Virus record (IMG/VR): IMGVR_UViG_2541047757_000015
Length of the DNA: 37,859 bases
Reading direction: 5' to 3' (one strand)
Origin: a virus
Taxonomy: Duplodnaviria > Heunggongvirae > Uroviricota > Caudoviricetes
Shown: piece by piece, positions 1-37,859 of the stretch
Numbering within the stretch: position 1 is the stretch's first letter
Layout: each line of letters opens with the position of its first letter
Program-made: the position numbers and the translations under genes
Notes under the pieces: generated by a model
Databases searched by the model: none
The model's input: the letters and a program-made list of their open reading frames with translations, nothing else
What the model was told of the DNA's origin: nothing

Positions 1-90
1 TTGCCTCCCCCCCGTTGATGGGTAAAATAGCCGCAATTTTTCGTTTTCAACAAGCGCGGCGCGATGCCGCTTACTCAAGAAGAAAGAATT

Positions 91-165
91 ATGACGTTGT
101 CTCCTTATTTGCAAGAGGTGGCGAAGCGCCGCACTTTTGCCATTATTTCTCACCCCAATAATTAA
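91..165 (+). pseudogene. prfC: 5' fragment of peptide chain release factor 3 gene (first ~24 codons, then divergence and stop); chromosomal side of the prophage attachment junction
   Basis: Translation [22 protein letters not shown] matches the N-terminus of E. coli PrfC as I recall it (which continues DAGKTT); here it continues NN-stop. Integrase gene follows immediately. Confidence 0.5.
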
Positions 166-317
166 GCCTAAATTAAAGCTCTTTTACTTTTTCAAAGTCC
201 TTTCAGTTAATTGATGTTTGGTTTTATAAGTCATTTAAATACAGTTAGTTATGTGGCTTCTTTAATTGAAAATTCTTTCATGTAACTTTAAATCGATCAG
301 GTTGCTTTCATCAAAAA

Positions 318-378
318 TCTGTACATATACTTGTACATAATGTACAAAGCAGCAGAGGTGTTTTGCGATTTGTACAAG
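318..378. repeat. Four copies of the palindromic hexamer TGTACA within ~60 bp directly upstream of the int start; candidate arm-type or operator sites
   Basis: Seen directly: ctgtacatat, ttgtacataa, atgtacaaag, ttgtacaagg just before the int ATG at 386. Confidence 0.4.
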
Positions 379-385
379 GTGAGTA

Positions 386-1624
386 ATGGCGCTGTCTGAT
401 GCGTGGTTGCGTTCAGTCGTTGGAAAGGAACGTGATAAGGTTTTGGTTAAATCCGATCGTGATGGTCTGTCTGTCAGAGTATCACCGAAAGGTCGCGTAG
501 TGTTCCAATATCGTTATCAATGGGCAGGGAAAGGTGAGCGCCTTGATATCGGAACTTACCCGGCAACTGGATTAAAAGAGGCCAGAGAAGAAGTTATCCG
601 TCTCCGTGGTGAACTCGAGTCAAACCGCAATCCACGATTAGTCAAGCAGGCTGAAAAACGAAAAGCTACTGAAGCCATGACGGTAGAGTCTGTGATCCGT
701 GCCTGGTATGAAGCATATTGTGTAAAAAATAAAAAAGGTTCTGAACAGATACTCCGCTCGTTTGAGCTGCACCTGTTCTCTAAAATCGGGAATATCCCTC
801 ACGATGCAGCTACATTGCATGATTGGTTAGAAGTCCTAGAGCCTCTTAGCACCAAGACTCCAGCAATAGTAGACCGATTGCTAATTAACGCAAAGCAGGC
901 TCATGTCTGGGCGTATAAGAGAAAGCTCATTGAAACTCGCCCACTGTCGGATATCACGGGTAAAGATATGGATATCCGTAAAGGTCAGAAAAAACGGTTT
1001 CTGACACATGATGAAATTAACATCCTTTATGCTGCGATCGATGGTTCTCGAATGGTTCCTAAATACCGAGCCTTCATTAAACTATTGCTGCATTTTGGTT
1101 GCCGTAGTTCAGAGCTAATTACTGCTAGGGTGGATGATTTTGATTTCATAAATAAGGTATGGACTGTACCACCAGAACGACATAAGACTGGGGACATAAC
1201 AGGCGAACCGCTAAAGCGGCCCATTATTGAACCGGTTGAAGAGCTTATAAAATACGTTATCTCTATGAACAACGGTTCCGATATGCTTTTTACTAAGGAA
1301 GGAAGCAGGGAGCCAGTTGGTCGGACATCATTGCAGTCGCTGCCTTACAATTTAATGCAGTTCGCATGGCGACGTTTGGGGTATCAATTTCCTCATTGGT
1401 CTCTTCATGATTTGAGACGAACAGCACGAACAAACTTTTCTGATCTTACTGCTCCTCATATTGCTGAAATAATGCTCGGTCATAAACTGCCAGGGGTATG
1501 GCAAGTTTATGATAAGAGCGATTATCTAGAAGAACAGCGTAAAGCCTATCAGGCATGGTGGGATAGGGTTGATTCGATTCTTACTTACACTAATTTAGGT
1601 TCCAACAGACAGCCTATTGAATAA
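386..1624 (+). CDS. Tyrosine-type site-specific integrase (phage integrase family)
   Basis: 412-aa ORF with ATG start and AGGTGA ribosome-binding site; C-terminal HxxR...Y-type catalytic region (WSLHDLRRTARTNFSDL ... GHKLPGVWQVYDKSDY); sits at the prophage end next to the prfC fragment. Confidence 0.9.
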   Translation: MALSDAWLRSVVGKERDKVLVKSDRDGLSVRVSPKGRVVFQYRYQWAGKGERLDIGTYPATGLKEAREEVIRLRGELESNRNPRLVKQAEKRKATEAMTVESVIRAWYEAYCVKNKKGSEQILRSFELHLFSKIGNIPHDAATLHDWLEVLEPLSTKTPAIVDRLLINAKQAHVWAYKRKLIETRPLSDITGKDMDIRKGQKKRFLTHDEINILYAAIDGSRMVPKYRAFIKLLLHFGCRSSELITARVDDFDFINKVWTVPPERHKTGDITGEPLKRPIIEPVEELIKYVISMNNGSDMLFTKEGSREPVGRTSLQSLPYNLMQFAWRRLGYQFPHWSLHDLRRTARTNFSDLTAPHIAEIMLGHKLPGVWQVYDKSDYLEEQRKAYQAWWDRVDSILTYTNLGSNRQPIE

Positions 1625-1776
1625 TGAATAGACATACAGAGTAAGAAAATAGTAATGATTCTTGGATTATAATTAACTGGTTGCTGATATTTCGATTTGC
1701 CGATTTATGAAGAGACGGTCATTATACTTATAAAAACACCACTCCTTATCCTTACAGAAATAAGGAGTGGAAACAG

Positions 1777-3372
1777 TTATGGCTGAGACTCTGGTTTAGC
1801 AATCTCGTTTATAAATTTCTTAGCTACAACAGTCTCATACTTTCTATAATCATCAAGATATTGAACATCTATATGATTTTTGTAGCGAGCATTAAATTTA
1901 TTTGCATCCCCTGTTTTATCATCTTTACGTTCATCCGTTGGTCTGAAAAATTTATGGTAGCGGCGGGGTGATACCCCCTCAAAATCACAAAATATTACTT
2001 TGGAAGATTCTTCGTTCTTTGTTATTGCATCATTATGCAGATCAAGAGCAAGGCTTTTATCAAATGGCTCTATATATACTACTTTTTTTATTCCAGATGC
2101 GACAATATGCCTTGCACAGTTGTGGCAGGGATAGGTTGTCGTAAAAAGAATTTTATCTTTAGTATCGCCGTTTTGTTTTCTAGCCATTGATGTAATGACG
2201 TCCATTTCAGCATGAATTGATCTGGAGTACTCCATTACACTTGATATTTTGCTGTCTTTGTAAATGCCTTCTGCAATATTATCTAATTTGTTTAGAAGTC
2301 GTGTTATATTAATATCGGCAACAGTTTGTCCTGCGGAAATACCTAATACACTTCTTACTTCGGTTGATAATATGCTTTTTATACGGTCTTTAATTTTTTG
2401 CTTGTTTGCATCATTATAACACTTACCACTTTTGTGAACGCATCGATGATCGTTATCAAAATCATCACTGCTATACAACCCGCCACCAGCTTTAGGTACG
2501 TCGTTCTTACCCACGGCAAGCAAATTCCCTTCATCATCAAACAGTGCAGCCCCTACTTGACGTGATAAACAAGCTGATTGTAATGATGTTGAAAAGGCAG
2601 CATACATACCTTTCTCGTTAAAAGTTGGTGTTAAACCATTTTTGCCATGAATAAGACCGAAAAACCGATCAATCTTCTTCTTTAATTCACTTTTTTGGCT
2701 GAAGTTATTTTTAATAAAAAAATCTGAATCAAGAATGGTTTCCCCGGTTCTTTGTCCATACGGATCAGAGGATTTATTATCAATATTAATAATTAAATGA
2801 AGGTCGTCCTTTGTCGATTCGTCAGCAATGAGATTCGTAATTCGGTAATCTAAATCGCGCAAAACTCCTAACAAATAGAAATTATGCTGATATATAACTC
2901 TGAATAACTCTATTTCTTCCGGCCTTTTGAATTGATCAATGATGAAGACAGTACCTTTATATTCATCATTATTATAATCAATATTCTTTTTCGCTGCTGC
3001 GATTGCTGCAATAGCAGCTTCTGCAAGCAACTCATTTTTTTCGTAATGTTTACGAAGTTTATTGGCAATATCCTGGAGTTTTAAATGTCTATTAACTTGT
3101 GTGCTTTCGGATACCTTCAGTGCTGCTGGCTCAAAATATAATGGGTCTTCCATAAGCGCACTTATGCGGATGTGTACAACATTATACCCCCATTCTTTGG
3201 ATATCTCTTCGATAATTTTGTTTATCGTTTTCATTCCACATCCAACATATCCACATAATCCAAGATAAATATCTTTTGATTGTCGTGAATTCACAATCTC
3301 AAGTGATGATGCCGATGTTGAGCCTTTTTTTTCATTCAGCTTTTGTGGAGTTTTTTTTGCTGCTTCAGCCAT
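1777..3372 (-). CDS. Two-domain protein: N-terminal P-loop/kinase-like region plus C-terminal cytidine/dCMP deaminase domain; AvcD/DCD-like candidate anti-phage dCTP deaminase
   Basis: 531-aa ORF, ATG start. C-terminal zinc-binding deaminase motifs HAEMDVI and PCHNCARHI; N-terminal glycine-rich GYVGCGMKT; markedly AT-rich compared with neighbours; inserted between int and xis. Confidence 0.75.
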   Translation of the reverse strand: MAEAAKKTPQKLNEKKGSTSASSLEIVNSRQSKDIYLGLCGYVGCGMKTINKIIEEISKEWGYNVVHIRISALMEDPLYFEPAALKVSESTQVNRHLKLQDIANKLRKHYEKNELLAEAAIAAIAAAKKNIDYNNDEYKGTVFIIDQFKRPEEIELFRVIYQHNFYLLGVLRDLDYRITNLIADESTKDDLHLIINIDNKSSDPYGQRTGETILDSDFFIKNNFSQKSELKKKIDRFFGLIHGKNGLTPTFNEKGMYAAFSTSLQSACLSRQVGAALFDDEGNLLAVGKNDVPKAGGGLYSSDDFDNDHRCVHKSGKCYNDANKQKIKDRIKSILSTEVRSVLGISAGQTVADINITRLLNKLDNIAEGIYKDSKISSVMEYSRSIHAEMDVITSMARKQNGDTKDKILFTTTYPCHNCARHIVASGIKKVVYIEPFDKSLALDLHNDAITKNEESSKVIFCDFEGVSPRRYHKFFRPTDERKDDKTGDANKFNARYKNHIDVQYLDDYRKYETVVAKKFINEIAKPESQP

Positions 3373-3382
3373 TGCTAATTAC

Positions 3383-3568
3383 CTAGTCGAAAACTATATC
3401 AGTATTTATTATTTCAAAAAATGCATCAAGAATTTCTTTATTTTTCTTTTTACTTTCAAATGAAATGACATTATCTTGATTAAATGTTGTTAATTCAATG
3501 CAGATAGAATCAACCTGATCATTGGCGGCGATGCTCGATTCTATTTCATTAAATGCTATTACATTCAT
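3383..3568 (-). CDS. Small acidic ORF (61 aa) directly upstream of the deaminase gene; may instead mark an AvcI-like antitoxin RNA locus
   Basis: ATG start, stop 10 nt before the deaminase start, same strand; AT-rich; no recognisable protein family. Coding versus RNA status cannot be decided from sequence alone. Confidence 0.35.
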   Translation of the reverse strand: MNVIAFNEIESSIAANDQVDSICIELTTFNQDNVISFESKKKNKEILDAFFEIINTDIVFD

Positions 3569-3912
3569 TTATCTTATCCAAACATAATAAAAAACCATAT
3601 GGCCTTTAGTGTACAACAAAACCATACTCTTTCCCCTCATTTTAGAGGGGGAAGTGTGGTCCACATCATGTTTTTTCCCACCCATGAAAATGTTCACCTA
3701 GGCTGGTGAGGCATTTTATGCACATCAACTCTTTGAGTTGAATCATTATTTTAGTATTTTTTCTATCATTGTGTAAATGTCTTCGTTTCAATACATCATG
3801 CTTGGGGAGCGGTCCCCGTTTCCTGATAATTAATGCTTGTGGATAGCAACGTCCGTGCCTATATCGCTCAGACAGACGCTTACCGTGCCATAGACGTGTC
3901 TGTTCACATACG

Positions 3913-4107
3913 TCATTCAATAACTCCTGCAAACCTGTAAATCTTGCGTGACGCCCATTTATTTGGGCATGATTTAATATCAGGATCTGGAAAATCAGGC
4001 CTGTACTTCTGGCCAGTTCTCCGGTTTACGCTGTTCCAGCGAAGAACTGTCGATACTGAAACGCCACAGAATTCGGCAACTTGTTTTGTTGTCATTAAGT
4101 TGTTCAT
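3913..4107 (-). CDS. Excisionase / AlpA-family helix-turn-helix DNA-binding protein
   Basis: Internal start MNNLMTTKQVAEFCGVSVSTVLRW (HTH); its ATG overlaps the stop of the upstream gene (TAATG coupling); position next to the integration module. Confidence 0.6.
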   Translation of the reverse strand: MNNLMTTKQVAEFCGVSVSTVLRWNSVNRRTGQKYRPDFPDPDIKSCPNKWASRKIYRFAGVIE

Positions 4108-4502
4108 TAGTTCACCTTCTGCGGTTGTGCAGTTGAAAGACTCATTCCAGCGCGTTGCTGCCAGACAACCCAGCCGAGAGCCATATCCCATGCCATGTAC
4201 TCGTTATCGCCGTTTTTGGCTCTCCGACGATCTACTGAGTCACCGAAACGCTTTTCCATGAATAATTCATAAGATATTCGTTCATTTGTGATGGTCATTA
4301 CGGGAGGAGCTAGGTAGAGAGGCGTTCCACCATTTTTGTTGGTAAGTGCAACTACACTTTTACTCAGCATCCATGCCACCGGCTTTTTATCAAGAGAAGC
4401 CAAAGCTATTTGTGCTAGTTCCATTTGCTCGCCACGGGTAAGTCTGTTTTCAAGCGGATTTTTAATGAATAATTCGATACGTTCTTTGGTAATAGAATTC
4501 AT
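4107..4502 (-). CDS. Hypothetical early-left operon protein (CPS-53 YfdT-like position)
   Basis: 131-aa ORF, ATG start 1 nt after the upstream stop; same strand as neighbouring early genes. Confidence 0.55.
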   Translation of the reverse strand: MNSITKERIELFIKNPLENRLTRGEQMELAQIALASLDKKPVAWMLSKSVVALTNKNGGTPLYLAPPVMTITNERISYELFMEKRFGDSVDRRRAKNGDNEYMAWDMALGWVVWQQRAGMSLSTAQPQKVN

Positions 4503-4503
4503 G

Positions 4504-4866
4504 CTATTTCACCTTGATCTCAACATTTCGCAGCCGTAGCTCCACTGGCAGGTCTGACTTTCCGGTTAAAGCTAATGCGAGATTTTCTAGAGTAATGAGA
4601 GCTGTTATTGTTTTCCCCATCCAGGCGTTATCACCAACACGCTCAAGATGCGGAGGGTCGAATACAACCACCGAAAAAGATGCGTCTGCAAATGGTAATG
4701 CACGAGAATCAGCTATCAGGTCAGGACTGATAATCAGGCGTTGCCCATCGCACAATGTATGCTCTTCCTTTCTGATATCGCTGAATATCGCCCGTTCGTC
4801 ATTTGTATCGAACCAGAACATGCGACTGCCACAGCACATGTCGAGGATTGCTGCATGTCCAGTCAC
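4504..4866 (-). CDS. Small protein (120 aa) carrying SAM-methyltransferase-like motifs I and IV only
   Basis: GTG start overlapping the upstream stop (GTGA); motifs AILDMCCGSRMF (FxGxG-like) and VVFDPPH (DPPY-like); too short for a complete DNA methyltransferase. Confidence 0.5.
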   Translation of the reverse strand: MTGHAAILDMCCGSRMFWFDTNDERAIFSDIRKEEHTLCDGQRLIISPDLIADSRALPFADASFSVVVFDPPHLERVGDNAWMGKTITALITLENLALALTGKSDLPVELRLRNVEIKVK

Positions 4867-5213
4867 TGGTTGCCCCCTTTGCGAAGCCGTTCCGCCCATT
4901 CTTCAAGGGATTTCTCCGCATATTCACCAGACAGGCCATCAATCGGATGCGATTCATTAGCTAACTCTTCTTTCGCTGACAGAATCATGCGTGTAACGTC
5001 GAAAACTTCAGTCAAAGGCTTATTGATAAATCCGTGATTGAAAGCAGAAGCAAGACGGCTTGCGGTATAGTTAATACCCTCGTTGCGAGCCTCAGCACGT
5101 ACTTCATCGAATTTACGCACCAGATACTCAGCATTTGTTTCATTCACTTTCAGATCTCGCGGTACACATTTCCCGCGAAGAAAACCTTCCATTTCGAAAA
5201 CATTTATGCGCAT
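4863..5213 (-). CDS. Hypothetical prophage protein
   Basis: 116-aa ORF with protein-like composition, in the same leftward gene string; start codon uncertain. Confidence 0.45.
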   Translation of the reverse strand: MRINVFEMEGFLRGKCVPRDLKVNETNAEYLVRKFDEVRAEARNEGINYTASRLASAFNHGFINKPLTEVFDVTRMILSAKEELANESHPIDGLSGEYAEKSLEEWAERLRKGGNQ

Positions 5214-5740
5214 TTGCGTAACTCCGATAACTCGTTAAAACGTTCCATAAACATCCCGTAGGCATGGCCTGGTGACAGTGGAATAACTTTGAACATCTCT
5301 GTTGCCGGGATGCCTTCCAGTACAGGCCAGAAAGAGCCATCATCAAGCCCGAGATCACGGCGTTCGGTTGCCAGCATGATTAGATCGGCATATTTCACAG
5401 GCGTACTCATAACCGGGGGCAACTCGTATTTCTCACGGATTACTGCGTCTATTTTTTCTTCCATCCGTTTATAGTCAGGAAGAAGGCGTTTCAGTGGTGC
5501 GGGGATGTCCTGGCAATACGCTTCTGTTGCATCATGCATTAACGCTTCAAAAGCAAATTCCTGCGGCACCAGCTGGCTGCAAAGCACCGCATGTTGGGCG
5601 ACGCTGTAGAAGTGAGAAAGATGACCGGCAAAGCGGCAGATATTTGAAAGGGAAACCGCGATATCGTTAATCACGATGTCGTTTTTATTTATCTTGTCAT
5701 AATAAAAATGCTTCCCGGAAAAAGTTTTAATAAATGACAT
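5204..5740 (-). CDS. yfdR: HD-domain phosphohydrolase (YfdR-like 5'-deoxynucleotidase family)
   Basis: HD motif region SVAQHAVLCSQL ... ALMHDATEAY; internal ATG preceded by GGAG gives 178 aa, the length I recall for CPS-53 YfdR. Confidence 0.7.
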   Translation of the reverse strand: MSFIKTFSGKHFYYDKINKNDIVINDIAVSLSNICRFAGHLSHFYSVAQHAVLCSQLVPQEFAFEALMHDATEAYCQDIPAPLKRLLPDYKRMEEKIDAVIREKYELPPVMSTPVKYADLIMLATERRDLGLDDGSFWPVLEGIPATEMFKVIPLSPGHAYGMFMERFNELSELRKCA

Positions 5741-5867
5741 TTTGTTCTCCACGTATATGCACTGCACCGCGCTGAATTCTGGTAAAAGGAAGCCCTCACC
5801 ATCCGGTGATTATTGAGTTAATTACGTTTCCATAAATGCCCCCGCAGGGGCATTTGCAGTAATGAAA

Positions 5868-6692
5868 TCAGGCGGTGAAAGTACCAATAAAGGTTTCTAC
5901 TTTGCTGTCTTTGAATTTCTCAACAAGCAGATCACGAAATTCGTTAGCCATTTCTTCCTGGACTGCTTCCAACTGAATAATGCGCAGAACCAGTACAGGA
6001 CGATCGCCAGTGATAATGCTGAGGCGTAATTTAAACGGACGTTCTTTCAGACTTTCAAACGGAATGCATTTAAATTCAAATGCCACTGGCATAATATCTT
6101 TGGTCTTCGCTTCGACAGACTCCATCAGGGAGCGTTTTCCGCTGAAGTCATTATCTTCAAAATCAGCGGTCTGGTTTGCTTCAATCGTGATTTTACGGAC
6201 AGCCGCAGCCGCTTTTGTTGCCTGAATAGCGTCACCATTAGCATCAAAGCCTACAAGGTAGTCGGCCCAGTCTTCAATCCATTCTGCCAGTGACTTCTGG
6301 GAGTTACGCTCGCCGTTAACAGACAACAGAGCAGAGAACGGTGCTGTCTTTTTCAGTTTGAGAGTGGCAGTGTTATCTGCGTGACCTGGTTCATCAATAG
6401 TACCCAGGTTAAGCACACTGACGGCACGCATATTATCAGCATCGATAAAGCAGCGGGTGCCTTCATCTGCAAGATCTTTAGAATAACGGGTAAAGTCATC
6501 GATGCTGGCAGTGGAAAGCGCACCACGGAAACGGAAGCGATTTAAATTAAATTTTTCCAGATCATGAATGCGGAAATTCTCAGGCAATGCCACAGCATCG
6601 GCACCAATCTTACTGATAATTTCATTAACACCCTGAGCAGAAATAAGGGCATGGATTTGATTAATTGCGGTTGCGTCTAAGTTCTGAGACAT
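5868..6692 (-). CDS. yfdQ: YfdQ-like prophage protein (DUF2303 family)
   Basis: 274-aa ORF, ATG with GAGGA ribosome-binding site; length and position next to the HD protein match the CPS-53 yfdQ-yfdR arrangement as I recall it. Confidence 0.65.
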
Positions 6693-6757
6693 AATAAGTC
6701 CTCACTATATAAAGATATTCAGTGATGAGATAAATAATCAGTTTATTAAGAACGATA

Positions 6758-7120
6758 TTAATGACCTGCTGCGCGTAGTTTTCCGTCAGGCTCACCGGCA
6801 AGAGTCAGTAATTGTCCCTGGTCTTCCTGCAGAATAGTCAGGCGACCACCGCGATTGACATACATCGGCGTTTCGGTGGTGTCTTCTTCGGAAATTTTCC
6901 CGCGGTTAGTTGGGCGAACATATGAGAGTTTGTGTTTGATTTTCACACGGTTCTCATCAAACGGTTCGATTTCCAGATTGAGTGAGACCTTCCCTTTGGT
7001 TTTCGTGTTCATCACACCGGAAGCGACTTCACTGAGAACTGCGCCGATTTTGGTTTCAAATACGCCGCCGTCCAGCTCCCCGATAAATGCCTGCACATCA
7101 GTACTGCGTTCGCTAGCCAT
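6758..7120 (-). CDS. yfdP: YfdP-like prophage protein, first gene of the leftward early operon
   Basis: Internal ATG (MASERS...) preceded by GAGGAG gives 120 aa; lies directly downstream, on the leftward transcript, of the structured GC-rich leader. Confidence 0.55.
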   Translation of the reverse strand: MASERSTDVQAFIGELDGGVFETKIGAVLSEVASGVMNTKTKGKVSLNLEIEPFDENRVKIKHKLSYVRPTNRGKISEEDTTETPMYVNRGGRLTILQEDQGQLLTLAGEPDGKLRAAGH

Positions 7121-7139
7121 TTTGCTGCTCCTCATCATA

Positions 7140-7560
7140 TCGACCCTGCAAGGTCGGTTGGTTTCTCCACAAAACAGAGAAGAACACCTGGGTGGCAGCC
7201 GCCCGGATGGATTGGGTTATGAGCCCGTCGTCCGGTGATGCTCTTCTCTGTTTTGTAAAAAGAGCGGTGCCAGCCGGAAGCAAGTGTACAAACTGGTACC
7301 GCCAAAGCAGTGGCTGTTGTGGTGCCGGGTGCCTCCCGGTGCCTGGCGAAGGTTGCACACCAGGCGGGTGGGTATCCACAGAAGGTCGACTGTCAGCCTC
7401 AACCTTAACCCGCGTGCGCTGAGCCGCATTCACCACAACGCTAAGGATTCTCTCTGGTTGAAAATACTTAGCTGTTATGTGCCTGCTTTTAGCCACATCA
7501 GGCGAGGTGGACCTGGTTATTCCCCAACAACAAGGATTCGGTTAATCTTGATACCCCCAA
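7140..7560 (-). promoter_or_regulatory. GC-rich non-coding leader with a boxA-like motif and a 15-bp-stem hairpin; candidate nutL/put-like antitermination element or structured RNA
   Basis: Perfect 15-nt inverted repeat ACAAAACAGAGAAGA / TCTTCTCTGTTTTGT enclosing ~50 nt; on the minus strand GCTCTTTTTA (boxA-like) lies just 5' of the hairpin; ORFs here are Pro/Arg-rich and not protein-like. Confidence 0.3.
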
Positions 7561-7580
7561 TAACATGGTGATTATTTAAG

Positions 7581-8084
7581 ATGGACAAATTTGATAGAAG
7601 TGCACAAAGGCAGTTGTTACAAATACTGTATGATGCTCATCCTTATGAAATTTCTGATGATGCGTTGCAGTCTGTTCGTGACGCATTTGGAGATGATAAT
7701 GTCCTAATTTCGAACTTAATTTATCTCGAAGAACATGGCTTGATTAAGAATGCTCTTGATTATTACTTGGATGGCATAAATATAAATATTCCTGAATTAA
7801 GAATTACTAAAGATGGAATTGATTTCATTCGTGATGATGGAGGTCTTAAAGCTATTCTTGGGATTATGACAATAAGATTGCATGATGAGACTCTCTGTGA
7901 ACTTGAACGTATCATCAATAGTTCTACTTCTGCCACGACTGAAGATAAGAAGAAATTACTCTCTCAGCTTCGAACGCTTCCTGCCGACGCCATAAAACAG
8001 CTGACGATTCGATTACTTGGTCAGGGGCTTGACCATCTGCCGGACGTATTTCACGTAATTCAAAAAGCCCTCCATTCTCTGTAA
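7581..8084 (+). CDS. Hypothetical AT-rich accessory protein, possibly winged-helix-like at the N-terminus
   Basis: 167-aa ORF, ATG start, opposite orientation to flanking phage genes; TTGATA -35-like hexamer upstream placing a possible start near the ATG; own terminator downstream. Confidence 0.55.
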   Translation: MDKFDRSAQRQLLQILYDAHPYEISDDALQSVRDAFGDDNVLISNLIYLEEHGLIKNALDYYLDGININIPELRITKDGIDFIRDDGGLKAILGIMTIRLHDETLCELERIINSSTSATTEDKKKLLSQLRTLPADAIKQLTIRLLGQGLDHLPDVFHVIQKALHSL

Positions 8085-8262
8085 ATTCTGATTCTGGTCG
8101 GATTAGACAGAATCGTCCCCATCCGACCTGCTTACTAAGTAGAATCCAGAATTCGTCTTGTTGGTTGGTGCTGATAAAAAATCCATTAGGATGAACGTAA
8201 GCACAGAATATGACCATAGAACCCTCTTTTGTTACGGGGATACTAAGATTGTTAAAGAGCTA

Positions 8263-8286
8263 AGCGTCCTGTAGGGCGCTTTTTTG
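8263..8286 (+). terminator. Rho-independent terminator for the 7581..8084 gene
   Basis: Stem AGCGTCC / GGGCGCT with loop TGTA followed by TTTTTTG. Confidence 0.5.
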
Positions 8287-8370
8287 TTGCTAACGAATCA
8301 TCCGGTCATTCATACGCCACCGGCGGCTACTTCGTGGGCGTCCTGCCTGTCCGTGATAGCTTACATTATG

Positions 8371-8422
8371 TTGCTACTTAAAGTAGCAAAAATCAACAAC
8401 AAAAAGTAGATATTTGTTGTTG
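8371..8422. promoter_or_regulatory. 19-bp perfect palindrome plus adjacent 10-bp-stem hairpin; candidate left operator (O_L-like) for the CI repressor
   Basis: TTGCTACTT-A-AAGTAGCAA palindrome; adjacent CAACAACAAA ... TTTGTTGTTG inverted repeat; AAGTAG core is shared with the direct repeats at the cI start. Confidence 0.4.
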
Positions 8423-8607
8423 TCTATGATTTTTCTATAATTAATTGAAAGTTAAATGTTTTTGCTGATTTACTATGCTGTAAACTGAAAATATCGCACG
8501 AAGTTGGAGTAGGTATTGAGCATAGTGAATTATGAGGAGGGAGTTTTTTATGAGATTAATCAGGGAGAAAGAAGAGTAAAGCCCGGTTATGCGGCCGGGC
8601 ACATGCA

Positions 8608-9684
8608 TTACTTTGTAAGTTCTAGAACTCGTTGAGCCAGCCCTTTAAATTGTTCGTTAAAGGCGTCTCTGCTTGATTTCATTGTATTTAAGGCATGCCC
8701 AAATTGCCCTGAATCGCGAATTTGCTGATCACTGATGGAGAAAACAGGTGTCGCTAGTTGTTGGCTTATTGCGATTAATGAGTTGAAATCGGAAATATGC
8801 GCAAGATCATAGGCTGATAAATCTCCACTGACTGTTGTTTTGTTAATTGCATGTTGCACTTTATCTCGTGGAATTATGCAGGTAATTTTTTCTAGATTTG
8901 GCACTAAGATCGAATCAACAGCATCACGGATAGCTGCCATCCATTTTTCGAAAGATTTTACAGGTGCTCCTTTACGCGGCCTGTATCTCTGCTGAATCAT
9001 ACCTAGAAACTGCGGTGCATTTTTAATTGATTGTGAAGAGTTACCATCATTATTTTCTTTAAATAATGCTAATTCTTTGTGCCAGCGAGGTATATTTTTT
9101 GAGAGAGAGCGAATTGCTTGCCAGCAAAAAAAGTCTGGAGCTACAGGTACGATAAAATAGTCACTTGACATGAGAACTACTTCATTTAAACCTCCAACAT
9201 TAGGGCTGAGATCATAAAGAATGTAATCAATATTATTCTTCATGGCGATTAGCTGTAATATTTTTGGCAGGTTCCCTGGTATATTTCTTGTAGCAGGAAT
9301 ACCAGCAGCAATTTTTAGAGAAACACTTATCTGTGAATCTAAGTCCGAAACATCTAAATGTCCGGGAAGAAGCAGAAGGTTTTCATGCAGTGTAGGGTGT
9401 AATTTTCCCGTTTCTTTTTCAAGGTATGCTTCAGGTTGTCCGCCATTAATCAAATATTCTACAATAGGTCCAAGAGTTAAGTTATCTCTGCTAGAATAAA
9501 AAGAATCTAAACCCTCATCAATCTTTTCATAGCCAAGAACCATTCCTGTTAGATTACATTGCGAATCAAGGTCAACCATCAATACTTTCTTGCCTTCATC
9601 CGCAAGTGCCCATCCAAGATTGAAGGTTGTTGTGGTTTTACTTACCCCACCTTTATGATTAAAAAAACAAATTGATTTTGTCAT
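8608..9684 (-). CDS. ParA/MinD-superfamily ATPase with a long C-terminal extension; orphan, no ParB seen
   Basis: 358-aa ORF; deviant Walker A NHKGGVSKTTT at the N-terminus, A' motif VLMVDLDSQCN, Walker B-like ILYDLSP; directly downstream of cI on the same strand; AT-rich. Confidence 0.8.
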   Translation of the reverse strand: MTKSICFFNHKGGVSKTTTTFNLGWALADEGKKVLMVDLDSQCNLTGMVLGYEKIDEGLDSFYSSRDNLTLGPIVEYLINGGQPEAYLEKETGKLHPTLHENLLLLPGHLDVSDLDSQISVSLKIAAGIPATRNIPGNLPKILQLIAMKNNIDYILYDLSPNVGGLNEVVLMSSDYFIVPVAPDFFCWQAIRSLSKNIPRWHKELALFKENNDGNSSQSIKNAPQFLGMIQQRYRPRKGAPVKSFEKWMAAIRDAVDSILVPNLEKITCIIPRDKVQHAINKTTVSGDLSAYDLAHISDFNSLIAISQQLATPVFSISDQQIRDSGQFGHALNTMKSSRDAFNEQFKGLAQRVLELTK

Positions 9685-9854
9685 ATTTCTCTATCCTTTC
9701 GACCCCCAGCATATTGTAATTTACGCTGGGTGATTATTTTATATTGTTAATGATAATGTTTAATAAAAATAAGAGAGTAAAACAACTATTAGTAATAGCA
9801 CTTGCTTGATAAATATTATTTTTTCACCTTTAGTTCTATAGTCTAAACGAAGAA

Positions 9855-10616
9855 CTAAAGCCGGTTGTATTTAATTGATTCGTGTATCAATGCTTTGCCC
9901 ATAACATAAAGTTGATCTTGGGACTTCTCATCAATGTACCATTTCTCATAGGCTGGATTATCCGAAAGAACGGCGAGTTTGTTGCCTTGCATTTGTAGAC
10001 GTTTAACGTGGAACGTCTTACCATAAACGAAAGAGTAAACACCATCAGTTTGGAAGTTGCGAACAGAAATGTCGACAAACAGTCGATCTCCGGAAACTAG
10101 AGTAGGGGACATGCTGTCGCCATTTACAGTCATAACTTTAATATCATCTTGAGAACGATTACCGAAAAGAGAACGGGCATGCTCTGTTGTGAACTCAATG
10201 GCGTAGAGCACATCAACATAGTCTGAAAGCATATAGGTTCCAGGTCCTGCGCTAACGCTAAGATCCAAAACTTCTATCCTGTATACATCGGGTTTTGTTG
10301 GATTGGGGATGCTTGCCATTTCCTTACATCCTTCTCTCTCGCCAACACCATATTCTAAATATGAAGCTGATACCCCCAGAGCCAATGCAAGTTTATTCAT
10401 GACAGAGGCACGAGGCTTCGCAGCGCCGATTGTGTATCGCCGCGCCATTTCATATGTAACGCCCACAAGACTTTTGAGTTGGGTGACAGAAATTCCCTTG
10501 TTTGTCATTAGCTCGTTTAGTCTCTTGGCGAAATCTGGATACTTCTGTTCTTCTACCATAGGTAGAAGGTTACTCGCATCACATACGCTAGTCATTTCTA
10601 TTTTAAGTAGTTGCAT
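9855..10616 (-). CDS. CI-like phage repressor (N-terminal HTH plus C-terminal S24 LexA-like peptidase domain)
   Basis: HTH region GISVTQLKSLVGVTYEMARRY; Ala-Gly cleavage site (SVSAGPG); S24 motifs GDSMSPT and HVKRL; divergent from the cro-like gene. Confidence 0.85.
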   Translation of the reverse strand: MQLLKIEMTSVCDASNLLPMVEEQKYPDFAKRLNELMTNKGISVTQLKSLVGVTYEMARRYTIGAAKPRASVMNKLALALGVSASYLEYGVGEREGCKEMASIPNPTKPDVYRIEVLDLSVSAGPGTYMLSDYVDVLYAIEFTTEHARSLFGNRSQDDIKVMTVNGDSMSPTLVSGDRLFVDISVRNFQTDGVYSFVYGKTFHVKRLQMQGNKLAVLSDNPAYEKWYIDEKSQDQLYVMGKALIHESIKYNRL

Positions 10617-10633
10617 TCTGCTATTTTAAGTAG
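10598..10633. promoter_or_regulatory. Candidate right operator region: two direct repeats CTATTTTAAGTAG spanning the cI start and the cI-cro intergenic region
   Basis: Seen directly; shares the AAGTAG core with the palindrome at 8371..8389; cI-cro intergenic is only ~49 bp, so the cI transcript may be leaderless. Confidence 0.45.
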
Positions 10634-10665
10634 CATCATCCCTCTGAATTTCAGAGGAGAAAGGT

Positions 10666-10929
10666 ATGTCATCTCAAAACTACACAGAGAAAGCAGTAAA
10701 AGCTGCGGGAAAATCTTTATCTGAAGTAGCCCGTCACTTTGGTTTTAAGTCCACTCAATCCGTCGCTAATTGGGTAATTAACAATCAAGTCCCGTCAGAA
10801 CGGGTTTTACAACTTTGTGAGTTGGGAAACTGGTCCGTGACCCCTCATGAACTGCGTCCTGATATTTACCCCAATCCAAATGATGGATTACCTGAGTGCT
10901 ATTCAAAAGTTAGCGGTTCAGCTGCGTAA
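10666..10929 (+). CDS. Cro-like HTH regulator
   Basis: 87-aa ORF, ATG with GAGGAG ribosome-binding site; HTH LSEVARHFGFKSTQSVANW; divergent from cI. Confidence 0.75.
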   Translation: MSSQNYTEKAVKAAGKSLSEVARHFGFKSTQSVANWVINNQVPSERVLQLCELGNWSVTPHELRPDIYPNPNDGLPECYSKVSGSAA

Positions 10930-10957
10930 ACGTAACCACAGAAACGAGGAGTTAACC

Positions 10958-11509
10958 GTGGGTAAGCATCACTGGAAAATAGAAAAACAGCCTGAGTGGT
11001 ACGTGAAAGCTGTCAGAAAAACTATCGCAGCGTTGCCGGGGGGTTACGCTGAAGCTGCTGACTGGCTGGACGTAACAGAGAACGCATTATTTAACCGCCT
11101 TCGTGCCGATGGCGATCAGATTTTCCCGCTGGGATGGGCAATGGTTTTACAGCGTGCTGGTGGCACTCACTTCATTGCTGATGCTGTGGCGCAGTCTGCA
11201 AATGGCGTATTTGTGTCTCTTCCTGACGTCGAGGATGTGGACAACGCCGATATTAACCAGCGTCTGCTGGAAGTCATTGAACAGATCGGCAGTTATTCAA
11301 AACAGATTCGTTCAGCAATCGAAGACGGTGTAGTGGAACCGCATGAGAAGACAGCAATTAACGACGAGCTGTATCTCTCAATTTCGAAGCTGCAGGAGCA
11401 TGCAGCACTGGTCTACAAAATCTTTTGCATTTCAGAAAGTAATGACGCCCGCGAGTGTGCAGCTCCGGGCGCCGTGGCGTGTCGTGACTGTGGAGAAACT
11501 AACGCATGA
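10958..11509 (+). CDS. CII-like phage regulatory protein (possibly Phage_CP76 family)
   Basis: GTG start with GAGGAG ribosome-binding site just after cro; ~183 aa; position between cro and the replication genes; family assignment is from recollection only. Confidence 0.5.
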
Positions 11510-11844
11510 ACAGTTTAACAACACACTACCGTCGCTCGCAACTGATTGCGCTTCCTGTACCGGGTGGAAAAGCGAAGGTGGAGTATTGCTATGCAGTGAA
11601 TGTACCAGGTGATAGGGAAATTGTAACCCACAGCTTTGCAGAGTGGGCTGTGGGTGATTTCAACCGGCAGAAGGAGACAGTCCTTTGCGACAAGTTAACC
11701 GCTGGTTCAAAGATCACTACGGAGTGCCCGTCAGAGTCATTCGTTGGGAGCCGGAAACACAACGGGTTATCTACCTCCGTGAAGGCTATGAACATGAATG
11801 CTTCAGTCCGCTCGAACAGTTTCGTCGTAAATTCAGGGAAATAG
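11506..11844 (+). CDS. Hypothetical ORF with ATGA-coupled start; C-terminal third is low-complexity and overlaps the next ORF in another frame
   Basis: ATG overlaps the stop of the CII-like gene; first ~60 codons are protein-like, the remainder is Ser-rich. Confidence 0.3.
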
Positions 11845-11897
11845 AGGTCGGTCATGAGCCTGTTAATGACATCCCAGCCCATTGTGATAAATCGTGA
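11685..11897 (+). CDS. Hypothetical small protein (70 aa), alternative frame to the 11506 ORF
   Basis: Protein-like composition throughout, but the ORF-track start is TTG; could be the true downstream part of a frameshifted gene. Confidence 0.3.
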
Positions 11898-12846
11898 TCT
11901 TGCATGCCGTATTGGTCTGAATGAGGCAATTGTGTTGCAGCAGCTTCATTACTGGCTGAATGAAACGAATTCAGGCACTGAGCATGGCGGAATTCGCTGG
12001 GTTTATAACACGACAGAACAGTGGCTGGAGCAGTTTCCGTTCTGGTCAGAGTCCACTCTGAAACGCACATTTGCAAGCCTGAAATCACTTGGGGTTTTGC
12101 GTCGCGAGCAACTCAATAAATCGAAGCGTGACATGACCAACTTCTACACGATCAACTATGAAAGTGAGCTTTTAGAAGAGGTCAAAGTGAACGAATCCAT
12201 CAGGTCAAAATGCACTTCTCCATCGGGTCAAAGTGACCTGATGGATGAGCGCAAAATGACACGATCCATTGGTTCAAAACGACACGCTGTCATCGGGTCA
12301 AAATGGCCCAATGATCTTACAGAGAATACAACAGAGATTACTACAGAGAATAAAACCTCTTCTCGTCCGGACGCTTCGCAACCGGACACGCAGATGGCTG
12401 AACAGGATTTTTTAACTCGCCATCCTGATGCGGTTGTATTCAGCCCTAAAAAGCGCCAGTGGGGAACGCAGGATGATTTGACCTGCGCACAGTGGCTCTG
12501 GAAAAAAATCATCGCTCTGTACGAGCAGGCCGCCGAATGTGACGGCGAAGTGGTACGTCCTAAAGAACCGAACTGGACAGCCTGGGCAAACGAAATTCGC
12601 CTGATGTGTGTACAGGATGGGCGTACTCACAAACAAATCTGCGAGATGTACAGCCGCGTCAGCCGCGATCCGTTCTGGTGCCGTAACGTGCTCAGCCCGT
12701 CGAAGCTGCGGGAAAAATGGGATGAGCTTTCCCTGCGCTTATCGCCGTCCGTCAGCACGTACACAGAAAAACGCGAAGATCCGTACTTCAAAGCCAGTTA
12801 CGACAACGTGGACTACAGCCAGATCCCGGCAGGATTCAGGGGGTGA
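11854..12846 (+). CDS. Phage replication initiation protein (lambda O-like role) with origin iterons inside the gene
   Basis: 330-aa ORF, ATG with AGAGG ribosome-binding site; N-terminal HTH-type domain; internal iterons and AT-rich tract as in lambda ori. Confidence 0.75.
   Translation: MSLLMTSQPIVINRDLACRIGLNEAIVLQQLHYWLNETNSGTEHGGIRWVYNTTEQWLEQFPFWSESTLKRTFASLKSLGVLRREQLNKSKRDMTNFYTINYESELLEEVKVNESIRSKCTSPSGQSDLMDERKMTRSIGSKRHAVIGSKWPNDLTENTTEITTENKTSSRPDASQPDTQMAEQDFLTRHPDAVVFSPKKRQWGTQDDLTCAQWLWKKIIALYEQAAECDGEVVRPKEPNWTAWANEIRLMCVQDGRTHKQICEMYSRVSRDPFWCRNVLSPSKLREKWDELSLRLSPSVSTYTEKREDPYFKASYDNVDYSQIPAGFRG
12175..12360. repeat. Replication origin candidate: five ~22-24-bp-spaced iterons (consensus ..CATCrGGTCAAArTG..) followed by an A-rich ACAGAGA-repeat tract
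   Basis: Seen directly: AGGTCAAAGTGA, AGGTCAAAATGC, GGGTCAAAGTGA, TGGTTCAAAACGA, GGGTCAAAATGG, then ACAGAGAATACAACAGAGATTACTACAGAGAATAAAA. Confidence 0.55.
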
Positions 12847-12940
12847 TCATGAGTCTTTTGAATGAAGTTCAGAAATTCATTGAAGCCCATCCGGGGTGTA
12901 CTTCCGGAGACATTGCGGATGCTTTTTACGTGGGGGCTTA

Positions 12941-13594
12941 ATGAGTAATAAATATTGTCAGGCGCTGGTGGAGCTGCGGAACAAACCATCCCATGAACTG
13001 AAGGAGGTGGGCGATCAGTGGCGCACGCCGGACAGCATTTTCTGGGGAATTAACACCTTGTTTGGCCCGTTTGTTCTGGATCTGTTCACTGACGGTGATA
13101 ACGCCAAATGTGCCGCGTATTACACGGCGGAAGACAACGCGCTGGCGCATGACTGGTCAGAACGCCTTGCGGAGCTTAAAGGTGCTGCCTTTGGCAATCC
13201 CCCATACAGTCGCGCCAGTCAGCATGAGGGGCAATACATCACCGGCATGCGTTACATCATGAAACATGCCAGTGCCATGCGTGATAAGGGCGGGCGCTAT
13301 GTTTTCCTGATCAAAGCTGCCACCAGCGAAGTGTGGTGGCCGGAAGATGCGGACCATATTGCTTTTATTCGCGGGCGTATTGGTTTTGAACTGCCTGCCT
13401 GGTTTATCCCGAAAGATGAGAAGCAGGTGCCGACAGGCGCTTTCTTCGCTGGTGCTATTGCTGTTTTTGACAAGACCTGGAAGGGACCGGCAATCAGCTA
13501 CATCGGGCGCGATGAACTTGAGGCATGTGGTGAGGCCTTTCTGGCGCAGGTTCGCCAGCAGGCAGAAAAACTGGTCAGGGAGATGGTGGCATGA
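12941..13594 (+). CDS. Phage N6-adenine DNA methyltransferase (Dam-like, NPPY motif)
   Basis: Internal ATG (MSNKYCQ...); motif GNPPYS; ~217 aa; stop overlaps the rusA start. Confidence 0.8.
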   Translation: MSNKYCQALVELRNKPSHELKEVGDQWRTPDSIFWGINTLFGPFVLDLFTDGDNAKCAAYYTAEDNALAHDWSERLAELKGAAFGNPPYSRASQHEGQYITGMRYIMKHASAMRDKGGRYVFLIKAATSEVWWPEDADHIAFIRGRIGFELPAWFIPKDEKQVPTGAFFAGAIAVFDKTWKGPAISYIGRDELEACGEAFLAQVRQQAEKLVREMVA

Positions 13595-13980
13595 AGCTGA
13601 TCCTGCCTTTTCCGCCCAGCGTGAACACGTACTGGCGACACCCCAACAAAGGGGCGTTTGCTGGTAAGAGCCTGATAAGCGCGGCGGGGCGCAAATTCCA
13701 GAGCGCGGCGTGTGCAGCAATAGTTGAGCAGTTACGTCGTCTGCCAAAACCAACGTCGGCACCTGCTTCAGTGGAGATTGTGTTGTTTCCTCCGGATAAC
13801 CGGATCCGCGATCTGGACAACTATAACAAGGCGCTGTTTGACGCCCTGACCCACGCGGGTGTGTGGGAAGACGACAGTCAGGTGAAAAGAATGCTGGTGG
13901 AGTGGGGACCGGTTATCCCGGAAGGGAAGGTCGAGATCACTATCAGTAAGTACGAGAAAACGGCGGGTGCAGCCGCCTGA
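13591..13980 (+). CDS. rusA: RusA-type Holliday junction resolvase
   Basis: 129 aa; MKLILPFPPSVNTYWR ... DLDNYNKALFDALTHAGVWEDDSQV typical of RusA; ATGA coupling with the upstream gene. Confidence 0.85.
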   Translation: MKLILPFPPSVNTYWRHPNKGAFAGKSLISAAGRKFQSAACAAIVEQLRRLPKPTSAPASVEIVLFPPDNRIRDLDNYNKALFDALTHAGVWEDDSQVKRMLVEWGPVIPEGKVEITISKYEKTAGAAA

Positions 13981-13999
13981 TCAAGAGGAGAAACGAAGT

Positions 14000-14809
14000 A
14001 TGAATAATCTGATGGTCATTGATGGTATTGAAGTTCGTCGTGATGCTTATGGGCGTTACAGCCTGAACGATCTGCATCGCGCAGCAGTAGCATCTGGTGC
14101 AAATGCCAGAACCAAGGAGCCAGGAAAGTTTCTTTCCAGCCAACAAACTGTTGAACTTGTTCATGAATTGACCAACACCCAGAATTTGGGTGTTGACCCG
14201 GTGAGTGTGATTCATGGGGGAAATGAACGGGGAACGTATGTCTGCAAAGAACTGGTGTATGCCTATGCAATGTGGATCAGCCCGTCATTCCATCTGAAGG
14301 TGATCCGTACTTTCGACATGGTAACCAGCGCACCGGAAAAATTATCCGGACAGGCTGCTGACAAGATGCAGGCTGGTGTGATTCTGCTGGACTTTATGCG
14401 CCGGGAATTAAACCTGTCTAACTCTTCAGTGCTTGGTGCCTGCCAGAAACTCCAGGAGGCTGTTGGCTTACCGAATCTGGCACCGCGCTATGCCATTGAT
14501 GCTCCTGCTGATGCACACGATGGCTCAAGTCGCCCCACGCTGTCGCTGAGTGCACTGCTGAGGCAGTATGGTATCCGCCTGACGGCTAATCAGGCATATC
14601 ACCAGATGGTGACGCTGGGGATCGTTGAACAACGCGAACGATACAGCCGTACCGCGATTAACAACATCAAAAAATTCTGGTCGCTGACGGCGAAAGGCTG
14701 CATGTTCGGCAAGAACATCACCAGTCCTGCAAATCCGCGCGAGACGCAGCCGCATTTCTTCGAATCCCGATTCCCTGAGCTGTTAAAGCTGCTCGATACC
14801 GTTCATTGA
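14000..14809 (+). CDS. KilA-N domain protein / antirepressor-like
   Basis: Internal ATG with GAGGAG ribosome-binding site; N-terminal KilA-N-like region (MVIDGIEVRRDAYGRYSLNDLHRA ... YAMWISPSFHLKVI). Confidence 0.7.
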   Translation: MNNLMVIDGIEVRRDAYGRYSLNDLHRAAVASGANARTKEPGKFLSSQQTVELVHELTNTQNLGVDPVSVIHGGNERGTYVCKELVYAYAMWISPSFHLKVIRTFDMVTSAPEKLSGQAADKMQAGVILLDFMRRELNLSNSSVLGACQKLQEAVGLPNLAPRYAIDAPADAHDGSSRPTLSLSALLRQYGIRLTANQAYHQMVTLGIVEQRERYSRTAINNIKKFWSLTAKGCMFGKNITSPANPRETQPHFFESRFPELLKLLDTVH

Positions 14810-14810
14810 G

Positions 14811-15806
14811 GTGACCGTGAGAGCACTACTGACCCCTGAAATTGCCCCGCGTATGGGGATTGTATTGTTCAGGCCAGGTTCAGAGCTGATGCCCCTGTTT
14901 ATGCAGGGGCGTGTCCTGCTGGAGCCTGAGCCGGAACGTTATTCATCTTTCGCCAGTGGTGCCGTTCCGGCGGCATCACAACCGCTGGCGGATGATCCTG
15001 CCGTTCGGGCCGTGTTCCGCAATGAGGCAGTGATCCGTCGTGCTGGTGGCGTGGAATGTCTTGAAAGCTGGTTACTTCGTGAAAAGGGCTGTCAGTGGCC
15101 TCATTCCGACTGGCACAGCGAGAACATGACCACAATGCGGCACGCTCCGGGAGCAATTCGTCTGTGCTGGCACTGCGATAACCAGCTGCGTGACCAGTTC
15201 ACGGAACGGCTGGAATCAATGGCAACGGATAACTGTGCCCGCTGGGTGTTGTCTGTCGTGCGTCGGGATCTCGGTTTTGATGACAGTCACGTTGTGACAA
15301 TGCCGGAACTGTGCTGGTGGCTGGTTCGTAATGATTTGGCGGATGCCTTACCGGAAAGTGCAGCCCGTAAGGCACTGAGATTACCGAAGCCTGTTGTGCC
15401 ATCTGTCACCCGGGAAAGTGACCTTGTGCCTTCGGTTCCTGCCACCAGCATCATCCAGGATAAAGCGAAAAAGGTGCTGGCGCTGAAAGTGGATCCGGAG
15501 TCGCCGGAGTCTTTTATGTTACGCCCCAAACGTCGCCGCTGGGTTAATGAAAAGTACACGCGCTGGGTTAAGACGCAGCCGTGCGCATGTTGTGGAAAGC
15601 CAGCTGATGATTCCCACCACCTGATAGGCCACGGTCAGGGTGGAATGGGTACAAAAGCGCATGATCTCTTTGTGTTGCCTTTGTGCAGAAAGCATCACGA
15701 CGAGCTGCATGCGGATACCGTGACATTTGAAGAGAAGTATGGCTCCCAACTGGAGCTGATATTTCGTTTTATCGATCGTGCGCTGGCAATTGGCGTACTG
15801 GCGTAA
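14811..15806 (+). CDS. DUF968-family protein (YdfU-like), cysteine/histidine-rich C-terminus
   Basis: GTG start; C-terminal CACCGKPADDSHHLIGHGQGGMGTKAHD ... CRKHHDELH; sits just upstream of the Q-like gene as in Qin. Confidence 0.65.
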   Translation: MTVRALLTPEIAPRMGIVLFRPGSELMPLFMQGRVLLEPEPERYSSFASGAVPAASQPLADDPAVRAVFRNEAVIRRAGGVECLESWLLREKGCQWPHSDWHSENMTTMRHAPGAIRLCWHCDNQLRDQFTERLESMATDNCARWVLSVVRRDLGFDDSHVVTMPELCWWLVRNDLADALPESAARKALRLPKPVVPSVTRESDLVPSVPATSIIQDKAKKVLALKVDPESPESFMLRPKRRRWVNEKYTRWVKTQPCACCGKPADDSHHLIGHGQGGMGTKAHDLFVLPLCRKHHDELHADTVTFEEKYGSQLELIFRFIDRALAIGVLA

Positions 15807-15819
15807 GTGGAGAACGAGC

Positions 15820-16572
15820 ATGAACCTTGAAGCCTTACCAAAATATTACTCCCCAAAATCTCCAAAATTGAGTGATGCCGCACCGGCGACAGGCTCAGGT
15901 GGTTTAACGATTACGGATGTGATGGCTGCGCAGGGGATGGTGCAGTCGAAAGCACCGCTTGGGTTTGCCTTATTCCTGGCAAAAGCTGGCGTTCAGGATC
16001 CTCAGTTTGCGATTGAAGGTCTGCTCAATTACGCGATGGCACTGGATAACCCGACATTGAACAAATTGAGTGAAGAAATCCGGTTACAGATCATCCCTTA
16101 CCTTGTGAGTTTTGCCTTTGCTGATTATTCCAGGTCTGCGGCAAGTAAGGCTCGCTGTGAGCCTTGTGCTGGTACTGGATTTCATAATGTATTGCGCGAA
16201 GTGGTGAAATACTCCAGAAGCGGGGAGTCTGTTATCAAGGAAGAGTGGGTGAAGGAACTATGTCAGCATTGTCATGGTAAGGGAGAAGTCAGCACAGCGT
16301 GCAGAGGGTGTAAGGGTAAAGGTATTGTCCTGGATGAAAAAAGGACCCGGCTTCATGGCGCGCCTGTTTATAAGATTTGTGGGCGTTGCAATGGAAACCG
16401 GTTTAGTCGTTTACCAACGACACTGGCGCGGTGTCATGTCCAGAAGCTGGTACCAGACCTGACTGATTATCAGTGGTACAAAGGATATGCAGATGTCATT
16501 GATAAACTGGTTACAAAGTGCTGGCAGGAAGAAGCATATGCTGAGGTGCAATTAAGAAAAGTGACGAGATAA
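15820..16572 (+). CDS. Late-gene antiterminator Q-like protein
   Basis: Internal ATG with GGAG ribosome-binding site; zinc-ribbon cysteines (CEPCAGTG, CQHCHGKG, CRGCKGKG); followed by a strong terminator and then the late-region genes. Confidence 0.7.
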   Translation: MNLEALPKYYSPKSPKLSDAAPATGSGGLTITDVMAAQGMVQSKAPLGFALFLAKAGVQDPQFAIEGLLNYAMALDNPTLNKLSEEIRLQIIPYLVSFAFADYSRSAASKARCEPCAGTGFHNVLREVVKYSRSGESVIKEEWVKELCQHCHGKGEVSTACRGCKGKGIVLDEKRTRLHGAPVYKICGRCNGNRFSRLPTTLARCHVQKLVPDLTDYQWYKGYADVIDKLVTKCWQEEAYAEVQLRKVTR

Positions 16573-16675
16573 ATGATTTTCGCCGAAGATGGCGACGTAA
16601 TGCTTGCATTTTTCAAAAAATATGGATAAAATTTTTTCAACGATGGGCTTTATATACCCGACGTTAAGAAAAAGT

Positions 16676-16704
16676 AGAAAACCCGCTGATGAGCGGGTTT
16701 TTGT
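16676..16704. terminator. Rho-independent terminator, probably bidirectional (downstream of Q and of the convergent cspF)
   Basis: CCCGCT-GATG-AGCGGG stem-loop flanked by an A-run and a T-run. Confidence 0.6.
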
Positions 16705-16987
16705 GCTTTAGATAGGGTAATAGAGATGTTGAATCTCATTCCGGGATTCATGTTTATTTACTTATTATTTATCGGGTGACTTTGCCTGATGTTTAAAATG
16801 TTTTCTTCCAGTACTATGTCCCTAGATACAATGAGTCTGCATATTACATTATTAGCAGAGCTATTACGGTCAAAGTACAGCATAAGCTTTTAAAGCCAAT
16901 CAACCAGTCATCAAGACAGACGGGGTTATTCATGAAAACTCTCCATGTTTGATTCGATGGGGCCTGAAATTAAAGCTTTAATATAGC

Positions 16988-17200
16988 TCATGAAAGGTAA
17001 ACATTGGCAGCTGAAGGGCCACGCAGACCATTTATCCGGCAAAATTCCACGCGTAATCCGGTGGTAATTTCTTCTGCATCGCGGAGATTGAGCGCTGAAA
17101 CATGAAGCTGGACATCGATACGACCATCGGATGGGGTGATAAGACCCTTGCCGCTTTTGCCGTCAAAGGTTTTGACAATTCCTGTCATTTTACGGGACAA
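16988..17200 (-). CDS. cspF: Cold-shock protein family member (CspF-like)
   Basis: 70 aa, [26 protein letters not shown] ... cold-shock domain; matches my recollection of Qin CspF. Confidence 0.8.
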
Positions 17201-17500
17201 AAAAATTCCTTAATACTGATAACTGGGCGCACTATACACACGTTCCTGAAGAAAGCTATAGTTTTTTGATGGGGTTGAAGATGGCTGGATGTCTAAAATA
17301 AACATTGCTTCATATGTTCAACTATGCGTTAATGATTGCGTCGGTTTGAAGAACAGACGATATACGAAGTAGTTTACTAAAGCAGTTCTCATTTCAGGTG
17401 TTATTCACTTATTCCTTCTTTGAGTCTCTCCAATTAAGTACGAAGTCGTTTCTGTTATACAAGCCATTTATGCCGAAAGGCTCAAGTTAAGGAATGTAGA

Positions 17501-17716
17501 ATGTCAAATAAAATGACTGGTTTAGTAAAATGGTTTAACGCTGATAAAGGTTTTGGCTTTATTTCTCCTGTTGATGGTAGTAAAGATGTGTTTGTGCATT
17601 TTTCTGCGATTCAGAATGATAATTTTCGAACCTTGTTTGAAGGTCAAAAGGTTACCTTCTCTGTAGAGAGTGGTGCTAAAGGTCCTGCAGCAGCAAATGT
17701 CATAATTACTGATTAA
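17501..17716 (+). CDS. cspB: Cold-shock protein CspB-like
   Basis: 71 aa, [38 protein letters not shown] ... nucleic-acid-binding cold-shock domain. Confidence 0.85.
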
Positions 17717-17994
17717 AATTCATAGTTTGTCTGTATACGATAACGAAGAAGGCTGATGCCTGAGTGGAGATACAGACAGAGTGGTGAATATTGGATCTCT
17801 TTAATAAATAGTAAGGAGGTCCAATACATGAAACAATGGCCAGCATATTTGGCAATAACTTAATCAGGAAAAGTATGCTAACCATTGTGGTGAAGTGCAG
17901 GTTTGCTGCATGAATAGTTTTACAGCAGAAGCTAACTGCTGGCATAGCAAAACAAAGTGCGTAAGTGGATGACTCCCACAAAAAGTACCACAAT

Positions 17995-18022
17995 ATTAAA
18001 CCCGCTCAGGCGGGTTTTTTAT
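17995..18022 (+). terminator. Rho-independent terminator
   Basis: CCCGC-TCAG-GCGGG followed by TTTTTTATT. Confidence 0.5.
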
Positions 18023-18197
18023 TATCTGCTTTAAATATGTTATTAAAATATAAAAAATACTTGTTACGAATAAAATCAATCAAGCTACAGCTTTAAGATT
18101 TGTCTGGAATACTTTGTTGCAATGAGGGCAGATCAAAAGGGCACCTTTTTGTACTCTTGAAAAACTGTGTTCTGACTCTTGGGTGCTGGATTTGCCC

Positions 18198-19103
18198 CTA
18201 TATTTCCAGACACCTGTTATCACTTAACCCATTACTGGCCTGCTGCCGCAGATATTCCCGTGGCGAGCGATAACCCAGTGCACTATGCGGATGCCATTCG
18301 TTATAATGCTCGAACGCCTCTGCAAGGTTCTTTGCTGCCGTTAACCCGTCTGGTTTAGGCATGATACTGATGTAGTCACGCTTTATCGTTTTCACGAAGC
18401 TCTCTGCTATGCCGTTACTCTCCGGACTCCGCACCGCCGTGTTCTTCGGTTCAAGCCCCAACATCCGGGCAAACTGCCGTGTTTCATTAGCCCGGTAGCA
18501 TGAACCATTATCCGTCAGCCACTCTACTGGAGACGCCGGAAGCTCGTTGCCGAAGCGGCGTTCCACCGCTCCCAGCATGACGTCCTGTACTGTTTCACTG
18601 TCGAAGCCGCCCGTAGTGACTGCCCAGTGCAGTGCCTCACGGTCACAGCAGTCCAGCGCGAACGTGACTCGCAGTTTTTCTCCGTTATCACAGCGGAACT
18701 CGAACCCGTCAGAGCACCATCGTTGATTGCTTTCTTTCACGGCCACTTTGCCAGTATGTGCCCGTTTCGATGGCGGTACAGCGGTTTTTCGCTCAAGCAA
18801 CAGCGCATTCTGGCGCATGATCCGGTAAACACGTTTGGCATTGATCGCAGGCATACCATCAAGTTCGGCCTGTCTGCGAAGCAGCGCCCATACCCGACGA
18901 TAACCATACGTGGGCAGCTCTCCGATAACATGGTGTATACGGAGAAGCACATCCGTATCATCTGAGTGACGGCTGCGGCGACCATCTTTCCAGTCATCGG
19001 TTCGTCTGAGAATTACGTGCAACTGCGCACGCGACACCCGGAGACAACGGCTGACTAAGCTTACTCCCCATCCCCGGGCAATAAGGGCGCGTGCGCTATC
19101 CAC
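18198..19103 (-). CDS. insD: IS2 transposase OrfB (InsD), DDE integrase-core domain
   Basis: 301-aa ORF recognised as IS2 InsD. Confidence 0.9.
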
Positions 19104-19426
19104 TTTTTTGCACGCCCGTATTCAACGGCTTCTTTAAGGAGTTCATTTTCCATCGTTTTTTTGCCGAGCAGGCGCTGGAGTTCTTTAATCTGCTTCATGG
19201 CAGCAGCAAGTTCAGAGGCAGGAACGACCTGCTCTCCTGCGGCCACAGCAGTAAGACTTCCCTCCTGGTATTGCTTGCGCCAGAGAAATAACTGGCTGGC
19301 TGCCACACCGTGTTGCCGGGCAACAAGGGAGACCGTCATTCCCGGTTCAAAACTCTGCTGAACAATAGCGATCTTTTCCTGTGTAGTACGCCGTCTGCGT
19401 TTCTCCGGTCCTAAGACATCAATCAT
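19061..19426 (-). CDS. insC: IS2 transposase OrfA (InsC), HTH
   Basis: Internal start [26 protein letters not shown] ... gives 121 aa; overlaps insD as expected for a -1 frameshift fusion. Confidence 0.85.
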
Positions 19427-19804
19427 CTGCTCTCCAATGACTAGTCTAAAAACTAGTATTAAGACTATCACTTATTTAAGTGATATTGGTTGTCTGGAGA
19501 TTCAGGGGGCCAGTCTAGGTGCAGTTTGGGCAGGAACATTTAACGAGATAATTACGGCGTGATTTTGAGTCTTTACGTTCTGACATAGGCTTTTCCTGTA
19601 TAAATGGCCGTATACAGTACACTAAATATGAAAACATATCTCGTATTATTATTTAATATATGATTTTCTTTTAAAATAATTACCCACATTTTTAATGTGT
19701 CTGTTTTTTAGCGCCGTTGAGAACAACGTTTGCTATAAAAACTAACCCATAGACTCCGATCTTTTCAAACATATTGCACCATCTGTGTACATCGGGGTGA
19801 GGAT

Positions 19805-20020
19805 ATGAAATCAATGGATAAGTTAACAACAGGTATCGCCTATGGCACATCGGCTGGTAATGCTGGTTTCTGGGCATTGCAGTTACTCGATAAAGTAACT
19901 CCGTCACAGTGGGCTGCAATCGGTGTGCTGGGTAGTCTGGTTTTTGGCCTGCTGACGTATCTGACAAACCTTTATTTCAAGATTAAAGAAGACAGGCGTA
20001 AGGTTGCGAGAAGAGAGTAA
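19805..20020 (+). CDS. Phage holin (EssQ-like)
   Basis: 71 aa with hydrophobic segments and a charged C-terminus ([11 protein letters not shown]); first gene of the lysis cassette. Confidence 0.7.
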
Positions 20021-20024
20021 TCCA

Positions 20025-20576
20025 ATGACACAAGACTATGAACTGGTTGTGAAAGGAGTCCGCAATTTTGAGAATAAAGTGGCGGTAACTGTAGCCTTAC
20101 GGGACAAAAAACGCTTTGACGGTGAAATTTTTGACCTGGACATCTCGCTGGACCGTGTTGAAGGTGCCGCGCTGGAGTTTTATGAGGCAGCAGCCAGAAT
20201 GAGAATCAGACAGGTATTCCTGGATGTTGCTGCCGGGTTATGTGTAGGGGATGAGCAGTCGCCGGAAAAGCGCCCCATAATTTTAGAGGCGCAGAATGTG
20301 TGGATAACCTACAAAGGAAAGCTACCGGGAAGAATTACTGGTTCTCTGAAGACGCCACCGACGGCATTGCGGTCAGAAAAAGATGATATTGAATCGCCCA
20401 TTGAAAAACTGGAGGGCAGCGTCGCTGATCTGAATAAAAAATTGTCGGTGCTGATCCCTTCTGAAGATGAAAAAAAACGCCGCGATGAGCAGTTTGCGGC
20501 GTTTTACGATTATTGCATTGAAGTTACTCGCAGGAATTTTGTGAAGATTTTTGAGGAGGGTAAATCTCTTCAGTAA
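20025..20576 (+). CDS. Hypothetical protein between holin and lysozyme
   Basis: ATG 5 nt after the holin stop; ~183 aa, hydrophilic; no family recognised. Confidence 0.45.
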   Translation: MTQDYELVVKGVRNFENKVAVTVALRDKKRFDGEIFDLDISLDRVEGAALEFYEAAARMRIRQVFLDVAAGLCVGDEQSPEKRPIILEAQNVWITYKGKLPGRITGSLKTPPTALRSEKDDIESPIEKLEGSVADLNKKLSVLIPSEDEKKRRDEQFAAFYDYCIEVTRRNFVKIFEEGKSLQ

Positions 20577-20784
20577 GCTTAATGGCGGACGCTGCAATTA
20601 ATTCAGGAAGGTCCGCAAGGTCATCTGTCAGTGGATATGATGAAAAATCGGCGGCAGTTCTGTTAAGAAGCGCTTTAACTAATTCCTTTTCCTTCTCCGG
20701 CAACAAGTTGATTAGAGCTACGACTGCTTGCCTGAGTGCGATTAAATCAGCAAAAGTTTGTTTTGGTAGATTTGTGTAATCCAT
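20524..20784 (-). CDS. Hypothetical small protein, convergent with and overlapping the 3' end of the preceding gene
   Basis: ATG with GAGGTG ribosome-binding site; 86 aa; embedded in the lysis cassette on the opposite strand. Confidence 0.4.
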   Translation of the reverse strand: MDYTNLPKQTFADLIALRQAVVALINLLPEKEKELVKALLNRTAADFSSYPLTDDLADLPELIAASAIKLTEEIYPPQKSSQNSCE

Positions 20785-20897
20785 AGTCACCTCTGTGTTT
20801 ATCAGATTGACATCCTCCTCCCGCCAGTGCCCATCACTGGTGAGGTAAGATTTAACATATCCGGGGATTTGAAGCCGATAAATCCTGATAAATATCC

Positions 20898-21925
<1,028 letters not shown>

Positions 21926-22285
21926 ATTAATATTAAATCGGATTATTTTTAGCGCTGAATGTGAAATTTAAATAAAAAGGACTCTTCCATGAGTCAAAAT
22001 CCTTGAAATCTTAAGGGTAAGATAAAAGGTCATTAGACAGAATGACACGTTTTATTAATAAATAAAGCTATTGTTTCATTCGTGTGTTTTTCTTTACAAA
22101 AGTAATCCTTGCTATGGTTGGTTAATCATGCGTTAATGGTGTTCTGGTTTGTTACAAAATTATCTGAAGCAGTCATTGTTATAATTTTATTATTTGTACC
22201 TCTTGAGATTTCCTTGTTGGTTTTTCTCTCTGATATTTTTTTTCGGACCATTCTGCCCAAGGGCTAACTTCTTCAAAAGGTAATA

Positions 22286-22501
22286 ATGATGTTTAACAAA
22301 ATGACTGGTTTAGTGAAATGGTTTAACCCTGAAAAAGGTTTTGGTTTCATCACGCCGAAAGATGGTAGCAAAGATGTGTTTGTGCATTTCTCAGCTATTC
22401 AGAGCAACGATTTCAAAACGTTAACTGAGAATCAGGAAGTCGAATTTGGTATTGAGAACGGACCTAAAGGCCCTGCAGCTGTTCATGTAGTGGCACTTTG
22501 A
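22286..22501 (+). CDS. cspI: Cold-shock protein CspI-like
   Basis: [38 protein letters not shown] ... cold-shock domain. Confidence 0.85.
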
Positions 22502-22705
22502 GGTAGAAAATATTACAAACCATATTCACTTTAGATGCCCGTGTTGCCATGGTTCTCAGTATAGAACATCATCTTTTGATGTTTCTGACAGAAATCCTTT
22601 CGGGGCAAAATGTATCTTTTGTAAATCAATGATGATTACATTTGATAATATTTCACAATACTTAAATGTTAGCCATCTGTCGTTAGATTTAAGAAAGTGA
22701 AAATG

Positions 22706-22728
22706 AAGGCTCCTTCGGGAGCTTTTTT
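22706..22728 (+). terminator. Candidate rho-independent terminator
   Basis: GCTCC-TTCG-GGAGC followed by TTTTTTG. Confidence 0.4.
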
Positions 22729-22772
22729 GCTTAGTGTCTAGTCGATGGATACTCACATATTACGGTAACATT

Positions 22773-23003
22773 ATGAAAAAAATAATAGTTTTTTTTAACT
22801 CTGAACCAGCAATGGTAGTGCCAGTGATGACCGGAGTTAACACCATCATGCGTGAATATCCAAATGGCGAAACAACACACCTCACTGTAATGGCTGCAGG
22901 GTTTCCATCTCTGACCGGAGATCATAAAGTCATTTATGTAGCAGCGGATCGACATGTAACTTCAGAAGAAATTCTGGAAGCAGCAATGAGACTCTTGAAT
23001 TGA
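22773..23003 (+). CDS. Hypothetical small protein
   Basis: Internal ATG (MKKIIVFFNSEP...); ~76 aa. Confidence 0.4.
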   Translation: MKKIIVFFNSEPAMVVPVMTGVNTIMREYPNGETTHLTVMAAGFPSLTGDHKVIYVAADRHVTSEEILEAAMRLLN

Positions 23004-23172
23004 TTTGATTCTAATGCATTGATAATAAATGATAATCATCTTTATCTGTTTGTGTGAAATTTAGACCGTCGTATGTTGATTATTGCGATGTTTCATCTTA
23101 TCTTTTATACGTTTGCTCCATATAATTGACACTACTGTGTACCAGGACAGTCATAACAGACTAAAAGAGGAA

Positions 23173-23349
23173 ATGATGAACATTGAAGAGTTAAAAACAA
23201 AAACAGAAGCAGATATTTCTGAATATATAACAAAAAAAATCATTGAGCTTAAGAAAAAGACCGGGAAAGAAGTTACCAGTATCCAGTTTACTGCACGGGA
23301 AAAAATGACTGGTCTTGAAAGCTATGATATCAAGATTGATTTAATCTAG
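23173..23349 (+). CDS. GnsA/GnsB-family small protein
   Basis: Internal ATG with AAGAGG ribosome-binding site; MNIEELKTKTEADISEYI ... FTAREKMTGLESYDIKIDLI resembles GnsB as I recall it; ~58 aa. Confidence 0.6.
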   Translation: MMNIEELKTKTEADISEYITKKIIELKKKTGKEVTSIQFTAREKMTGLESYDIKIDLI

Positions 23350-23644
23350 CATGTTTATAGTATTAGCATCAATTTCTCATCAGATGCTATTCAACAATAC
23401 AAATTACCCATAAACCTCGTTTTTACGGGGTTTTGTTATATTTAAACATTACCGAATAGATATAAATCTCGATTGTCAATGGTATTGGTTGTGTGACAAT
23501 ACCTAGTCTTTCCGGTATGCCTGAAGAGAATACAAACGACAGATTATGTAAGGGAAACGCGCTGAAACTTTCACTCTTTCATGCTGAGTGATTTGACGTT
23601 ATATTTTTAGCCGCAAGTGAAGAGCAAACGAATGGAGCGACAAA

Positions 23645-23851
23645 ATGCATAAAGATCAATACACTGATGCCCCCTCCCAGGAGCAGGTTCGTGTAAAAAC
23701 TATGCTTAATAGCACCATTTCGATGGGTTACCCGGATGTTGTAATTGCATGTATAGAACATCAAGTATCTCTGGAAGCATTCAGGGCAATTGAGGCCGCG
23801 TTAGTAAAGCACGATAAGAATACGAAGGATTATTCCCTGGTGGTTGACTGA
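23645..23851 (+). CDS. Hypothetical small protein
   Basis: 68 aa, ATG with GGAG ribosome-binding site; no family recognised. Confidence 0.45.
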
Positions 23852-24224
23852 TCACCATAACTGCTAACCATTCTGACCATTTCACAAGTGACAGAGTCAA
23901 TATCGTATTCTGTCACTGTAAGGCTAATACAGTACTGCAATTCAACTACAGCAATGCCTCGTATTTAGGTGAATTTACAATATCGTCCAGTTCGGATGCC
24001 GGCTGCATTTCTGAAGATAAGGCATTTCGGTTCGCGTATTTTCCCCTCATGCTCGTCAGTCCTGCGCGTAGTAAGAAACAGGACACTCACACTAATTTGT
24101 GTGGGCATGCTGTGATGTCCTTCTGAATTATCCCCATGCCATTATGTAACGCTCTGTTTCAGATGCTCGTCACGGTTGTCAGGCTGTCGGGTCCTCCCAG
24201 TGGGGGTCCCTGCCACGGGGCGGG

Positions 24225-24245
24225 AGCGTCGCGGAAAAAGGCTAG
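24225..24245. other. Candidate cohesive-end site (cosN-like) upstream of the terminase genes
   Basis: ACGGGGCGGGAGCGTCGCGG resembles the lambda cosN region as I recall it; located ~160 bp upstream of the small terminase. Confidence 0.4.
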
Positions 24246-24403
24246 TTTTTGCATTTTTATCGGCCACCATCATCTTTGCATCTTATTGATTATTAATGGT
24301 TGTTTGTTTTTTGTATGTCGAATTGAGTGTTTTTTGTTCGACATCGAACGCGTTTTCTTAAAGTTGTTCGCACGATGCATGTTTAAAGCTCTCCGGAGGA
24401 AAT

Positions 24404-24895
24404 ATGGATCATGAGTTGAAAAACCTGGTGCTGAATATTAATCAACTGGCGGCTTTATCTGGTCTGCACCGCCAGACTGTCGTGGCAAGACTGAAAAACA
24501 TTCGTCCCGCTGGTGGACATGACAAACTCAAGCTATACCGGTTGACCGATATTCTGACTGAATTTATGGGGTTACCACCGCCGGTTGCTGAGGGCGAAAT
24601 GGATCCACATGAACGCAAAGCCTGGTATCAGTCTGAACGTGAGCGTCTTAAGTTCGAACAGGAAACGGCACAACTCATTCCGGCCAGTGATGTCAGACGG
24701 GAGTTTGCCATCTGGGCAAAAGCGGTCGTGCAGGTGCTGGAGACATTACCGGATATTCTGGAACGTGACTGCGGCCTGCAGCCTGCCGCTGTGAGCCGTG
24801 TTCAGTCCATTATTGATGATCTGCGCGATCAGATAGCCCTGCGGGTGACCGAAGCAGGTGCGGATGATGAGGAGGAATTACAGCAGGAGGAGTAA
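24404..24895 (+). CDS. Terminase small subunit (Nu1-like)
   Basis: 163 aa, ATG with GGAGG ribosome-binding site; N-terminal HTH NINQLAALSGLHRQTVVARL; acidic C-terminus; immediately precedes the large terminase. Confidence 0.7.
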   Translation: MDHELKNLVLNINQLAALSGLHRQTVVARLKNIRPAGGHDKLKLYRLTDILTEFMGLPPPVAEGEMDPHERKAWYQSERERLKFEQETAQLIPASDVRREFAIWAKAVVQVLETLPDILERDCGLQPAAVSRVQSIIDDLRDQIALRVTEAGADDEEELQQEE

Positions 24896-26997
24896 TGCTG
24901 AATCAGGAAACCGCAAAGGCAGCACGAACCGATTCAGGTTATATCCTTCGCGCACCGAGACGAATGCGGGTTGCTGATGCCGTTGCTCAGTATATGCGGG
25001 TGCCCATGGGGGCCGGGAACTCAGTCCCGTGGGATCCGCTGGTGGCACCGTATGTTATTGAGCCGATGAACTGCCTGGCCTCGCGTGAATACGACGCAGT
25101 GATATTTGTTGGCCCGGCACGAACTGGCAAGACTATCGGCCTGATTGACGGCTGGGTGATTTACAACGTGATTTGCGATCCTGCTGATATGCTGATCATT
25201 CAGATGACGGAGGAAAAAGCCCGCGAACACTCCAAAAAACGACTTGCCAGAACGTTTCGCGTCAGCCCGGAAGTGGTCAGTCGCCTGAGTCCGAACAAAA
25301 ATGACAACAACGTTTATGACAGAACATTCCTTGCTGGCAACTACCTGAAAATCGGCTGGCCGTCAGTCAATATCATGTCCTCATCAGATTATAAATGCGT
25401 GGCGCTGACGGATTATGACCGTTTTCCGGAAGATATTGATGGCGAGGGGGATGCCTTCTCTCTTGCCTCAAAACGTACCACCACATTTATGTCCAGTGGT
25501 ATGACGCTGGTGGAGAGTTCCCCCGGCAGGGATGTGAAGGATGTGAAATGGCGACGGACTTCACCGCATGAGGCTCCACCAACCACGGGGATACTGTCGC
25601 TCTATAACCGTGGCGATCGCCGTCGCTGGTACTGGCCCTGTCCACACTGTGGTGAGTATTTTCAGCCCTGCGGCGATGTGGTTGCTGGTTTCCGTGATAT
25701 TGCCGATCCCGTGCTGGCAAGTGAGGCGGCTTATATTCAGTGTCCTTCCTGTTCAGGACGGATTATGCCTGAACAAAAACGTGAGCTGAACGGACGTGGG
25801 GTCTGGTTGCGGGATGGTGAATCCATCAATGCGGATGGCAGTCGTTATGGTGATCCCCGACGCTCACGTATTGCGTCATTCTGGATGGAGGGTCCGGCAG
25901 CTGCTTACCAGACACTCTCGCAACTCGTTTACAAACTGCTTGCTGCAGAACAGGAATACGAGACAACCGGAAGTGAAGAAACACTCAAGACGGTTATCAA
26001 TACCGACTGGGGATTACCTTATCTTCCCCGTGCCAGCATGGAGCAACGAAAAAGTGAACTGCTTGAGCAGCGGGCAGAGCCAGTTCCTTCCCGCAGTGTG
26101 CCGGATGGCGTTAATTTCCTGGTGGCGACAGTTGATGTGCAGGCGGGACGTCATCGCCGTTTTGTGGTTCAGGTAACGGGCTATGGCAGCCGTGGCGAAC
26201 GCTGGATTATTGATCGTTACAACATCACGCAGTCATTGCGCGGTGACAGCGACGGGGAGAGCCAGCGAATTGATCCGGCCAGCTATCCGGAAGACTGGGA
26301 TGTCCTGCTGACGGATGTTTTTCATAAAAGCTGGCCGCTGGCCTCCGATCCTTCTCAACAAATGCGACTGATGGCAATGGCGGTGGACTCCGGCGGTGAA
26401 GACGGAGTCACTGATAATGCCTATAAATTCTGGCGTCGTTGCCGTCGTGATGGCCTTGGTAAACGTATTTACCTGTTTAAGGGCGACAGCATCCGGCGCG
26501 CAAAACTGATCACCCGTACATTCCCTGATAACACCGGACGAACGGGCCGACGGGCGCAGGCCGCAGGTGATGTACCGCTCTGGCTTCTTCAGACGGATGC
26601 CCTGAAAGACCGGGTGAATAACGCGTTATGGCGTGACTCGCCAGGTCCCGGCTATGTGCATTTCCCTGACTGGCTGGGGAGCTGGTTTTACGACGAACTG
26701 ACGTATGAAGAGCGGAGCAGTGACGGGAAATGGAGTAAGCCGGGTCGCGGTGCCAACGAAGCTTTTGACCTGATGGTGTATGCCGAGGCTCTGGTCATTC
26801 TGCATGGATACGAAAAGATCCGCTGGCCGGATGCACCGGAGTGGGCGAGCCGGGAAACCTGGCTGGAGTGTGTCCCGGACAGTACCGAACCGTCACCCAC
26901 ACCGGAACCGGTATCCACGCCTGTTAAAAAACAAAAACGGAAGAAAACAGTAACTGACGATGTTAACCCCTGGCTGACTTCCGGAGGATGGTTATGA
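24895..26997 (+). CDS. Terminase large subunit (GpA-like)
   Basis: 700 aa; Walker A-like GPARTGKT; CPHCGE zinc motif typical of GpA-type terminases; start overlaps the small-subunit stop. Confidence 0.85.
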   Translation: MLNQETAKAARTDSGYILRAPRRMRVADAVAQYMRVPMGAGNSVPWDPLVAPYVIEPMNCLASREYDAVIFVGPARTGKTIGLIDGWVIYNVICDPADMLIIQMTEEKAREHSKKRLARTFRVSPEVVSRLSPNKNDNNVYDRTFLAGNYLKIGWPSVNIMSSSDYKCVALTDYDRFPEDIDGEGDAFSLASKRTTTFMSSGMTLVESSPGRDVKDVKWRRTSPHEAPPTTGILSLYNRGDRRRWYWPCPHCGEYFQPCGDVVAGFRDIADPVLASEAAYIQCPSCSGRIMPEQKRELNGRGVWLRDGESINADGSRYGDPRRSRIASFWMEGPAAAYQTLSQLVYKLLAAEQEYETTGSEETLKTVINTDWGLPYLPRASMEQRKSELLEQRAEPVPSRSVPDGVNFLVATVDVQAGRHRRFVVQVTGYGSRGERWIIDRYNITQSLRGDSDGESQRIDPASYPEDWDVLLTDVFHKSWPLASDPSQQMRLMAMAVDSGGEDGVTDNAYKFWRRCRRDGLGKRIYLFKGDSIRRAKLITRTFPDNTGRTGRRAQAAGDVPLWLLQTDALKDRVNNALWRDSPGPGYVHFPDWLGSWFYDELTYEERSSDGKWSKPGRGANEAFDLMVYAEALVILHGYEKIRWPDAPEWASRETWLECVPDSTEPSPTPEPVSTPVKKQKRKKTVTDDVNPWLTSGGWL

Positions 26998-27206
26998 ACC
27001 AGAATGATATCGAAGCCATGATTCAGCGTTATACGGAAGCTGAAATGGCGGTGCTGGACGGAAAATCCGTCACCTTTAATGGTCAGCAGATGACCATGGA
27101 AAACTTATCTGAGATCCGGCAGGGACGGCAGGAGTGGGAGCGCCGCCTTGCGGCTCTGATTACACGACGACGGGGGCATCCCGGGTACCGGCTTGCGAGG
27201 TTCTGA
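26994..27206 (+). CDS. W: Head-tail joining protein W-like (gpW family)
   Basis: ~70 aa; ATGA overlap with the terminase stop; C-terminal RRRGHPGY resembles lambda gpW (…RRRGPAGFY). Confidence 0.7.
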   Translation: MNQNDIEAMIQRYTEAEMAVLDGKSVTFNGQQMTMENLSEIRQGRQEWERRLAALITRRRGHPGYRLARF

Positions 27207-27397
27207 TGGCAATTCTTGATGATGTGATTGGCGTTTTTTCACCAGGATGGAAAGCGGCAAGGCTGCGTTCCCGTGCGGTGATCCAGGCTTATGAGGCCGT
27301 AAAAACGACGCGGACACACAAAGCCCGGCGGGAAAACCGAACTGCCGACCAGTTAAGCCAGTACGGGGCCGTGTCGTTACGTGAGCAGGCCCGTTAA
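27206..27397 (+). pseudogene. N-terminal remnant (~63 codons) of the portal protein gene, truncated by an internal deletion
   Basis: ATG overlaps the W stop (TGATG) exactly where lambda B begins; ORF stops after 63 codons and is followed by a tail-gene fragment. Confidence 0.5.
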
Positions 27398-27399
27398 AA

Positions 27400-27585
27400 C
27401 CTGACGGAGCCAGTGACAAAGCGATCAGTGTGCATTCGTCAGATCCACAGACTGCCACGGTTACCCTGAACGGACTTGTGGCCACGGTAAAAGGCGTGAA
27501 GCAGGGCAGTGTCAGCATTGTGGGCATGACCGCTGACGGGAATTTTGTGGCTGTGACTGCGGTGACTGTCAGCGCAGCAGGTTAA
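27400..27585 (+). pseudogene. C-terminal remnant of the major tail protein V (Ig-like domain)
   Basis: Translation ...SDPQTATVTLNGLVATVKGVKQGSVSIVGMTADGNFVAVTAVTVSAAG-stop, with no upstream start or N-terminal body; directly precedes G. Confidence 0.45.
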
Positions 27586-27605
27586 CAGGACGATACTCAT
27601 CATTT

Positions 27606-27630
27606 GCCCCGGTTATTCGGGGCTTTTTTG
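27606..27630 (+). terminator. Candidate rho-independent terminator just upstream of G
   Basis: GCCCCG-GTTATT-CGGGGC followed by TTTTTTG. Confidence 0.4.
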
Positions 27631-27642
27631 CAGGTGGAGAAC

Positions 27643-28032
27643 ATGATGTTTCTGAAACAGGACACGTTTAATTATGAAAAACAGTCCGTGGTGCTCAGTG
27701 AGCTGTCCGGGCTGCAGAGAATTGAATATCTGACGTTTGTTCAGCAGCGAACGGCAAAGTTTGATGCCGGGGAGGGAGAACTGCCGGAGGCTGAACGACA
27801 GATTGCTTTTCTGCGGATGGGGATGGATATCAATGCCTGGCTGGTTTCCCGCTCACTGTGGAATGCGGATCAGTCTAAGGATGTAGAGACGCTTTGCGCA
27901 TCCGTTATTACAACATGGTCGTATGATGCCCTGGGTGCGGGGGCGGAGATGGTTCTGTCGCTGAGCGGTATGGGGGCCATTGATAATGCCGTGGATGATG
28001 AGCATGAGGCGCTGACGCCGGAAAAGTCCTGA
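27643..28032 (+). CDS. G: Tail assembly chaperone G
   Basis: MMFLKQDTFNYEKQSVVLSELSGLQRIEYL ... closely resembles lambda gpG; GGTGGAG ribosome-binding site. Confidence 0.85.
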   Translation: MMFLKQDTFNYEKQSVVLSELSGLQRIEYLTFVQQRTAKFDAGEGELPEAERQIAFLRMGMDINAWLVSRSLWNADQSKDVETLCASVITTWSYDALGAGAEMVLSLSGMGAIDNAVDDEHEALTPEKS

Positions 28033-28040
28033 CGCGGGAA

Positions 28041-28370
28041 ATGCAGTTTGTCATGCGGCTTGCCCGGGAGTTCCGGCGGGCAGACTGGCGGCGGATGCTG
28101 TCGGAAATGTCGGCCACTGAGCTTGGTGAGTGGGGCGATTATTTCCGGATGCAGAGCTTCAGTGATGTGTGGATGGATGCGCAGTTTGCCTCGCTGAAGG
28201 CATTGATCGTGAGAATGGTGTCCGGCAGCAGTGATGCTGCGGTGGCTGATTTCAGCCTTTTACCGGAAGAGAACGGGATACCGGAGCGAACGGACGAAGA
28301 ACTGATGCATCTTGGGGAAGGTATTTCCGGAGGTGTGCGTTATGGACCAGATAGCCAACCTGGTCATTGA
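28041..28370 (+). CDS. T: T segment of the G-T tail assembly chaperone (expressed by -1 frameshift from G)
   Basis: -1 frame ORF with REFRRADWRRMLSEMS ... GGVRYG resembling lambda gpT; shift must occur near GAAAAG at the end of G. Confidence 0.7.
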   Translation: MQFVMRLAREFRRADWRRMLSEMSATELGEWGDYFRMQSFSDVWMDAQFASLKALIVRMVSGSSDAAVADFSLLPEENGIPERTDEELMHLGEGISGGVRYGPDSQPGH

Positions 28371-31300
28371 GTTGGGGATTGATGCGGCAGAGTTTAAAAA
28401 TGAAATTCCCCGTATCAAAAACCTTCTGAATGGTGCAGCCAGCGATGCAGAACGGTCTTCTGCCCGTATGCAGCGTTTTATGGAGCGTCAGACTCAGGCC
28501 GCCCGGCAGACAACGCAGGCAGCTTCTTCGGCTGCAACAGCCGCATCCGTCCATGCGCAGACGGTGGAGAAGAACGCACAGGCTCATGAACGCATGGCCC
28601 GCGAGGTGGAGAAAACCCGCCAGCGCATGGAGGCACTGAGCCAGAAAATGCGCGAGGAACAGGCGCAGGCCATGGCTCTGGCGGAGGCTCAGGATAAAGC
28701 GGCTGCTGCGTTTTATCGTCAGATTGACAGTGTGAAACAGGCCAGTGCGGGGCTGCAGGAATTACAGCGTATTCAGCAGCAGATCCGACAGGCCAGAAAC
28801 AGTGGCGGGATTGGTCAGCAGGATTATCTGGCGCTGATTTCTGAGGTTACTGCGAAAACCCGTGTTCTTACACAGGCTGAGGAAGAGGCTACCCGACAGA
28901 AAGTGGCGTTTATCCGTCAGCTTAAAGAGCAGGCAACCCGCCTGAATCTTTCATCTTCTGAGTTGCTTCGTGCTAAGGCAGCCCAGCTGGGGGTAAGCAG
29001 TGCTGCAGAAGTGTATATCCGCAAAATGGAGCAGGCAGGAAAAGCCACGCATTCGCTGGGTCTGAAAAGTGCAGCAGCCCGCCAGGAGATAGGCGTTCTG
29101 ATAGGTGAACTGGCCCGCGGCAATTTAGGGGCGCTGAGGGGATCCGGGATAACGCTGGCTAACCGTGCCGGATGGATAGACACACTGATGTCACCGAAAG
29201 GCATGATGCTTGGCGGGGTTATTGGCGGTATTGCCGCGGCCGTCTATGGTCTGGGTAAAGCCTGGTATGACGGTCAGAAGGAGGGGGAAGAATTTAACCG
29301 CCAGTTGTCGCTGACGGGGCATTATGCCGGAGTCACTGCCGGGCAGCTGTGGACGCTCAGTCGTGCTATTTCCGGGAATGGTATCACGCAACATGCTGCA
29401 GCCGGTGCGCTGGCTCAGGTGGTGGGGAGTGGTGCATTTCGTGGAAACGATATCGGTATGGTGGCGAGAGTTGCCGCACAGATGGAGCGATCGGTTGGCC
29501 AGTCGGTCAGCGATACCATAAATCAGTTTAAGCGGCTGAAGGATGATCCTGTAAATGCCGCGAAGGCTCTGGACAATGAGCTGCATTTTCTTACTGCCAC
29601 TCAGCTTGAGCAGATACGCGTCCTTGGGGAGCAGGGGCGGTCCAGTGATGCTGCACGGATAGCCATGTCTGCACTGGCAGAGGAAACCGGTCGGCGTACT
29701 GCGGATATTGATAATAACCTCAATGCGCTTGGCAGTACGCTGAAGTATCTGTCTGATTTGTGGAGTCGTTTCTGGGATGCGGCCATGAATATTGGTCGTG
29801 AAGACTCGCTGGATGAACAGATTGCCGCTTTACAGGAGAAAGTGTCGCGGGCGAAAAGACTCCCCTGGACGGCATCATCTTCTCAGGTTGAATACGATCA
29901 GCAGCGTCTTAACGATCTTCAGGAGAAAAAACGCCAGAAGGATTTGCAGGATGCAAAAGAGCAGGCAGAGCGGAATTATCAGGAGCAACAGAAACGCCGT
30001 AATGCTGAAAATGCTGCACTGAACCGGATGAATGAAACGGAAGCAGCACGACATCAGCGTGAAATTGCGCGTATTAATGCCATGCAGTACGCCGATCAGG
30101 CTGTCAGGGATGCGGCGATACAACGTGAAAATGAACGTTACGAGAAAGCCCTGGCATCCGGTAAGAAAAAAACACGCGAAACCCGTAATGATGAGGCCAC
30201 CCGGTTATTGCTGCAGTACAGTCAGCAACAGGCACAGGTGGAAGGACAGATTGCTGCTGCCAGACAGTCAGCAGGCATTGCCACGGAAAGGATGACAGAA
30301 GCGCATAAACAGCTTCTGGCTCTGCAGCAGCGCATCAGCGACCTGGACGGGAAAAAACTGACGGCAGATGAAAAGAGTGTGCTGGCCCGTAAAGATGAAC
30401 TGATTCAGGCACTGACGCTGCTGGATGTAAAACAGCAGGAGCTTCAGAAACAGACGGCACTCAACGAGCTGAAGAAAAAAACAATTCAGCTGACCAGTCA
30501 ACTGGCTGAAGAAGAGCGCGCTCAGCGTCAGCAACATGACCTGGATATCGCCACGGTGGGTATGGGTGATCAGCAGCGACAGCGATATCAGGTACAACTG
30601 AGTCTTCGCCAGAAATACCAGCAACAGCTGGAGCAGTTGAGGCGGGATAGTGAGCAGAAAGGGACATATAACACGGATGACTACAGAAAGGCCGAGCAGG
30701 CGCTGACGGAGAGCCTGAACCGACAACTGAATGAGAATCGCCGTTACTGGCAACAGCTTGAAGTTGTGCAGGGTAACTGGAAAAACGGAGTCCTGCGTGC
30801 ATTTCAGGATTTTACCGTGGATGCAGATAATACGGCAGAAACAGCAGAACAGGTGTTCTCGTCAGCCTTCAGCAACATGGGAAATGGCCTGGCAACTTTT
30901 GTCACTACCGGCAAACTCAATTTCAAATCCTTCACCTCTTCTGTGCTGTCAGATATGGCGAAAATCCTGGCGCAGGCAACCATGATGAAATCGATAAAAG
31001 GGATTGGCAGTGTACTGGGATTTGATCTCAGCAGCCTTTCCCTGAATGCCAATGGGGGGATTTATCAGTCTGCTGATTTGAGTCGTTACAGTGGCACGGT
31101 GGTTAACCGTCCGACGTTTTTTGCTTTTGCAAAAGGCGCGGGTGTGATGGGGGAAGCGGGACCTGAAGCCATTCTGCCATTGCGTCGTGGTGCTGACGGT
31201 AAGCTGGGGGTTGTGGCGGATATTGGGGGGTCAGGTATGGCGATGTTTTCCCCGCAGTACAACATCGAGATCAATAACGATGGCACGAACGGGCAGATAG

Positions 31301-31407
31301 GTCCGGCTGCCCTGAAGGCGGTTTATGACCTCGGGAAAAAAGCGGCAGCGGACTTTATGCAACAGCAGGCCCGTGATGGTGGTCGGTTAAGTGGAGCATA
31401 TCGGTAA
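28342..31407 (+). CDS. H: Tail tape measure protein H
   Basis: ~1021 aa; N-terminus MDQIANLVIELGIDAAEF and C-terminus NIEINNDGTNGQIGPAALKAVYDLGKK resemble lambda gpH; GGAGG ribosome-binding site. Confidence 0.9.
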   Translation: MDQIANLVIELGIDAAEFKNEIPRIKNLLNGAASDAERSSARMQRFMERQTQAARQTTQAASSAATAASVHAQTVEKNAQAHERMAREVEKTRQRMEALSQKMREEQAQAMALAEAQDKAAAAFYRQIDSVKQASAGLQELQRIQQQIRQARNSGGIGQQDYLALISEVTAKTRVLTQAEEEATRQKVAFIRQLKEQATRLNLSSSELLRAKAAQLGVSSAAEVYIRKMEQAGKATHSLGLKSAAARQEIGVLIGELARGNLGALRGSGITLANRAGWIDTLMSPKGMMLGGVIGGIAAAVYGLGKAWYDGQKEGEEFNRQLSLTGHYAGVTAGQLWTLSRAISGNGITQHAAAGALAQVVGSGAFRGNDIGMVARVAAQMERSVGQSVSDTINQFKRLKDDPVNAAKALDNELHFLTATQLEQIRVLGEQGRSSDAARIAMSALAEETGRRTADIDNNLNALGSTLKYLSDLWSRFWDAAMNIGREDSLDEQIAALQEKVSRAKRLPWTASSSQVEYDQQRLNDLQEKKRQKDLQDAKEQAERNYQEQQKRRNAENAALNRMNETEAARHQREIARINAMQYADQAVRDAAIQRENERYEKALASGKKKTRETRNDEATRLLLQYSQQQAQVEGQIAAARQSAGIATERMTEAHKQLLALQQRISDLDGKKLTADEKSVLARKDELIQALTLLDVKQQELQKQTALNELKKKTIQLTSQLAEEERAQRQQHDLDIATVGMGDQQRQRYQVQLSLRQKYQQQLEQLRRDSEQKGTYNTDDYRKAEQALTESLNRQLNENRRYWQQLEVVQGNWKNGVLRAFQDFTVDADNTAETAEQVFSSAFSNMGNGLATFVTTGKLNFKSFTSSVLSDMAKILAQATMMKSIKGIGSVLGFDLSSLSLNANGGIYQSADLSRYSGTVVNRPTFFAFAKGAGVMGEAGPEAILPLRRGADGKLGVVADIGGSGMAMFSPQYNIEINNDGTNGQIGPAALKAVYDLGKKAAADFMQQQARDGGRLSGAYR

Positions 31408-31736
31408 TGGAGACGTTTCACTGGAAAGTGCGCCCGGATATGAATGTGGTATCAGAGCCGAAAGTGGTGACAGTGAAGCTGGGCGATGGTTATGAACAGC
31501 GTCGTGCGGCGGGACTGAATAACCAGTTGTCGACTTACAGCGTGACGATACGTGTTCGTAAATGTGACCACCCATCTTTAAAAGCCTTTCTGGAACGGCA
31601 CGGTGGCGTCCGTGCATTTCAGTGGACGCCACCTTATGACTGGAAACCGATCAGGGTGGTTTGTCGTAAATGGTCGGCAAGCGTGGGGGCGCTGTGGGTA
31701 ACCATAACGGCAGATTTTGAACAGGTCGTGGCATAG
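31407..31736 (+). CDS. M: Minor tail protein M
   Basis: 109 aa; TAATG overlap with the H stop; lambda gpM-like. Confidence 0.85.
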   Translation: METFHWKVRPDMNVVSEPKVVTVKLGDGYEQRRAAGLNNQLSTYSVTIRVRKCDHPSLKAFLERHGGVRAFQWTPPYDWKPIRVVCRKWSASVGALWVTITADFEQVVA

Positions 31737-31745
31737 GAGGCTCTG

Positions 31746-32444
31746 ATGCAGGATATTCCACAGGAAACACATCATGAGACGACACGCCTCACTCAGTCAG
31801 CCCAGGTGGTGCTCTGGGAAATCGATCTGACAGAGGTCGGTGGTGAACGTTATTTTTTCTGTAATGAGCAGAACGAAAAAGGTGAGCCGGTTATCTGGCA
31901 GGGGCGGCAGTATCAGGTATACCCCATTCAGGGGACGGGATTTGAACTGAACGGCAAGGGCAGTGCTGCCCGTCCGACACTGACGGTTTCTAACCTGTAC
32001 GGTATGGTCACCGGGATGGCGGAAGATCTGCAGAGTCTGGTCGGCGGAACGGTGGTCCGGCGTAATGTTTACGCCCGTTTTCTGGATGCGGTGAACTTCG
32101 TCAACGGAAACAGTGACGCCGATCCGGAGCAGGAGGTGATCAGCCGCTGGCGCATTGAGCAGTGCAGCGAACTGAGCGCGGTGAGTGCCTCTTTTGTACT
32201 GTCCACGCCGACGGAAACGGACGGCGCTGTTTTTCCGGGACGTATCATGCTGGCCAACACCTGCACCTGGACCTATCGCGGTGATGAGTGCGGTTATCAC
32301 GGTCCGGCAGTCGCGGATGAATATGACCAGCCGACGTCCGATATCACGAAGGATAAATGCAGCAAATGCCTGAGCGGCTGTAAGTTTCGCAATAACGTCG
32401 GCAACTTTGGCGGCTTCCTTTCCATTAACAAACTTTCGCAGTAA
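31746..32444 (+). CDS. L: Minor tail protein L
   Basis: 232 aa; GGAGG ribosome-binding site; lambda gpL-like including the C-terminal cysteine cluster. Confidence 0.85.
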   Translation: MQDIPQETHHETTRLTQSAQVVLWEIDLTEVGGERYFFCNEQNEKGEPVIWQGRQYQVYPIQGTGFELNGKGSAARPTLTVSNLYGMVTGMAEDLQSLVGGTVVRRNVYARFLDAVNFVNGNSDADPEQEVISRWRIEQCSELSAVSASFVLSTPTETDGAVFPGRIMLANTCTWTYRGDECGYHGPAVADEYDQPTSDITKDKCSKCLSGCKFRNNVGNFGGFLSINKLSQ

Positions 32445-32448
32445 TCCC

Positions 32449-33192
32449 ATGACAGAGACAGAATCAGCGATTCTGGCGCACGCCCGGCGATGTGCGCCAG
32501 CGGAGTCGTGCGGCTTCGTGGTGAGAGCGCCGGAGGGGGAAAGATATTTTCCCTGCGTGAATATTTCCGGTGAGCCGGAGGATTATTTCCGGATGGCTCC
32601 GGAGGACTGGCTGCAGGCAGAGATGCAGGGTGAGATTGTGGCACTGGTCCACAGTCATCCCGGTGGTCTGCCCTGGCTGAGTGAGGCTGACCGGCGGCTG
32701 CAGGTGCAGAGTGATTTGCCGTGGTGGCTGGTCTGCCGGGGGGCGATTCACAAGTTCCGCTGTGTGCCGCATCTCACCGGGCGGCGCTTTGAGCACGGGG
32801 TGACGGACTGTTACACGCTGTTCCGGGATGCTTATCATCTGGCGGGGATTGAGATGCCGGATTTTCATCGCGGGGATGACTGGTGGCGTAACGGTCAGAA
32901 TCTCTATCTGGATAATCTGGAGGCCACAGGGCTGTATCAGGTGGCGTTGTCATCAGCACAACCGGGCGATGTGCTGCTGTGCTGTTTTGGTTCATCGGTG
33001 CCGAATCATGCCGCCATTTACTGCGGCGACGGTGAGCTGCTGCACCATATTCCTGAACAACTGAGTAAACGAGAGAGGTATACCGACAAATGGCAGCGAC
33101 GCACACACTCCCTCTGGCGTCACCGGGCATGGCACGCATCTGCCTTTACGGGGATTTACAACGATTTGGCCGCCGCATCGACCTTCGAGTGA
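32449..33192 (+). CDS. K: Tail assembly protein K (MPN/JAMM plus NlpC/P60-like)
   Basis: JAMM motif EIVALVHSHPGGLPWLSEAD; start uncertain (ATG at 32449 after the L stop, or ATG at 32593 giving 199 aa). Confidence 0.8.
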   Translation: MTETESAILAHARRCAPAESCGFVVRAPEGERYFPCVNISGEPEDYFRMAPEDWLQAEMQGEIVALVHSHPGGLPWLSEADRRLQVQSDLPWWLVCRGAIHKFRCVPHLTGRRFEHGVTDCYTLFRDAYHLAGIEMPDFHRGDDWWRNGQNLYLDNLEATGLYQVALSSAQPGDVLLCCFGSSVPNHAAIYCGDGELLHHIPEQLSKRERYTDKWQRRTHSLWRHRAWHASAFTGIYNDLAAASTFE

Positions 33193-33737
33193 AAACGGGG
33201 TCTGAAGCCATCCGGGCGCTGGCCATGCAGATCCCGGCGTTTCGTCAGAAACTGAGCGACGGCTGGTACCAGGTACGCATTGCCGGGCGTGATGCAGGTG
33301 AAACCGAATTGTCTGCCCGTCTTAATGAGCCGCTGGCAAATGGTGCCGTGATCCACATCGTGCCGCGTCTGGCGGGAGCTAAAAGTGGCGGTGTGTTTCA
33401 GGTGGTGCTGGGGGCGGCGCTGATTGCGGTGGCATGGTGGAACCCTGTGGGCTGGCTGGGTGCCGCGGCTGTATCGGGCATGTATGCGGCAGGGGCCAGT
33501 ATGATCCTGGGCGGAGTGGCGCAGATGCTGGCACCGAAAGCCAGGACGCCCACGGCAGCAAGTACAGATAACGGCAAACAGAACACCTATTTCTCCTCAC
33601 TGGATAACATGGTTGCCCAGGGCAATGTTCTGCCCGTTCTGTACGGTGAAATGCGCGTGGGGTCGCGGGTGGTCTCTCAGGAGATCAGCACGGCAGACGA
33701 AGGGGATGGTGGTCAGGTTGTAGTGATTGGTCGCTGA
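33090..33737 (+). CDS. I: Tail assembly protein I
   Basis: 215 aa; GAGAGG ribosome-binding site; overlaps the 3' end of K; lambda gpI-like. Confidence 0.75.
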   Translation: MAATHTLPLASPGMARICLYGDLQRFGRRIDLRVKTGSEAIRALAMQIPAFRQKLSDGWYQVRIAGRDAGETELSARLNEPLANGAVIHIVPRLAGAKSGGVFQVVLGAALIAVAWWNPVGWLGAAAVSGMYAAGASMILGGVAQMLAPKARTPTAASTDNGKQNTYFSSLDNMVAQGNVLPVLYGEMRVGSRVVSQEISTADEGDGGQVVVIGR

Positions 33738-33797
33738 TGAAAAACGTTTTATGTGAAACCGCCTCCGGGCGGTTTTGTCGTTTATGGAGCGTTAGGA

Positions 33798-36700
33798 ATG
33801 GGTAAAGGCAGCAGTAAGGGGCATACTCCGCGCGAAGCGAAGGACAACCTGAAGTCCACGCAGTTGCTGAGTGTGATCGATGCCATCAGCGAAGGGCCGA
33901 TTGAAGGTCCGGTGGATGGATTAAAAAGCGTGCTGCTGAACAGTACGCCAGTGCTGGACACTGAGGGGAATACCAACATCTCCGGCGTCACGGTGGTGTT
34001 CCGGGCAGGTGAACAGGAGCAGACACCGCCGGAGGGATTTGAATCCTCCGGCTCCGAGACGGTGCTGGGTACGGAAGTGAAATATGACACGCCGATCACC
34101 CGCACCATCACGTCGGCAAACATCGACCGTCTGCGCTTTACCTTCGGTGTGCAGGCACTGGTGGAAACCACCTCAAAGGGGGACAGGAATCCATCGGAAG
34201 TCCGCCTGCTGGTTCAGATACAGCGTAACGGTGGCTGGGTGACGGAAAAAGACATCACCATTAAGGGCAAAACCACCTCGCAGTATCTGGCCTCGGTGGT
34301 GGTGGATAACCTGCCGCCGCGCCCGTTTAATATCCGGATGCGCAGGATGACGCCGGACAGCACCACAGACCAGCTGCAGAACAAAACGCTCTGGTCGTCA
34401 TACACCGAAATCATCGATGTGAAACAGTGCTACCCGAACACGGCACTGGTTGGCGTGCAGGTGGACTCGGAGCAGTTCGGCAGCCAGCAGGTGAGCCGTA
34501 ATTATCATCTTCGCGGGCGCATTCTGCAGGTGCCGTCGAACTATAACCCGCAGACGCGGCAATACAGCGGTATCTGGGACGGAACGTTAAAACCGGCATA
34601 CAGCAACAACATGGCCTGGTGTCTGTGGGATATGCTGACCCATCCGCGCTACGGCATGGGGAAACGTCTTGGTGCGGCGGATGTGGATAAATGGGCGCTG
34701 TATGTCATCGGCCAGAATTGCGACCAGTCGGTGCCGGACGGCTTTGGCGGCACGGAGCCGCGCATCACCTGTAACGCTTACCTGACCACACAGCGCAAGG
34801 CGTGGGATGTGCTCAGTGATTTCTGCTCGGCGATGCGCTGTATGCCGGTATGGAACGGGCAGACGCTGACGTTCGTGCAGGACCGACAGTCGGATAAGGT
34901 GTGGACCTATAACCGCAGTAATGTGGTGATGCCGGATGATGGCGCGCCGTTCCGCTACAGCTTCAGCGCCCTGAAGGACCGCCATAATGCCGTTGAGGTG
35001 AACTGGATTGACCCGAACAACGGCTGGGAGACGGCGACAGAGCTTGTTGAAGATACGCAGGCCATTGCCCGTTACGGTCGTAATGTCACGAAGATGGATG
35101 CCTTTGGTTGTACCAGTCGGGGGCAGGCACACCGAGCCGGGCTGTGGCTGATTAAAACGGAACTGCTGGAAACGCAGACCGTGGATTTCAGCGTGGGCGC
35201 AGAAGGGCTTCGCCATGTGCCGGGCGATGTTATTGAAATCTGCGATGATGACTATGCCGGTATCAGCATCGGTGGTCGCGTGCTGGCGGTGAACAGCCAG
35301 ACCCGGACGCTGACGCTCGACCGTGAAATCACGCTGCCATCCTCCGGCACCACGCTGATAAGCCTGGTTGACGGTGAGGGTAATCCGGTCAGCGTGGAGG
35401 TCCAGTCCGTCACCGACGGCGTGAAGGTGAAAGTGAGCCGTGTTCCTGACGGCGTTGCTGAATACAGCGTGTGGGGGCTGAAGTTGCCGACGTTGCGCCA
35501 GCGCCTGTTCCGCTGCGTGAGTATCCGTGAGAACGACGACGGCACGTATGCCATCACTGCCGTGCAGCATGTACCGGAGAAAGAGGCCATCGTGGATAAC
35601 GGGGCGCACTTTGACGGCGACCAGAGCGGCACGGTGAATGGTGTCACGCCGCCAGCGGTGCAGCACCTGACTGCCGAAGTCACCGCAGACAGCGGGGAAT
35701 ATCAGGTGCTGGCCCGCTGGGACACGCCGAAAGTGGTGAAGGGCGTGAGCTTCCTGCTTCGCCTGACCGTGGCAGCGGATGACGGCAGTGAGCGGCTGGT
35801 CAGCACGGCCCGGACGACGGAAACCACATACCGCTTCACGCAACTGGCGCTGGGGCGTTACATGCTGACGGTCCGGGCGGTAAATGCGTGGGGGCTGCAG
35901 GGCGATCCGGCATCGGTATCGTTCCGGATTGCCGCACCGGCAGCGCCGTCTCGGATTGAGCTGACACCGGGCTATTTTCAGATAACCGCCACGCCACATC
36001 TTGCGGTTTATGACCCGACGGTACAGTTTGAGTTCTGGTTCTCGGAAAAACGGATTGCGGATATCAGGCAGGTTGAAACCACAGCCCGCTATCTTGGCAC
36101 GGCGCTGTACTGGATAGCTGCCAGTATCAATATCAGGCCGGGCCATGATTATTATTTTTACGTTCGCAGTGTGAACACCGTTGGCAAATCGGCATTCGTG
36201 GAGGCTGTTGGTCGGGCGAGCGATGATGCGGAAGGTTACCTGGATTTTTTCAAAGGCCAGATAACCGAATCCCATCTTGGCAAGGAGCTGCTGGAAAAAG
36301 TCGAGCTGACGGAGGATAACGCCAGCAAACTGGAGGAGTTTTCGAAAGAGTGGAAGGACGCCAGTGATAAGTGGAATGCCATGTGGGGCGTCAAAATTGA
36401 GCAGACCAAAGACGGCAAACATTATGTCGCGGGTATTGGCCTCAGCATGGAGGACACGGAGGAAGGCAAACTGAGCCAGTTCCTGGTTGCCGCTAACCGT
36501 ATCGCGTTTATTGATCCGTCTAATGGCAACACAAGACCAATGTTTGTTGGTCAGGGCGATCAGATATTCATGAACGACGTGTTCCTGAAACGCCTGACGG
36601 CTCCGACCATTACCAGCGGCGGTAATCCTCCGGCATTTTCCCTGACACCGGATGGGCGGCTGACGGCGAAAAATGCCGATATCAGCGGTAACGTGAATGC

Positions 36701-37190
36701 GAACTCCGGGACGCTCAACAACGTCACGATTAACGAGAACTGTCGGGTTCTGGGAAAACTGTCCGCGAACCAGATTGAAGGCGATCTCGTTAAAACAGTG
36801 GGCAAAGCTTTCCCCCGGGACTCCCGTGCACCGGAACGGTGGCCATCAGGGACCATTACCGTCAGGGTTTATGACGATCAGCCGTTTGACCGGCAGATTG
36901 TTATTCCTGCGGTGGCATTCAGCGGCGCTAAACATGAGAGAGAGCATACTGATATTTACTCCTCATGCCGTCTGATAGTGCGGAAAAACGGTGCTGAAAT
37001 TTATAACCGTACCGCGCTGGATAATACGCTGATTTACAGTGGCGTTATTGATATGCCTGCCGGTCACGGTCACATGACGCTGGAGTTTTCGGTGTCAGCA
37101 TGGCTGGTAAATGACTGGTATCCCACAGCAAGTATCAGCGATTTGCTGGTTGTGGTGATGAAGAAAGCCACCGCAGGCATCAGTATCAGC
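33798..37190 (+). CDS. J: Tail tip / host specificity protein J; no in-frame stop at the expected end, frame continues into lom
   Basis: Near-identical to lambda gpJ over the N-terminal ~980 aa ([18 protein letters not shown] ...); C-terminal ~150 aa diverge; end placed at the lambda-equivalent position, 1131 codons. Confidence 0.8.
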
Positions 37191-37210
37191 GAATTTTATA
37201 ACCCATATAC

Positions 37211-37238
37211 GGGCGCCAGAAATGGCGCCTTTTTTATT
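37211..37238 (+). terminator. Rho-independent terminator in the J-lom spacer
   Basis: GGGCGCC-AGAAAT-GGCGCC followed by TTTTTTATT. Confidence 0.5.
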
Positions 37239-37259
37239 GCAGAAAAGCGAGAGGTAATT

Positions 37260-37859
37260 ATGCGTAAAGTTTGTGCAGCCATTTTGTCCGCAGCCATTTG
37301 TCTGGCCGTATCCGGTGCGCCTGCATGGGCGTCTGAACATCAGTCCACGCTGAGCGCGGGGTATCTTCATGCCTCGACGAACGTCCCCGGCAGTGATGAT
37401 CTGAACGGGATTAACGTGAAATACCGTTATGAGTTTACGGACACACTGGGGCTGGTGACGTCATTCAGCTATGCAGGAGACAAGAATCGCCAGCTGACCC
37501 GTTACAGCGATACCCGCTGGCATGAAGATTCCGTTCGTAACCGCTGGTTCAGCGTAATGGCGGGGCCGTCTGTGCGCGTGAATGAATGGTTCAGCGCGTA
37601 TGCGATGGCGGGTGTAGCTTACAGCCGTGTGTCGACTTTCTCCGGGGATTATCTTCGCGTAACTGACAACAAGGGGAAAAAGCACGATGTGCTGACCGGA
37701 AGTGATGACGGTCGCCACAGCAACACGTCTCTGGCGTGGGGGGCTGGCGTGCAGTTTAACCCGACCGAATCCGTGGCCATTGATATTGCTTATGAAGGCT
37801 CCGGCAGTGGCGACTGGCGCACTGACGGTTTCATCGTGGGTGTCGGTTATAAGTTCTGA
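37260..37859 (+). CDS. lom: Lom outer-membrane protein (Ail/Lom family)
   Basis: [24 protein letters not shown] signal peptide and beta-barrel body nearly identical to lambda Lom; GAGAGG ribosome-binding site; the window ends at its stop codon. Confidence 0.85.

Follow-up and report, generated by a model that had tools for sequence, protein, structure and literature searches.

The DNA analysed here, which we refer to as the window, is a 37,859-nucleotide stretch that belongs to an E. coli lambdoid prophage located at yjjG. It carries an attL core, CATTATTTCTCACC, at positions 141-154, and a tyrosine integrase gene on the forward strand (386..1624), whose product has a P4-type arm-binding domain and matches the Pfam models Phage_integrase, Arm-DNA-bind_3 and Phage_int_M. 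A convergent gene on the reverse strand (3913..4107) encodes an excisionase-like HTH protein that is 97% identical to the excisionase annotated in phage cdtI and that scores under the model's cut-off against Pfam HTH_17. Situated between int and xis is a block of cargo on the reverse strand (1630..3787), which consists of an upstream control region, a 61-codon (186-nt) small ORF occupying the place of the AvcI antitoxin (3383..3568), the avcD/dcd gene (1777..3372), and an intrinsic terminator (1739..1770; 13-bp stem, 6-nt loop and T-rich tail) that begins 7 nt past the avcD stop. This terminator, 3' of avcD, was the single one found. The original prediction had described avcD and overlooked that it forms a two-part module with the small ORF, which ends 10 nt before the avcD ATG.

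The avcD product, a protein of 531 aa, was identified as an anti-phage dCTP/dCMP deaminase from its ORF, family profiles and RefSeq name. It matches the NCBIfam equivalog NF041025 ("anti-phage dCTP deaminase") with 468.1 bits against a cut-off of 400 over residues 35-483, as well as the PADLOC dCTPase model PDLC02373 with an E-value of 9.9e-165, and the RefSeq entry for the identical protein (WP_021529725.1) bears the product name "anti-phage dCTP deaminase". The family match covers the full length of the protein, beyond the two short deaminase motifs that had been picked out at first. Sequence analysis and structure prediction together give the two-domain architecture of AvcD, with a predicted N-terminal P-loop-kinase-like (PLK) domain (approximately residues 30-245; 2638..3285, reverse strand) and a C-terminal zinc-dependent dCMP-deaminase-fold domain (approximately residues 250-480; 1933..2625, reverse strand), which bears out the initial proposal of a P-loop-like domain fused to a deaminase. 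A PDB sequence search with AvcD returned matches to single-domain dCMP deaminases only, and no solved structure of AvcD or of an AvcD-AvcI complex was found in the PDB by sequence. Housekeeping ComEB (TIGR02571; single-domain, ~150 aa) was considered and rejected as an identity for this gene, as the model gives 39.9 bits against a cut-off of 219.45 over residues 384-448 only and the protein has 531 aa with an additional domain.

Within the deaminase domain, the motifs H387-A-E389 (2206-2214) and P415-C-x-x-C419 (2116-2130), both on the reverse strand, contain residues H387, A388, E389, P415, C416 and C419, all of which are invariant across 39 sequences. The kinase-domain motif of AvcD, G38-x-C40-G41-x2-G44-x-G46-M-K48-T49 plus D146-Q147, is likewise present in full, as a Walker-A-like segment (G38..T49; 3226-3261) and a Walker-B-like pair (D146-Q147; 2932-2937) on the same strand, and C40, G41, G44, D146 and Q147 are invariant in the family alignment. 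The Walker A is non-canonical (G-x4-G-M-K-T), as it is family-wide, and its position 48 is variable (K/R/H/N). Every residue known to be essential in V. cholerae AvcD is kept in the 531-aa protein, and all residues tested by mutagenesis in the V. cholerae and V. parahaemolyticus systems are common to it. The zinc and catalytic residues of the V. cholerae protein are H382, E384, C411 and C414, and the kinase-motif residues needed for activity are S52 and D162/Q163 in V. cholerae and G29/C30 in E. coli AW1.7. Homologues mutated in HAE, PCxxC, the Walker-A-like Ser/Thr or DQ lose activity or defence. Judged by its codons, avcD is under purifying selection, with pN/pS of 0.13-0.30 against relatives in both domains, and given this together with the invariant motif residues we dropped the reading of avcD as a chance ORF or pseudogene. 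By sequence criteria, 1777..3372 is a bona fide member of the AvcD/DCD anti-phage dCTP deaminase family, as originally proposed. The system is itself already known, as the family was characterised in 2022 and the identical protein is already correctly named in RefSeq, both of which the original prediction overlooked.

The surroundings of avcD point to an acquired origin. GC content is 0.344 in 1630-3787 versus 0.481 for the window, the lowest of all 2158-nt stretches, and Budvicia aquatica L003 shares 85% DNA identity over exactly this block in a surrounding context that is otherwise unrelated. Among 5426 complete E. coli genomes the block was found in 49, and in some E. coli lineages copies of the module are IS-disrupted or truncated, so the module is dispensable and possibly costly. 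The avcD gene is missing from most related phages, and in phage cdtI the same int-xis slot is occupied by Borvo, another defence gene. The earlier expectations that the gene would be more AT-rich than its flanks, that it splits the int-xis pair and that it is acquired cargo are thus all upheld. With considerable confidence, we read 1630-3787 as a nucleotide-depletion defence module of the AvcID/DCD type that was acquired horizontally and that an E. coli lambdoid prophage carries as a moron between int and xis.

Among characterised systems, the nearest is AvcID of ETEC H10407 (5.8-kb plasmid NC_017723.1; Hsueh et al. 2022), to which the sequence P0020 is 99.1% identical. Its AvcD (WP_096882215.1), which we located by tblastn against plasmids, is 62% identical to ours along its entire length and shares the PLK and DCD architecture and motifs, and its upstream 61-codon ORF is of the window type, ending in ...KEII[FL]D-stop with the stop TAGG 8-12 nt before the avcD ATG. 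The two systems differ in their carrier, which for ETEC is a small mobilisable plasmid and here the int-xis slot of a prophage, and in their small proteins, which are only ~22% identical. The ETEC system lowers dCTP and dCMP and protects against T3 and SECphi17/18/27. In cross-inhibition tests ETEC AvcI inhibited only its own AvcD, and AvcI/AvcD partners are therefore probably not interchangeable. More distant are V. cholerae VSP-1 AvcID (DcdV-DifV), with an AvcD that is 45% identical, and V. parahaemolyticus AvcID, with an AvcD that is 44% identical; in both Vibrio proteins an insertion of ~20-30 residues enlarges the deaminase domain relative to the window protein, and both are preceded on the same strand by a 56-58-codon ORF of another sequence type (...A..L..A..LGW-stop) lying 76-77 nt from avcD. 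The mechanism is established for these two systems, in which AvcI decays after transcription shut-off and deoxycytidine pools are depleted. The DCD systems of E. coli AW1.7 and U09 belong to the same family by the PADLOC dCTPase model, although AW1.7 DCD has 576 aa versus the 531 aa of the window protein. In these systems defence is lost when the kinase motif or the zinc site is mutated, T7 infection depletes dCTP, and T7 escapes via gp5.7, an inhibitor of host RNA polymerase (Tal et al. 2022). AW1.7 DCD was described as a single-gene system, yet was cloned with the native upstream region (Tal et al. 2022). Expressed from the native locus, the homologues of ETEC, V. parahaemolyticus, AW1.7 and U09 have been demonstrated to protect against phages. 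Finally, ComEB, T4 Cd and the PBCV-1 bifunctional dCMP/dCTP deaminase share the zinc-deaminase fold and HAE/PCxxC chemistry with AvcD but have neither the N-terminal kinase-like domain nor an upstream inhibitor locus.

The small ORF is less readily explained by the published picture of AvcI, which reviews up to 2025 term a non-coding RNA. Its product matches PHROG phrog_9966 (E 2e-43), and the protein is represented by 54 clusters across Enterobacterales, every one of them 61-63 aa long. An upstream ORF of ~50-80 codons occurs in more than 40 independent avcD loci, on the same strand 5' of avcD in V. cholerae, V. parahaemolyticus and ETEC as well, and the small ORF and avcD travel together in prophages, conjugative tra regions, small Mob plasmids and VSP-1. 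If the frame were incidental to a purely non-coding, type III-like sRNA antitoxin, with the peptide absent or irrelevant, there would be little reason for several of its properties. Some 44 of 49 AT-rich loci retain an ORF of 48 codons or more upstream of avcD, the median length being 61 codons versus 28 in shuffles, and in 31 of 41 small ORFs a Shine-Dalgarno motif precedes an in-frame start. In-frame dN/dS is 0.05-0.40 versus ~1 in shifted frames, and codon-position entropy in the window type is 0.58/0.26/1.00 (p = 0.0001), with a corresponding codon periodicity in the Vibrio type (p = 0.003). Where Ala, Leu, Val or Ile is conserved, the third position of the codon varies almost at random, and the terminal Trp-stop is invariant in all 32 distinct Vibrio-type sequences. 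The upstream ORFs of V. cholerae and V. parahaemolyticus are included here and display the same coding conservation in dN/dS, codon periodicity and C-terminal motifs.

Conservation of the small ORF is densest in the last ~20 codons to the stop, while the N-terminal half is variable. Most Gammaproteobacteria have the C-terminal motif ...A-x3-[VIL]-x3-A-x2-L-x-W-stop, and the Enterobacterales clade of the window has ...K-E-x-L-x-A-F-x-E-I-x3-[DE]-I-[IV]-F-D-stop. Profile comparison did not connect the window-type and Vibrio-type small ORFs (hhalign probability 13%), and when 1.84 billion proteins were searched exhaustively with a profile, the only hits were 12 representatives of the window type, with no link to the Vibrio type. 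Most RefSeq records of the locus leave the small upstream partner without annotation, and no mention of a conserved AvcI peptide was found in the literature searched.

There is also evidence for RNA structure in this region. RNAalifold predicts a conserved hairpin of 10 pairs inside the small ORF at codons 7-24 (3497..3550, reverse strand), in which 86.7% of cells are paired versus 32-51% in slid controls. Double-sided changes occur at 7 pairs, the covariation score was reached by none of 500 shuffles, and z is -6 versus column shuffles. Consensus structure besides this hairpin is weak (-3 kcal/mol), and an Rfam scan of 1500-4300 at E <= 1 returned no RNA family. The Vibrio-type small ORFs yielded no consensus RNA structure in a codon-based alignment that is crude, the sequences being very divergent. 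Upstream of the small ORF by ~40 nt is a -10-like box, TACACT (3608..3613, reverse strand; TAAAAT or TAGAAT in relatives), and the surrounding block TGT.GTA..A.T is kept in 9 of 9 aligned loci; this box may be a promoter element. A sigma-70 promoter-like site, TTTACA-18-TAAAAT, with 10 of 12 consensus matches lies within the Budvicia-shared stretch at 3748..3777 on the same strand. Transcription is predicted to begin near 3601 or 3740. Promoter assignments are consensus matches only, and as the region has 8 promoter-like sites versus 10.9 expected from shuffles, single sites are to be taken as suggestions.

The covarying hairpin of the window-type element is consistent with a functional RNA. 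Additionally, in V. cholerae, replacement of the start codon by a stop or removal of the RBS left inhibition of AvcD intact. These observations favor an sRNA without a relevant peptide, but translation-independent inhibition is known only for the V. cholerae element, and for the window-type elements of ETEC and Proteus it was the whole ORF region that was tested. Set against the coding conservation described above, and against the Vibrio-type group, where consensus RNA structure is not detectable, we regard an sRNA with an incidental frame as unlikely. The reading that we prefer, although the balance of probability for it is about even, is that the "non-coding" AvcI locus is either a small gene that is conserved and translated or an RNA with two functions.

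Somewhat less probable again than the incidental frame is a small ORF that encodes an arrest-type leader peptide, whose C-terminal 15-20 residues would act in the exit tunnel at the stop and control avcD translation or transcript stability, with no free functional protein. TnaC and SecM are known arrest peptides, and the analogy with them would fit conservation that is concentrated near a W-stop or FD-stop, as would a predicted AlphaFold structure (pLDDT 61, low confidence) consisting of one C-terminal helix with the remainder disordered. Furthermore, the stop of the window-type ORF overlaps the Shine-Dalgarno-like AGG of avcD in the sequence TAGG (3382..3385, reverse strand), 10 nt before the avcD ATG, and all 9 distinct window-type loci carry GA[TC]-TAG-G without variation, 8-12 nt from that ATG. 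The small ORF and avcD may be translationally coupled. However, Vibrio-type ORFs end 24-85 nt from avcD and Shine-Dalgarno occlusion is therefore inapplicable to them, and AvcD inhibition is reported to be post-translational and to act in trans.

For the module as a whole, a course of events in the lysogen can be inferred from the systems characterised in V. cholerae, V. parahaemolyticus, ETEC H10407 and E. coli AW1.7. The small-ORF region and avcD would be co-transcribed, and an abundant, labile product of the small-ORF region would keep pre-made AvcD inactive post-translationally; in ETEC and other homologues with this arrangement, the upstream region inhibits the cognate AvcD. A lytic phage that stops host transcription would cause the inhibitor to decay, and the released AvcD would convert dCTP and dCMP to dUTP and dUMP. 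Phage DNA replication would then be starved and defective virions produced, which would protect the lysogen and therefore the prophage. The small-ORF transcript may serve in two ways, with a hairpin consistent with an RNA role and a translated conserved peptide whose stop overlaps the avcD RBS.

It is improbable that the module is mainly an addiction toxin-antitoxin that stabilises mobile elements by post-segregational killing, with phage defence being secondary. Its architecture is TA-like, copies lie at prophage ends, within conjugative tra regions and on Mob plasmids of 4.6-5.9 kb, and AvcD causes filamentation when unrestrained. However, phage protection was measured for homologues under native promoters, over-expressing AvcD is reported to be neither lethal nor abortive, and the corresponding slot of phage cdtI is filled by a defence gene. 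That avcD is a T4 Cd- or ComEB-like dCMP deaminase of the phage itself, giving dUMP for thymidylate synthesis in lytic growth, is very hard to credit given the sub-threshold ComEB score, an additional kinase-like domain that is essential in homologues, best full-length matches to the anti-phage family, the placing of the gene with its own terminator in a lysogeny-end moron slot, and the absence of the gene from most related phages.

These results have implications for how such modules are described. The int-xis slot is a clean example of a prophage defence-gene hotspot, with AvcID here and Borvo in phage cdtI, and "single-gene" dCTP deaminase calls of the PADLOC or DefenseFinder style overlook the upstream partner. 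If the AvcI locus is indeed translated, then its peptide would be an unrecognised third player, perhaps serving as co-inhibitor, as sensor or as a leader peptide of the arrest type, and the "type III TA" class may need revision, at least in the clade that has had no test of translation independence. Should the locus encode a selected peptide, nucleotide-depletion defence would be regulated and triggered by something more intricate than a timer set by RNA decay.

The avcD reading frame runs from ATG to stop with exact ends at 1777..3372 on the minus strand, and Pfam recognizes a cytidine/deoxycytidylate deaminase zinc-binding region (E 4.8e-15) in its 531-aa product. Neither of the motifs named in the original prediction, HAE (H387-A-E389) and PCxxC (P415-C-x-x-C419), varies in alignments with 7 or with 38 homologues. 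The P-loop-like N-terminal motif that was also described is present, but in a deviant form (G38-L-C40-G41-Y-V-G44-C-G46-M-K48-T49) with D146-Q147 as the Walker-B-like motif; C40, G41, G44, D146 and Q147 are invariant in the homologue alignments and position 48 is occupied by K, R, H or N. Assignment to the AvcD/DCD type is borne out by the PADLOC dCTPase model (E 9.9e-165) and by the NCBIfam equivalog NF041025 'anti-phage dCTP deaminase' (468 bits, cut-off 400), and the alternative of a housekeeping dCMP deaminase fails, with ComEB reaching 40 bits of the required 219. Tested homologues share 44-62% identity with the window protein: a protein-universe search gives 45% for V. cholerae AvcD and 44% for V. 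parahaemolyticus AvcD, and the E. coli variant P0020 (62%) is 99.1% identical to the avcD product of the 5.8-kb ETEC H10407 plasmid; Hsueh et al. tested this plasmid-encoded E. coli AvcD. The ETEC H10407 AvcID is the closest validated relative of the window system, and a sequence search of the PDB found no AvcD structure. Mutating S52, D162/Q163, E384 or C411/C414 renders V. cholerae AvcD inactive, and counterparts of all these residues are present in the window protein. Similarly, the DCD of E. coli AW1.7 loses defense upon mutation of either its kinase motif or its zinc site. Both AvcD domains are under purifying selection (pN/pS 0.13-0.30 against relatives). By all features that are testable in silico, the window avcD belongs to the AvcD/DCD family. 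This identity is already known and correctly annotated, and we rate its surprise as low.

Several complete E. coli chromosomes match the first 6 kb of the window at 99.8% identity and annotate the avcD ORF as 'anti-phage dCTP deaminase' (WP_021529725.1), and the exact protein is recorded on 336 contigs as 'MULTISPECIES: anti-phage dCTP deaminase [Escherichia]'. Since the homologous stretch adjoins yjjG in these chromosomes, and the 14-bp att core described for Stx2c phages occurs once in the window (141-154), the window represents the left portion of a lambdoid prophage. The neighbors of avcD are a tyrosine integrase gene recognized by domain match (int, 386..1624, plus strand) and an excisionase gene (xis, 3913..4107, minus strand) whose product shares 97% identity with the protein annotated as excisionase in phage cdtI. 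The gene does lie between int and xis as predicted, but these two are convergent and therefore no operon is split by it. The predicted AT-richness was confirmed by a GC profile, with 0.353 for avcD, 0.44 for int, 0.43 for xis and 0.481 for the whole window; block 1630-3787 (0.344) has the lowest GC of all 2158-nt windows.

We conclude that avcD occupies a variable moron slot. Of 5426 complete E. coli genomes, 49 carry block 1625-3912. The same slot in phage cdtI (orf33, comparison locus L002 3124-5256) carries a 710-aa protein with a CHAT domain that matches PADLOC BovA of the Borvo system (E 2e-241), and in Stx2c phages (locus L097 2046-3599) it carries a 517-aa protein without known function (phrog_13820) that has no PADLOC match and could be a candidate undescribed defense gene. 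This differing cargo supports the earlier reading of avcD as acquired defense cargo. The surrounding prophage has further features of interest. YfdR (5204..5767, minus strand), an annotated 5'-deoxynucleotidase in the early-left operon, is a second dNMP-metabolizing enzyme located only ~1.8 kb from the dCTP deaminase gene; the two might act together, for example to clear dUMP. A 131-aa ORF (4504..4899, minus strand) carries a '...VVFDPPH...' motif that in our own reading resembles a DNA methyltransferase; RefSeq splits this region in the matching genome (L001 7504-7866) into two pseudogene fragments, both incomplete, and the ORF is probably a degraded phage methyltransferase. A second AT-rich island (~21900-23700, GC 0.33-0.36), flanked by what we presume from position alone to be lysis genes and terminase, contains no ORF of at least 100 aa, but has one (22286..22501) that is by our eye cold-shock-protein-like and several of 60-90 aa; this island looks like another moron slot.

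Absent from the original prediction is a 61-codon ORF (3383..3568) that shares the minus strand with avcD and ends 10 nt before the start codon of that gene. Its annotation is inconsistent between records, as RefSeq leaves it unannotated in the best-matching genomes such as strain 13TMH22 (L001 6383..6568) and other E. coli records include it as hypothetical protein WP_040091656.1. A strong intrinsic terminator (1770..1739, minus strand), composed of a 13-bp stem and a T-tail, begins 7 nt past the avcD stop. Limits of the mobile unit were set by comparing its DNA with the nearest loci outside E. coli. Budvicia aquatica shares 85% DNA identity over 1630-3787 and nothing beyond, Morganella shares 1720-3700 and Enterobacter kobei 1789-3598, and therefore the unit consists of terminator, avcD, small ORF and ~220 nt upstream. 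The pair of avcD and small ORF also occurs in diverse other contexts: in V. cholerae VSP-1, at a prophage end beside icd, on Mob plasmids of 4.6-5.9 kb from E. coli and Klebsiella, and within conjugative tra regions. More distant AvcID variants (50-62% identity; loci L084-L089, plasmid matches H111-H138) are the main cargo of very small plasmids (4.6-5.9 kb) in E. coli and Klebsiella pneumoniae, including the 5.8-kb ETEC H10407 plasmid, where a RelE/HTH toxin-antitoxin pair lies beside the module. Decayed copies exist in some E. coli lineages (08-00022, L098; N96, L099; also matches H64-H70), with IS1A inserted in the promoter region ~70 nt ahead of the small ORF, IS421 at the avcD 3' end, and avcD annotations 5'-shortened (505 and 442 aa). 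Only 1966-3623 is retained in a set of bovine strains. These copies suggest that in some backgrounds the module is not needed or carries a cost.

The 61-codon ORF fits the positional definition of AvcI. According to the accessible text of Hsueh et al., V. cholerae AvcD is inhibited post-translationally by AvcI (DifV), a 174-nt element directly 5' of avcD in the same orientation that is itself an ORF. Inhibition remained intact after start-to-stop mutation and after RBS removal, and therefore AvcI was concluded to be an sRNA. That text also describes small ORFs 5' of avcD in V. parahaemolyticus, Proteus and ETEC that inhibit their cognate enzymes, with translation-independence reported for V. 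cholerae only, and states that these ORFs have no mutual amino-acid similarity. Later work has found that AvcI decay after transcription shut-off activates AvcD, and a 2025 review still terms AvcI a non-coding RNA.

Our analysis of 77 genomic loci with avcD homologues, together with loci of characterized systems, points to coding. Among 49 loci with AT-rich upstream DNA, 44 have an ORF of 48 codons or more on the same strand that ends no more than 150 nt from avcD; its median length is 61 codons versus 28 in shuffled sequence, and its length is individually significant (p ≤ 0.05) in 33 of the 49. One type, ending in W-stop, comprises 32 distinct ORFs from many genera with the end ...A(-14)-x3-[VIL](-10)-x3-A(-6)-x2-L(-3)-x-W-stop, including those of V. 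cholerae (...ATRALLEQAKQLGW) and V. parahaemolyticus (...ATQSLIDQASKLGW). The window type, found in the window, Budvicia, Morganella, E. kobei, Pantoea, Citrobacter and ETEC H10407, ends ...K-[ER]-E-x-[LI]-x-[AS]-F-x-[EK]-I-x3-[DE]-I-[IV]-[FL]-D-stop; homology between the two types could not be demonstrated by profile comparison. Nucleotide entropy over the three codon positions of the last 21 codons is 0.58/0.26/1.00 in the window type (permutation p = 0.0001). In the W type it is 1.38/1.15/1.61 (p = 0.003), and at the conserved Ala(-6) the values are 0.45/0.20/1.58. Window-type dN/dS is 0.05-0.40 in frame (nine computable pairs) and scatters near 1 in both shifted frames (most pairs 0.5-1.6). 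An in-frame start with a preceding Shine-Dalgarno 4-mer occurs in 31 of 41 small ORFs versus 8% of background windows. The window-type protein (phrog_9966) forms 54 clusters across Enterobacterales, invariably of 61-63 aa and 'hypothetical', and an exhaustive search yielded no more than 12 representatives at the 50% identity level. AlphaFold predicts a single C-terminal helix (residues 37-55), with low confidence for the N-terminal half. As judged from sequence, this pattern is the signature of a translated gene under selection rather than of conservation at the level of the RNA sequence.

A putative RNA hairpin (3550..3497, minus strand) also lies within the window-type element; in it, 86.7% of cells are paired versus 32-51% in slid controls, 7 of 10 pairs show double-sided changes, and the covariation score is reached by no shuffle (z -6 versus column shuffles). 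Since the alignment comprises nine sequences and also served to derive the structure, this evidence is suggestive, not conclusive; a crude alignment of W-type ORFs gave no detectable consensus structure. Further upstream on the minus strand, a -10-like box (3613..3608, ~40 nt from the small ORF) is kept in 9/9 aligned window-type loci, and a sigma-70-like site (3777..3748) has 10/12 consensus matches. Both remain suggestions because promoter-like sites in the scan are not above chance. Just upstream of the box, a G+C-rich stem-loop (CCCCCTCTAAAATGAGGGG, 3633-3651, minus strand), kept in Budvicia and Morganella and lacking a T-tail, could insulate the module against transcription from the xis side. 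In the window type the TAGG formed by the small-ORF stop and next base is invariant 8-12 nt before the avcD ATG, which suggests translational coupling or ribosome-binding-site occlusion at avcD.

The analysis thus shows family membership, intact catalytic machinery, a two-gene architecture, a terminator, unit mobility and selection on both genes, and characterized homologues indicate how these would operate. The small-ORF element and avcD would be co-transcribed constitutively in the lysogen, with a labile product of the upstream element inhibiting AvcD post-translationally. Shut-off of host transcription by a lytic phage would deplete this inhibitor, whereupon AvcD would deaminate dCTP and dCMP to dUTP and dUMP, so that phage DNA replication would be impaired and virions defective, host death not being obligatory. 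Competing readings concern the peptide: it may have no role in a pure sRNA, a reading that accords with the V. cholerae mutants and against which the in-frame constraint described here counts, or it may act as a leader peptide of the arrest type or inhibit AvcD as a protein partner of the RNA (a co-inhibitor). That the whole module is an addiction module, or avcD a phage metabolic enzyme, are weaker explanations. Peptide-level conservation of AvcI has no mention in the searchable literature, a scope that excludes the final 2022 papers, where it may already be noted. Family-wide conservation of a peptide at this 'non-coding' locus may be new, and we infer that in the window's clade the upstream transcript would be dual-function, acting as both an RNA hairpin and a translated peptide.

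Follow-up and report, generated by a model that had tools for sequence, protein, structure and literature searches.

The small ORF that precedes an anti-phage deaminase gene in the window (the whole 37,859-nt stretch of viral DNA analyzed here) is, on comparative sequence evidence, a genuine protein-coding gene whose product is under purifying selection. The locus (positions 1777-3715, minus strand) is best explained as an AvcID toxin-antitoxin anti-phage cassette, and its AvcID membership makes it an already known kind of system. The coding signature of an AvcI-type element, on the other hand, appears to be undescribed, as the AvcID literature describes these systems as type III-like with a non-coding RNA antitoxin. 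Our preferred reading, to which we give an even chance of being right, is that the element is a dual-function antitoxin mRNA that combines an RNA antitoxin with a selected small acidic protein. The homologues, the covariation in a hairpin and the tolerated stop alleles argue for the RNA antitoxin part of this reading, while the substitution pattern argues for the selected small protein.

The V. cholerae deaminase is inhibited post-translationally by a 174-nt ORF that lies directly 5′ of its gene in the same orientation, and AvcI constructs that lack a ribosome binding site, or in which a stop replaces the start codon, still inhibit (Hsueh et al. preprint). AvcI RNA associates with AvcD in a complex, and it inhibits the enzyme in vitro (2023 follow-up). 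The same follow-up reported that AvcI is lost after rifampicin treatment or phage infection and not after spectinomycin treatment, and that rifampicin activates the system while spectinomycin does not. In the Vibrio and ETEC systems, AvcD is known to be toxic by itself and to be held in check post-translationally by its own AvcI, which is abundant and labile. Inhibition by AvcI is cognate-specific, and no amino-acid or nucleotide similarity was reported among the upstream ORFs (Hsueh et al. preprint). The ETEC, Proteus and V. parahaemolyticus "DifV" constructs of that preprint consist of the whole small ORFs, and the contributions of RNA and peptide are unseparated there.

The cassette and its relatives

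The minus-strand cassette consists of the deaminase ORF (avcD; 1777-3372, 531 amino acids) and, upstream of it, the small ORF (3383-3568), which starts with ATG, encodes 61 amino acids, ends with TAG and is 186 nt long. The gap between the two (3373-3382) is exactly 10 nt and the GC content of the small ORF is 27%, in agreement with the sequence-only reading, which had described a 61-codon AT-rich ORF ending 10 nt before the deaminase start. The cassette is a low-GC insert adjoining the integrase of a lambdoid prophage: GC content is 29-37% across the cassette (~1600-3600) and 42-50% in the flanks.

By sequence, the deaminase is an AvcD-family anti-phage dCTP deaminase. In the 531-residue dCTP/dCMP deaminase, a P-loop kinase-like domain at the N terminus is followed by a deoxycytidylate deaminase domain at the C terminus, and its translation includes the motifs GYVGCGMKT, IIDQF, HAEMD and PCHNC. 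The last two supply the HxE and PCxxC zinc motifs expected of an AvcD, and IIDQF is the equivalent of the D162/Q163 site of the V. cholerae protein. The deaminase matches Pfam PF00383 (dCMP_cyt_deam_1), the PADLOC dCTPase model (9.9e-165, residues 10-529) and NCBIfam NF041025, "anti-phage dCTP deaminase" (468 bits, cutoff 400). Among 5,426 complete E. coli genomes, PGAP gives it the latter name in 49. Its sequence identity is 61% with the AvcD of E. coli ETEC H10407 p58 (WP_000951932.1), 45% with that of V. cholerae and 44% with that of V. parahaemolyticus, which are the three AvcDs that were tested (Hsueh et al. preprint).

Loci for comparison were collected through AvcD alone, so that whatever lies upstream had no part in their selection. 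They were drawn from scans of genomes, metagenomes and viral contigs, from exact-protein look-ups and from tblastn of plasmids. This gave 19 distinct lineages with upstream sequence and with AvcD identities of about 45-99%, including E. coli, Budvicia, Morganella, Providencia, Enterobacter kobei, Pantoea and five metagenomic clades; the ETEC p58 type and a type on a 4.6-kb plasmid of Klebsiella and E. coli; and V. cholerae, V. parahaemolyticus, V. fluvialis, V. coralliilyticus and Photobacterium damselae. An ATG ORF that ends just before avcD was present in all 19. Its length was 56-67 codons in 18 of these lineages and 84 codons in the remaining one. The small same-strand element (about 150-300 nt) immediately 5′ of avcD that marks an AvcID locus is found in the window as the 186-nt ORF and recurs across the 19 lineages.

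Coding evidence for the 61-codon ORF

The AvcI-equivalent element and its conserved 61-codon ORF (3383-3568, minus strand) were characterized by ORF retention, dN/dS, codon-position bias and profile homology. The alignment of the 61-codon family is gapless. At such a base composition, a 60-codon open frame has a chance probability of ~0.0024 per frame, and the other five frames across the small ORF contain 2-13 stops. The encoded peptide, MNVIAFNEIESSIAANDQVDSICIELTTFNQDNVISFESKKKNKEILDAFFEIINTDIVFD, is acidic, with 13 D/E and 5 K residues.

Substitutions in the ORF follow its reading frame. In-frame dN/dS (Nei-Gojobori) was 0.05-0.42 in most independent pairs, and omega was ~1 in the two other frames of the same sequences. 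Between the loci L037 and L045, differences by codon position were 10/5/30 (omega 0.05), and between the window and Budvicia they were 8/3/14 (omega 0.19). Five non-overlapping pairs pooled gave 69/56/115 (chi-square p = 6e-6), and the codon bootstrap P(omega>=1) was at most 0.013 in 9 of 15 pairs. The same pairs gave a dN/dS of 0.07-0.12 for avcD, which indicates that the peptide is less constrained than the enzyme, yet clearly constrained. In a test for extra synonymous constraint, the NG86 dS of the ORF was mildly below the dS of avcD, and the raw third-position differences showed no significant drop.

The peptide itself changes conservatively (D/E, I/V/L, K/R and S/T replacements), and two motifs, NV[IV][SD]F and a C-terminal [EK]I[LIM]N[TK][ED]I.[FL]D followed by the stop, are kept in clades where synonymous sites are saturated. 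It carries no Pfam, NCBIfam or PADLOC domain, and no recognizable antitoxin or DNA-binding domain among the models searched; AlphaFold2 modeled it with low confidence (pLDDT 52). Among 1.84 billion representative proteins, an HMM search recovered only two 61-residue clusters, and the peptide family is therefore narrow. The small ORF does match PHROG phrog_9966 (1.9e-43), a 61-position profile of unknown function. PGAP leaves it unannotated in most E. coli genomes; in the minority where the ORF is called, it is entered as the hypothetical protein WP_040091656.1.

Homology to a validated AvcI was found at the protein level only. The peptide profile matches the ORF family of ETEC AvcI (hhalign 94.9%, E 4.3e-8), and blastn of the element against 72,556 plasmids, including H10407 p58, gave no nucleotide match. 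Homology that is seen only as protein is as expected from a coding sequence. The peptide profiles of the window and ETEC clades, in turn, gave no detectable homology to the Vibrio-clade peptides. Even so, the validated Vibrio ORFs also look coding, on thinner data. The V. cholerae and V. parahaemolyticus ORFs differ at 19/12/31 sites by codon position (dN 0.42, dS 1.12) and by an in-frame indel of 6 nt (two codons). Six Vibrio-type ORFs share the C-terminal motif A..L...A.K[LI].W followed by the stop, and in homologues of the V. cholerae ORF peptide the C-terminal half is almost unchanged.

These results bear directly on the sequence-only reading, which had suggested that the element upstream of the deaminase may be an AvcI-like RNA antitoxin and not a protein gene. 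The AvcI-like part holds, given the same position and orientation and the profile match to the ETEC AvcI ORF family (hhalign 94.9%). The second part does not, as all 19 lineages retain the ORF, with in-frame dN/dS well below 1 and off-frame values of ~1. The published feature that the antitoxin is a non-coding RNA likewise fails the comparative test here (in-frame omega 0.05-0.42, off-frame ~1, codon-position differences 69/56/115). The statement that sequence alone cannot tell peptide from RNA was right for a single sequence and was too cautious for comparative sequence.

RNA structure and expression signals

An RNA role of the upstream element is plausible, by analogy with V. cholerae and from a covarying hairpin that lies inside the ORF (3493-3554, minus strand; codons 5-26). 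In this hairpin, ORF nucleotides 15-22 pair with 69-76 and nucleotides 25-34 pair with 56-65. Covariation was scored on a gapless alignment of 10 sequences with a structure derived from the window sequence, and the counts reflect few independent events. In the alignment, 88.9% of cells were paired compared with 83.5% in shuffles (none of 500 reached this value), and eight pairs had changed on both sides compared with 4.4 ± 1.4 (4 of 500 shuffles). The covariation score reached 0.263; shuffles gave 0.161, and controls in which the hairpin was slid gave no more than 0.142 and were 31-41% paired. In Enterobacter kobei, for example, UUUAAUG/CAUUGAA has become UUUGACA/UGUCGAA, which amounts to three compensated pairs with amino-acid changes on both arms. 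The hairpin was also predicted independently in nine lineages with AvcDs at least 75% identical, where 13-18 of the 18 pairs are kept; mononucleotide shuffles served as controls for this folding. The local fold has an energy of -16.3 kcal/mol (z = -1.9). We consider this hairpin the best candidate for an RNA-level determinant, which may act in AvcD binding, in stability or in both.

The remainder of the transcript gave less. The whole 235-nt RNA of leader and ORF folds no better than shuffles (z = +0.28), and RNAalifold on the full leader and ORF gave a negligible covariation term except at the 5′ hairpin. A second helix that RNAalifold predicted on the 3′ side was dropped, as it is almost without compensatory change. 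The ETEC-type element has no counterpart of the intra-ORF hairpin. Rfam was searched with the region, allowing permissive E-values, and with the whole window under gathering thresholds; all matches were at chance level and none was to an AvcI family.

Natural alleles of the ORF also speak to the RNA. In one E. coli lineage, codon 45 has become a stop (GAA>TAA; 3436 G>T, E45-stop) and avcD is full-length. This allele removes the best-conserved part of the peptide, its C-terminus, as do frameshift alleles that arise in homopolymers of the ORF. These alleles weakly suggest that the full peptide is dispensable for keeping AvcD harmless, which fits an RNA antitoxin.

The putative signals for translation are conserved as well. 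At the gene junction (3373-3385, minus strand), the TAG that ends the small ORF (3383-3385) and the G after it form a Shine-Dalgarno-like AGG(T), which sits 9-12 nt before the avcD ATG. The surrounding GATTAGG is invariant in 8 of 8 aligned members of the 61-residue family and is also found in the ETEC-type element. This overlap of stop codon and Shine-Dalgarno sequence suggests that avcD translation is probably coupled to that of the small ORF. The small ORF has a Shine-Dalgarno-like sequence of its own, the purine-rich GGATAAGA (3572-3579, minus strand), located 4-11 nt upstream of its ATG. Read directly from the sequences, such a motif precedes the ATG in every clade; the GGA, AGGA or GAGG equivalents in other clades are GGATGAGA, AGGATAAA, AGGAGAG (ETEC type) and GAGGA (V. 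parahaemolyticus).

Upstream of the ORF, ~130 nt are conserved among the closest relatives, and homology to Morganella starts at ~3715. The sole non-coding motif common to the 61-residue subfamily and the ETEC type is GT(T/A)GTAnnnT, which lies 35-48 nt before the ATG. In the upstream-region alignment, this motif with a preceding T-run (GGTTTTGTTGTACACT; 3608-3623, minus strand) is a candidate -10 element, and in L037 the same motif was scored as the -10 of the promoter-like site AAGACA-18-TAAAAT. Such a -10 would put the transcription start ~30-35 nt before the ATG. Sigma-70 scans on five family members found no consistently placed promoter, and positions 3200-4000 gave 3 matches compared with 3.3 expected from shuffles. 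The promoter-like AT-rich region that the sequence-only reading had placed upstream is therefore a weak part of that reading. The best match to the sigma-70 consensus (TTTACA-18-TAAAAT, 10 of 12 positions) lies at 3748-3777 (minus strand) and is probably not the cassette's own promoter, because it falls outside the region conserved in Morganella.

The CCCCTC/GAGGGG hairpin noted earlier upstream of the ORF is indeed there, at 3629-3654 (minus strand) with core arms at 3633-3638 and 3645-3650. Its fold (-14.5 kcal/mol, z = -2.55) was matched by 5 of 200 shuffles. We rejected it as a conserved RNA structure, as the pairs of its upper stem are lost without compensation in close relatives (Budvicia, L035 and Providencia). 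If GT(T/A)GTAnnnT is the -10, the hairpin would lie at about -20 to -45 and hence outside the transcript; it probably serves as an insulating terminator or as a -35/operator region and does not belong to AvcI. A second, terminator-like hairpin, TCACCAGCCTAGGTGA with a T-rich tail, was found by a terminator scan at 3694-3709 (minus strand), near the upstream edge of the conserved cassette. Together, the two hairpins may act as insulation or as a promoter-proximal site. Just downstream of the CCCCTC/GAGGGG hairpin, some E. coli strains carry an IS1.

Readings of the element and comparison with known systems

For a dual-function antitoxin mRNA, we propose the following course of events. Free AvcD, as a dCTP/dCMP deaminase, would starve replication of dC nucleotides. 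By homology with the ETEC and Vibrio systems, the upstream transcript most likely binds and inhibits AvcD, and a phage that shuts off host transcription would cause the antitoxin transcript to decay and AvcD to be released. Translation of avcD would probably be coupled to the small ORF through the overlap of its stop codon with the avcD ribosome binding site, with the hairpin at 3493-3554 as the candidate RNA determinant. Our best guess is that the peptide modulates the AvcD-AvcI complex or joins it as an auxiliary partner.

There are three other readings of the element. A pure non-coding RNA antitoxin, in which the 61-codon frame is incidental, is the least probable of them and has only a slim chance. 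It would account for the activity of V. cholerae AvcI in constructs lacking translation signals and for its inhibition of AvcD in vitro, for the natural nonsense and frameshift alleles (with avcD intact in the nonsense allele that was checked), for the omission of the ORF by PGAP in most E. coli genomes and for a covarying hairpin within the ORF. However, an incidental frame leaves unexplained why substitutions show a three-base periodicity, with omega of 0.05-0.4 in frame and ~1 off frame, why D/E, I/V and K/R replacements are conservative, why ORF length is constant across 19 lineages, why indels are in frame and why homology is detectable as protein only. Purifying selection on the peptide would be accommodated if the small acidic protein were itself the antitoxin in the enterobacterial clade, in a type II-like manner, and the RNA were a mere mRNA. 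The coupled operon arrangement, with the ORF stop overlapping the avcD Shine-Dalgarno sequence, also favors this reading, as do the whole-ORF constructs used in the preprint for ETEC, Proteus and V. parahaemolyticus together with the cognate specificity of inhibition. We nevertheless consider it unlikely: the homologous Vibrio systems use RNA, the E45-stop allele loses the best-conserved C-terminus next to a full-length avcD and a frameshift allele truncates the peptide too, the peptide has no recognizable antitoxin or DNA-binding domain and a low-confidence AlphaFold2 model, and the covarying hairpin would need a separate explanation.

The third possibility is that the ORF is a translated leader whose translation matters, for coupling to avcD or for protection from Rho or RNase, and whose product does not. 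A stop codon embedded in the avcD Shine-Dalgarno sequence across the whole 61-residue family, a 10-nt gap too small for a terminator and a hairpin just after the start codon are what such a leader might look like. Coupling would, however, constrain the openness of the frame and not the identity of the amino acids, and an omega well below 1, with the motifs NV[IV]SF and EIxNT[ED]IxFD kept across clades with saturated synonymous sites, indicates that the product is selected. In addition, the Vibrio-type loci keep the ORF despite a gap of ~75 nt to avcD, hence where there is no coupling. We regard a translated leader as very unlikely. A dual-function antitoxin mRNA remains our preferred reading.

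If the peptide is real and functional, the model of AvcD restraint and release needs a third player, and this would bear on which phages trigger the system, on cognate specificity and on the dependence of protection on temperature and timing. Defense finders, which now handle the dCTP deaminase as a system of one gene, would then have to include the upstream gene as well. Annotation pipelines currently pass over the small ORF or label it hypothetical. If the peptide is irrelevant, the locus is one more prophage-borne AvcID cassette.

Among known systems, the anti-phage dCTP deaminase of Tal et al. 2022 (PADLOC dCTPase, NF041025) covers the window deaminase, which scores above both thresholds, but these models describe a single-gene system without an upstream element. 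Type III toxin-antitoxin systems (ToxIN, TenpIN, CptIN) resemble AvcID in that a protein toxin is neutralized post-translationally by an RNA encoded just upstream and is activated after transcription shut-off. They carry a tandem-repeat antitoxin array and a terminator between antitoxin and toxin, however, whereas the window locus has neither: no tandem repeats were found in 3300-3800, where only short scattered repeats occur, and the gap to avcD is 10 nt. The type III toxin is an endoribonuclease that processes the repeats, while the window toxin is a deaminase and its antitoxin region is coding. On these grounds (no tandem repeats, no terminator in the 10-nt gap and a deaminase toxin), the locus does not belong with ToxIN-like type III systems. 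A type II antitoxin is a small protein with a recognizable DNA-binding or antitoxin fold that autoregulates through an operator. The locus encodes a conserved, strongly acidic small protein that is probably coupled to the toxin gene; this protein gave no Pfam, NCBIfam or PADLOC domain.

The closest characterized relative is on ETEC H10407 p58 (NC_017723.1). As in the window, a two-domain AvcD of 531-532 amino acids is preceded immediately 5′ and in the same orientation by a 61-codon ORF (WP_000070788.1, "hypothetical protein"), whose stop lies 10-12 nt before avcD inside GATTAGG. The two also share the upstream GTAGTAnnAT motif, and their peptide families are homologous (hhalign 94.9%). They differ in that the AvcDs are only 61% identical, the peptides are only ~24% identical and there is no detectable nucleotide similarity; the ETEC cassette resides on a 5.8-kb mobilizable plasmid and the window cassette in a prophage, and the intra-ORF hairpin of the window clade is without a counterpart in the ETEC element. 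Published AvcIs are cognate-specific at such a distance, and cross-inhibition between the ETEC and window systems is therefore not expected.

Vibrio AvcID (DcdV/DifV; V. cholerae VSP-1 and V. parahaemolyticus) has the same AvcD architecture at 44-45% identity to the window protein and, as at the window locus, a small ORF-containing element located 5′ in the same orientation; the Vibrio ORFs have 56-58 codons. Its function is phage defense by depletion of dC nucleotides, and AvcI was shown to act as RNA there. In contrast to the 10-nt gap of the window, the Vibrio-type gap to avcD is ~75 nt, without an overlap of stop codon and Shine-Dalgarno sequence. The Vibrio peptide is basic whereas that of the window is acidic, with homology not detectable between them. 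The Vibrio element was published as "non-coding", yet the ORFs of both clades show coding-type evolution.

With slightly less than even confidence, we extend the dual-function reading to AvcI elements generally, the ETEC and Vibrio types included. AvcI elements would then be dual-function RNAs that inhibit AvcD and also encode a conserved protein of ~56-61 amino acids, AvcID would be a three-component system, and it would be the first toxin-antitoxin module with a selected coding RNA antitoxin. We know of no dual-function coding RNA that serves as the antitoxin of a toxin-antitoxin system. Dual-function (coding) regulatory RNAs are otherwise familiar from bacteria, as in SgrS/SgrT, RNAIII/delta-haemolysin and SR1/SR1P. 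The likeness of the window element to RNAs of the SgrS/SgrT type would lie in one short transcript that joins an RNA activity to a small conserved ORF, both of which activities we infer at the window locus.

Natural disruptions of the small ORF and of the cassette

The 61-codon small ORF upstream of avcD (3383-3568, minus strand) occurs in nature in three disrupted alleles (window position 3436; L055/L016, loci of IMG/VR UViG 2778261428; proteins P0012, P0028 and P0029). One is a nonsense allele, E45-stop, that leaves 44 aa. The others are frameshifts, one in a T run that ends the product in ...AFLK-stop at 52 aa (six member sequences) and one in an A run that gives 50 aa. We checked avcD for the nonsense allele alone, and there it is full length.

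Damage was also seen upstream of the small ORF. At locus L086 (E. coli 08-00022, NZ_CP013662.1; 1788-4346), an IS1A lies ~70 nt 5' of the small ORF, equivalent to window position ~3623, with the CCCCTC hairpin (3629-3654) on one side of the insertion point and the candidate -10 (3608-3623) on the other. The strains with this insertion also have a 1-nt deletion in avcD, which is annotated with a shortened N-terminus (505 aa), and related OkiPb strains have the same upstream break together with a split avcD. Thus, in the IS1A and OkiPb strains, a damaged upstream region co-occurs with a damaged toxin gene.

Between the candidate -10 and the ribosome-binding site of the small ORF lies a palindrome, CCATATGG, followed by a T6 run (3595-3602, minus strand). 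The closest relatives keep the palindrome, but the Providencia and Morganella versions are degraded. A protein might bind at this site, or the RNA might form a weak attenuator hairpin there (-4.3 kcal/mol).

The prophage and the location of the cassette

The window (1-37859) is a lambdoid prophage with an integrase gene (386-1624), early genes of the yfdP/Q/R type and large ORFs (24895-26997, 28312-31407 and 33753-37859) that we read as terminase and tail genes. Its integration site in E. coli 13TMH22 adjoins yjjG. The AvcID cassette, an insert of low GC content, separates int from the early region. The same cassette is present in E. kobei, between icd and a different integrase, and in Pantoea, within a conjugative tra region.

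Upstream of the cassette and in the same orientation, a 92-aa ORF (3913-4191, minus strand) has weak HTH_17/MerR-type helix-turn-helix matches. PGAP annotates a fragmentary "DNA-binding protein" near this position in related strains, and the ORF may be a remnant prophage regulator. In the early region, a 358-aa ORF (8608-9684, minus strand) looks like a ParA/Soj-type ATPase, judged by its N-terminus, KGGVSKTTT. Two Rfam cspA thermoregulator matches on the plus strand (17340-17779 and 22131-22547; 160 and 105 bits, above the gathering score) indicate two putative prophage-borne cold-shock-protein genes with predicted 5' UTR thermosensors.

Possible small proteins upstream of other AvcID deaminases

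The upstream ORFs of the Vibrio and Klebsiella-plasmid types (L049 1753-1923, L071 948-1124, L073 940-1122, L083 944-1114, L084 940-1113 and L050 1093-1275, each in its own locus numbering) encode basic peptides of 56-60 aa, all with the C-terminal motif A..L...A.K(L/I).W-stop. This common motif suggests that validated AvcI elements encode a second small-protein family.

Follow-up and report, generated by a model that had tools for sequence, protein, structure and literature searches.

The window, that is, the whole stretch of 37,859 nucleotides analysed here, is a lambdoid prophage, and its segment 7100-7600 was found in a 99.8% identical copy in E. coli NCTC86, adjoining tRNA-Arg. The region 7140-7560 lies within the leader of the early-left operon, approximately 0.9-1.1 kb from PL, with an antisense cargo gene between the two. 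The boundaries of the gap (7121-7580) were set by the start of yfdP at 7120 in RefSeq for the identical prophage. The genes and sites surrounding the gap are as follows.

6758-7120, minus strand: yfdP, heading the conserved early-left block yfdP-yfdQ-yfdR (RefSeq annotation of the identical prophage)
7133-7128, minus strand: SD of yfdP, GAGGAG
Minus strand: integrase, yfdT, yfdR, yfdQ and yfdP
7581-8084, plus strand: ORF of 167 aa, antisense to the early-left transcript
8365-8396, minus strand: probable PL with the OL palindrome TTGCTACTTTAAGTAGCAA (8371-8389), which resembles the OR sites at 10596-10636
8608-9684, minus strand: ParA-like gene
9855-10616, minus strand: S24/HTH repressor
Divergent from the repressor: cro-like gene
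15778-16569: Q antiterminator

The early-left transcript likely originates from PL at about 8365-8396 and runs leftward. The original prediction had placed a structured gap between the first early-left gene and the next ORF; the gap indeed adjoins yfdP, but the next ORF (7581-8084) actually lies on the plus strand in antisense orientation, and the PL/OL-like site is located roughly 0.9-1.1 kb upstream. The segment 7100-7600 matched 2861 of the 5426 complete E. coli genomes, and the region was also matched in SfV, SfII, SfIV, mEp460, ST64B and Stx2 phages, with mosaic breakpoints. The whole structured region was absent from CPS-53 of E. coli K-12, where only the last ~25 nt before yfdP were kept, and transcript maps of K-12 are therefore uninformative for it.

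The GC content was 0.53-0.60 across 7100-7500 versus 0.32-0.45 in the flanks, in agreement with the GC-rich gap in AT-rich surroundings that had been described. The predicted long inverted repeat around ~50 nt was also found: its arms (7169-7186 and 7239-7256) are 18 nt each, separated by 52 nt and 94% complementary with one mismatch, which is a G-U pair on the minus strand, and the helix reaches 25 bp when G-U pairs are counted. When this long hairpin was folded, the window copy reached a z-score of -6.2 and the consensus copy one of -8.2, and none of 200 shuffled sequences folded as well. Folding of the whole gap was better on the minus strand (z = -4.2) than on the plus strand (z = -2.25). 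The mechanical ORFs in the gap (70-127 aa) gave no Pfam match, and in a relative with 99.8% identity a 1-nt indel interrupted the longest open frame. The relatives differed by indels of 1, 9 and 20 nt, and the substitutions showed no codon periodicity (32/29/26). The gap contains no convincing ORF, as had been stated, and the possibility that it is a decayed coding sequence, raised as what would refute the original prediction, was rejected here. The following parts were assigned within the region.

7478-7548, minus strand: A0, a conserved stretch that flanks the antisense cargo slot and contains CCACCUCGCCUGAUGUGGCUAAAAGCAGGC (7510-7481)
7440-7472, minus strand: A1, hairpin GCUAAG...CUUAGC adjoining the sRNA body on its 5' side (MFE fold)
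7439-7257, minus strand: sRNA gene of about 180-190 nt, made up of body, linker and terminator
7316-7439, minus strand: B, multibranch, STnc100-like sRNA body, closed by GUUGUGGUG (7439-7431) and CACCACAAC (7324-7316)
7304-7315, minus strand: linker AGCCACUGCUUU, 12 nt, identical to the sRNA-17 linker in mEp460
7257-7303, minus strand: C, Rho-independent terminator, hairpin GGCGGUACCAG...CUGGCACCGC (7303-7264) and U-tract UCUUUUU (7263-7257)
7160-7263, minus strand: D, three-way-junction RNA of 104 nt (covariation and covariance model)
7261-7237 and 7188-7164, minus strand: helix P1 of D, 20 bp plus 5 U-tract pairs, the long hairpin noticed originally
7235-7203, minus strand: helix P2 of D, carrying the invariant GACGGGCUCAUAACCCAAUCCAUC (7229-7206)
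7226-7214, minus strand: anticodon-arm-like hairpin GGG-CUCAUAA-CCC within P2
7202-7190, minus strand: helix P3 of D, a small hairpin
7141-7156, minus strand: E, hairpin CGACC-UUGCAG-GGUCG, which separates D from the ribosome-binding site

Upstream of the sRNA gene, BLAST matches covering the A0 stretch alone came from lambda-like phages, in which it adjoins the start of an antisense sieB gene. Variants of A0 with CCACCGAGCC...GUGGUG were present in relatives, and CCACCUCGCCUGAUGUGGCUAAAAGCAGGC in A0 could form a pseudoknot. At the position of A1, ST64B carries GAUAAGAGUU...AACUCUUAUC, a compensatory change. The sRNA body is enclosed by a closing helix GUUGUGGUG/CACCACAAC of 9 bp, and at least eight unrelated bodies were found between these same two strands across loci. 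The linker differs from AGCCACUGCUUU in SfV and ST64B. An Rfam search had been proposed as a check, and at gathering thresholds it gave nothing in the gap and two cspA matches elsewhere in the window, whereas in E-value mode STnc100 (RF02076) matched 7318-7437 on the minus strand with 35.6 bits (E = 6.2e-6), a score below the gathering score of 47. This match spanned model positions 31-147 of 206 and covered the multibranch core including CCGGGAGGCACCCGGCACCA. No sigma-70-like promoter was detected by a consensus scan of the minus strand at 7140-7600, nor was a convincing -10/-35 found by eye upstream of the sRNA body, and the 5' end may accordingly be a product of processing, or PL may be its only source.

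Segment C has the features of an intrinsic terminator, namely a GC-rich hairpin followed by a U-run, with compensatory change. Among 57 intact, non-redundant upstream variants drawn from viral and genome contigs, 56 had a GC-rich stem of 8-13 bp, 0-2 nt and then U4-7, and at least seven different stem sequences were represented, including GGCGGUACCAG, GUCGGCGUC, GGCGGCAUC, GCCCAUCAC and GGCGGUUAUCC. A generic terminator scan missed C because its loop exceeds 8 nt. The stem of the window copy contains one A-C mismatch. The boxA-like string reported just 5' of the hairpin was indeed present (GCTCTTTTTA, 7265-7256, minus strand), but it consists of the 3' arm and U-tract of this terminator and varies among relatives, in which the string at that position (GCUCUUUUU) reads GUCCUUUUU, GCACUUUUUU, GCAUUUUUUU, GCCCUUUUU or GACCUUUUU; it is absent in Mixta. 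What is conserved at this position is the pairing with the 5' arm of the GC-rich hairpin and a run of 4-7 U, and not the letters of boxA, which identified the site as an intrinsic terminator. Terminator C would block transcription of the sRNA gene, and transcription derived from further upstream, from entering the early-left lytic genes. A search of the minus strand for strong intrinsic terminators gave none in the rest of the operon downstream of D.

The structure of D was examined with an alignment of 56 distinct long-stem copies from about 14 genera. Of the cells in the alignment, 97.4% were paired, as compared to 43-51% when the partners were slid; nine pairs had changed on both sides, and none of 500 shuffles reached the observed score. 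Frequent G-U pairs occurred on the minus strand only, and the covariance model scored 109.5 bits on that strand versus 31 bits on the plus strand. P3 was variable among the copies, with forms between a 4-bp hairpin and a branched insert some 45 nt long, and in the window it has a 1-nt deletion. The exact 24-mer GACGGGCTCATAAYCCAATCCATC was found in more than 120 viral contigs and a degenerate form of it in 23 species-representative genomes. D was distributed in Escherichia, Shigella, Citrobacter, Enterobacter, Kosakonia, Mixta and Buttiauxella, in Salmonella phage ST64B, and in Leclercia, Phytobacter, Pseudescherichia, Pseudocitrobacter, Erwinia, Klebsiella and Raoultella. With the covariance model and filters off, no second copy of D was detected in the whole window, including the region behind PR. 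The folding and covariation analysis suggested with the original prediction thus favoured the minus strand and revealed compensatory base changes across the 56 distinct sequences; a lack of conservation or of such changes, which would have told against a structured RNA, was not what we observed. D is a well-supported RNA motif without an Rfam family, and a candidate for a new RNA family within a region present in roughly half of the complete E. coli genomes and in prophages of ~14 enterobacterial genera.

The arrangement in Mixta tenebrionis was informative for the origin of D. In this prophage (L239), cro and the repressor are followed by an OL/PL block, by D after a further 25 nt or so, and then by hairpin E and yfdP-yfdQ-yfdR; the OL/PL block of the window (8410-8370) is nearly identical to the block located directly upstream of D there. 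Neither an sRNA nor a terminator was found between PL and D at the Mixta locus. It follows from this order that D is the ancestral leader of the PL operon, and that the sRNA, its terminator and the antisense cargo gene were inserted in front of it, behind PL. The STnc100-type hairpin and D proved to be independent modules, as D was present in only 3 of 100 further loci bearing that hairpin, which ruled out D as a general companion of STnc100. D is a separate, older module that serves as the standard PL-operon leader in this phage group. The first genes after D and E differ by locus (yfdP-like, yfdR-like, rdgC-like and others), and D was always located 30-160 nt upstream of the first ORF irrespective of its kind. 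A conserved GGAGAAAC follows P1, and then hairpin E, the stem of which is GCCCC/GGGGC, CGGCGG/CCGCC or AGCGCC/GGCGCU in relatives, with loops of the U(U/G)GCAG type. Pairing of a loop of D with the downstream start codon was considered and found inconsistent across the different first genes.

A second form of D was encountered in Klebsiella-type phages, where the same 24-mer directly follows tRNA-Asn and tRNA-Arg on their 3' side, in the region downstream of Q. The Klebsiella-type core is a three-helix RNA of about 70 nt with an acceptor-like helix of 6-7 bp, followed by RCCA in 14 of 15 variants; the RCCA end occurs in those relatives only. The D model matched these cores at 35-40 bits (E about 1e-7), and contig L104 carries both forms of D. 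P1 and P2 were invariant in the Klebsiella-type alignment, leaving P3 alone able to covary, and changes read from examples showed that it does so, such as GCGUUG/CAACGC versus GCGCUG/CAGCGY. An Rfam search of the Klebsiella element in E-value mode gave nothing meaningful. ARAGORN recognised two true tRNAs only, and not the core, in the Klebsiella-type contig L003, and it detected no tRNA or tmRNA in the window, where Rfam tRNA models also had no match at E<=10. A retron, a Y-RNA-like RNA and YrlA, suggested by the long stem and the tRNA-like module, were each rejected, as no reverse transcriptase was found nearby and no Rfam match at E<=10 was obtained.

These results indicate, with a probability of roughly 0.7, that the gap consists of several non-coding RNA parts, all read on the minus strand in the sense of yfdP, namely the sRNA gene with its terminator, D and E. 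The anatomy, strand, conservation, covariation and homologies were observed directly, as was the absence of put, and the feature noticed originally is genuine, far exceeding what chance would give. The "sRNA or another structured RNA" that had been offered as an alternative thus corresponds to what lies here, a conserved non-coding RNA with compensatory changes and an sRNA gene related to STnc100 and sRNA-17.

As for the function of D, RNase III is known to cleave helices of about 20 bp or more, so the near-perfect helix of D (20-25 bp) should be a substrate of this enzyme in E. coli. In the mechanism that we tentatively prefer, RNase III would cut the long helix once PL is active and give the early-left mRNA a defined 5' end, and the same cut would release a small tRNA-like core RNA; this would be the core that Klebsiella phages express from the late tRNA array with an RCCA end and apparently mature by way of the tRNA pathway. 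Leader hairpins processed by RNase III in phages, such as those of lambda N and of the early region of T7, offer an analogy in that each is a long near-perfect helix in untranslated RNA between the promoter and the first ribosome-binding site. D differs from them in its conserved three-way-junction cap with an invariant arm, and its cleavage by RNase III is predicted. A purely cis role was judged about equally likely, in which D, together with hairpin E, would protect the mRNA or set ribosome access as an element of stability or translation and yield no trans product. The constant placement 30-160 nt upstream of whichever ORF comes first, the conserved GGAGAAAC and hairpin E following P1, and the position of the Mixta D at the 5' end of the PL transcript are all in accord with this role. 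A plain stabiliser, however, would not need a 24-nt arm that is invariant in ~14 genera while the other helices covary freely, and the same core is also present, with a CCA end, within a tRNA array, a setting that offers no downstream ORF for it to serve.

The invariant arm also invites a more far-reaching interpretation. The GGG-CUCAUAA-CCC arm resembles the anticodon arm of E. coli tRNA-fMet, with 15 of 17 positions matching, among them the three G-C pairs typical of initiator tRNA; an arm that apparently copies that of the initiator tRNA is found within an RNA with solid covariation and no Rfam entry. Like the genes of phage tRNA arrays, the relatives of D occupy an array position, possess an acceptor-like helix with RCCA and contain the arm with the CUCAUAA loop (Klebsiella type). 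Unlike tRNAs, they have neither a D arm nor the T-loop motif, so that the resemblance is limited to one arm, and in the window D a 25-bp helix running into the mRNA takes the place of the acceptor end. It is improbable, but worth stating, that D is a phage tRNA gene that has been reshaped to mimic the anticodon arm of initiator tRNA, and that its three-way-junction core is released in lytic growth and acts in trans. The core would then be released by RNase III from the PL-leader form and by tRNA-processing enzymes from the Klebsiella late-array form, and it might serve as a decoy for host nucleases cutting the anticodon loop of tRNA-fMet (VapC-type toxins and other anticodon nucleases) or, alternatively, bind the 30S P site, IF3 or MetRS. 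If this were true, D would represent a new class of phage RNA for counter-defence or translation hijacking.

The original prediction favoured a put-like antitermination element, and we accordingly weighed the reading that D, alone or with the rest of the leader, functions in cis as a processive antiterminator, the nascent RNA binding to RNA polymerase and carrying it through downstream terminators in a phage without N. The put RNA acts on the zinc-binding domain of the RNA polymerase beta' subunit without protein factors. The statement that no N-like gene lies nearby was borne out, as the ORFs near PL gave no Pfam match and Q (15778-16569) was the sole antiterminator found. This absence, the strong conservation of a structured RNA, and the fact that D heads the PL operon, in Mixta immediately behind PL as putL is in HK022, agree with such a function. 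However, a put covariance model (R1) built from seven put RNAs (HK022 putL and putR, HK639 putL and four further phage homologues), which scored 93 bits for HK022 putL, 46.7 for putR and 93 for HK639, gave at most 5.6 bits (E about 9.5) in the window, at 13328 and 14943, and nothing in 7140-7560 or behind PL. An RNA just behind PL (8350-8290) vaguely resembling putL was likewise without a match to the model. The put sites occur in two copies, behind PL and PR, whereas D is present once in the window and not behind PR, and the 25-bp helix with a three-way junction differs from the irregular stem-loops of put, two of about 70 nt. A put site lies just downstream of its promoter and upstream of the terminators that it suppresses, and D corresponds to this in part: about 25 nt separate it from PL in Mixta, but the window copy, some 1.1 kb away from PL, comes after terminator C, and D follows a terminator in most prophages. 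The only strong terminator of the leader is located upstream of D, a position in which the hairpin could be of no help to RNA polymerase in passing it, and no strong one was detected from D to the end of the operon. The homologous cores, moreover, are tRNA-like genes in a Q-controlled late operon. A put-like role is therefore quite unlikely, and the missing put match, the single copy, the placement of the terminator and the lack of an N-like ORF together led us to reject membership in both the put and the nut families.

A nut-type site, in which boxA and the hairpin would serve an N-like protein or host Nus factors, is the least probable of the readings considered. The boxA of rrn and lambda is GCUCUUUAACAA, and GCUCUUUUUACAA just 5' of the hairpin does resemble it. 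The core positions of boxA nevertheless vary in relatives while the stem pairing and U-run are kept, the string is missing from the Mixta copy, the adjacent structure is the 25-bp P1 helix and not a short boxB hairpin, and an N-like protein was not found. Scarcely more probable is a decayed protein-coding gene or a region acting as DNA, whether by forming a cruciform, by serving in recombination or as an origin of single-strand synthesis. The mechanical ORFs, the longest of 127 aa, the hypothetical proteins annotated here in some phage records, and the coincidence of module boundaries with mosaic breakpoints could be taken in this sense. The ORFs, however, are without Pfam matches, close relatives contain frame-breaking indels, and codon periodicity is missing. 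G-U pairs restricted to the minus strand and model scores of 109 bits versus 31 on the opposite strand are those of an RNA, and Northern and RACE experiments have detected a homologous RNA (PMC7719688). The region raises the question of how these N-less lambdoid phages deal with the early-left leader.

Turning to the sRNA gene, STnc100 and its relative PasD are prophage sRNAs of Salmonella, EHEC and EPEC. The window and STnc100 have in common a multibranch domain closed by UGGUG/CACCA with an AAU junction, a first GC hairpin, a terminal hairpin CCGGG-AGGCA-CCCGG (CCGGGAGGCACCCGG) and then an intrinsic terminator. In canonical STnc100 the core is followed by the terminator, in the same order as in the window, but the 5' leader and the terminator differ, and the core alone matches. 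Two reported genes are also located outside the PL leader: one STnc100 copy follows stx2 at a distance of 75 nt (PMC12370729), and PasD is near Q and the lysis genes (bioRxiv 10.64898/2026.05.13.724894).

The closest known counterpart in position is sRNA-17, an RNA of 193 nt verified by 5'/3' RACE and Northern in a mEp460-like prophage of E. coli K1 RS218 (Sun et al. 2020, PMC7719688). It was mapped here through mEp460 and the supplementary alignment of that paper, in which it starts with GTTGTGGTGAATGCG... and ends with ...CTGGTACCGCTCTTTT (PMC7719688). The extent of sRNA-17 equals body, linker and terminator in mEp460 (L264, 2813-2621), immediately upstream of the long hairpin and yfdP, and its 3' RACE end maps to terminator C. 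The two RNAs are thus alike in lying directly upstream of D and yfdP, in the 5' closing strand GUUGUGGUG, with which sRNA-17 begins, in the 3' strand CACCACAAC and in the identical linker AGCCACUGCUUU; the terminator is also common to both, with one base differing in the window. The bodies, in contrast, are unrelated, sRNA-17 having 135 nt between the closing strands against the 124-nt STnc100-like body of the window. The body of sRNA-17 had no Rfam match in E-value mode, including none to STnc100.

Deletion of sRNA-17 was reported to raise yfdP about 95-fold, and yfdR as well (PMC7719688). The rise of yfdP is probably a cis effect of the loss of the terminator, and it could also have come from read-through out of the resistance cassette inserted in the deletion strain. 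The ArcA control and trans targets described for sRNA-17 (PMC7719688) are not transferable to the window copy. In the same study, CP019778, a strain identical to the window, was classed as "degenerative sRNA-17" (PMC7719688). According to the sequence comparison, the window copy is the closing helix, linker and terminator of sRNA-17 combined with a body homologous to the STnc100 core, and it may be slightly degraded, given the mismatch in the terminator stem and the 1-nt deletion in P3. Discrete small-RNA expression was detected by Northern or RACE for the homologues only (sRNA-17/STnc100; PMC7719688, PMC5331693), and for the window copy we infer both its expression and the efficiency of its terminator. 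By analogy with sRNA-17, an RNA of about 180-190 nt would be made in lysogens and would be expected to act in trans.

In this comparison, sRNA-17 is apparently one body in a scaffold of exchangeable cassettes, in which the closing helix, linker and terminator are constant and at least eight unrelated bodies are accommodated. The cassette of the window links the sRNA-17 scaffold to the STnc100/PasD family, the variant being new and the kinds of sRNA that it joins being known.

The probable early-left promoter/operator (OL/PL) block of the window was compared with that of the Mixta tenebrionis prophage (contig L239), and further genes were located in the interval that separates the repressor from the early-left genes.

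8365-8425, minus strand: probable OL/PL block with CAACAACAAA...TTTGTTGTTG, TTGATT and the palindrome TTGCTACTTTAAGTAGCAA; counterpart at 1490-1545 of L239
7581-8084, plus strand: 167-aa ORF antisense to PL, cargo of the repressor-to-early-left interval
8608-9684, minus strand: ParA-like ATPase, cargo of the same interval

The OL/PL block was near-identical in the two prophages, and despite this the sequences from PL to D, the conserved three-way-junction leader RNA upstream of yfdP, were wholly unlike. A search for a family match to the 167-aa ORF found none. The ParA-like ATPase gave a weak PADLOC match to the candidate system PDC-M28B (E 6e-9), covering only its N-terminal 40 aa. A hairpin at 8262-8281 in this interval looks like a terminator in either direction.

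The conserved stretch A0 (7478-7548) was found again in the lambda-like phages ev017 and Hafnia Pocitis76, beside the antisense sieB start, and its sequence seems to be a flank marker of the cargo slot. On the minus strand, A0 could form an H-type pseudoknot by the pairings CCAC/GUGG and GCCUG/CAGGC. The segment CACAUAAC (7474-7481) can base-pair with GUUGUG (7434-7439), the two flanking hairpin A1 located 5' of the sRNA body; if formed, this duplex and the helix that closes the body would be in competition. A perfect CACAAC...GUUGUG was present at the equivalent position in the Kosakonia and Leclercia loci. The pairing of CACAUAAC with GUUGUG may be a second, alternative fold, or it may have been left behind by an exchange of cassettes.

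The window copy of D has a 1-nt deletion in helix P3 (7190-7202) when compared with the consensus, by which the predicted fold was weakened from -51.2 to -45.6 kcal/mol. The terminator stem at the 3' end of the sRNA gene also departs from the consensus by an A-C mismatch (7268/7297), and one of these two departures was common to the window copy and a near-identical relative. Hairpins with a U(U/G)GCAG hexaloop were detected in two places, namely hairpin E (7141-7156), immediately 5' of the ribosome-binding site, and P3 of D in other genera (copies L237, L243, L235, L247, L251 and L256). The recurrence of this hexaloop in E and P3 suggests a common ligand or a favoured loop fold.

Within the prophage's late region, Rfam gave two full-length matches to the cspA thermoregulator.

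17340-17779, plus strand: cspA thermoregulator, 160 bits
22131-22547, plus strand: cspA thermoregulator, 105 bits

Both matches point to putative cold-shock-protein-like genes with long 5' UTRs.

Among the relatives, the contig labelled Chryseobacterium sp. 18061 (L241) carried a typical enterobacterial copy of D together with the terminator, and this label probably reflects assembly contamination or mislabelling. Both forms of the element were found on the viral contig L104, and adjacent matches to two known RNAs on phage ST64B (L005).

L104, 6040-6146: D-type element, long-stem leader form
L104, 14615-14681: D-type element, tRNA-like form with an RCCA end
L005, 6732-6920: adjacent isrK and C4 antisense RNA matches

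The isrK and C4 matches lie to the right of the ST64B immunity region.

Follow-up and report, generated by a model that had tools for sequence, protein, structure and literature searches.

A solo ParA-like ATPase gene in the cI immunity cassette of an Escherichia coli lambdoid prophage as a candidate single-gene anti-phage system

The slot downstream of the phage repressor gene cI is a known hotspot for defence cargo, with rexAB and BstA as examples (PMC8585504). GiPD474 (STM474_RS13505) is a single gene in the immunity region of Gifsy-1 in S. Typhimurium 4/74, and its product was described as a ParA-like ATPase whose C-terminal part was labelled 'unknown' (Bosma et al. 2025, PMC12724215). When gipd474 was deleted, S. 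Typhimurium 4/74 again supported plating of FO1, and FO1 formed fewer plaques on Salmonella that carried GiPD474 on a plasmid. In tests in S. LT2 and E. coli K-12 the plasmid-borne gene lowered the EOP of T4 and Alf5 by about 5 logs, and T7, SP6 and others were unaffected (PMC12724215). A reduction of phage plating by expression of the gene on its own has been shown for GiPD474 only (PMC12724215).

ParA-like ATPases have also been placed in conflict systems by prediction. Dyads of ParA/Soj and HEPN proteins were predicted to act as toxin-antitoxin-like systems in which the ATPase is the antitoxin and not the effector (Anantharaman et al. 2013, PMC3710099), a prediction that counts against a defensive reading of such an ATPase. 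Our search of the literature on ParA-like defence, AAA_31, RiboL-PSP, and HEPN combined with ParA found only GiPD474 and this 2013 HEPN survey. What is already known is the GiPD474 type of defence (2025) and the earlier cI-N hotspot, and the family described here is without a reported function.

The parA-like gene and the immunity cassette

The DNA analysed (the window, 37,859 nucleotides) is an E. coli lambdoid prophage. The parA-like gene (8608..9684, minus strand) starts with ATG, carries an AAGGA Shine-Dalgarno sequence 9 nt 5' of this start (9698-9694), and encodes a solo ParA/MinD-class ATPase of 358 aa (RefSeq WP_000167381.1, 'ParA family protein'). A preliminary description made from the sequence had called a ParA/MinD ORF of this size here, and the ORF call, Pfam (AAA_31, E 2e-29; CbiA, E 5e-14) and PHROG (PHROG 164 'ParA-like partition protein', E 9e-52) all agreed with it. 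The GC content of the gene was low, as is typical of morons. Membership of the ParA/MinD class of SIMIBI ATPases was evident from a deviant Walker A motif with its signature lysine at the N-terminal side (N9-H-K11-G-G-V-S-K16-T-T). In an alignment of 32 close homologues K11, G12, G13, K16, T17 and T18 were invariant, as were D38 and D40 of Walker A' (switch I), D158 of Walker B, the arginines of a QQRYRPR motif and the segment DFNSLIAISQ, and most of these residues predominated in the wider family too. NHKGGVSKTT, QQRYRPR and DFNSLIAISQ were taken as the signature motifs of the family. Pfam and PHROG returned ParA-type families only for this protein, with no homology to RexA or RexB. Using PADLOC (2023) only the P-loop was matched, residues 3-40 (38 residues) against the 438-position PDC-M28B profile (E 6e-9), and the candidate system PDC-M28 was ruled out as the profile match was not full-length.

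The repressor gene upstream encodes a LexA-like cI-type protein with HTH_3 and Peptidase_S24 domains by Pfam (9855..10559, minus strand; the RefSeq start at 10559 gives 234 aa, and the ORF from the first ATG reaches 10616). The parA-like gene lies 170 bp downstream of cI on the same strand, the position given in the preliminary description. The spacer between the two (9685..9854, minus strand, 170 bp) is AT-rich with a GC content of 0.27, and holds a weak promoter-like site (9762..9733) whose match was no better than chance. A terminator scan detected no terminator-like site between cI and parA. An intrinsic terminator-like hairpin (8581..8600, minus strand) was found by the scan and in the sequence beginning 8 nt past the parA stop, GCCCGG-N8-CCGGGC followed by TTTACTCTTC, with six GC pairs and a T-rich tail, and it is the probable end of a cI-parA transcript. 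Divergent from cI are a cro-like gene with a YdaS-type HTH (10666..10929, plus strand; Pfam PF15943 and annotation) and a CII-like gene (Pfam). An Rfam scan gave no match in the immunity region.

Operator-like repeats bracket cI and parA. The palindrome CTAYTTWAAGTAG occurred at three places only in the 37.9-kb window (8374-8386, 10598-10610 and 10621-10633) as compared to 0.15 expected, a count reached in 0 of 100 shuffles. Two of the copies lie between cI and cro and the third is 222 bp past the parA stop. The OR-like operator region (10594..10639) contains two CTATTTTAAGTAG copies, 10598-10610 and 10621-10633, and a pRM-like promoter (10629..10600, minus strand) overlaps both. The OL-like region (8368..8413) contains the perfect palindrome TGCTACTTAAAGTAGCA (8372-8388) and a degenerate second copy, and the OL-like and OR-like regions form an inverted repeat of each other over 46 nt with 78% complementarity. 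These cI operators were the only significant repeats. A consensus scan found no pL promoter at the OL-like site, and the 'OL' label therefore follows from the operator repeats only. With operators on both sides, a strong terminator after parA and no terminator between the two genes, parA is part of the immunity cassette and takes the place that rexAB has in lambda. Both the operator bracket and the rexAB-equivalent slot proposed in the preliminary description are upheld by this arrangement, and we infer that parA is likely co-transcribed with cI from the pRM-like promoter.

Lambda rexAB and BTP1 bstA occupy this same slot between cI and the pL/N region and, like the window gene, are likely transcribed in the lysogen with the repressor. 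They have no relationship to the window protein in sequence or fold. The window gene encodes one cytoplasmic P-loop ATPase, whereas RexAB is a two-protein system of a sensor and a membrane component and BstA is a KilA-N protein.

This prophage has a second defence cargo, of a known type. A 531-aa ORF (1777-3372, minus strand) with a C-terminal cytidine-deaminase domain matched the PADLOC dCTP-deaminase model over nearly its full length (E 1e-164), adjoins the integrase gene (386-1624) and has a low GC content of 0.35. The otherwise related prophage L001 lacks it. A 131-aa ORF (4504-4899, minus strand) matched PADLOC models for type II and orphan methyltransferases (E 6e-32, about 85 residues) and could be an early gene for a truncated or small methyltransferase-like protein. 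Two cspA-type thermoregulator RNA elements (Rfam RF01766; 17340-17779 and 22131-22547, plus strand; 160 and 105 bits) imply cold-shock-protein genes in the late region. An IS3-family transposase gene (rve, rve_3, HTH_21; 18198-19103, minus strand) is inserted in the prophage.

Search for a partner and fold of the protein

Partners of the ATPase were sought in the window and in related loci. Pfam on the 16 window ORFs and phmmer on the six-frame translation detected no ParB-like gene, and no second ParA is encoded in the window. The parS consensus was matched three times with three mismatches each as compared to 1.3 matches expected, which is not above chance, and positions 6500-12000 contained no tandem or iteron-like repeat array. 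A profile built from 26 HEPN partners of related ATPases (described below) found no HEPN gene in the window, the annotated E. coli flanks that were inspected showed none, and the 54 loci of the solo clade had no conserved neighbour. The adjacent centromere-binding partner, centromere repeats and low-copy autonomous replicon that make up a ParABS system were each missing from the setting of the window gene. This bears out the preliminary description, which had seen no ParB or partition locus and had suggested the search for parS-like repeats. It had also doubted a maintenance role, and the doubt was well placed as 110 of 110 places of the gene in E. coli were chromosomal and in integrated prophages. 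A maintenance role is unlikely.

Neighbouring ORFs were rejected as partners. A 55-aa ORF (8441..8608) whose ATG overlaps the parA stop (TAATG) lies under the terminator hairpin, has no RefSeq annotation and no PADLOC match, and has no conserved downstream family in the solo clade. An ORF at 7924..8217 was considered as an N-like antiterminator and rejected as it overlaps a well-supported plus-strand gene and has no family matches. The 167-aa gene at 7581..8084 (plus strand; phrog_3983, E 3e-59) is found without parA in SfII, SfIV, SfV and other phages, and other genes take its place beside the same cI-parA cassette. This gene converges on parA, runs antisense to the early-left operon, has its own terminator (8262-8281), and looks like an independent moron. 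It is common to SfII, SfIV, SfV (orf33), ST64B and several coliphages, and other small genes replace it in other cI-parA prophages.

The preliminary description had assigned the protein a C-terminal extension of about 150 aa, and this part of it did not hold. The AlphaFold2 model (32-sequence alignment) was one compact domain with a pLDDT of 84 and a pTM of 0.88, and Foldseek aligned it to Soj over 340-360 columns, giving a ParA/Soj three-dimensional fold. The Pfam AAA_31 match ends at residue 204 and the ParA fold goes on to the C-terminus. A discrete C-terminal domain was ruled out by the single compact fold and the end-to-end alignments to Soj and ParA. Because the ParA fold reaches the C-terminus within this compact model, the roughly 100 extra residues are modelled as insertions spread through the fold together with a long terminal helix (330-357). 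The DFNSLIAISQ segment (299-308) comes right after the last core strand (E293-299), and its register makes it the putative counterpart of the 'PRN..LSEAPS' segment of Soj. Soj, ParA, SopA and ParF (types Ia and Ib) share with the window protein the deviant Walker A with its signature lysine, Walker A', Walker B and the overall fold. They differ in that the window protein has about 100 more residues, as insertions, and in that its gene is without ParB or centromere and is not plasmid-borne. DIP2308 of Corynebacterium diphtheriae (PDB 3pg5), a ParA-like protein from structural genomics, was about 25% identical to the window protein and was aligned by the family profile over residues 3-322 (E 1e-27).

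Exchange with GiPD474 and distribution of the family

The GiPD474 sequence was recovered from IMG/VR by a search with the published primers (PMC12724215). The recovered ORF encodes 361 aa and agrees with the published length of 1086 bp and with GGVGKT at residues 29-34. The Salmonella homologue P0010 was ruled out as GiPD474 as the primers do not match those loci. The window gene matched the setting of GiPD474, a ParA/MinD-like ATPase of about 360 aa encoded by a single AT-rich cargo gene, alone and directly downstream of a prophage repressor. The two proteins gave a collinear full-length alignment, with 22% identity over 352 aa by BLASTP (E 1e-13) and, by hhalign, a 99% probability (E 4e-18, 308 columns), a probability of limited weight since it is high for any two proteins of the ParA superfamily. 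The AF2 models of both were single expanded ParA folds with the same order of core elements and different decorations. GiPD474 has a Cys at the second position where the window protein keeps the canonical D38-x-D40, and its signature motifs are not those of the window family. In a tree the window protein fell in a separate clade and GiPD474 on a long outgroup branch. Homologues of GiPD474 were defined by at least 70% identity and at least 70% coverage (PMC12724215), and with 22% identity the window protein falls outside this definition. At so low an identity the two proteins are, judged by sequence, members of different families. The phenotype of GiPD474 has been measured (PMC12724215), whereas the window protein is known here from sequence and model.

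The two families occupy one and the same slot in sister prophages. A further 95 E. coli genomes had a cI region 90-95% identical (about 92%) to that of the window, and two of these prophages were inspected. In the first the slot holds a 361-aa protein with 93% aa identity to GiPD474, an E. coli orthologue whose gene is present in 71 genomes. In the second, from E. coli GPEC1240, the slot holds an unrelated two-gene cassette. The two proteins encoded by the cassette (L184:2458-3449; 120 aa and 210 aa) gave no informative matches to Pfam, and the cassette may represent a further uncharacterised cargo of this hotspot. On the Salmonella Gifsy backbone, repressors that are 94% identical are followed by either GiPD474 or a 73%-identical relative of the window protein. 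With this swap seen on two independent backbones, the window family and a validated defence gene can replace each other as cargo, and this is the strongest argument that the two serve the same purpose. The two families also co-occur. In a mini-island (L020:10001-13015) a gene for a Pol-beta NTase/HEPN fusion is flanked by a GiPD474-like gene on one side and, on the other, by a member of the window family in convergent orientation. The mini-island belongs to an uncultured bacterium and lies near chromosomal origin genes (mnmE, gidB, parAB), with a PIN-domain gene nearby.

The parA gene was present at 99% identity or more in 109 of 5426 complete E. coli genomes (about 2%), including the ExPEC strain IHE3034. 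The 110 places in these 109 genomes were all chromosomal and in integrase-bearing prophages at tRNA genes. An identical 3.3-kb region was found in 62 complete genomes, within prophages with the integrase beside tRNA genes. The gene was always accompanied by the same cI allele, with 109 genomes carrying each at 99% identity or more, and the left flank and integration site varied among the E. coli prophages with cI-parA. In strain 550 an IS3 element interrupts the immunity region, leaving 98% of parA matched and the region in two pieces.

Relatives were detected far beyond E. coli. Among 8000 candidates examined 5269 proteins matched at E<=1e-5, many of them 60-65% identical and spread across Proteobacteria; there were 132 clusters of relatives (50% identity) at E<=1e-30, and at least 539 species-representative loci from many phyla encode a relative. 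Relatives were also encoded on 148 IMG/VR contigs, and among 57 viral contigs at least 20 had a gene of HTH or S24 type directly upstream. The P22-like phages SE1 and ST160 carry a relative between cI and gene 24, and in Salmonella, Pseudomonas and Acinetobacter prophages relatives follow Gifsy-type, S24-type or Arc-type repressors, with the Pseudomonas relative after an S24 repressor and those of Acinetobacter and Chromobacterium next to Arc/Ant modules. A Pf1-like prophage has a relative near its attachment site. In a P4-like island of Megalodesulfovibrio gigas a relative lies beside HicAB, DarTG and type I R-M genes, and in some species AbiL, MADS, Mza or Rmr genes are within 2.5 kb of a relative. 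Many solo relatives lie between housekeeping genes without a recognisable defence island, which counts against a role in defence.

Neighbour clustering of 80 species-representative loci of the window family revealed a downstream gene for a RiboL-PSP-HEPN protein (Pfam PF18735, Rx4H motif) in 26 of them. In most of the 26 loci the HEPN gene starts 0-11 nt after the ATPase gene, indicating translational coupling. The HEPN-coupled loci formed one clade, from Cyanobacteria, Dehalococcoidia, Acidobacteriota and others, and the window protein grouped with SE1 gp23 in a separate solo clade. The ATPase and the signature motifs are common to both clades, and the ATPases of the HEPN dyads are 37-41% identical to the window protein over the full length with the same invariant motifs. 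The ATPases of the ParA/Soj-HEPN dyads found here thus belong to the same sequence family as the window protein, and the window gene differs in having no HEPN partner and in lying in the solo clade. The dyad partners found here are RiboL-PSP-HEPN proteins by Pfam, in contrast to the MAE_18760 HEPN family named in the earlier survey (PMC3710099). Four distant relatives of about 640 aa (P0301, P0304, P0317 and P0338) combine a ParA-like module 35-40% identical to the window family with a CE-clan cysteine peptidase domain, Ulp1/OtDUB-like, on its C-terminal side, and end in low-complexity tails. This peptidase domain matched OtDUB (PDB 8efx) with an E of 1e-10, and it resembles those of the secreted effectors of intracellular bacteria. 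The HEPN linkage and the CE-clan fusions suggest that the ATPase module recurs as a nucleotide-dependent partner of varied effectors.

A candidate defence ATPase and its alternatives

We consider the window gene to be, with moderate confidence, a lysogen-expressed, stand-alone, single-gene anti-phage ATPase carried as cargo of the immunity cassette. A one-gene ParA-like defence is the most likely reading because the equivalent slot of sister prophages is occupied by a gene with proven anti-phage activity. The preliminary description had suggested a lysogen function such as superinfection exclusion. Its lysogen-defence part has circumstantial support from the orphan status, the slot and the exchange with GiPD474; a block to DNA entry was not indicated, and by analogy with GiPD474 a post-adsorption defence appears more likely than strict superinfection exclusion. 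From ParA biochemistry, the protein would act as a ParA/MinD-class ATPase forming an ATP-sandwich dimer. Presumably through the conserved arginine cluster of QQRYRPR, at the position of the DNA-binding Arg189 of Soj, the ATP-bound dimer would bind DNA without sequence specificity, whether that of the nucleoid or that of a phage entering the cell or replicating, and this binding would block a post-adsorption step of heterologous phages. That the sister clade couples the same ATPase module to a HEPN RNase effector suggests that the module may serve as a nucleotide-dependent sensor or switch in conflict systems.

The HEPN linkage can also be read differently. The window gene might be an orphan regulator, antitoxin or counter-defence protein derived from the ATPase half of a ParA-HEPN dyad, the prophage copy neutralising or modulating HEPN-type or other Abi modules of the host or of competing elements. 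The translational coupling of the sister clade to RiboL-PSP-HEPN genes, the proposal that the ParA/Soj-like partner is an antitoxin (Anantharaman et al. 2013, PMC3710099) and the family member beside the NTase-HEPN gene in L020 are consistent with this, but neither the window nor the inspected annotated E. coli flanks hold a HEPN partner, the solo clade is large and well conserved, and the slot is one expressed in the lysogen and shared by exchange with a gene proven to defend by itself. We regard such an origin as unlikely. The strict inheritance of parA with one cI allele (109 genomes each) could instead point to a modulator that acts on host physiology or on the life cycle of the prophage itself, through a RexA-like bias of the genetic switch, a Soj-like action on DnaA and replication initiation, or a MinD/MipZ-like action on division. 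The ParA/MinD family includes the regulators Soj, MipZ and FleN, and RexA, from the same slot, is a DNA-binding protein with a second role in the lysis-lysogeny bias (PMC11077077). Close relatives, however, accompany unrelated repressors of Gifsy, Arc and S24 type and are also found in islands and single-gene islets that are not part of prophages, which argues against a function tied to one switch and makes a modulator improbable.

The fold and motifs of ParA/Soj, the partition ATPases that are the closest functional structures, and the database labels (partition protein in PHROG, ParA family in RefSeq) would fit a true partition or positioning ATPase for the excised or replicating phage genome or other cargo, acting with an unrecognised adaptor and centromere. 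Against this stand the searches above, with no ParB-like ORF, parS matches at three as compared to 1.3 expected and no tandem repeats, as well as the lack of a conserved neighbour in 54 solo loci. The gene can also be swapped with unrelated cargo, and its E. coli copies were in integrated chromosomal prophages in 110 of 110 cases with 0 on a plasmid. A positioning role is in our view very unlikely. The antitoxin, modulator and positioning explanations are all less well supported than a stand-alone defence.

More speculatively, the family defined by NHKGGVSKTT, QQRYRPR and DFNSLIAISQ could be an unrecognised antiviral module that spans phyla, in which a partition-type ATPase has taken on the role of a nucleotide-dependent phage sensor or of an effector that coats DNA. 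It would act alone in proteobacterial prophages and as the switch of a HEPN RNase in Cyanobacteria, Chloroflexota and Acidobacteriota, and together with GiPD474 it would form a 'defensive ParA' superfamily that excludes phage DNA by a partition-like mechanism. We regard this wider proposal as tentative.

If the window gene is a defence gene, ParA-like single-gene defence would extend from the GiPD474 family of Enterobacteriaceae to a second, far larger and more ancient family, and the defence provided by this family would be linked to the HEPN-coupled systems. The well-understood biochemistry of ParA would then give a way into its mechanism. The gene is carried by about 2% of complete E. coli genomes, the ExPEC strain IHE3034 among them, and so could have an effect on how susceptible clinical strains are to phage therapy.

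What the first reader, a model, noticed from the sequence alone, without database searches (positions are those of the whole stretch)
27206..27600. Deletion of the head-gene block: portal start fused near the C-terminal remnant of the major tail protein
W is followed by only ~63 codons of a portal-like ORF, and then directly by the last ~60 codons of an Ig-like V tail protein, a terminator, and G. The genes for portal, protease/scaffold, decoration, major capsid, FI, FII, Z, U and most of V are missing. The prophage therefore cannot make capsids although terminase and tail genes look intact, which suggests a cryptic element or a capsid-hijacking or tailocin-like relic.
Basis: partly seen in the sequence, partly recalled or inferred. 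Interest (0 to 1): 0.55.

Follow-up and report, generated by a model that had tools for sequence, protein, structure and literature searches.

The report
Head-gene deletion in defective prophage
A lambda-like prophage of E. coli has lost 5.5 kb holding its capsid genes and tail-tube gene, so it is an ordinary dead prophage; the oddity is that its left breakpoint recurs, to the nucleotide, in at least ten other independent deletions.

Summary
Window 27206-27394 holds the first 63 codons of a portal gene. A TAA stop forms at the joint (27395-27397). The last 62 codons of major tail protein V follow (27397-27585), then a terminator and gene G.

Against the nearly identical intact prophage of E. 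coli S88 (flanks 99.95-99.98% identical), exactly 5,521 bp are missing. The lost genes are the rest of portal, the ClpP-protease/major-capsid fusion gene, the decoration gene, a head-tail connector, Z, U, and the tube domain of V.

The prophage lies between yjjG and prfC and has no head genes anywhere else. It also carries an IS2 insertion and a lost J stop codon, so it is decaying.

The tailocin reading fails because the tube, terminator and Z genes are gone. Nothing supports a satellite.

One thing was unexpected. The same left breakpoint (a TA in GCCCGT-TA-CC) is joined to 11 different downstream partners in other E. coli prophages. A second TA 208 bp upstream is a breakpoint in five more. 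Together they leave a 207-nt island (ribosome-binding site plus 63 codons) in several remnants. I found no mechanism for this.

The parts
24404..24895 (+). Small terminase subunit (DUF1441 family), intact
   Evidence: 163-aa ORF. PF07278 on the identical gene in L003. Annotated as terminase small subunit in mEp460.
24895..26997 (+). Large terminase subunit (GpA ATPase + nuclease), intact, 700 aa
   Evidence: The left arm 19518-27396 has 2 mismatches in 7,879 bp against S88.
26994..27206 (+). W-like head-tail adaptor (DUF6148), 70 aa
   Evidence: Weak Pfam DUF6148 match, below the curated cut-off.
27186..27187 (.). Second recurrent breakpoint: the TA in CCCGGG-TA-CCGGCT, 20 nt upstream of the portal ATG. 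It is intact in this window.
   Evidence: Unrelated DNA is joined at this TA in L011, L019/L020, L021, L026 (island kept) and L054 (island lost)..
27206..27397 (+). Truncated portal gene: 63 codons plus a TAA stop created at the joint
   Evidence: The intact portal is 502 aa. The exact 63-aa product is on 102 contigs and is named only 'hypothetical protein' in E. coli FAP1.
27395..27396 (.). Deletion joint: a TA shared by portal (GCCCGT-TA-CCTTGAT) and V (TTTACAG-TA-AAACCTG). 5,521 bp are missing relative to S88.
27397..27585 (+). Remnant of major tail protein V: the last 62 codons plus stop, which are the C-terminal Ig-like (Big_2) domain. It is in a different frame from the portal stub and has no start of its own.
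   Evidence: Intact V is 247 aa with a tail-tube domain followed by Big_2.
27606..27633 (+). Rho-independent terminator that normally follows V
   Evidence: Annotated at the same place in mEp460.
27646..28370 (+). Tail assembly chaperones G (27646-28032) and T (28041-28370)
   Evidence: PF06894, PF06223.
28342..31407 (+). Tape measure protein H, 1,021 aa
31407..33737 (+). Tail tip genes M, L, K and I
33798..37859 (+). J fused to lom. The T of the J stop codon is lost at about 37191, giving a 1,353-aa ORF.
18187..19517 (-). IS2-like insertion (IS3 family), 1,331 bp with a 5-bp target duplication. This is further decay of the same prophage.
   Evidence: It is absent from other carriers of the same deletion (L005, L007, L013).
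386..1624 (+). Prophage integrase at the yjjG end of the element

Best explanation
This is a defective (cryptic) lambdoid prophage with an mEp460/cdtI/Gifsy-2-type late region, integrated between yjjG and prfC of E. coli.

One illegitimate recombination event between two TA dinucleotides removed 5,521 bp. One TA lies in portal codon 64 and the other in V codon 185. The joint makes a TAA stop, so a 63-residue portal stub is encoded. The V remnant is out of frame and has no start.

Seven genes are hit: portal, the ClpP-protease/scaffold/major-capsid fusion gene, decoration, a head-tail connector, Z, U, and the tube domain of V. The element can therefore build neither capsids nor tails.

The deletion came first and decay continued. 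An IS2 insertion and loss of the J stop codon are found only in a subset of carriers.

Shown: the anatomy, the deleted interval, the order of events, and the absence of head genes elsewhere in the prophage.

Inferred: the prophage is inert as a virus. It persists by vertical descent, and could be packaged only if a related helper supplied every missing protein. The joint arose from a DNA end or strand switch at a site that breaks recurrently.
For: - Joint mapped to the nucleotide against PhiR47_1 and S88.
- Flanks are 99.975% and 99.95% identical to the intact S88 prophage. 731 complete genomes hold the undeleted arrangement.
- Gene content of the missing interval comes from the annotation of S88, PhiR47_1 and mEp460 and from the Pfam families of L022.
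- The V remnant is the Big_2 domain only.
- The same junction is found with and without the IS2 insertion and the J-lom fusion.
- The right arm out to prfC and the left arm out to yjjG hold no head genes.
- The junction is present in many independent assemblies.
Against: - Nothing contradicts the deletion itself.
- Inertness is inferred, not tested.
- The junction is absent from all 5,426 RefSeq complete genomes searched, so it is a rare allele.
- A purely random illegitimate event does not explain why the same nucleotide is a breakpoint in at least ten other deletions.
Confidence: 0.9

Rival explanations
1. The deletion is one product of a site-preferring process. Something makes a DNA end or strand switch at two particular TA|CC sites that flank the first 63 portal codons, and this end is then joined to any downstream TA. 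The cause could be a nuclease, a recombinase or a replication barrier. Alternatively or in addition, the 63-residue portal stub with its ribosome-binding site is kept by selection, for example as a fragment that poisons portal assembly of related incoming phages.
For: - Eleven different right partners are joined at the same TA: V, M, H, the capsid gene, two sites in J, three in tail-fibre genes and two in tfa.
- All seven right-hand parents that could be identified have TA at the crossover. TA makes up about 4.5% of dinucleotide positions in the S88 prophage.
- The flanks of three junction types differ by 0%, 1.8% and 4.8% from the window, which points to independent events.
- A second TA 208 bp upstream is a breakpoint in five further remnants. 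Four of them keep only the 207-nt island.
- Among short proteins that start like this portal, about 7 distinct break products diverge at codon 63/64. Single ones diverge at codons 33, 43, 49, 52, 82 and 85.
- IMG/VR holds 3 junctions at the hotspot and 0 at two neighbouring TA sites.
- RefSeq complete genomes hold 2,053 copies of the island but only 2,018 copies of the next 207 nt.
Against: - No enzyme was identified.
- There is no insertion sequence at any joint and no terminal inverted repeats.
- No hairpin is stronger than in shuffled sequence.
- The sites do not fit the AAACC-NN-GGTTT core of Hin/Gin/Pin sites (consensus recalled from my own knowledge).
- Selection on a peptide cannot by itself fix a breakpoint to the nucleotide.
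- The protein searches were seeded with the 63-aa product, which biases sampling towards this site.
- The island is ordinary coding sequence in intact phages.
Confidence: 0.3
2. The element is a helper-dependent, satellite-like prophage that keeps cos and terminase in order to be packaged into the capsids of a co-resident phage.
For: - cos region, terS and terL are intact.
- Defective lambdoid prophages of O157 Sakai can be released as particles and transferred (PMC2669165).
- With 5.5 kb removed, the genome would still be of packageable size (inference).
Against: - It is near-identical to an ordinary intact prophage on both sides of the joint.
- It keeps full lambdoid regulation, lysis and tail-tip genes, and has no satellite-type genes.
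- It is accumulating IS and stop-loss damage.
- The allele is rare: 0 of 5,426 complete genomes.
Confidence: 0.08
3. The element is a tailocin-like relic that still makes tail-only particles.
For: G, T, H, M, L, K, I and a lysis cassette are present.
Against: - The tube domain of V, the terminator U and Z are deleted.
- J has lost its stop codon.
- Terminase is retained, which tailocin loci lack (own knowledge).
Confidence: 0.02
4. The joint is an assembly or sequencing artefact.
For: The junction is absent from RefSeq complete genomes.
Against: The identical junction appears in many independent assemblies made by different methods, including a closed genome and long contigs.
Confidence: 0.01

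Closest known systems
Intact prophage of E. coli S88 / APEC O1 at yjjG-prfC, and phages PhiR47_1 and mEp460
   Same: Same integration site and the same late region. Identity is 99.95-99.98% to S88 and 96-98% to PhiR47_1. Gene order is the same: cos-terS-terL-W-portal-ClpP/MCP-decoration-connector-Z-U-V-G-T-H-M-L-K-I-J-lom.
   Different: The window lacks 5,521 bp from portal codon 64 to V codon 185, carries an IS2, and has a J-lom fusion. Its early region is mosaic relative to S88.
Cryptic lambdoid prophages of E. coli (Qin, Rac, DLP12 of K-12; the Qin-like remnant of strain E3)
   Same: These are lambdoid prophages inactivated by internal deletions and IS insertions. They keep scattered late genes and cold-shock/gnsB morons. 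The E3 remnant even keeps the same 207-nt portal stub between two deletions. The K-12 examples come from my own knowledge.
   Different: The window's element is much less decayed, with one large deletion plus two small lesions.
Defective prophage pool of E. coli O157 Sakai (Asadulghani et al. 2009, PMC2669165)
   Same: Lambdoid prophages with defined morphogenesis defects that may still be excised, packaged and moved with help from co-resident prophages.
   Different: No activity data exist for this element. Whether a compatible helper is present in the source genome was not examined.
Deletion hot spots at fixed DNA ends: replication-arrest sites, nick sites of rolling-circle origins, and IS ends giving adjacent deletions (own knowledge, not checked here)
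   Same: One endpoint is fixed to the nucleotide. The other is variable, with little or no homology, which gives a nested series to one side.
   Different: No Ter site, origin nick site or IS could be found at the fixed point. The CTTGATA-like and Ter-like resemblances beside it are offset from the joint and imperfect (inspection only).

Membership tests
Defective (cryptic) lambdoid prophage | Integrated in the chromosome next to its own integrase, flanked by host genes | tested here: met
   yjjG lies to the left (the window starts right after it), with the integrase at 386-1624. dinI and prfC lie to the right in the source contig.
Defective (cryptic) lambdoid prophage | Lambdoid gene order: int, early/immunity, replication, Q, lysis, cos-terminase, head, tail | tested here: met
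   Collinear with PhiR47_1 and the S88 prophage apart from mosaic early segments.
Defective (cryptic) lambdoid prophage | Loss or disruption of genes essential for particle formation, relative to intact relatives | tested here: met
   A 5,521-bp deletion hits seven morphogenesis genes. J has also lost its stop codon.
Defective (cryptic) lambdoid prophage | No infectious particles on induction | not testable with these tools
   This needs induction and plaque or electron-microscopy assays.
F-type tailocin (flexible phage-tail-like bacteriocin) | Complete tail module including the tube protein and tail terminator | tested here: not met
   The tube domain of V, together with U and Z, lies inside the deleted interval. 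Only the Big_2 domain of V remains.
F-type tailocin (flexible phage-tail-like bacteriocin) | No head or DNA-packaging genes (feature recalled from my own knowledge) | tested here: not met
   terS, terL, W and the cos region are retained.
Phage satellite (PICI, cf-PICI or P4-like) | Small genome with its own helper-responsive regulation and replication, and no lysis or tail genes (feature recalled from my own knowledge) | tested here: not met
   The element is more than 38 kb and has a cI/Cro/CII-type immunity region, Q, a lysis cassette and eight tail genes.
Phage satellite (PICI, cf-PICI or P4-like) | Dedicated gene that redirects helper packaging or capsid size | tested here: inconclusive
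   The Pfam scans and the neighbours' annotation showed none. Several small ORFs were not examined.
IS- or transposon-mediated adjacent deletion | A mobile element, or its inverted-repeat ends, at the fixed endpoint | tested here: not met
   No IS lies at any of the joints read. The ends of the 207-nt island are no more alike than shuffled sequence. The window's IS2 is 8 kb away.
Quasi-site recombination by a Hin/Gin/Pin-type serine invertase | The same 2-bp crossover dinucleotide in both partners | tested here: met
   TA is at the crossover in every identified parent. A Pin-like recombinase gene lies in the same prophage and in strain E3.
Quasi-site recombination by a Hin/Gin/Pin-type serine invertase | Half-sites resembling ...AAACC NN GGTTT... 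around the crossover (consensus recalled from my own knowledge) | tested here: not met
   The hot sites read GGCCCGT-TA-CCTTGAT and CCCGGG-TA-CCGGCT, and the partner sites share nothing beyond TA. This was inspection only. No natural crossover sites could be recovered from the decayed tail-fibre regions.

The most novel reading that the evidence does not exclude
Two specific TA|CC sites 208 bp apart, in the W/portal region of mEp460-type prophages, are nucleotide-precise hot spots for deletion. An as yet unidentified activity generates them. Candidates are a structure- or sequence-preferring nuclease, a recombinase using a TA core, or a replication block. One candidate nuclease is the prophage's own RusA, which cuts 5' of CC. 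The 207-nt island left between the two sites is a ribosome-binding site plus 63 portal codons. It may be retained in otherwise gutted prophages because the stub peptide benefits the host, for instance by interfering with portal assembly of related phages.
Probability: 0.25. Interest if true: 0.6.

Novelty: new member of a known kind. Interest (0 to 1): 0.3.

Why it matters
As given, the finding adds one more example of prophage decay, and it corrects the idea that this element could still make tails.

The recurrent breakpoint is the useful by-product. If it holds up in a full census, it gives a defined, assayable site at which E. coli prophages are repeatedly truncated. That would make the mechanism of prophage inactivation experimentally approachable. 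It would also allow a test of whether a small portal stub is kept for a reason.

Tried and rejected
- **Assembly artefact.** Rejected: the same joint is in many independent assemblies.
- **Head genes elsewhere in the prophage.** None in the left arm or in the right arm to prfC.
- **The island as a MITE or pseudo-transposon.** Its ends are not inverted repeats. The conserved portal motif SLREQARY runs across its right border (the lambda gpB comparison is from my own knowledge).
- **Hairpin or cruciform at the hot sites.** Folding energies are no better than shuffles. No notable local repeats.
- **Pin-type invertase quasi-sites.** The TA core fits but the half-sites do not. Natural crossover sites could not be recovered.
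- **Rpn nucleases.** They are reported to lack sequence specificity (PMC5350276).
- **Gyrase 4-bp stagger, restriction sites, IS608 TTAC, IS91 or rolling-circle CTTG nick sites, a Ter-like sequence, and Chi-like sequences near the site.** On inspection, none places the cut where the joints are.
- **RusA.** It cuts 5' of CC (PMC1636454), both hot sites are TA|CC, and the prophage encodes RusA. However, CC is far too common to explain two sites among 123 TACC in the prophage. I keep it only as a lead.
- **Other breakpoints in the stub.** The common break after codon 49 is a Mu-like prophage insertion. Several others are frameshifts or contig ends.
- **Literature searches for a described hotspot.** Nothing relevant was found.
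- **Scan of species-representative genomes for the joint.** Nothing was found.

Full report
**What is there.** The window is a lambdoid prophage read from its integrase end (integrase 386-1624) to lom (ends 37859). At the finding's coordinates the sequence shows:
- a 70-codon W-like gene (26994-27206);
- an ORF starting at 27206 that runs for 63 codons and stops at TAA 27395-27397;
- 62 codons plus stop (27397-27585) that match only the C-terminal Ig-like Big_2 domain (E=4.9e-6);
- a hairpin plus T run (27606-27633);
- the tail chaperone gene G (27646-28032).

**Mapping the deletion.** Against phage PhiR47_1, the window matches up to base 21191 of the phage (portal nucleotide 191) and resumes at 26723, which is 191 nt before the end of V. 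The closest intact relative is the prophage of E. coli S88, with identical copies in APEC O1 and other genomes.
- Window 19518-27396 has 2 mismatches in 7,879 bp against it.
- Window 27395-37859 has 4 mismatches and one 1-bp gap in 10,466 bp.
- The two alignments overlap by a TA, and 5,521 bp of S88 are absent.

By the S88, PhiR47_1 and mEp460 annotations and the Pfam families of an intact relative, the missing interval holds:
- portal residues 64-502;
- a 675-aa ClpP-protease/major-capsid fusion gene;
- a decoration gene;
- a 91-aa Gifsy-2-type connector;
- Z and U;
- the first 184 codons of V, that is, its tail-tube domain.

The joint puts TAA directly after portal codon 63. The V remnant is in another frame with no start of its own.

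**Is it real, and where does it come from.** The window is 100% identical over 20,192 bp to contig KE699872.1 of assembly GCA_000457635.1.
- The same joint is in the closed genome of E. coli FAP1, in other NCBI and Logan assemblies, and in an IMG/VR contig.
- The 63-aa product is recorded from 102 contigs and is named only 'hypothetical protein'.
- None of 5,426 RefSeq complete genomes has the joint, while 731 have the undeleted arrangement. The allele is real but rare.

**State of the rest of the prophage.**
- The prophage lies between yjjG and prfC.
- The right arm of the source contig runs lom, tail-fibre genes, an IS fragment with an assembly gap, a Pin-like serine recombinase, ydfK-like, dinI, then prfC. 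There are no head genes.
- The left arm holds the integrase, an anti-phage dCTP deaminase, yfdP-S-type genes, a ParA-like ATPase, an S24 repressor, CII, replication genes, Dam, RusA, KilA-N, DUF968, Q, cold-shock morons and lysis genes. Again there are no head genes.
- Two further lesions exist. One is a 1,331-bp IS2-like insertion with a 5-bp duplication at 18187-19517. The other is loss of the T of the J stop codon, which fuses J to lom.
- Both lesions are missing from other carriers of the same deletion. The deletion therefore came first and decay went on.

**Interpretation.** This is ordinary prophage decay.
- The element cannot make capsids. That excludes a tailocin.
- Nothing marks it as a satellite. 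It is a near-identical copy of a normal phage genome, with full regulation, lysis and tail-tip genes.
- cos, terS and terL are intact. The cos assignment rests on a lambda-cosN-like sequence near 24215-24235, which I recognised from my own knowledge.
- A related helper could in principle package the element, as shown for defective prophages of O157 Sakai (PMC2669165). That is inference only.

**The unexpected part.** Looking up the exact 63-aa product returned it in several different contexts. Following this up through searches showed one portal position...GAGCAGGCCCGT-TA, joined to 11 different downstream partners:

| Type | Partner joined at the portal TA | Loci |
|---|---|---|
| A | V (this window) | window, L003, L005, L007, L009, L012, L013 |
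| B | start of M | L004, L006, L010, L011 |
| C | stf | L008 |
| D | J | L014 |
| E | J Ig domain | L015, L016 |
| F | tfa | L017 |
| G | end of the capsid gene | L018 |
| H | tail-fibre repeat | L019, L020 |
| I | another tail-fibre gene | L021 |
| J | inside H | L026 (RefSeq strain E3), L030 |
| K | tfa | L031 |

- Each is a simple rightward deletion of a different length.
- All seven right-hand parents I could identify have TA at the crossover.
- The flanks of types A, B and C differ by 0, 1.8 and 4.8%. This argues for independent events.

**A second hot site.** A second TA, 208 bp upstream (27186-27187, CCCGGG-TA-CCGGCT), is also a breakpoint.
- In L011, L019/L020, L021 and L026, unrelated upstream DNA is joined there. 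What survives is a 207-nt island of ribosome-binding site plus 63 codons between two deletions.
- In L054, the W side is kept and the island is lost.

**Controls.**
- Among short proteins that begin like this portal, about seven distinct products diverge at codon 63/64. Single ones diverge at codons 33, 43, 49, 52, 82 and 85. The break at codon 49 is a Mu-like prophage insertion.
- In IMG/VR, 3 junctions lie at the hot TA. There are none at two neighbouring TA sites, and none pointing leftwards.
- In RefSeq complete genomes the island occurs 2,053 times and the next 207 nt 2,018 times.
- Caveat: the sampling was seeded from the 63-aa product, and lineages were not formally collapsed.

**Mechanism of the hot spot.** None was established.
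- Rejected on the evidence here: an IS or inverted-repeat ends, hairpins, Pin-type half-sites (inspection), and Rpn nucleases (no specificity, PMC5350276).
- Both hot sites read TA|CC. The prophage encodes RusA, which cuts 5' of CC at junctions (PMC1636454). But there are 123 TACC sites in the prophage, so this is only a lead.
- A fixed 3' end ...TA that primes or ligates at any other TA would fit all the joints. What makes that end is unknown.
- Selection for the stub peptide could explain why islands persist, but not the precision of the breakpoint.

**Verdict.** The feature itself is an ordinary, previously unannotated instance of a known process. The recurrent breakpoint deserves a proper census.

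Noticed in passing
window 27186-27187 and 27395-27396; loci L004, L008, L011, L014-L021, L026, L030, L031, L054: Two TA|CC sites 208 bp apart are recurrent, nucleotide-precise deletion breakpoints in independent prophage remnants. The right site has 11 partners and the left site has 5 junctions. Between them they leave a 207-nt island of ribosome-binding site plus 63 portal codons. No mechanism was found.
   Followed up: partly
L022 6001-6192 and L023 4698-4889: In an otherwise intact prophage, the same portal codon 64 carries a plain TAC-to-TAA nonsense change. This gives the same-length 63-aa stub, followed by the rest of the portal gene.
   Followed up: partly
window 1777-3372 (-): A 531-aa deaminase-domain protein next to the integrase, annotated in identical RefSeq copies as an anti-phage dCTP deaminase. 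It is a defence gene carried by the prophage.
   Followed up: partly
window 8608-9684 (-): A ParA-like AAA_31 ATPase gene lies beside the S24-type repressor (9855-10616). This segment is absent from the S88 and 13TMH22 versions of the prophage.
   Followed up: no
window 18187-19517: A 1,331-bp IS2-like insertion with a 5-bp target duplication, in the moron region ahead of the lysis genes. It is absent from other carriers of the same head-gene deletion.
   Followed up: yes
window about 37191; ORF 33798-37859: Loss of one T removes the J stop codon and fuses J to the outer-membrane protein gene lom (1,353 aa). It is seen only in the window's source and one sister assembly.
   Followed up: yes
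L029 (E. coli 13TMH22, NZ_CP019256 893500-943200): This strain has the same left arm (99.7% identical over window 1-7332) at the same site. Its deletion is far larger, running from KilA-N straight to the side tail fibre gene, with the joint at a shared TATG.
   Followed up: partly
L055 4001-8225: A Mu-like transposable prophage (repressor, Ner, MuA, MuB) is inserted in the same portal gene after codon 49. The allele is listed in 171 blocks of the collection.
   Followed up: partly
L009 1-8700: A late region with the same head-gene deletion is joined inside terL (window 25881) to a different element. That element has a D5-type primase, its own ClpP-capsid fusion gene (64-71% identical at the DNA level) and a second terS. 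It could be a chimera or another element.
   Followed up: no
L004 and L010 (assembly GCA_045572395.1): One assembly holds the portal-to-M deletion prophage twice: on the chromosome and on a separate 33.5-kb contig. This could be an excised circular copy or an assembly duplicate.
   Followed up: no
L027 19505-20095 (-); L026 6290-6880 (-): A Pin-like serine recombinase gene sits at the right end of these prophages beside decayed tail-fibre genes. No intact invertible segment or crossover sites could be recognised.
   Followed up: partly

Follow-up and report, generated by a model that had tools for sequence, protein, structure and literature searches.

The question raised by this locus is why the tail gene J of a lambdoid prophage has no stop codon and is read without interruption into the neighbouring gene lom. 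The window analysed is a stretch of 37,859 nt (IMG/VR record IMGVR_UViG_2541047757_000015), and in it J and lom form one continuous frame. The ORF listing and its translation gave a single ORF covering J, the spacer and lom, which has 1368 codons from its GTG start and 1353 codons when counted from the ATG at 33798, the position at which J starts in the relatives. The original prediction of a J without a stop, followed by 23 codons and then by the lom ATG, was therefore borne out. The parts of the fused frame are given below, in positions of the window.

33753..37859, + strand: mechanical ORF through J, spacer and lom, 1368 codons, GTG start.
33798..37190, + strand: J, lambda-type tip attachment or central tail fibre protein, 1131 codons from the relatives' ATG, stop missing.
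37190..37191, + strand: site of a 1-base deletion, the T of J's TGA being absent here and present in all relatives examined.
37191..37259, + strand: bridge of 23 codons, formerly the J-lom intergenic spacer, translated in the shifted frame.
37211..37238, + strand: intrinsic-terminator-like hairpin, GGGCGCCA-GAAA-TGGCGCCT and then a T-run, inside the open frame.
37249..37254, + strand: lom Shine-Dalgarno GAGAGG, 5 nt before the ATG, as read from the sequence.
37260..37859, + strand: lom, precursor of an Ail/Lom outer-membrane beta-barrel, 199 codons plus TGA.

The ATG of lom occupies 37260-37262, and its TGA (37857-37859) is the last triplet of the window.

The loss of the J stop was thus confirmed, but its cause had to be specified as a frameshift by deletion of one base. 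In the alignment with the nearest relatives, the prophages of E. coli S88, APEC O1 and H6, the window reads ATCAGC-GAA-TTT against ATCAGC-TGA-ATTTT, and a substitution in the stop codon was consequently rejected. Read in codons, S88, the Qin-like remnant H6 and two Stx2a phages have ATC AGC TGA ATT TTA TAA, and the window has ATC AGC GAA TTT TAT AAC. A base-by-base walk against S88 placed the lost T between 37190 and 37191, the junction sequence containing the T being CAGCTGAAT. Alignment with lambda and related prophages had been proposed as a check from the beginning, and it returned the TGA in S88, H6, the Stx2a phages and, at the homologous position, lambda, with the T missing from the window; the TGA stands in all close homologues examined, none of which has the continuous frame as its normal state. 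These alignments also bear on the idea that a long J-Lom isoform is a normal product, for instance of programmed recoding, for which nothing speaks beyond the open frame itself. The relatives have the in-frame TGA and further close stops, as in TGA ATT TTA TAA of S88, and the frame is open only through the base missing in this clone, which leaves this explanation with hardly any probability at all. A conserved read-through or frameshift as the source of J-Lom was excluded, as the relatives keep the TGA.

The length of the spacer accounts for the extent of the fusion. In the wild type, the stretch that begins with the T of the TGA and ends just before the lom ATG measures 70 nt; one base fewer leaves 69 nt, or 23 codons. 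The same T deletion was simulated in four backgrounds (S88, H6, Stx2a_WGPS2 and lambda). In S88 and H6, where the spacer has 67 nt, the outcome was exactly the fusion of the window, stop-free and in phase with lom; in Stx2a_WGPS2 (66-nt spacer), a TAA appeared just before lom, and in lambda (61-nt spacer), a stop followed after 15 codons. Since only the 67-nt spacer yields an in-phase frame, the J-lom fusion is owed to the chance length of the spacer in this lineage, in which any −1 shift within the last codons of J runs directly into lom.

An open frame of this kind may reflect a sequencing or assembly error, as the original prediction had allowed; the T would then be present in the bacterium and have been dropped from the consensus. 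The exact 1353-aa product was found on two draft scaffolds, KE699872.1 (GCA_000457635.1, 366,705 bp) and KE699873.1 (GCA_000457655.1, 607,797 bp), under the accessions EQQ96918.1 and EQR06942.1 and the name 'phage tail component [Escherichia coli HVH 115 (4-4465997)]'. The window was 100% identical to both drafts across the 14,062 bases fetched. The positions of the N-gaps downstream of lom differ between the two, which marks them as separate assemblies, so that the same base is gone from two data sets with different scaffolding and gaps. Moreover, the assembly is not prone to indels, as the lost T is the only one in 22.3 kb (three long collinear blocks) compared with S88, beside 20 substitutions, and the 10.4-kb tail block differs from S88 by four substitutions and this one deletion. 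Furthermore, the deletion site, GC[T]GA, is no homopolymer, and a random sequencing error is probably not the cause. On the other side, the junction occurred in no other public sequence searched (complete E. coli genomes, IMG/VR, JGI metagenomes and GTDB representatives), the two drafts are neighbours in accession number, with only one name returned for the protein, and may stem from a single project or pipeline, so that a shared systematic artefact is conceivable, and a J-into-lom read-through found elsewhere (P0011, NCTC, UGDM01000004) looks like a read error. Weighing the two separately assembled drafts and the single indel against these points, the reading as an error was disfavoured, and an artefact is considered improbable.

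The distribution of the junction was followed through several collections. A total of 4,446 matching records were obtained from complete E. coli genomes, the best of which were 99.6% identical and 232 bases long against the 231 of the query, and which therefore carry the T. No 100% match to the mutant junction was found among 5,426 complete E. coli genomes. Exact scans of IMG/VR with a 40-mer of the mutant junction and with a background-tolerant 27-mer (ATCAGTATCAGCGAATTTTATAACCCA) returned nothing, and neither did the exact scan with ATCAGTATCAGCGAATTTTATAACCCA of the JGI metagenomes and the GTDB species representatives. As these exact scans were empty, the mutation is not demonstrable outside the two drafts and, as far as the collections show, it appears confined to one clone.

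Other J-Lom fusions were sought by a junction-spanning protein search of public collections, and the chimeric J/Lom ORFs P0011, P0128, P0008, P0002, P0005, P0006 and P0007 were recovered, all as single-member clusters except P0008 (5 sequences). In P0011, the C-terminus of J is read through the same spacer frame into lom after one C was lost from a CC run that lies eight codons upstream of the J stop. At its locus (GCA_900449685.1, UGDM01000004.1, 1000-7500), J is spread over at least four ORFs and lom is interrupted by an IS21 whose genes are likewise broken up, which probably reflects read error in an indel-rich assembly. With so many split ORFs and a shift in a CC run, P0011 is weak as an independent second case. 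P0128 joins ~880 residues of J in frame to the last ~66 residues of Lom through an internal deletion, and P0002, P0005, P0006 and P0007 have the order Lom then J, which suggests recombination or misassembly between prophage copies. Most of the chimeras, being products of internal deletion or of the Lom-then-J order, were thus rejected as instances of the same event. P0001, P0003 and P0004 are also among the public Lom/J oddities, and some Lom proteins have internal tandem duplications; such oddities may have arisen where the many lambdoid prophages of a genome recombined or were misassembled. None of the chimeras suggests a conserved or functional J-Lom fusion, and the literature searches found neither a J-Lom fusion described nor a physical link between Lom and J.

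Both halves of the fused product were otherwise undamaged. The J protein is 100% identical to gpJ of S88 (WP_000515501.1), the gene differing by two nucleotides, both synonymous, and the Lom protein is 100% identical to WP_001233090.1 of S88. As neither protein has otherwise diverged from its S88 counterpart, the loss of the stop is recent. J sits directly after Phage_tail_L, an NLPC_P60/JAB protein (K) and Lambda_tail_I, and its residues 86-1131 contain, in this order, FNIII-A_GpJ, Phage-tail_3, two Ig_J, Phage_Tail_Tip and Ig_GpJ_C, all six Pfam families above their cut-offs. The last of them (PF12421, 'C-terminal receptor binding domain') covers residues 1001-1131. Among the solved gpJ structures compared with 36441-37859 of the window, 8iyk was matched over chain residues 882-1131 of 1132 (E 4e-91) and 9wca up to its last chain residue, ...AGISIS (E 2e-112), and the chains end at the residue where the stop of the window was lost. 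The 9wca/9wcb entries are a non-lambda gpJ fragment ('A8 gpJ 713'), the C-terminus of which, ...AGISIS, is like that of the window's J. In the fused frame, the free C-terminus right after the receptor-binding domain is absent, and 222 more residues follow residue 1131. For the second half, Ail_Lom (PF06316) was matched in full length at residues 1155-1353 of the fusion (profile positions 1-199 of 199, E 5e-121), and the PDB chain 9wso, a Lom that has itself been structurally solved, was matched with E 5.5e-50, together with OmpX and Ail. The signal sequence, Shine-Dalgarno and ATG of lom appear intact and the same as in S88, with the putative signal peptide lying internally in the fused frame; the GAGAGG is conserved in S88, the Stx2a phage and lambda.

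The original prediction had also placed a terminator hairpin in the bridge, and a terminator-like stem was indeed found at 37211-37230, with 8 pairs (6 of them G-C) and a 4-nt loop (GAAA), followed by TTTTTTATT. The hairpin was present in both the MFE and the centroid folds, with a local fold z-score of only −1.45, and the terminator call is a consensus match, with 1 site found compared to 1.2 expected from shuffles in the 1.26-kb region. The pair 6-15 of the stem, C-G here, is T-A in the Stx2a phages, a compensatory change, and lambda has a different hairpin and T-run at the same place, the conservation being one of three lineages only. By its structure and conserved position, the hairpin fits an intrinsic (Rho-independent) terminator, and termination is predicted. 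The wild-type J stop lies 18 nt before the stem. A sigma-70 promoter scan of 36600-37859 found no promoter for lom.

The arrangement is close to that of lambda (J 15505-18903, lom 18965-19585), which has the same order of J, terminator and lom, a short spacer with a GC-rich hairpin and a T-run, and a GAGAGGT Shine-Dalgarno before lom. The J of lambda ends in ...GISVV* and that of S88 in ...GISIS*, at the homologous residue. However, lambda keeps the TGA and has a spacer of 61 nt, compared to 67 nt in the lineage of the window.

The decay of a defective prophage had been proposed as another origin of the open frame. The window consists of a lambdoid prophage next to yjjG, with the integrase at 386..1624 and, in the drafts, prfC downstream of the prophage. 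An intact near-identical prophage occupies the same site in S88 and APEC O1, and the S88 sister shares 99.65-99.98% identity with the window over the three long segments (22.3 kb); unlike the window, it keeps the J stop and the complete block of head genes and is free of IS2, and its early region differs. Two further lesions separate the window from it.

27395..27396: junction of a 5,521-bp deletion compared with S88 (locus L005 27468-32988), with a 2-bp microhomology, TA.
18187..19517, − strand: complete IS2 of 1331 bp, with TnpA and TnpB (NCBIfam).

The deletion cuts the portal gene to 63 codons followed by a stop and also removes the protease/major-capsid fusion, the head-tail genes, U and most of the major tail protein gene V, of which the last 62 codons remain, ending at 27585. 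The IS2 (TnpA 19061-19471, TnpB 18198-19103) is flanked by a 5-bp target duplication, GGTGC, at 18182-18186 and 19518-19522, and it lies in a ynfU-like region between the Q antiterminator (15778..16572) and the holin/lysis genes, where it may be polar on late transcription. Judging by this gene content, the prophage is defective and unable to make particles, and, since it cannot make them, J would not be under selection for virion function. The two proposals of a genuine stop loss and of decay in a defective prophage are therefore jointly supported by the two drafts with the fusion, the sole indel compared with S88, the head-gene deletion and the IS2.

Several other features of the prophage were recorded. 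The early and immunity region (1-13600) is mosaic compared with S88, with 89-97% identity in patches and several unmatched segments, and identity rises to 99.6-99.98% in the late region. The repressor (HTH and Peptidase_S24) is at 9855-10616 and a CII-like gene at 10847-11509. Adjoining the integrase, 1777-3372 (−) encodes 531 aa that include a cytidine/dCMP deaminase domain, and this protein matched the PADLOC 'dCTPase' anti-phage defence model (E 1e-164); an identical protein was found in 593 blocks of the public collection, the five loci listed being all prophages at the same site. In the early-left region, 8608-9684 (−) encodes a 358-aa ParA/MinD-like ATPase (AAA_31), with only a weak PADLOC match (PDC-M28B). 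Finally, the 131-aa ORF at 4504-4899 (−) matched a short N-terminal part of the profiles of type II or orphan DNA methyltransferases and may be a fragment.

In cryptic E. coli prophages such as Qin and Rac, domestication and decay proceed through frameshifts, deletions and inserted IS elements. Like them, the window combines a point frameshift, a multi-kb microhomology deletion and an IS2, with lom left intact. Unlike usual prophage decay, the frameshift makes a long fusion ORF and not a truncation. Taken together, a real, recent and clone-specific deletion of a single base, best understood as neutral decay, is very probably what the locus presents. Under this explanation, the head genes would have been lost before the J stop. 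The later loss of the T of the TGA would then have opened the 67-nt spacer as a stop-free frame in phase with lom, giving the 1353-codon ORF.

The consequences would depend on the state of the prophage. Few lambda genes are expressed in lysogens, lom being one of them (PMC7067206; PMC12309495), and in the lysogenic state the output of Lom would be expected to be unaffected, with J untranscribed and lom keeping its Shine-Dalgarno, ATG and signal peptide. On induction, if late transcription persists, ribosomes would run past the end of J, cross the terminator stem and continue into lom. The predicted product of ~150 kDa would consist of J, a linker of 23 residues and preLom. With the Lom signal peptide 1,154 residues into the chain, export and insertion of the barrel would probably be lost. 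The receptor-binding domain of J would bear a 222-residue appendage, which would be irrelevant for a prophage without heads. In vivo, a terminator situated towards the end of a translated region is repressed (PMC4824070), and the one in the bridge would probably be weakened by translation through it, compared with the wild type, in which translation stops 18 nt before the stem. It is very doubtful, on the other hand, that the stop loss is not neutral, either through abolished termination that couples lom and the tail-fibre genes to late transcription or through a J-Lom protein active on induction as an envelope stressor or decoy.

A related possibility is that the fusion is functional or selected, with J displaying a Lom module, or with read-through of the terminator raising the expression of lom and of the downstream tail-fibre genes. 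The fused frame is complete, both of its parts are undamaged at the protein level, and a terminator can be suppressed when ribosomes translate across it (PMC4824070). However, only one clone carries the fusion, the prophage can build neither heads nor tail tubes, so that there is no virion in which an altered J could function, and the beta-barrel of Lom needs at its N-terminus the signal peptide that is here buried in the chain. Moreover, the PF12421 domain of J ends at residue 1131, where the solved chains also end, and the spacer is in phase only by the chance of being 67 nt long. A selected fusion was accordingly judged very unlikely, and neutral decay is kept as the explanation of the locus.

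The deposited record carries a practical consequence for annotation, as the 1353-aa product appears there as a plain 'phage tail component'. Moreover, clustering at 90% grouped it with a 199-aa Lom representative and six other Lom members of 199 aa, and such fusion ORFs can mislead domain-architecture surveys into reporting a 'J with an Ail/Lom domain'. For the biology of these prophages, the event is an ordinary one of small weight, its sequence being already deposited, and it adds one more case in which a prophage no longer able to form particles gathers frameshifts while an accessory gene expressed in lysogeny stays intact.
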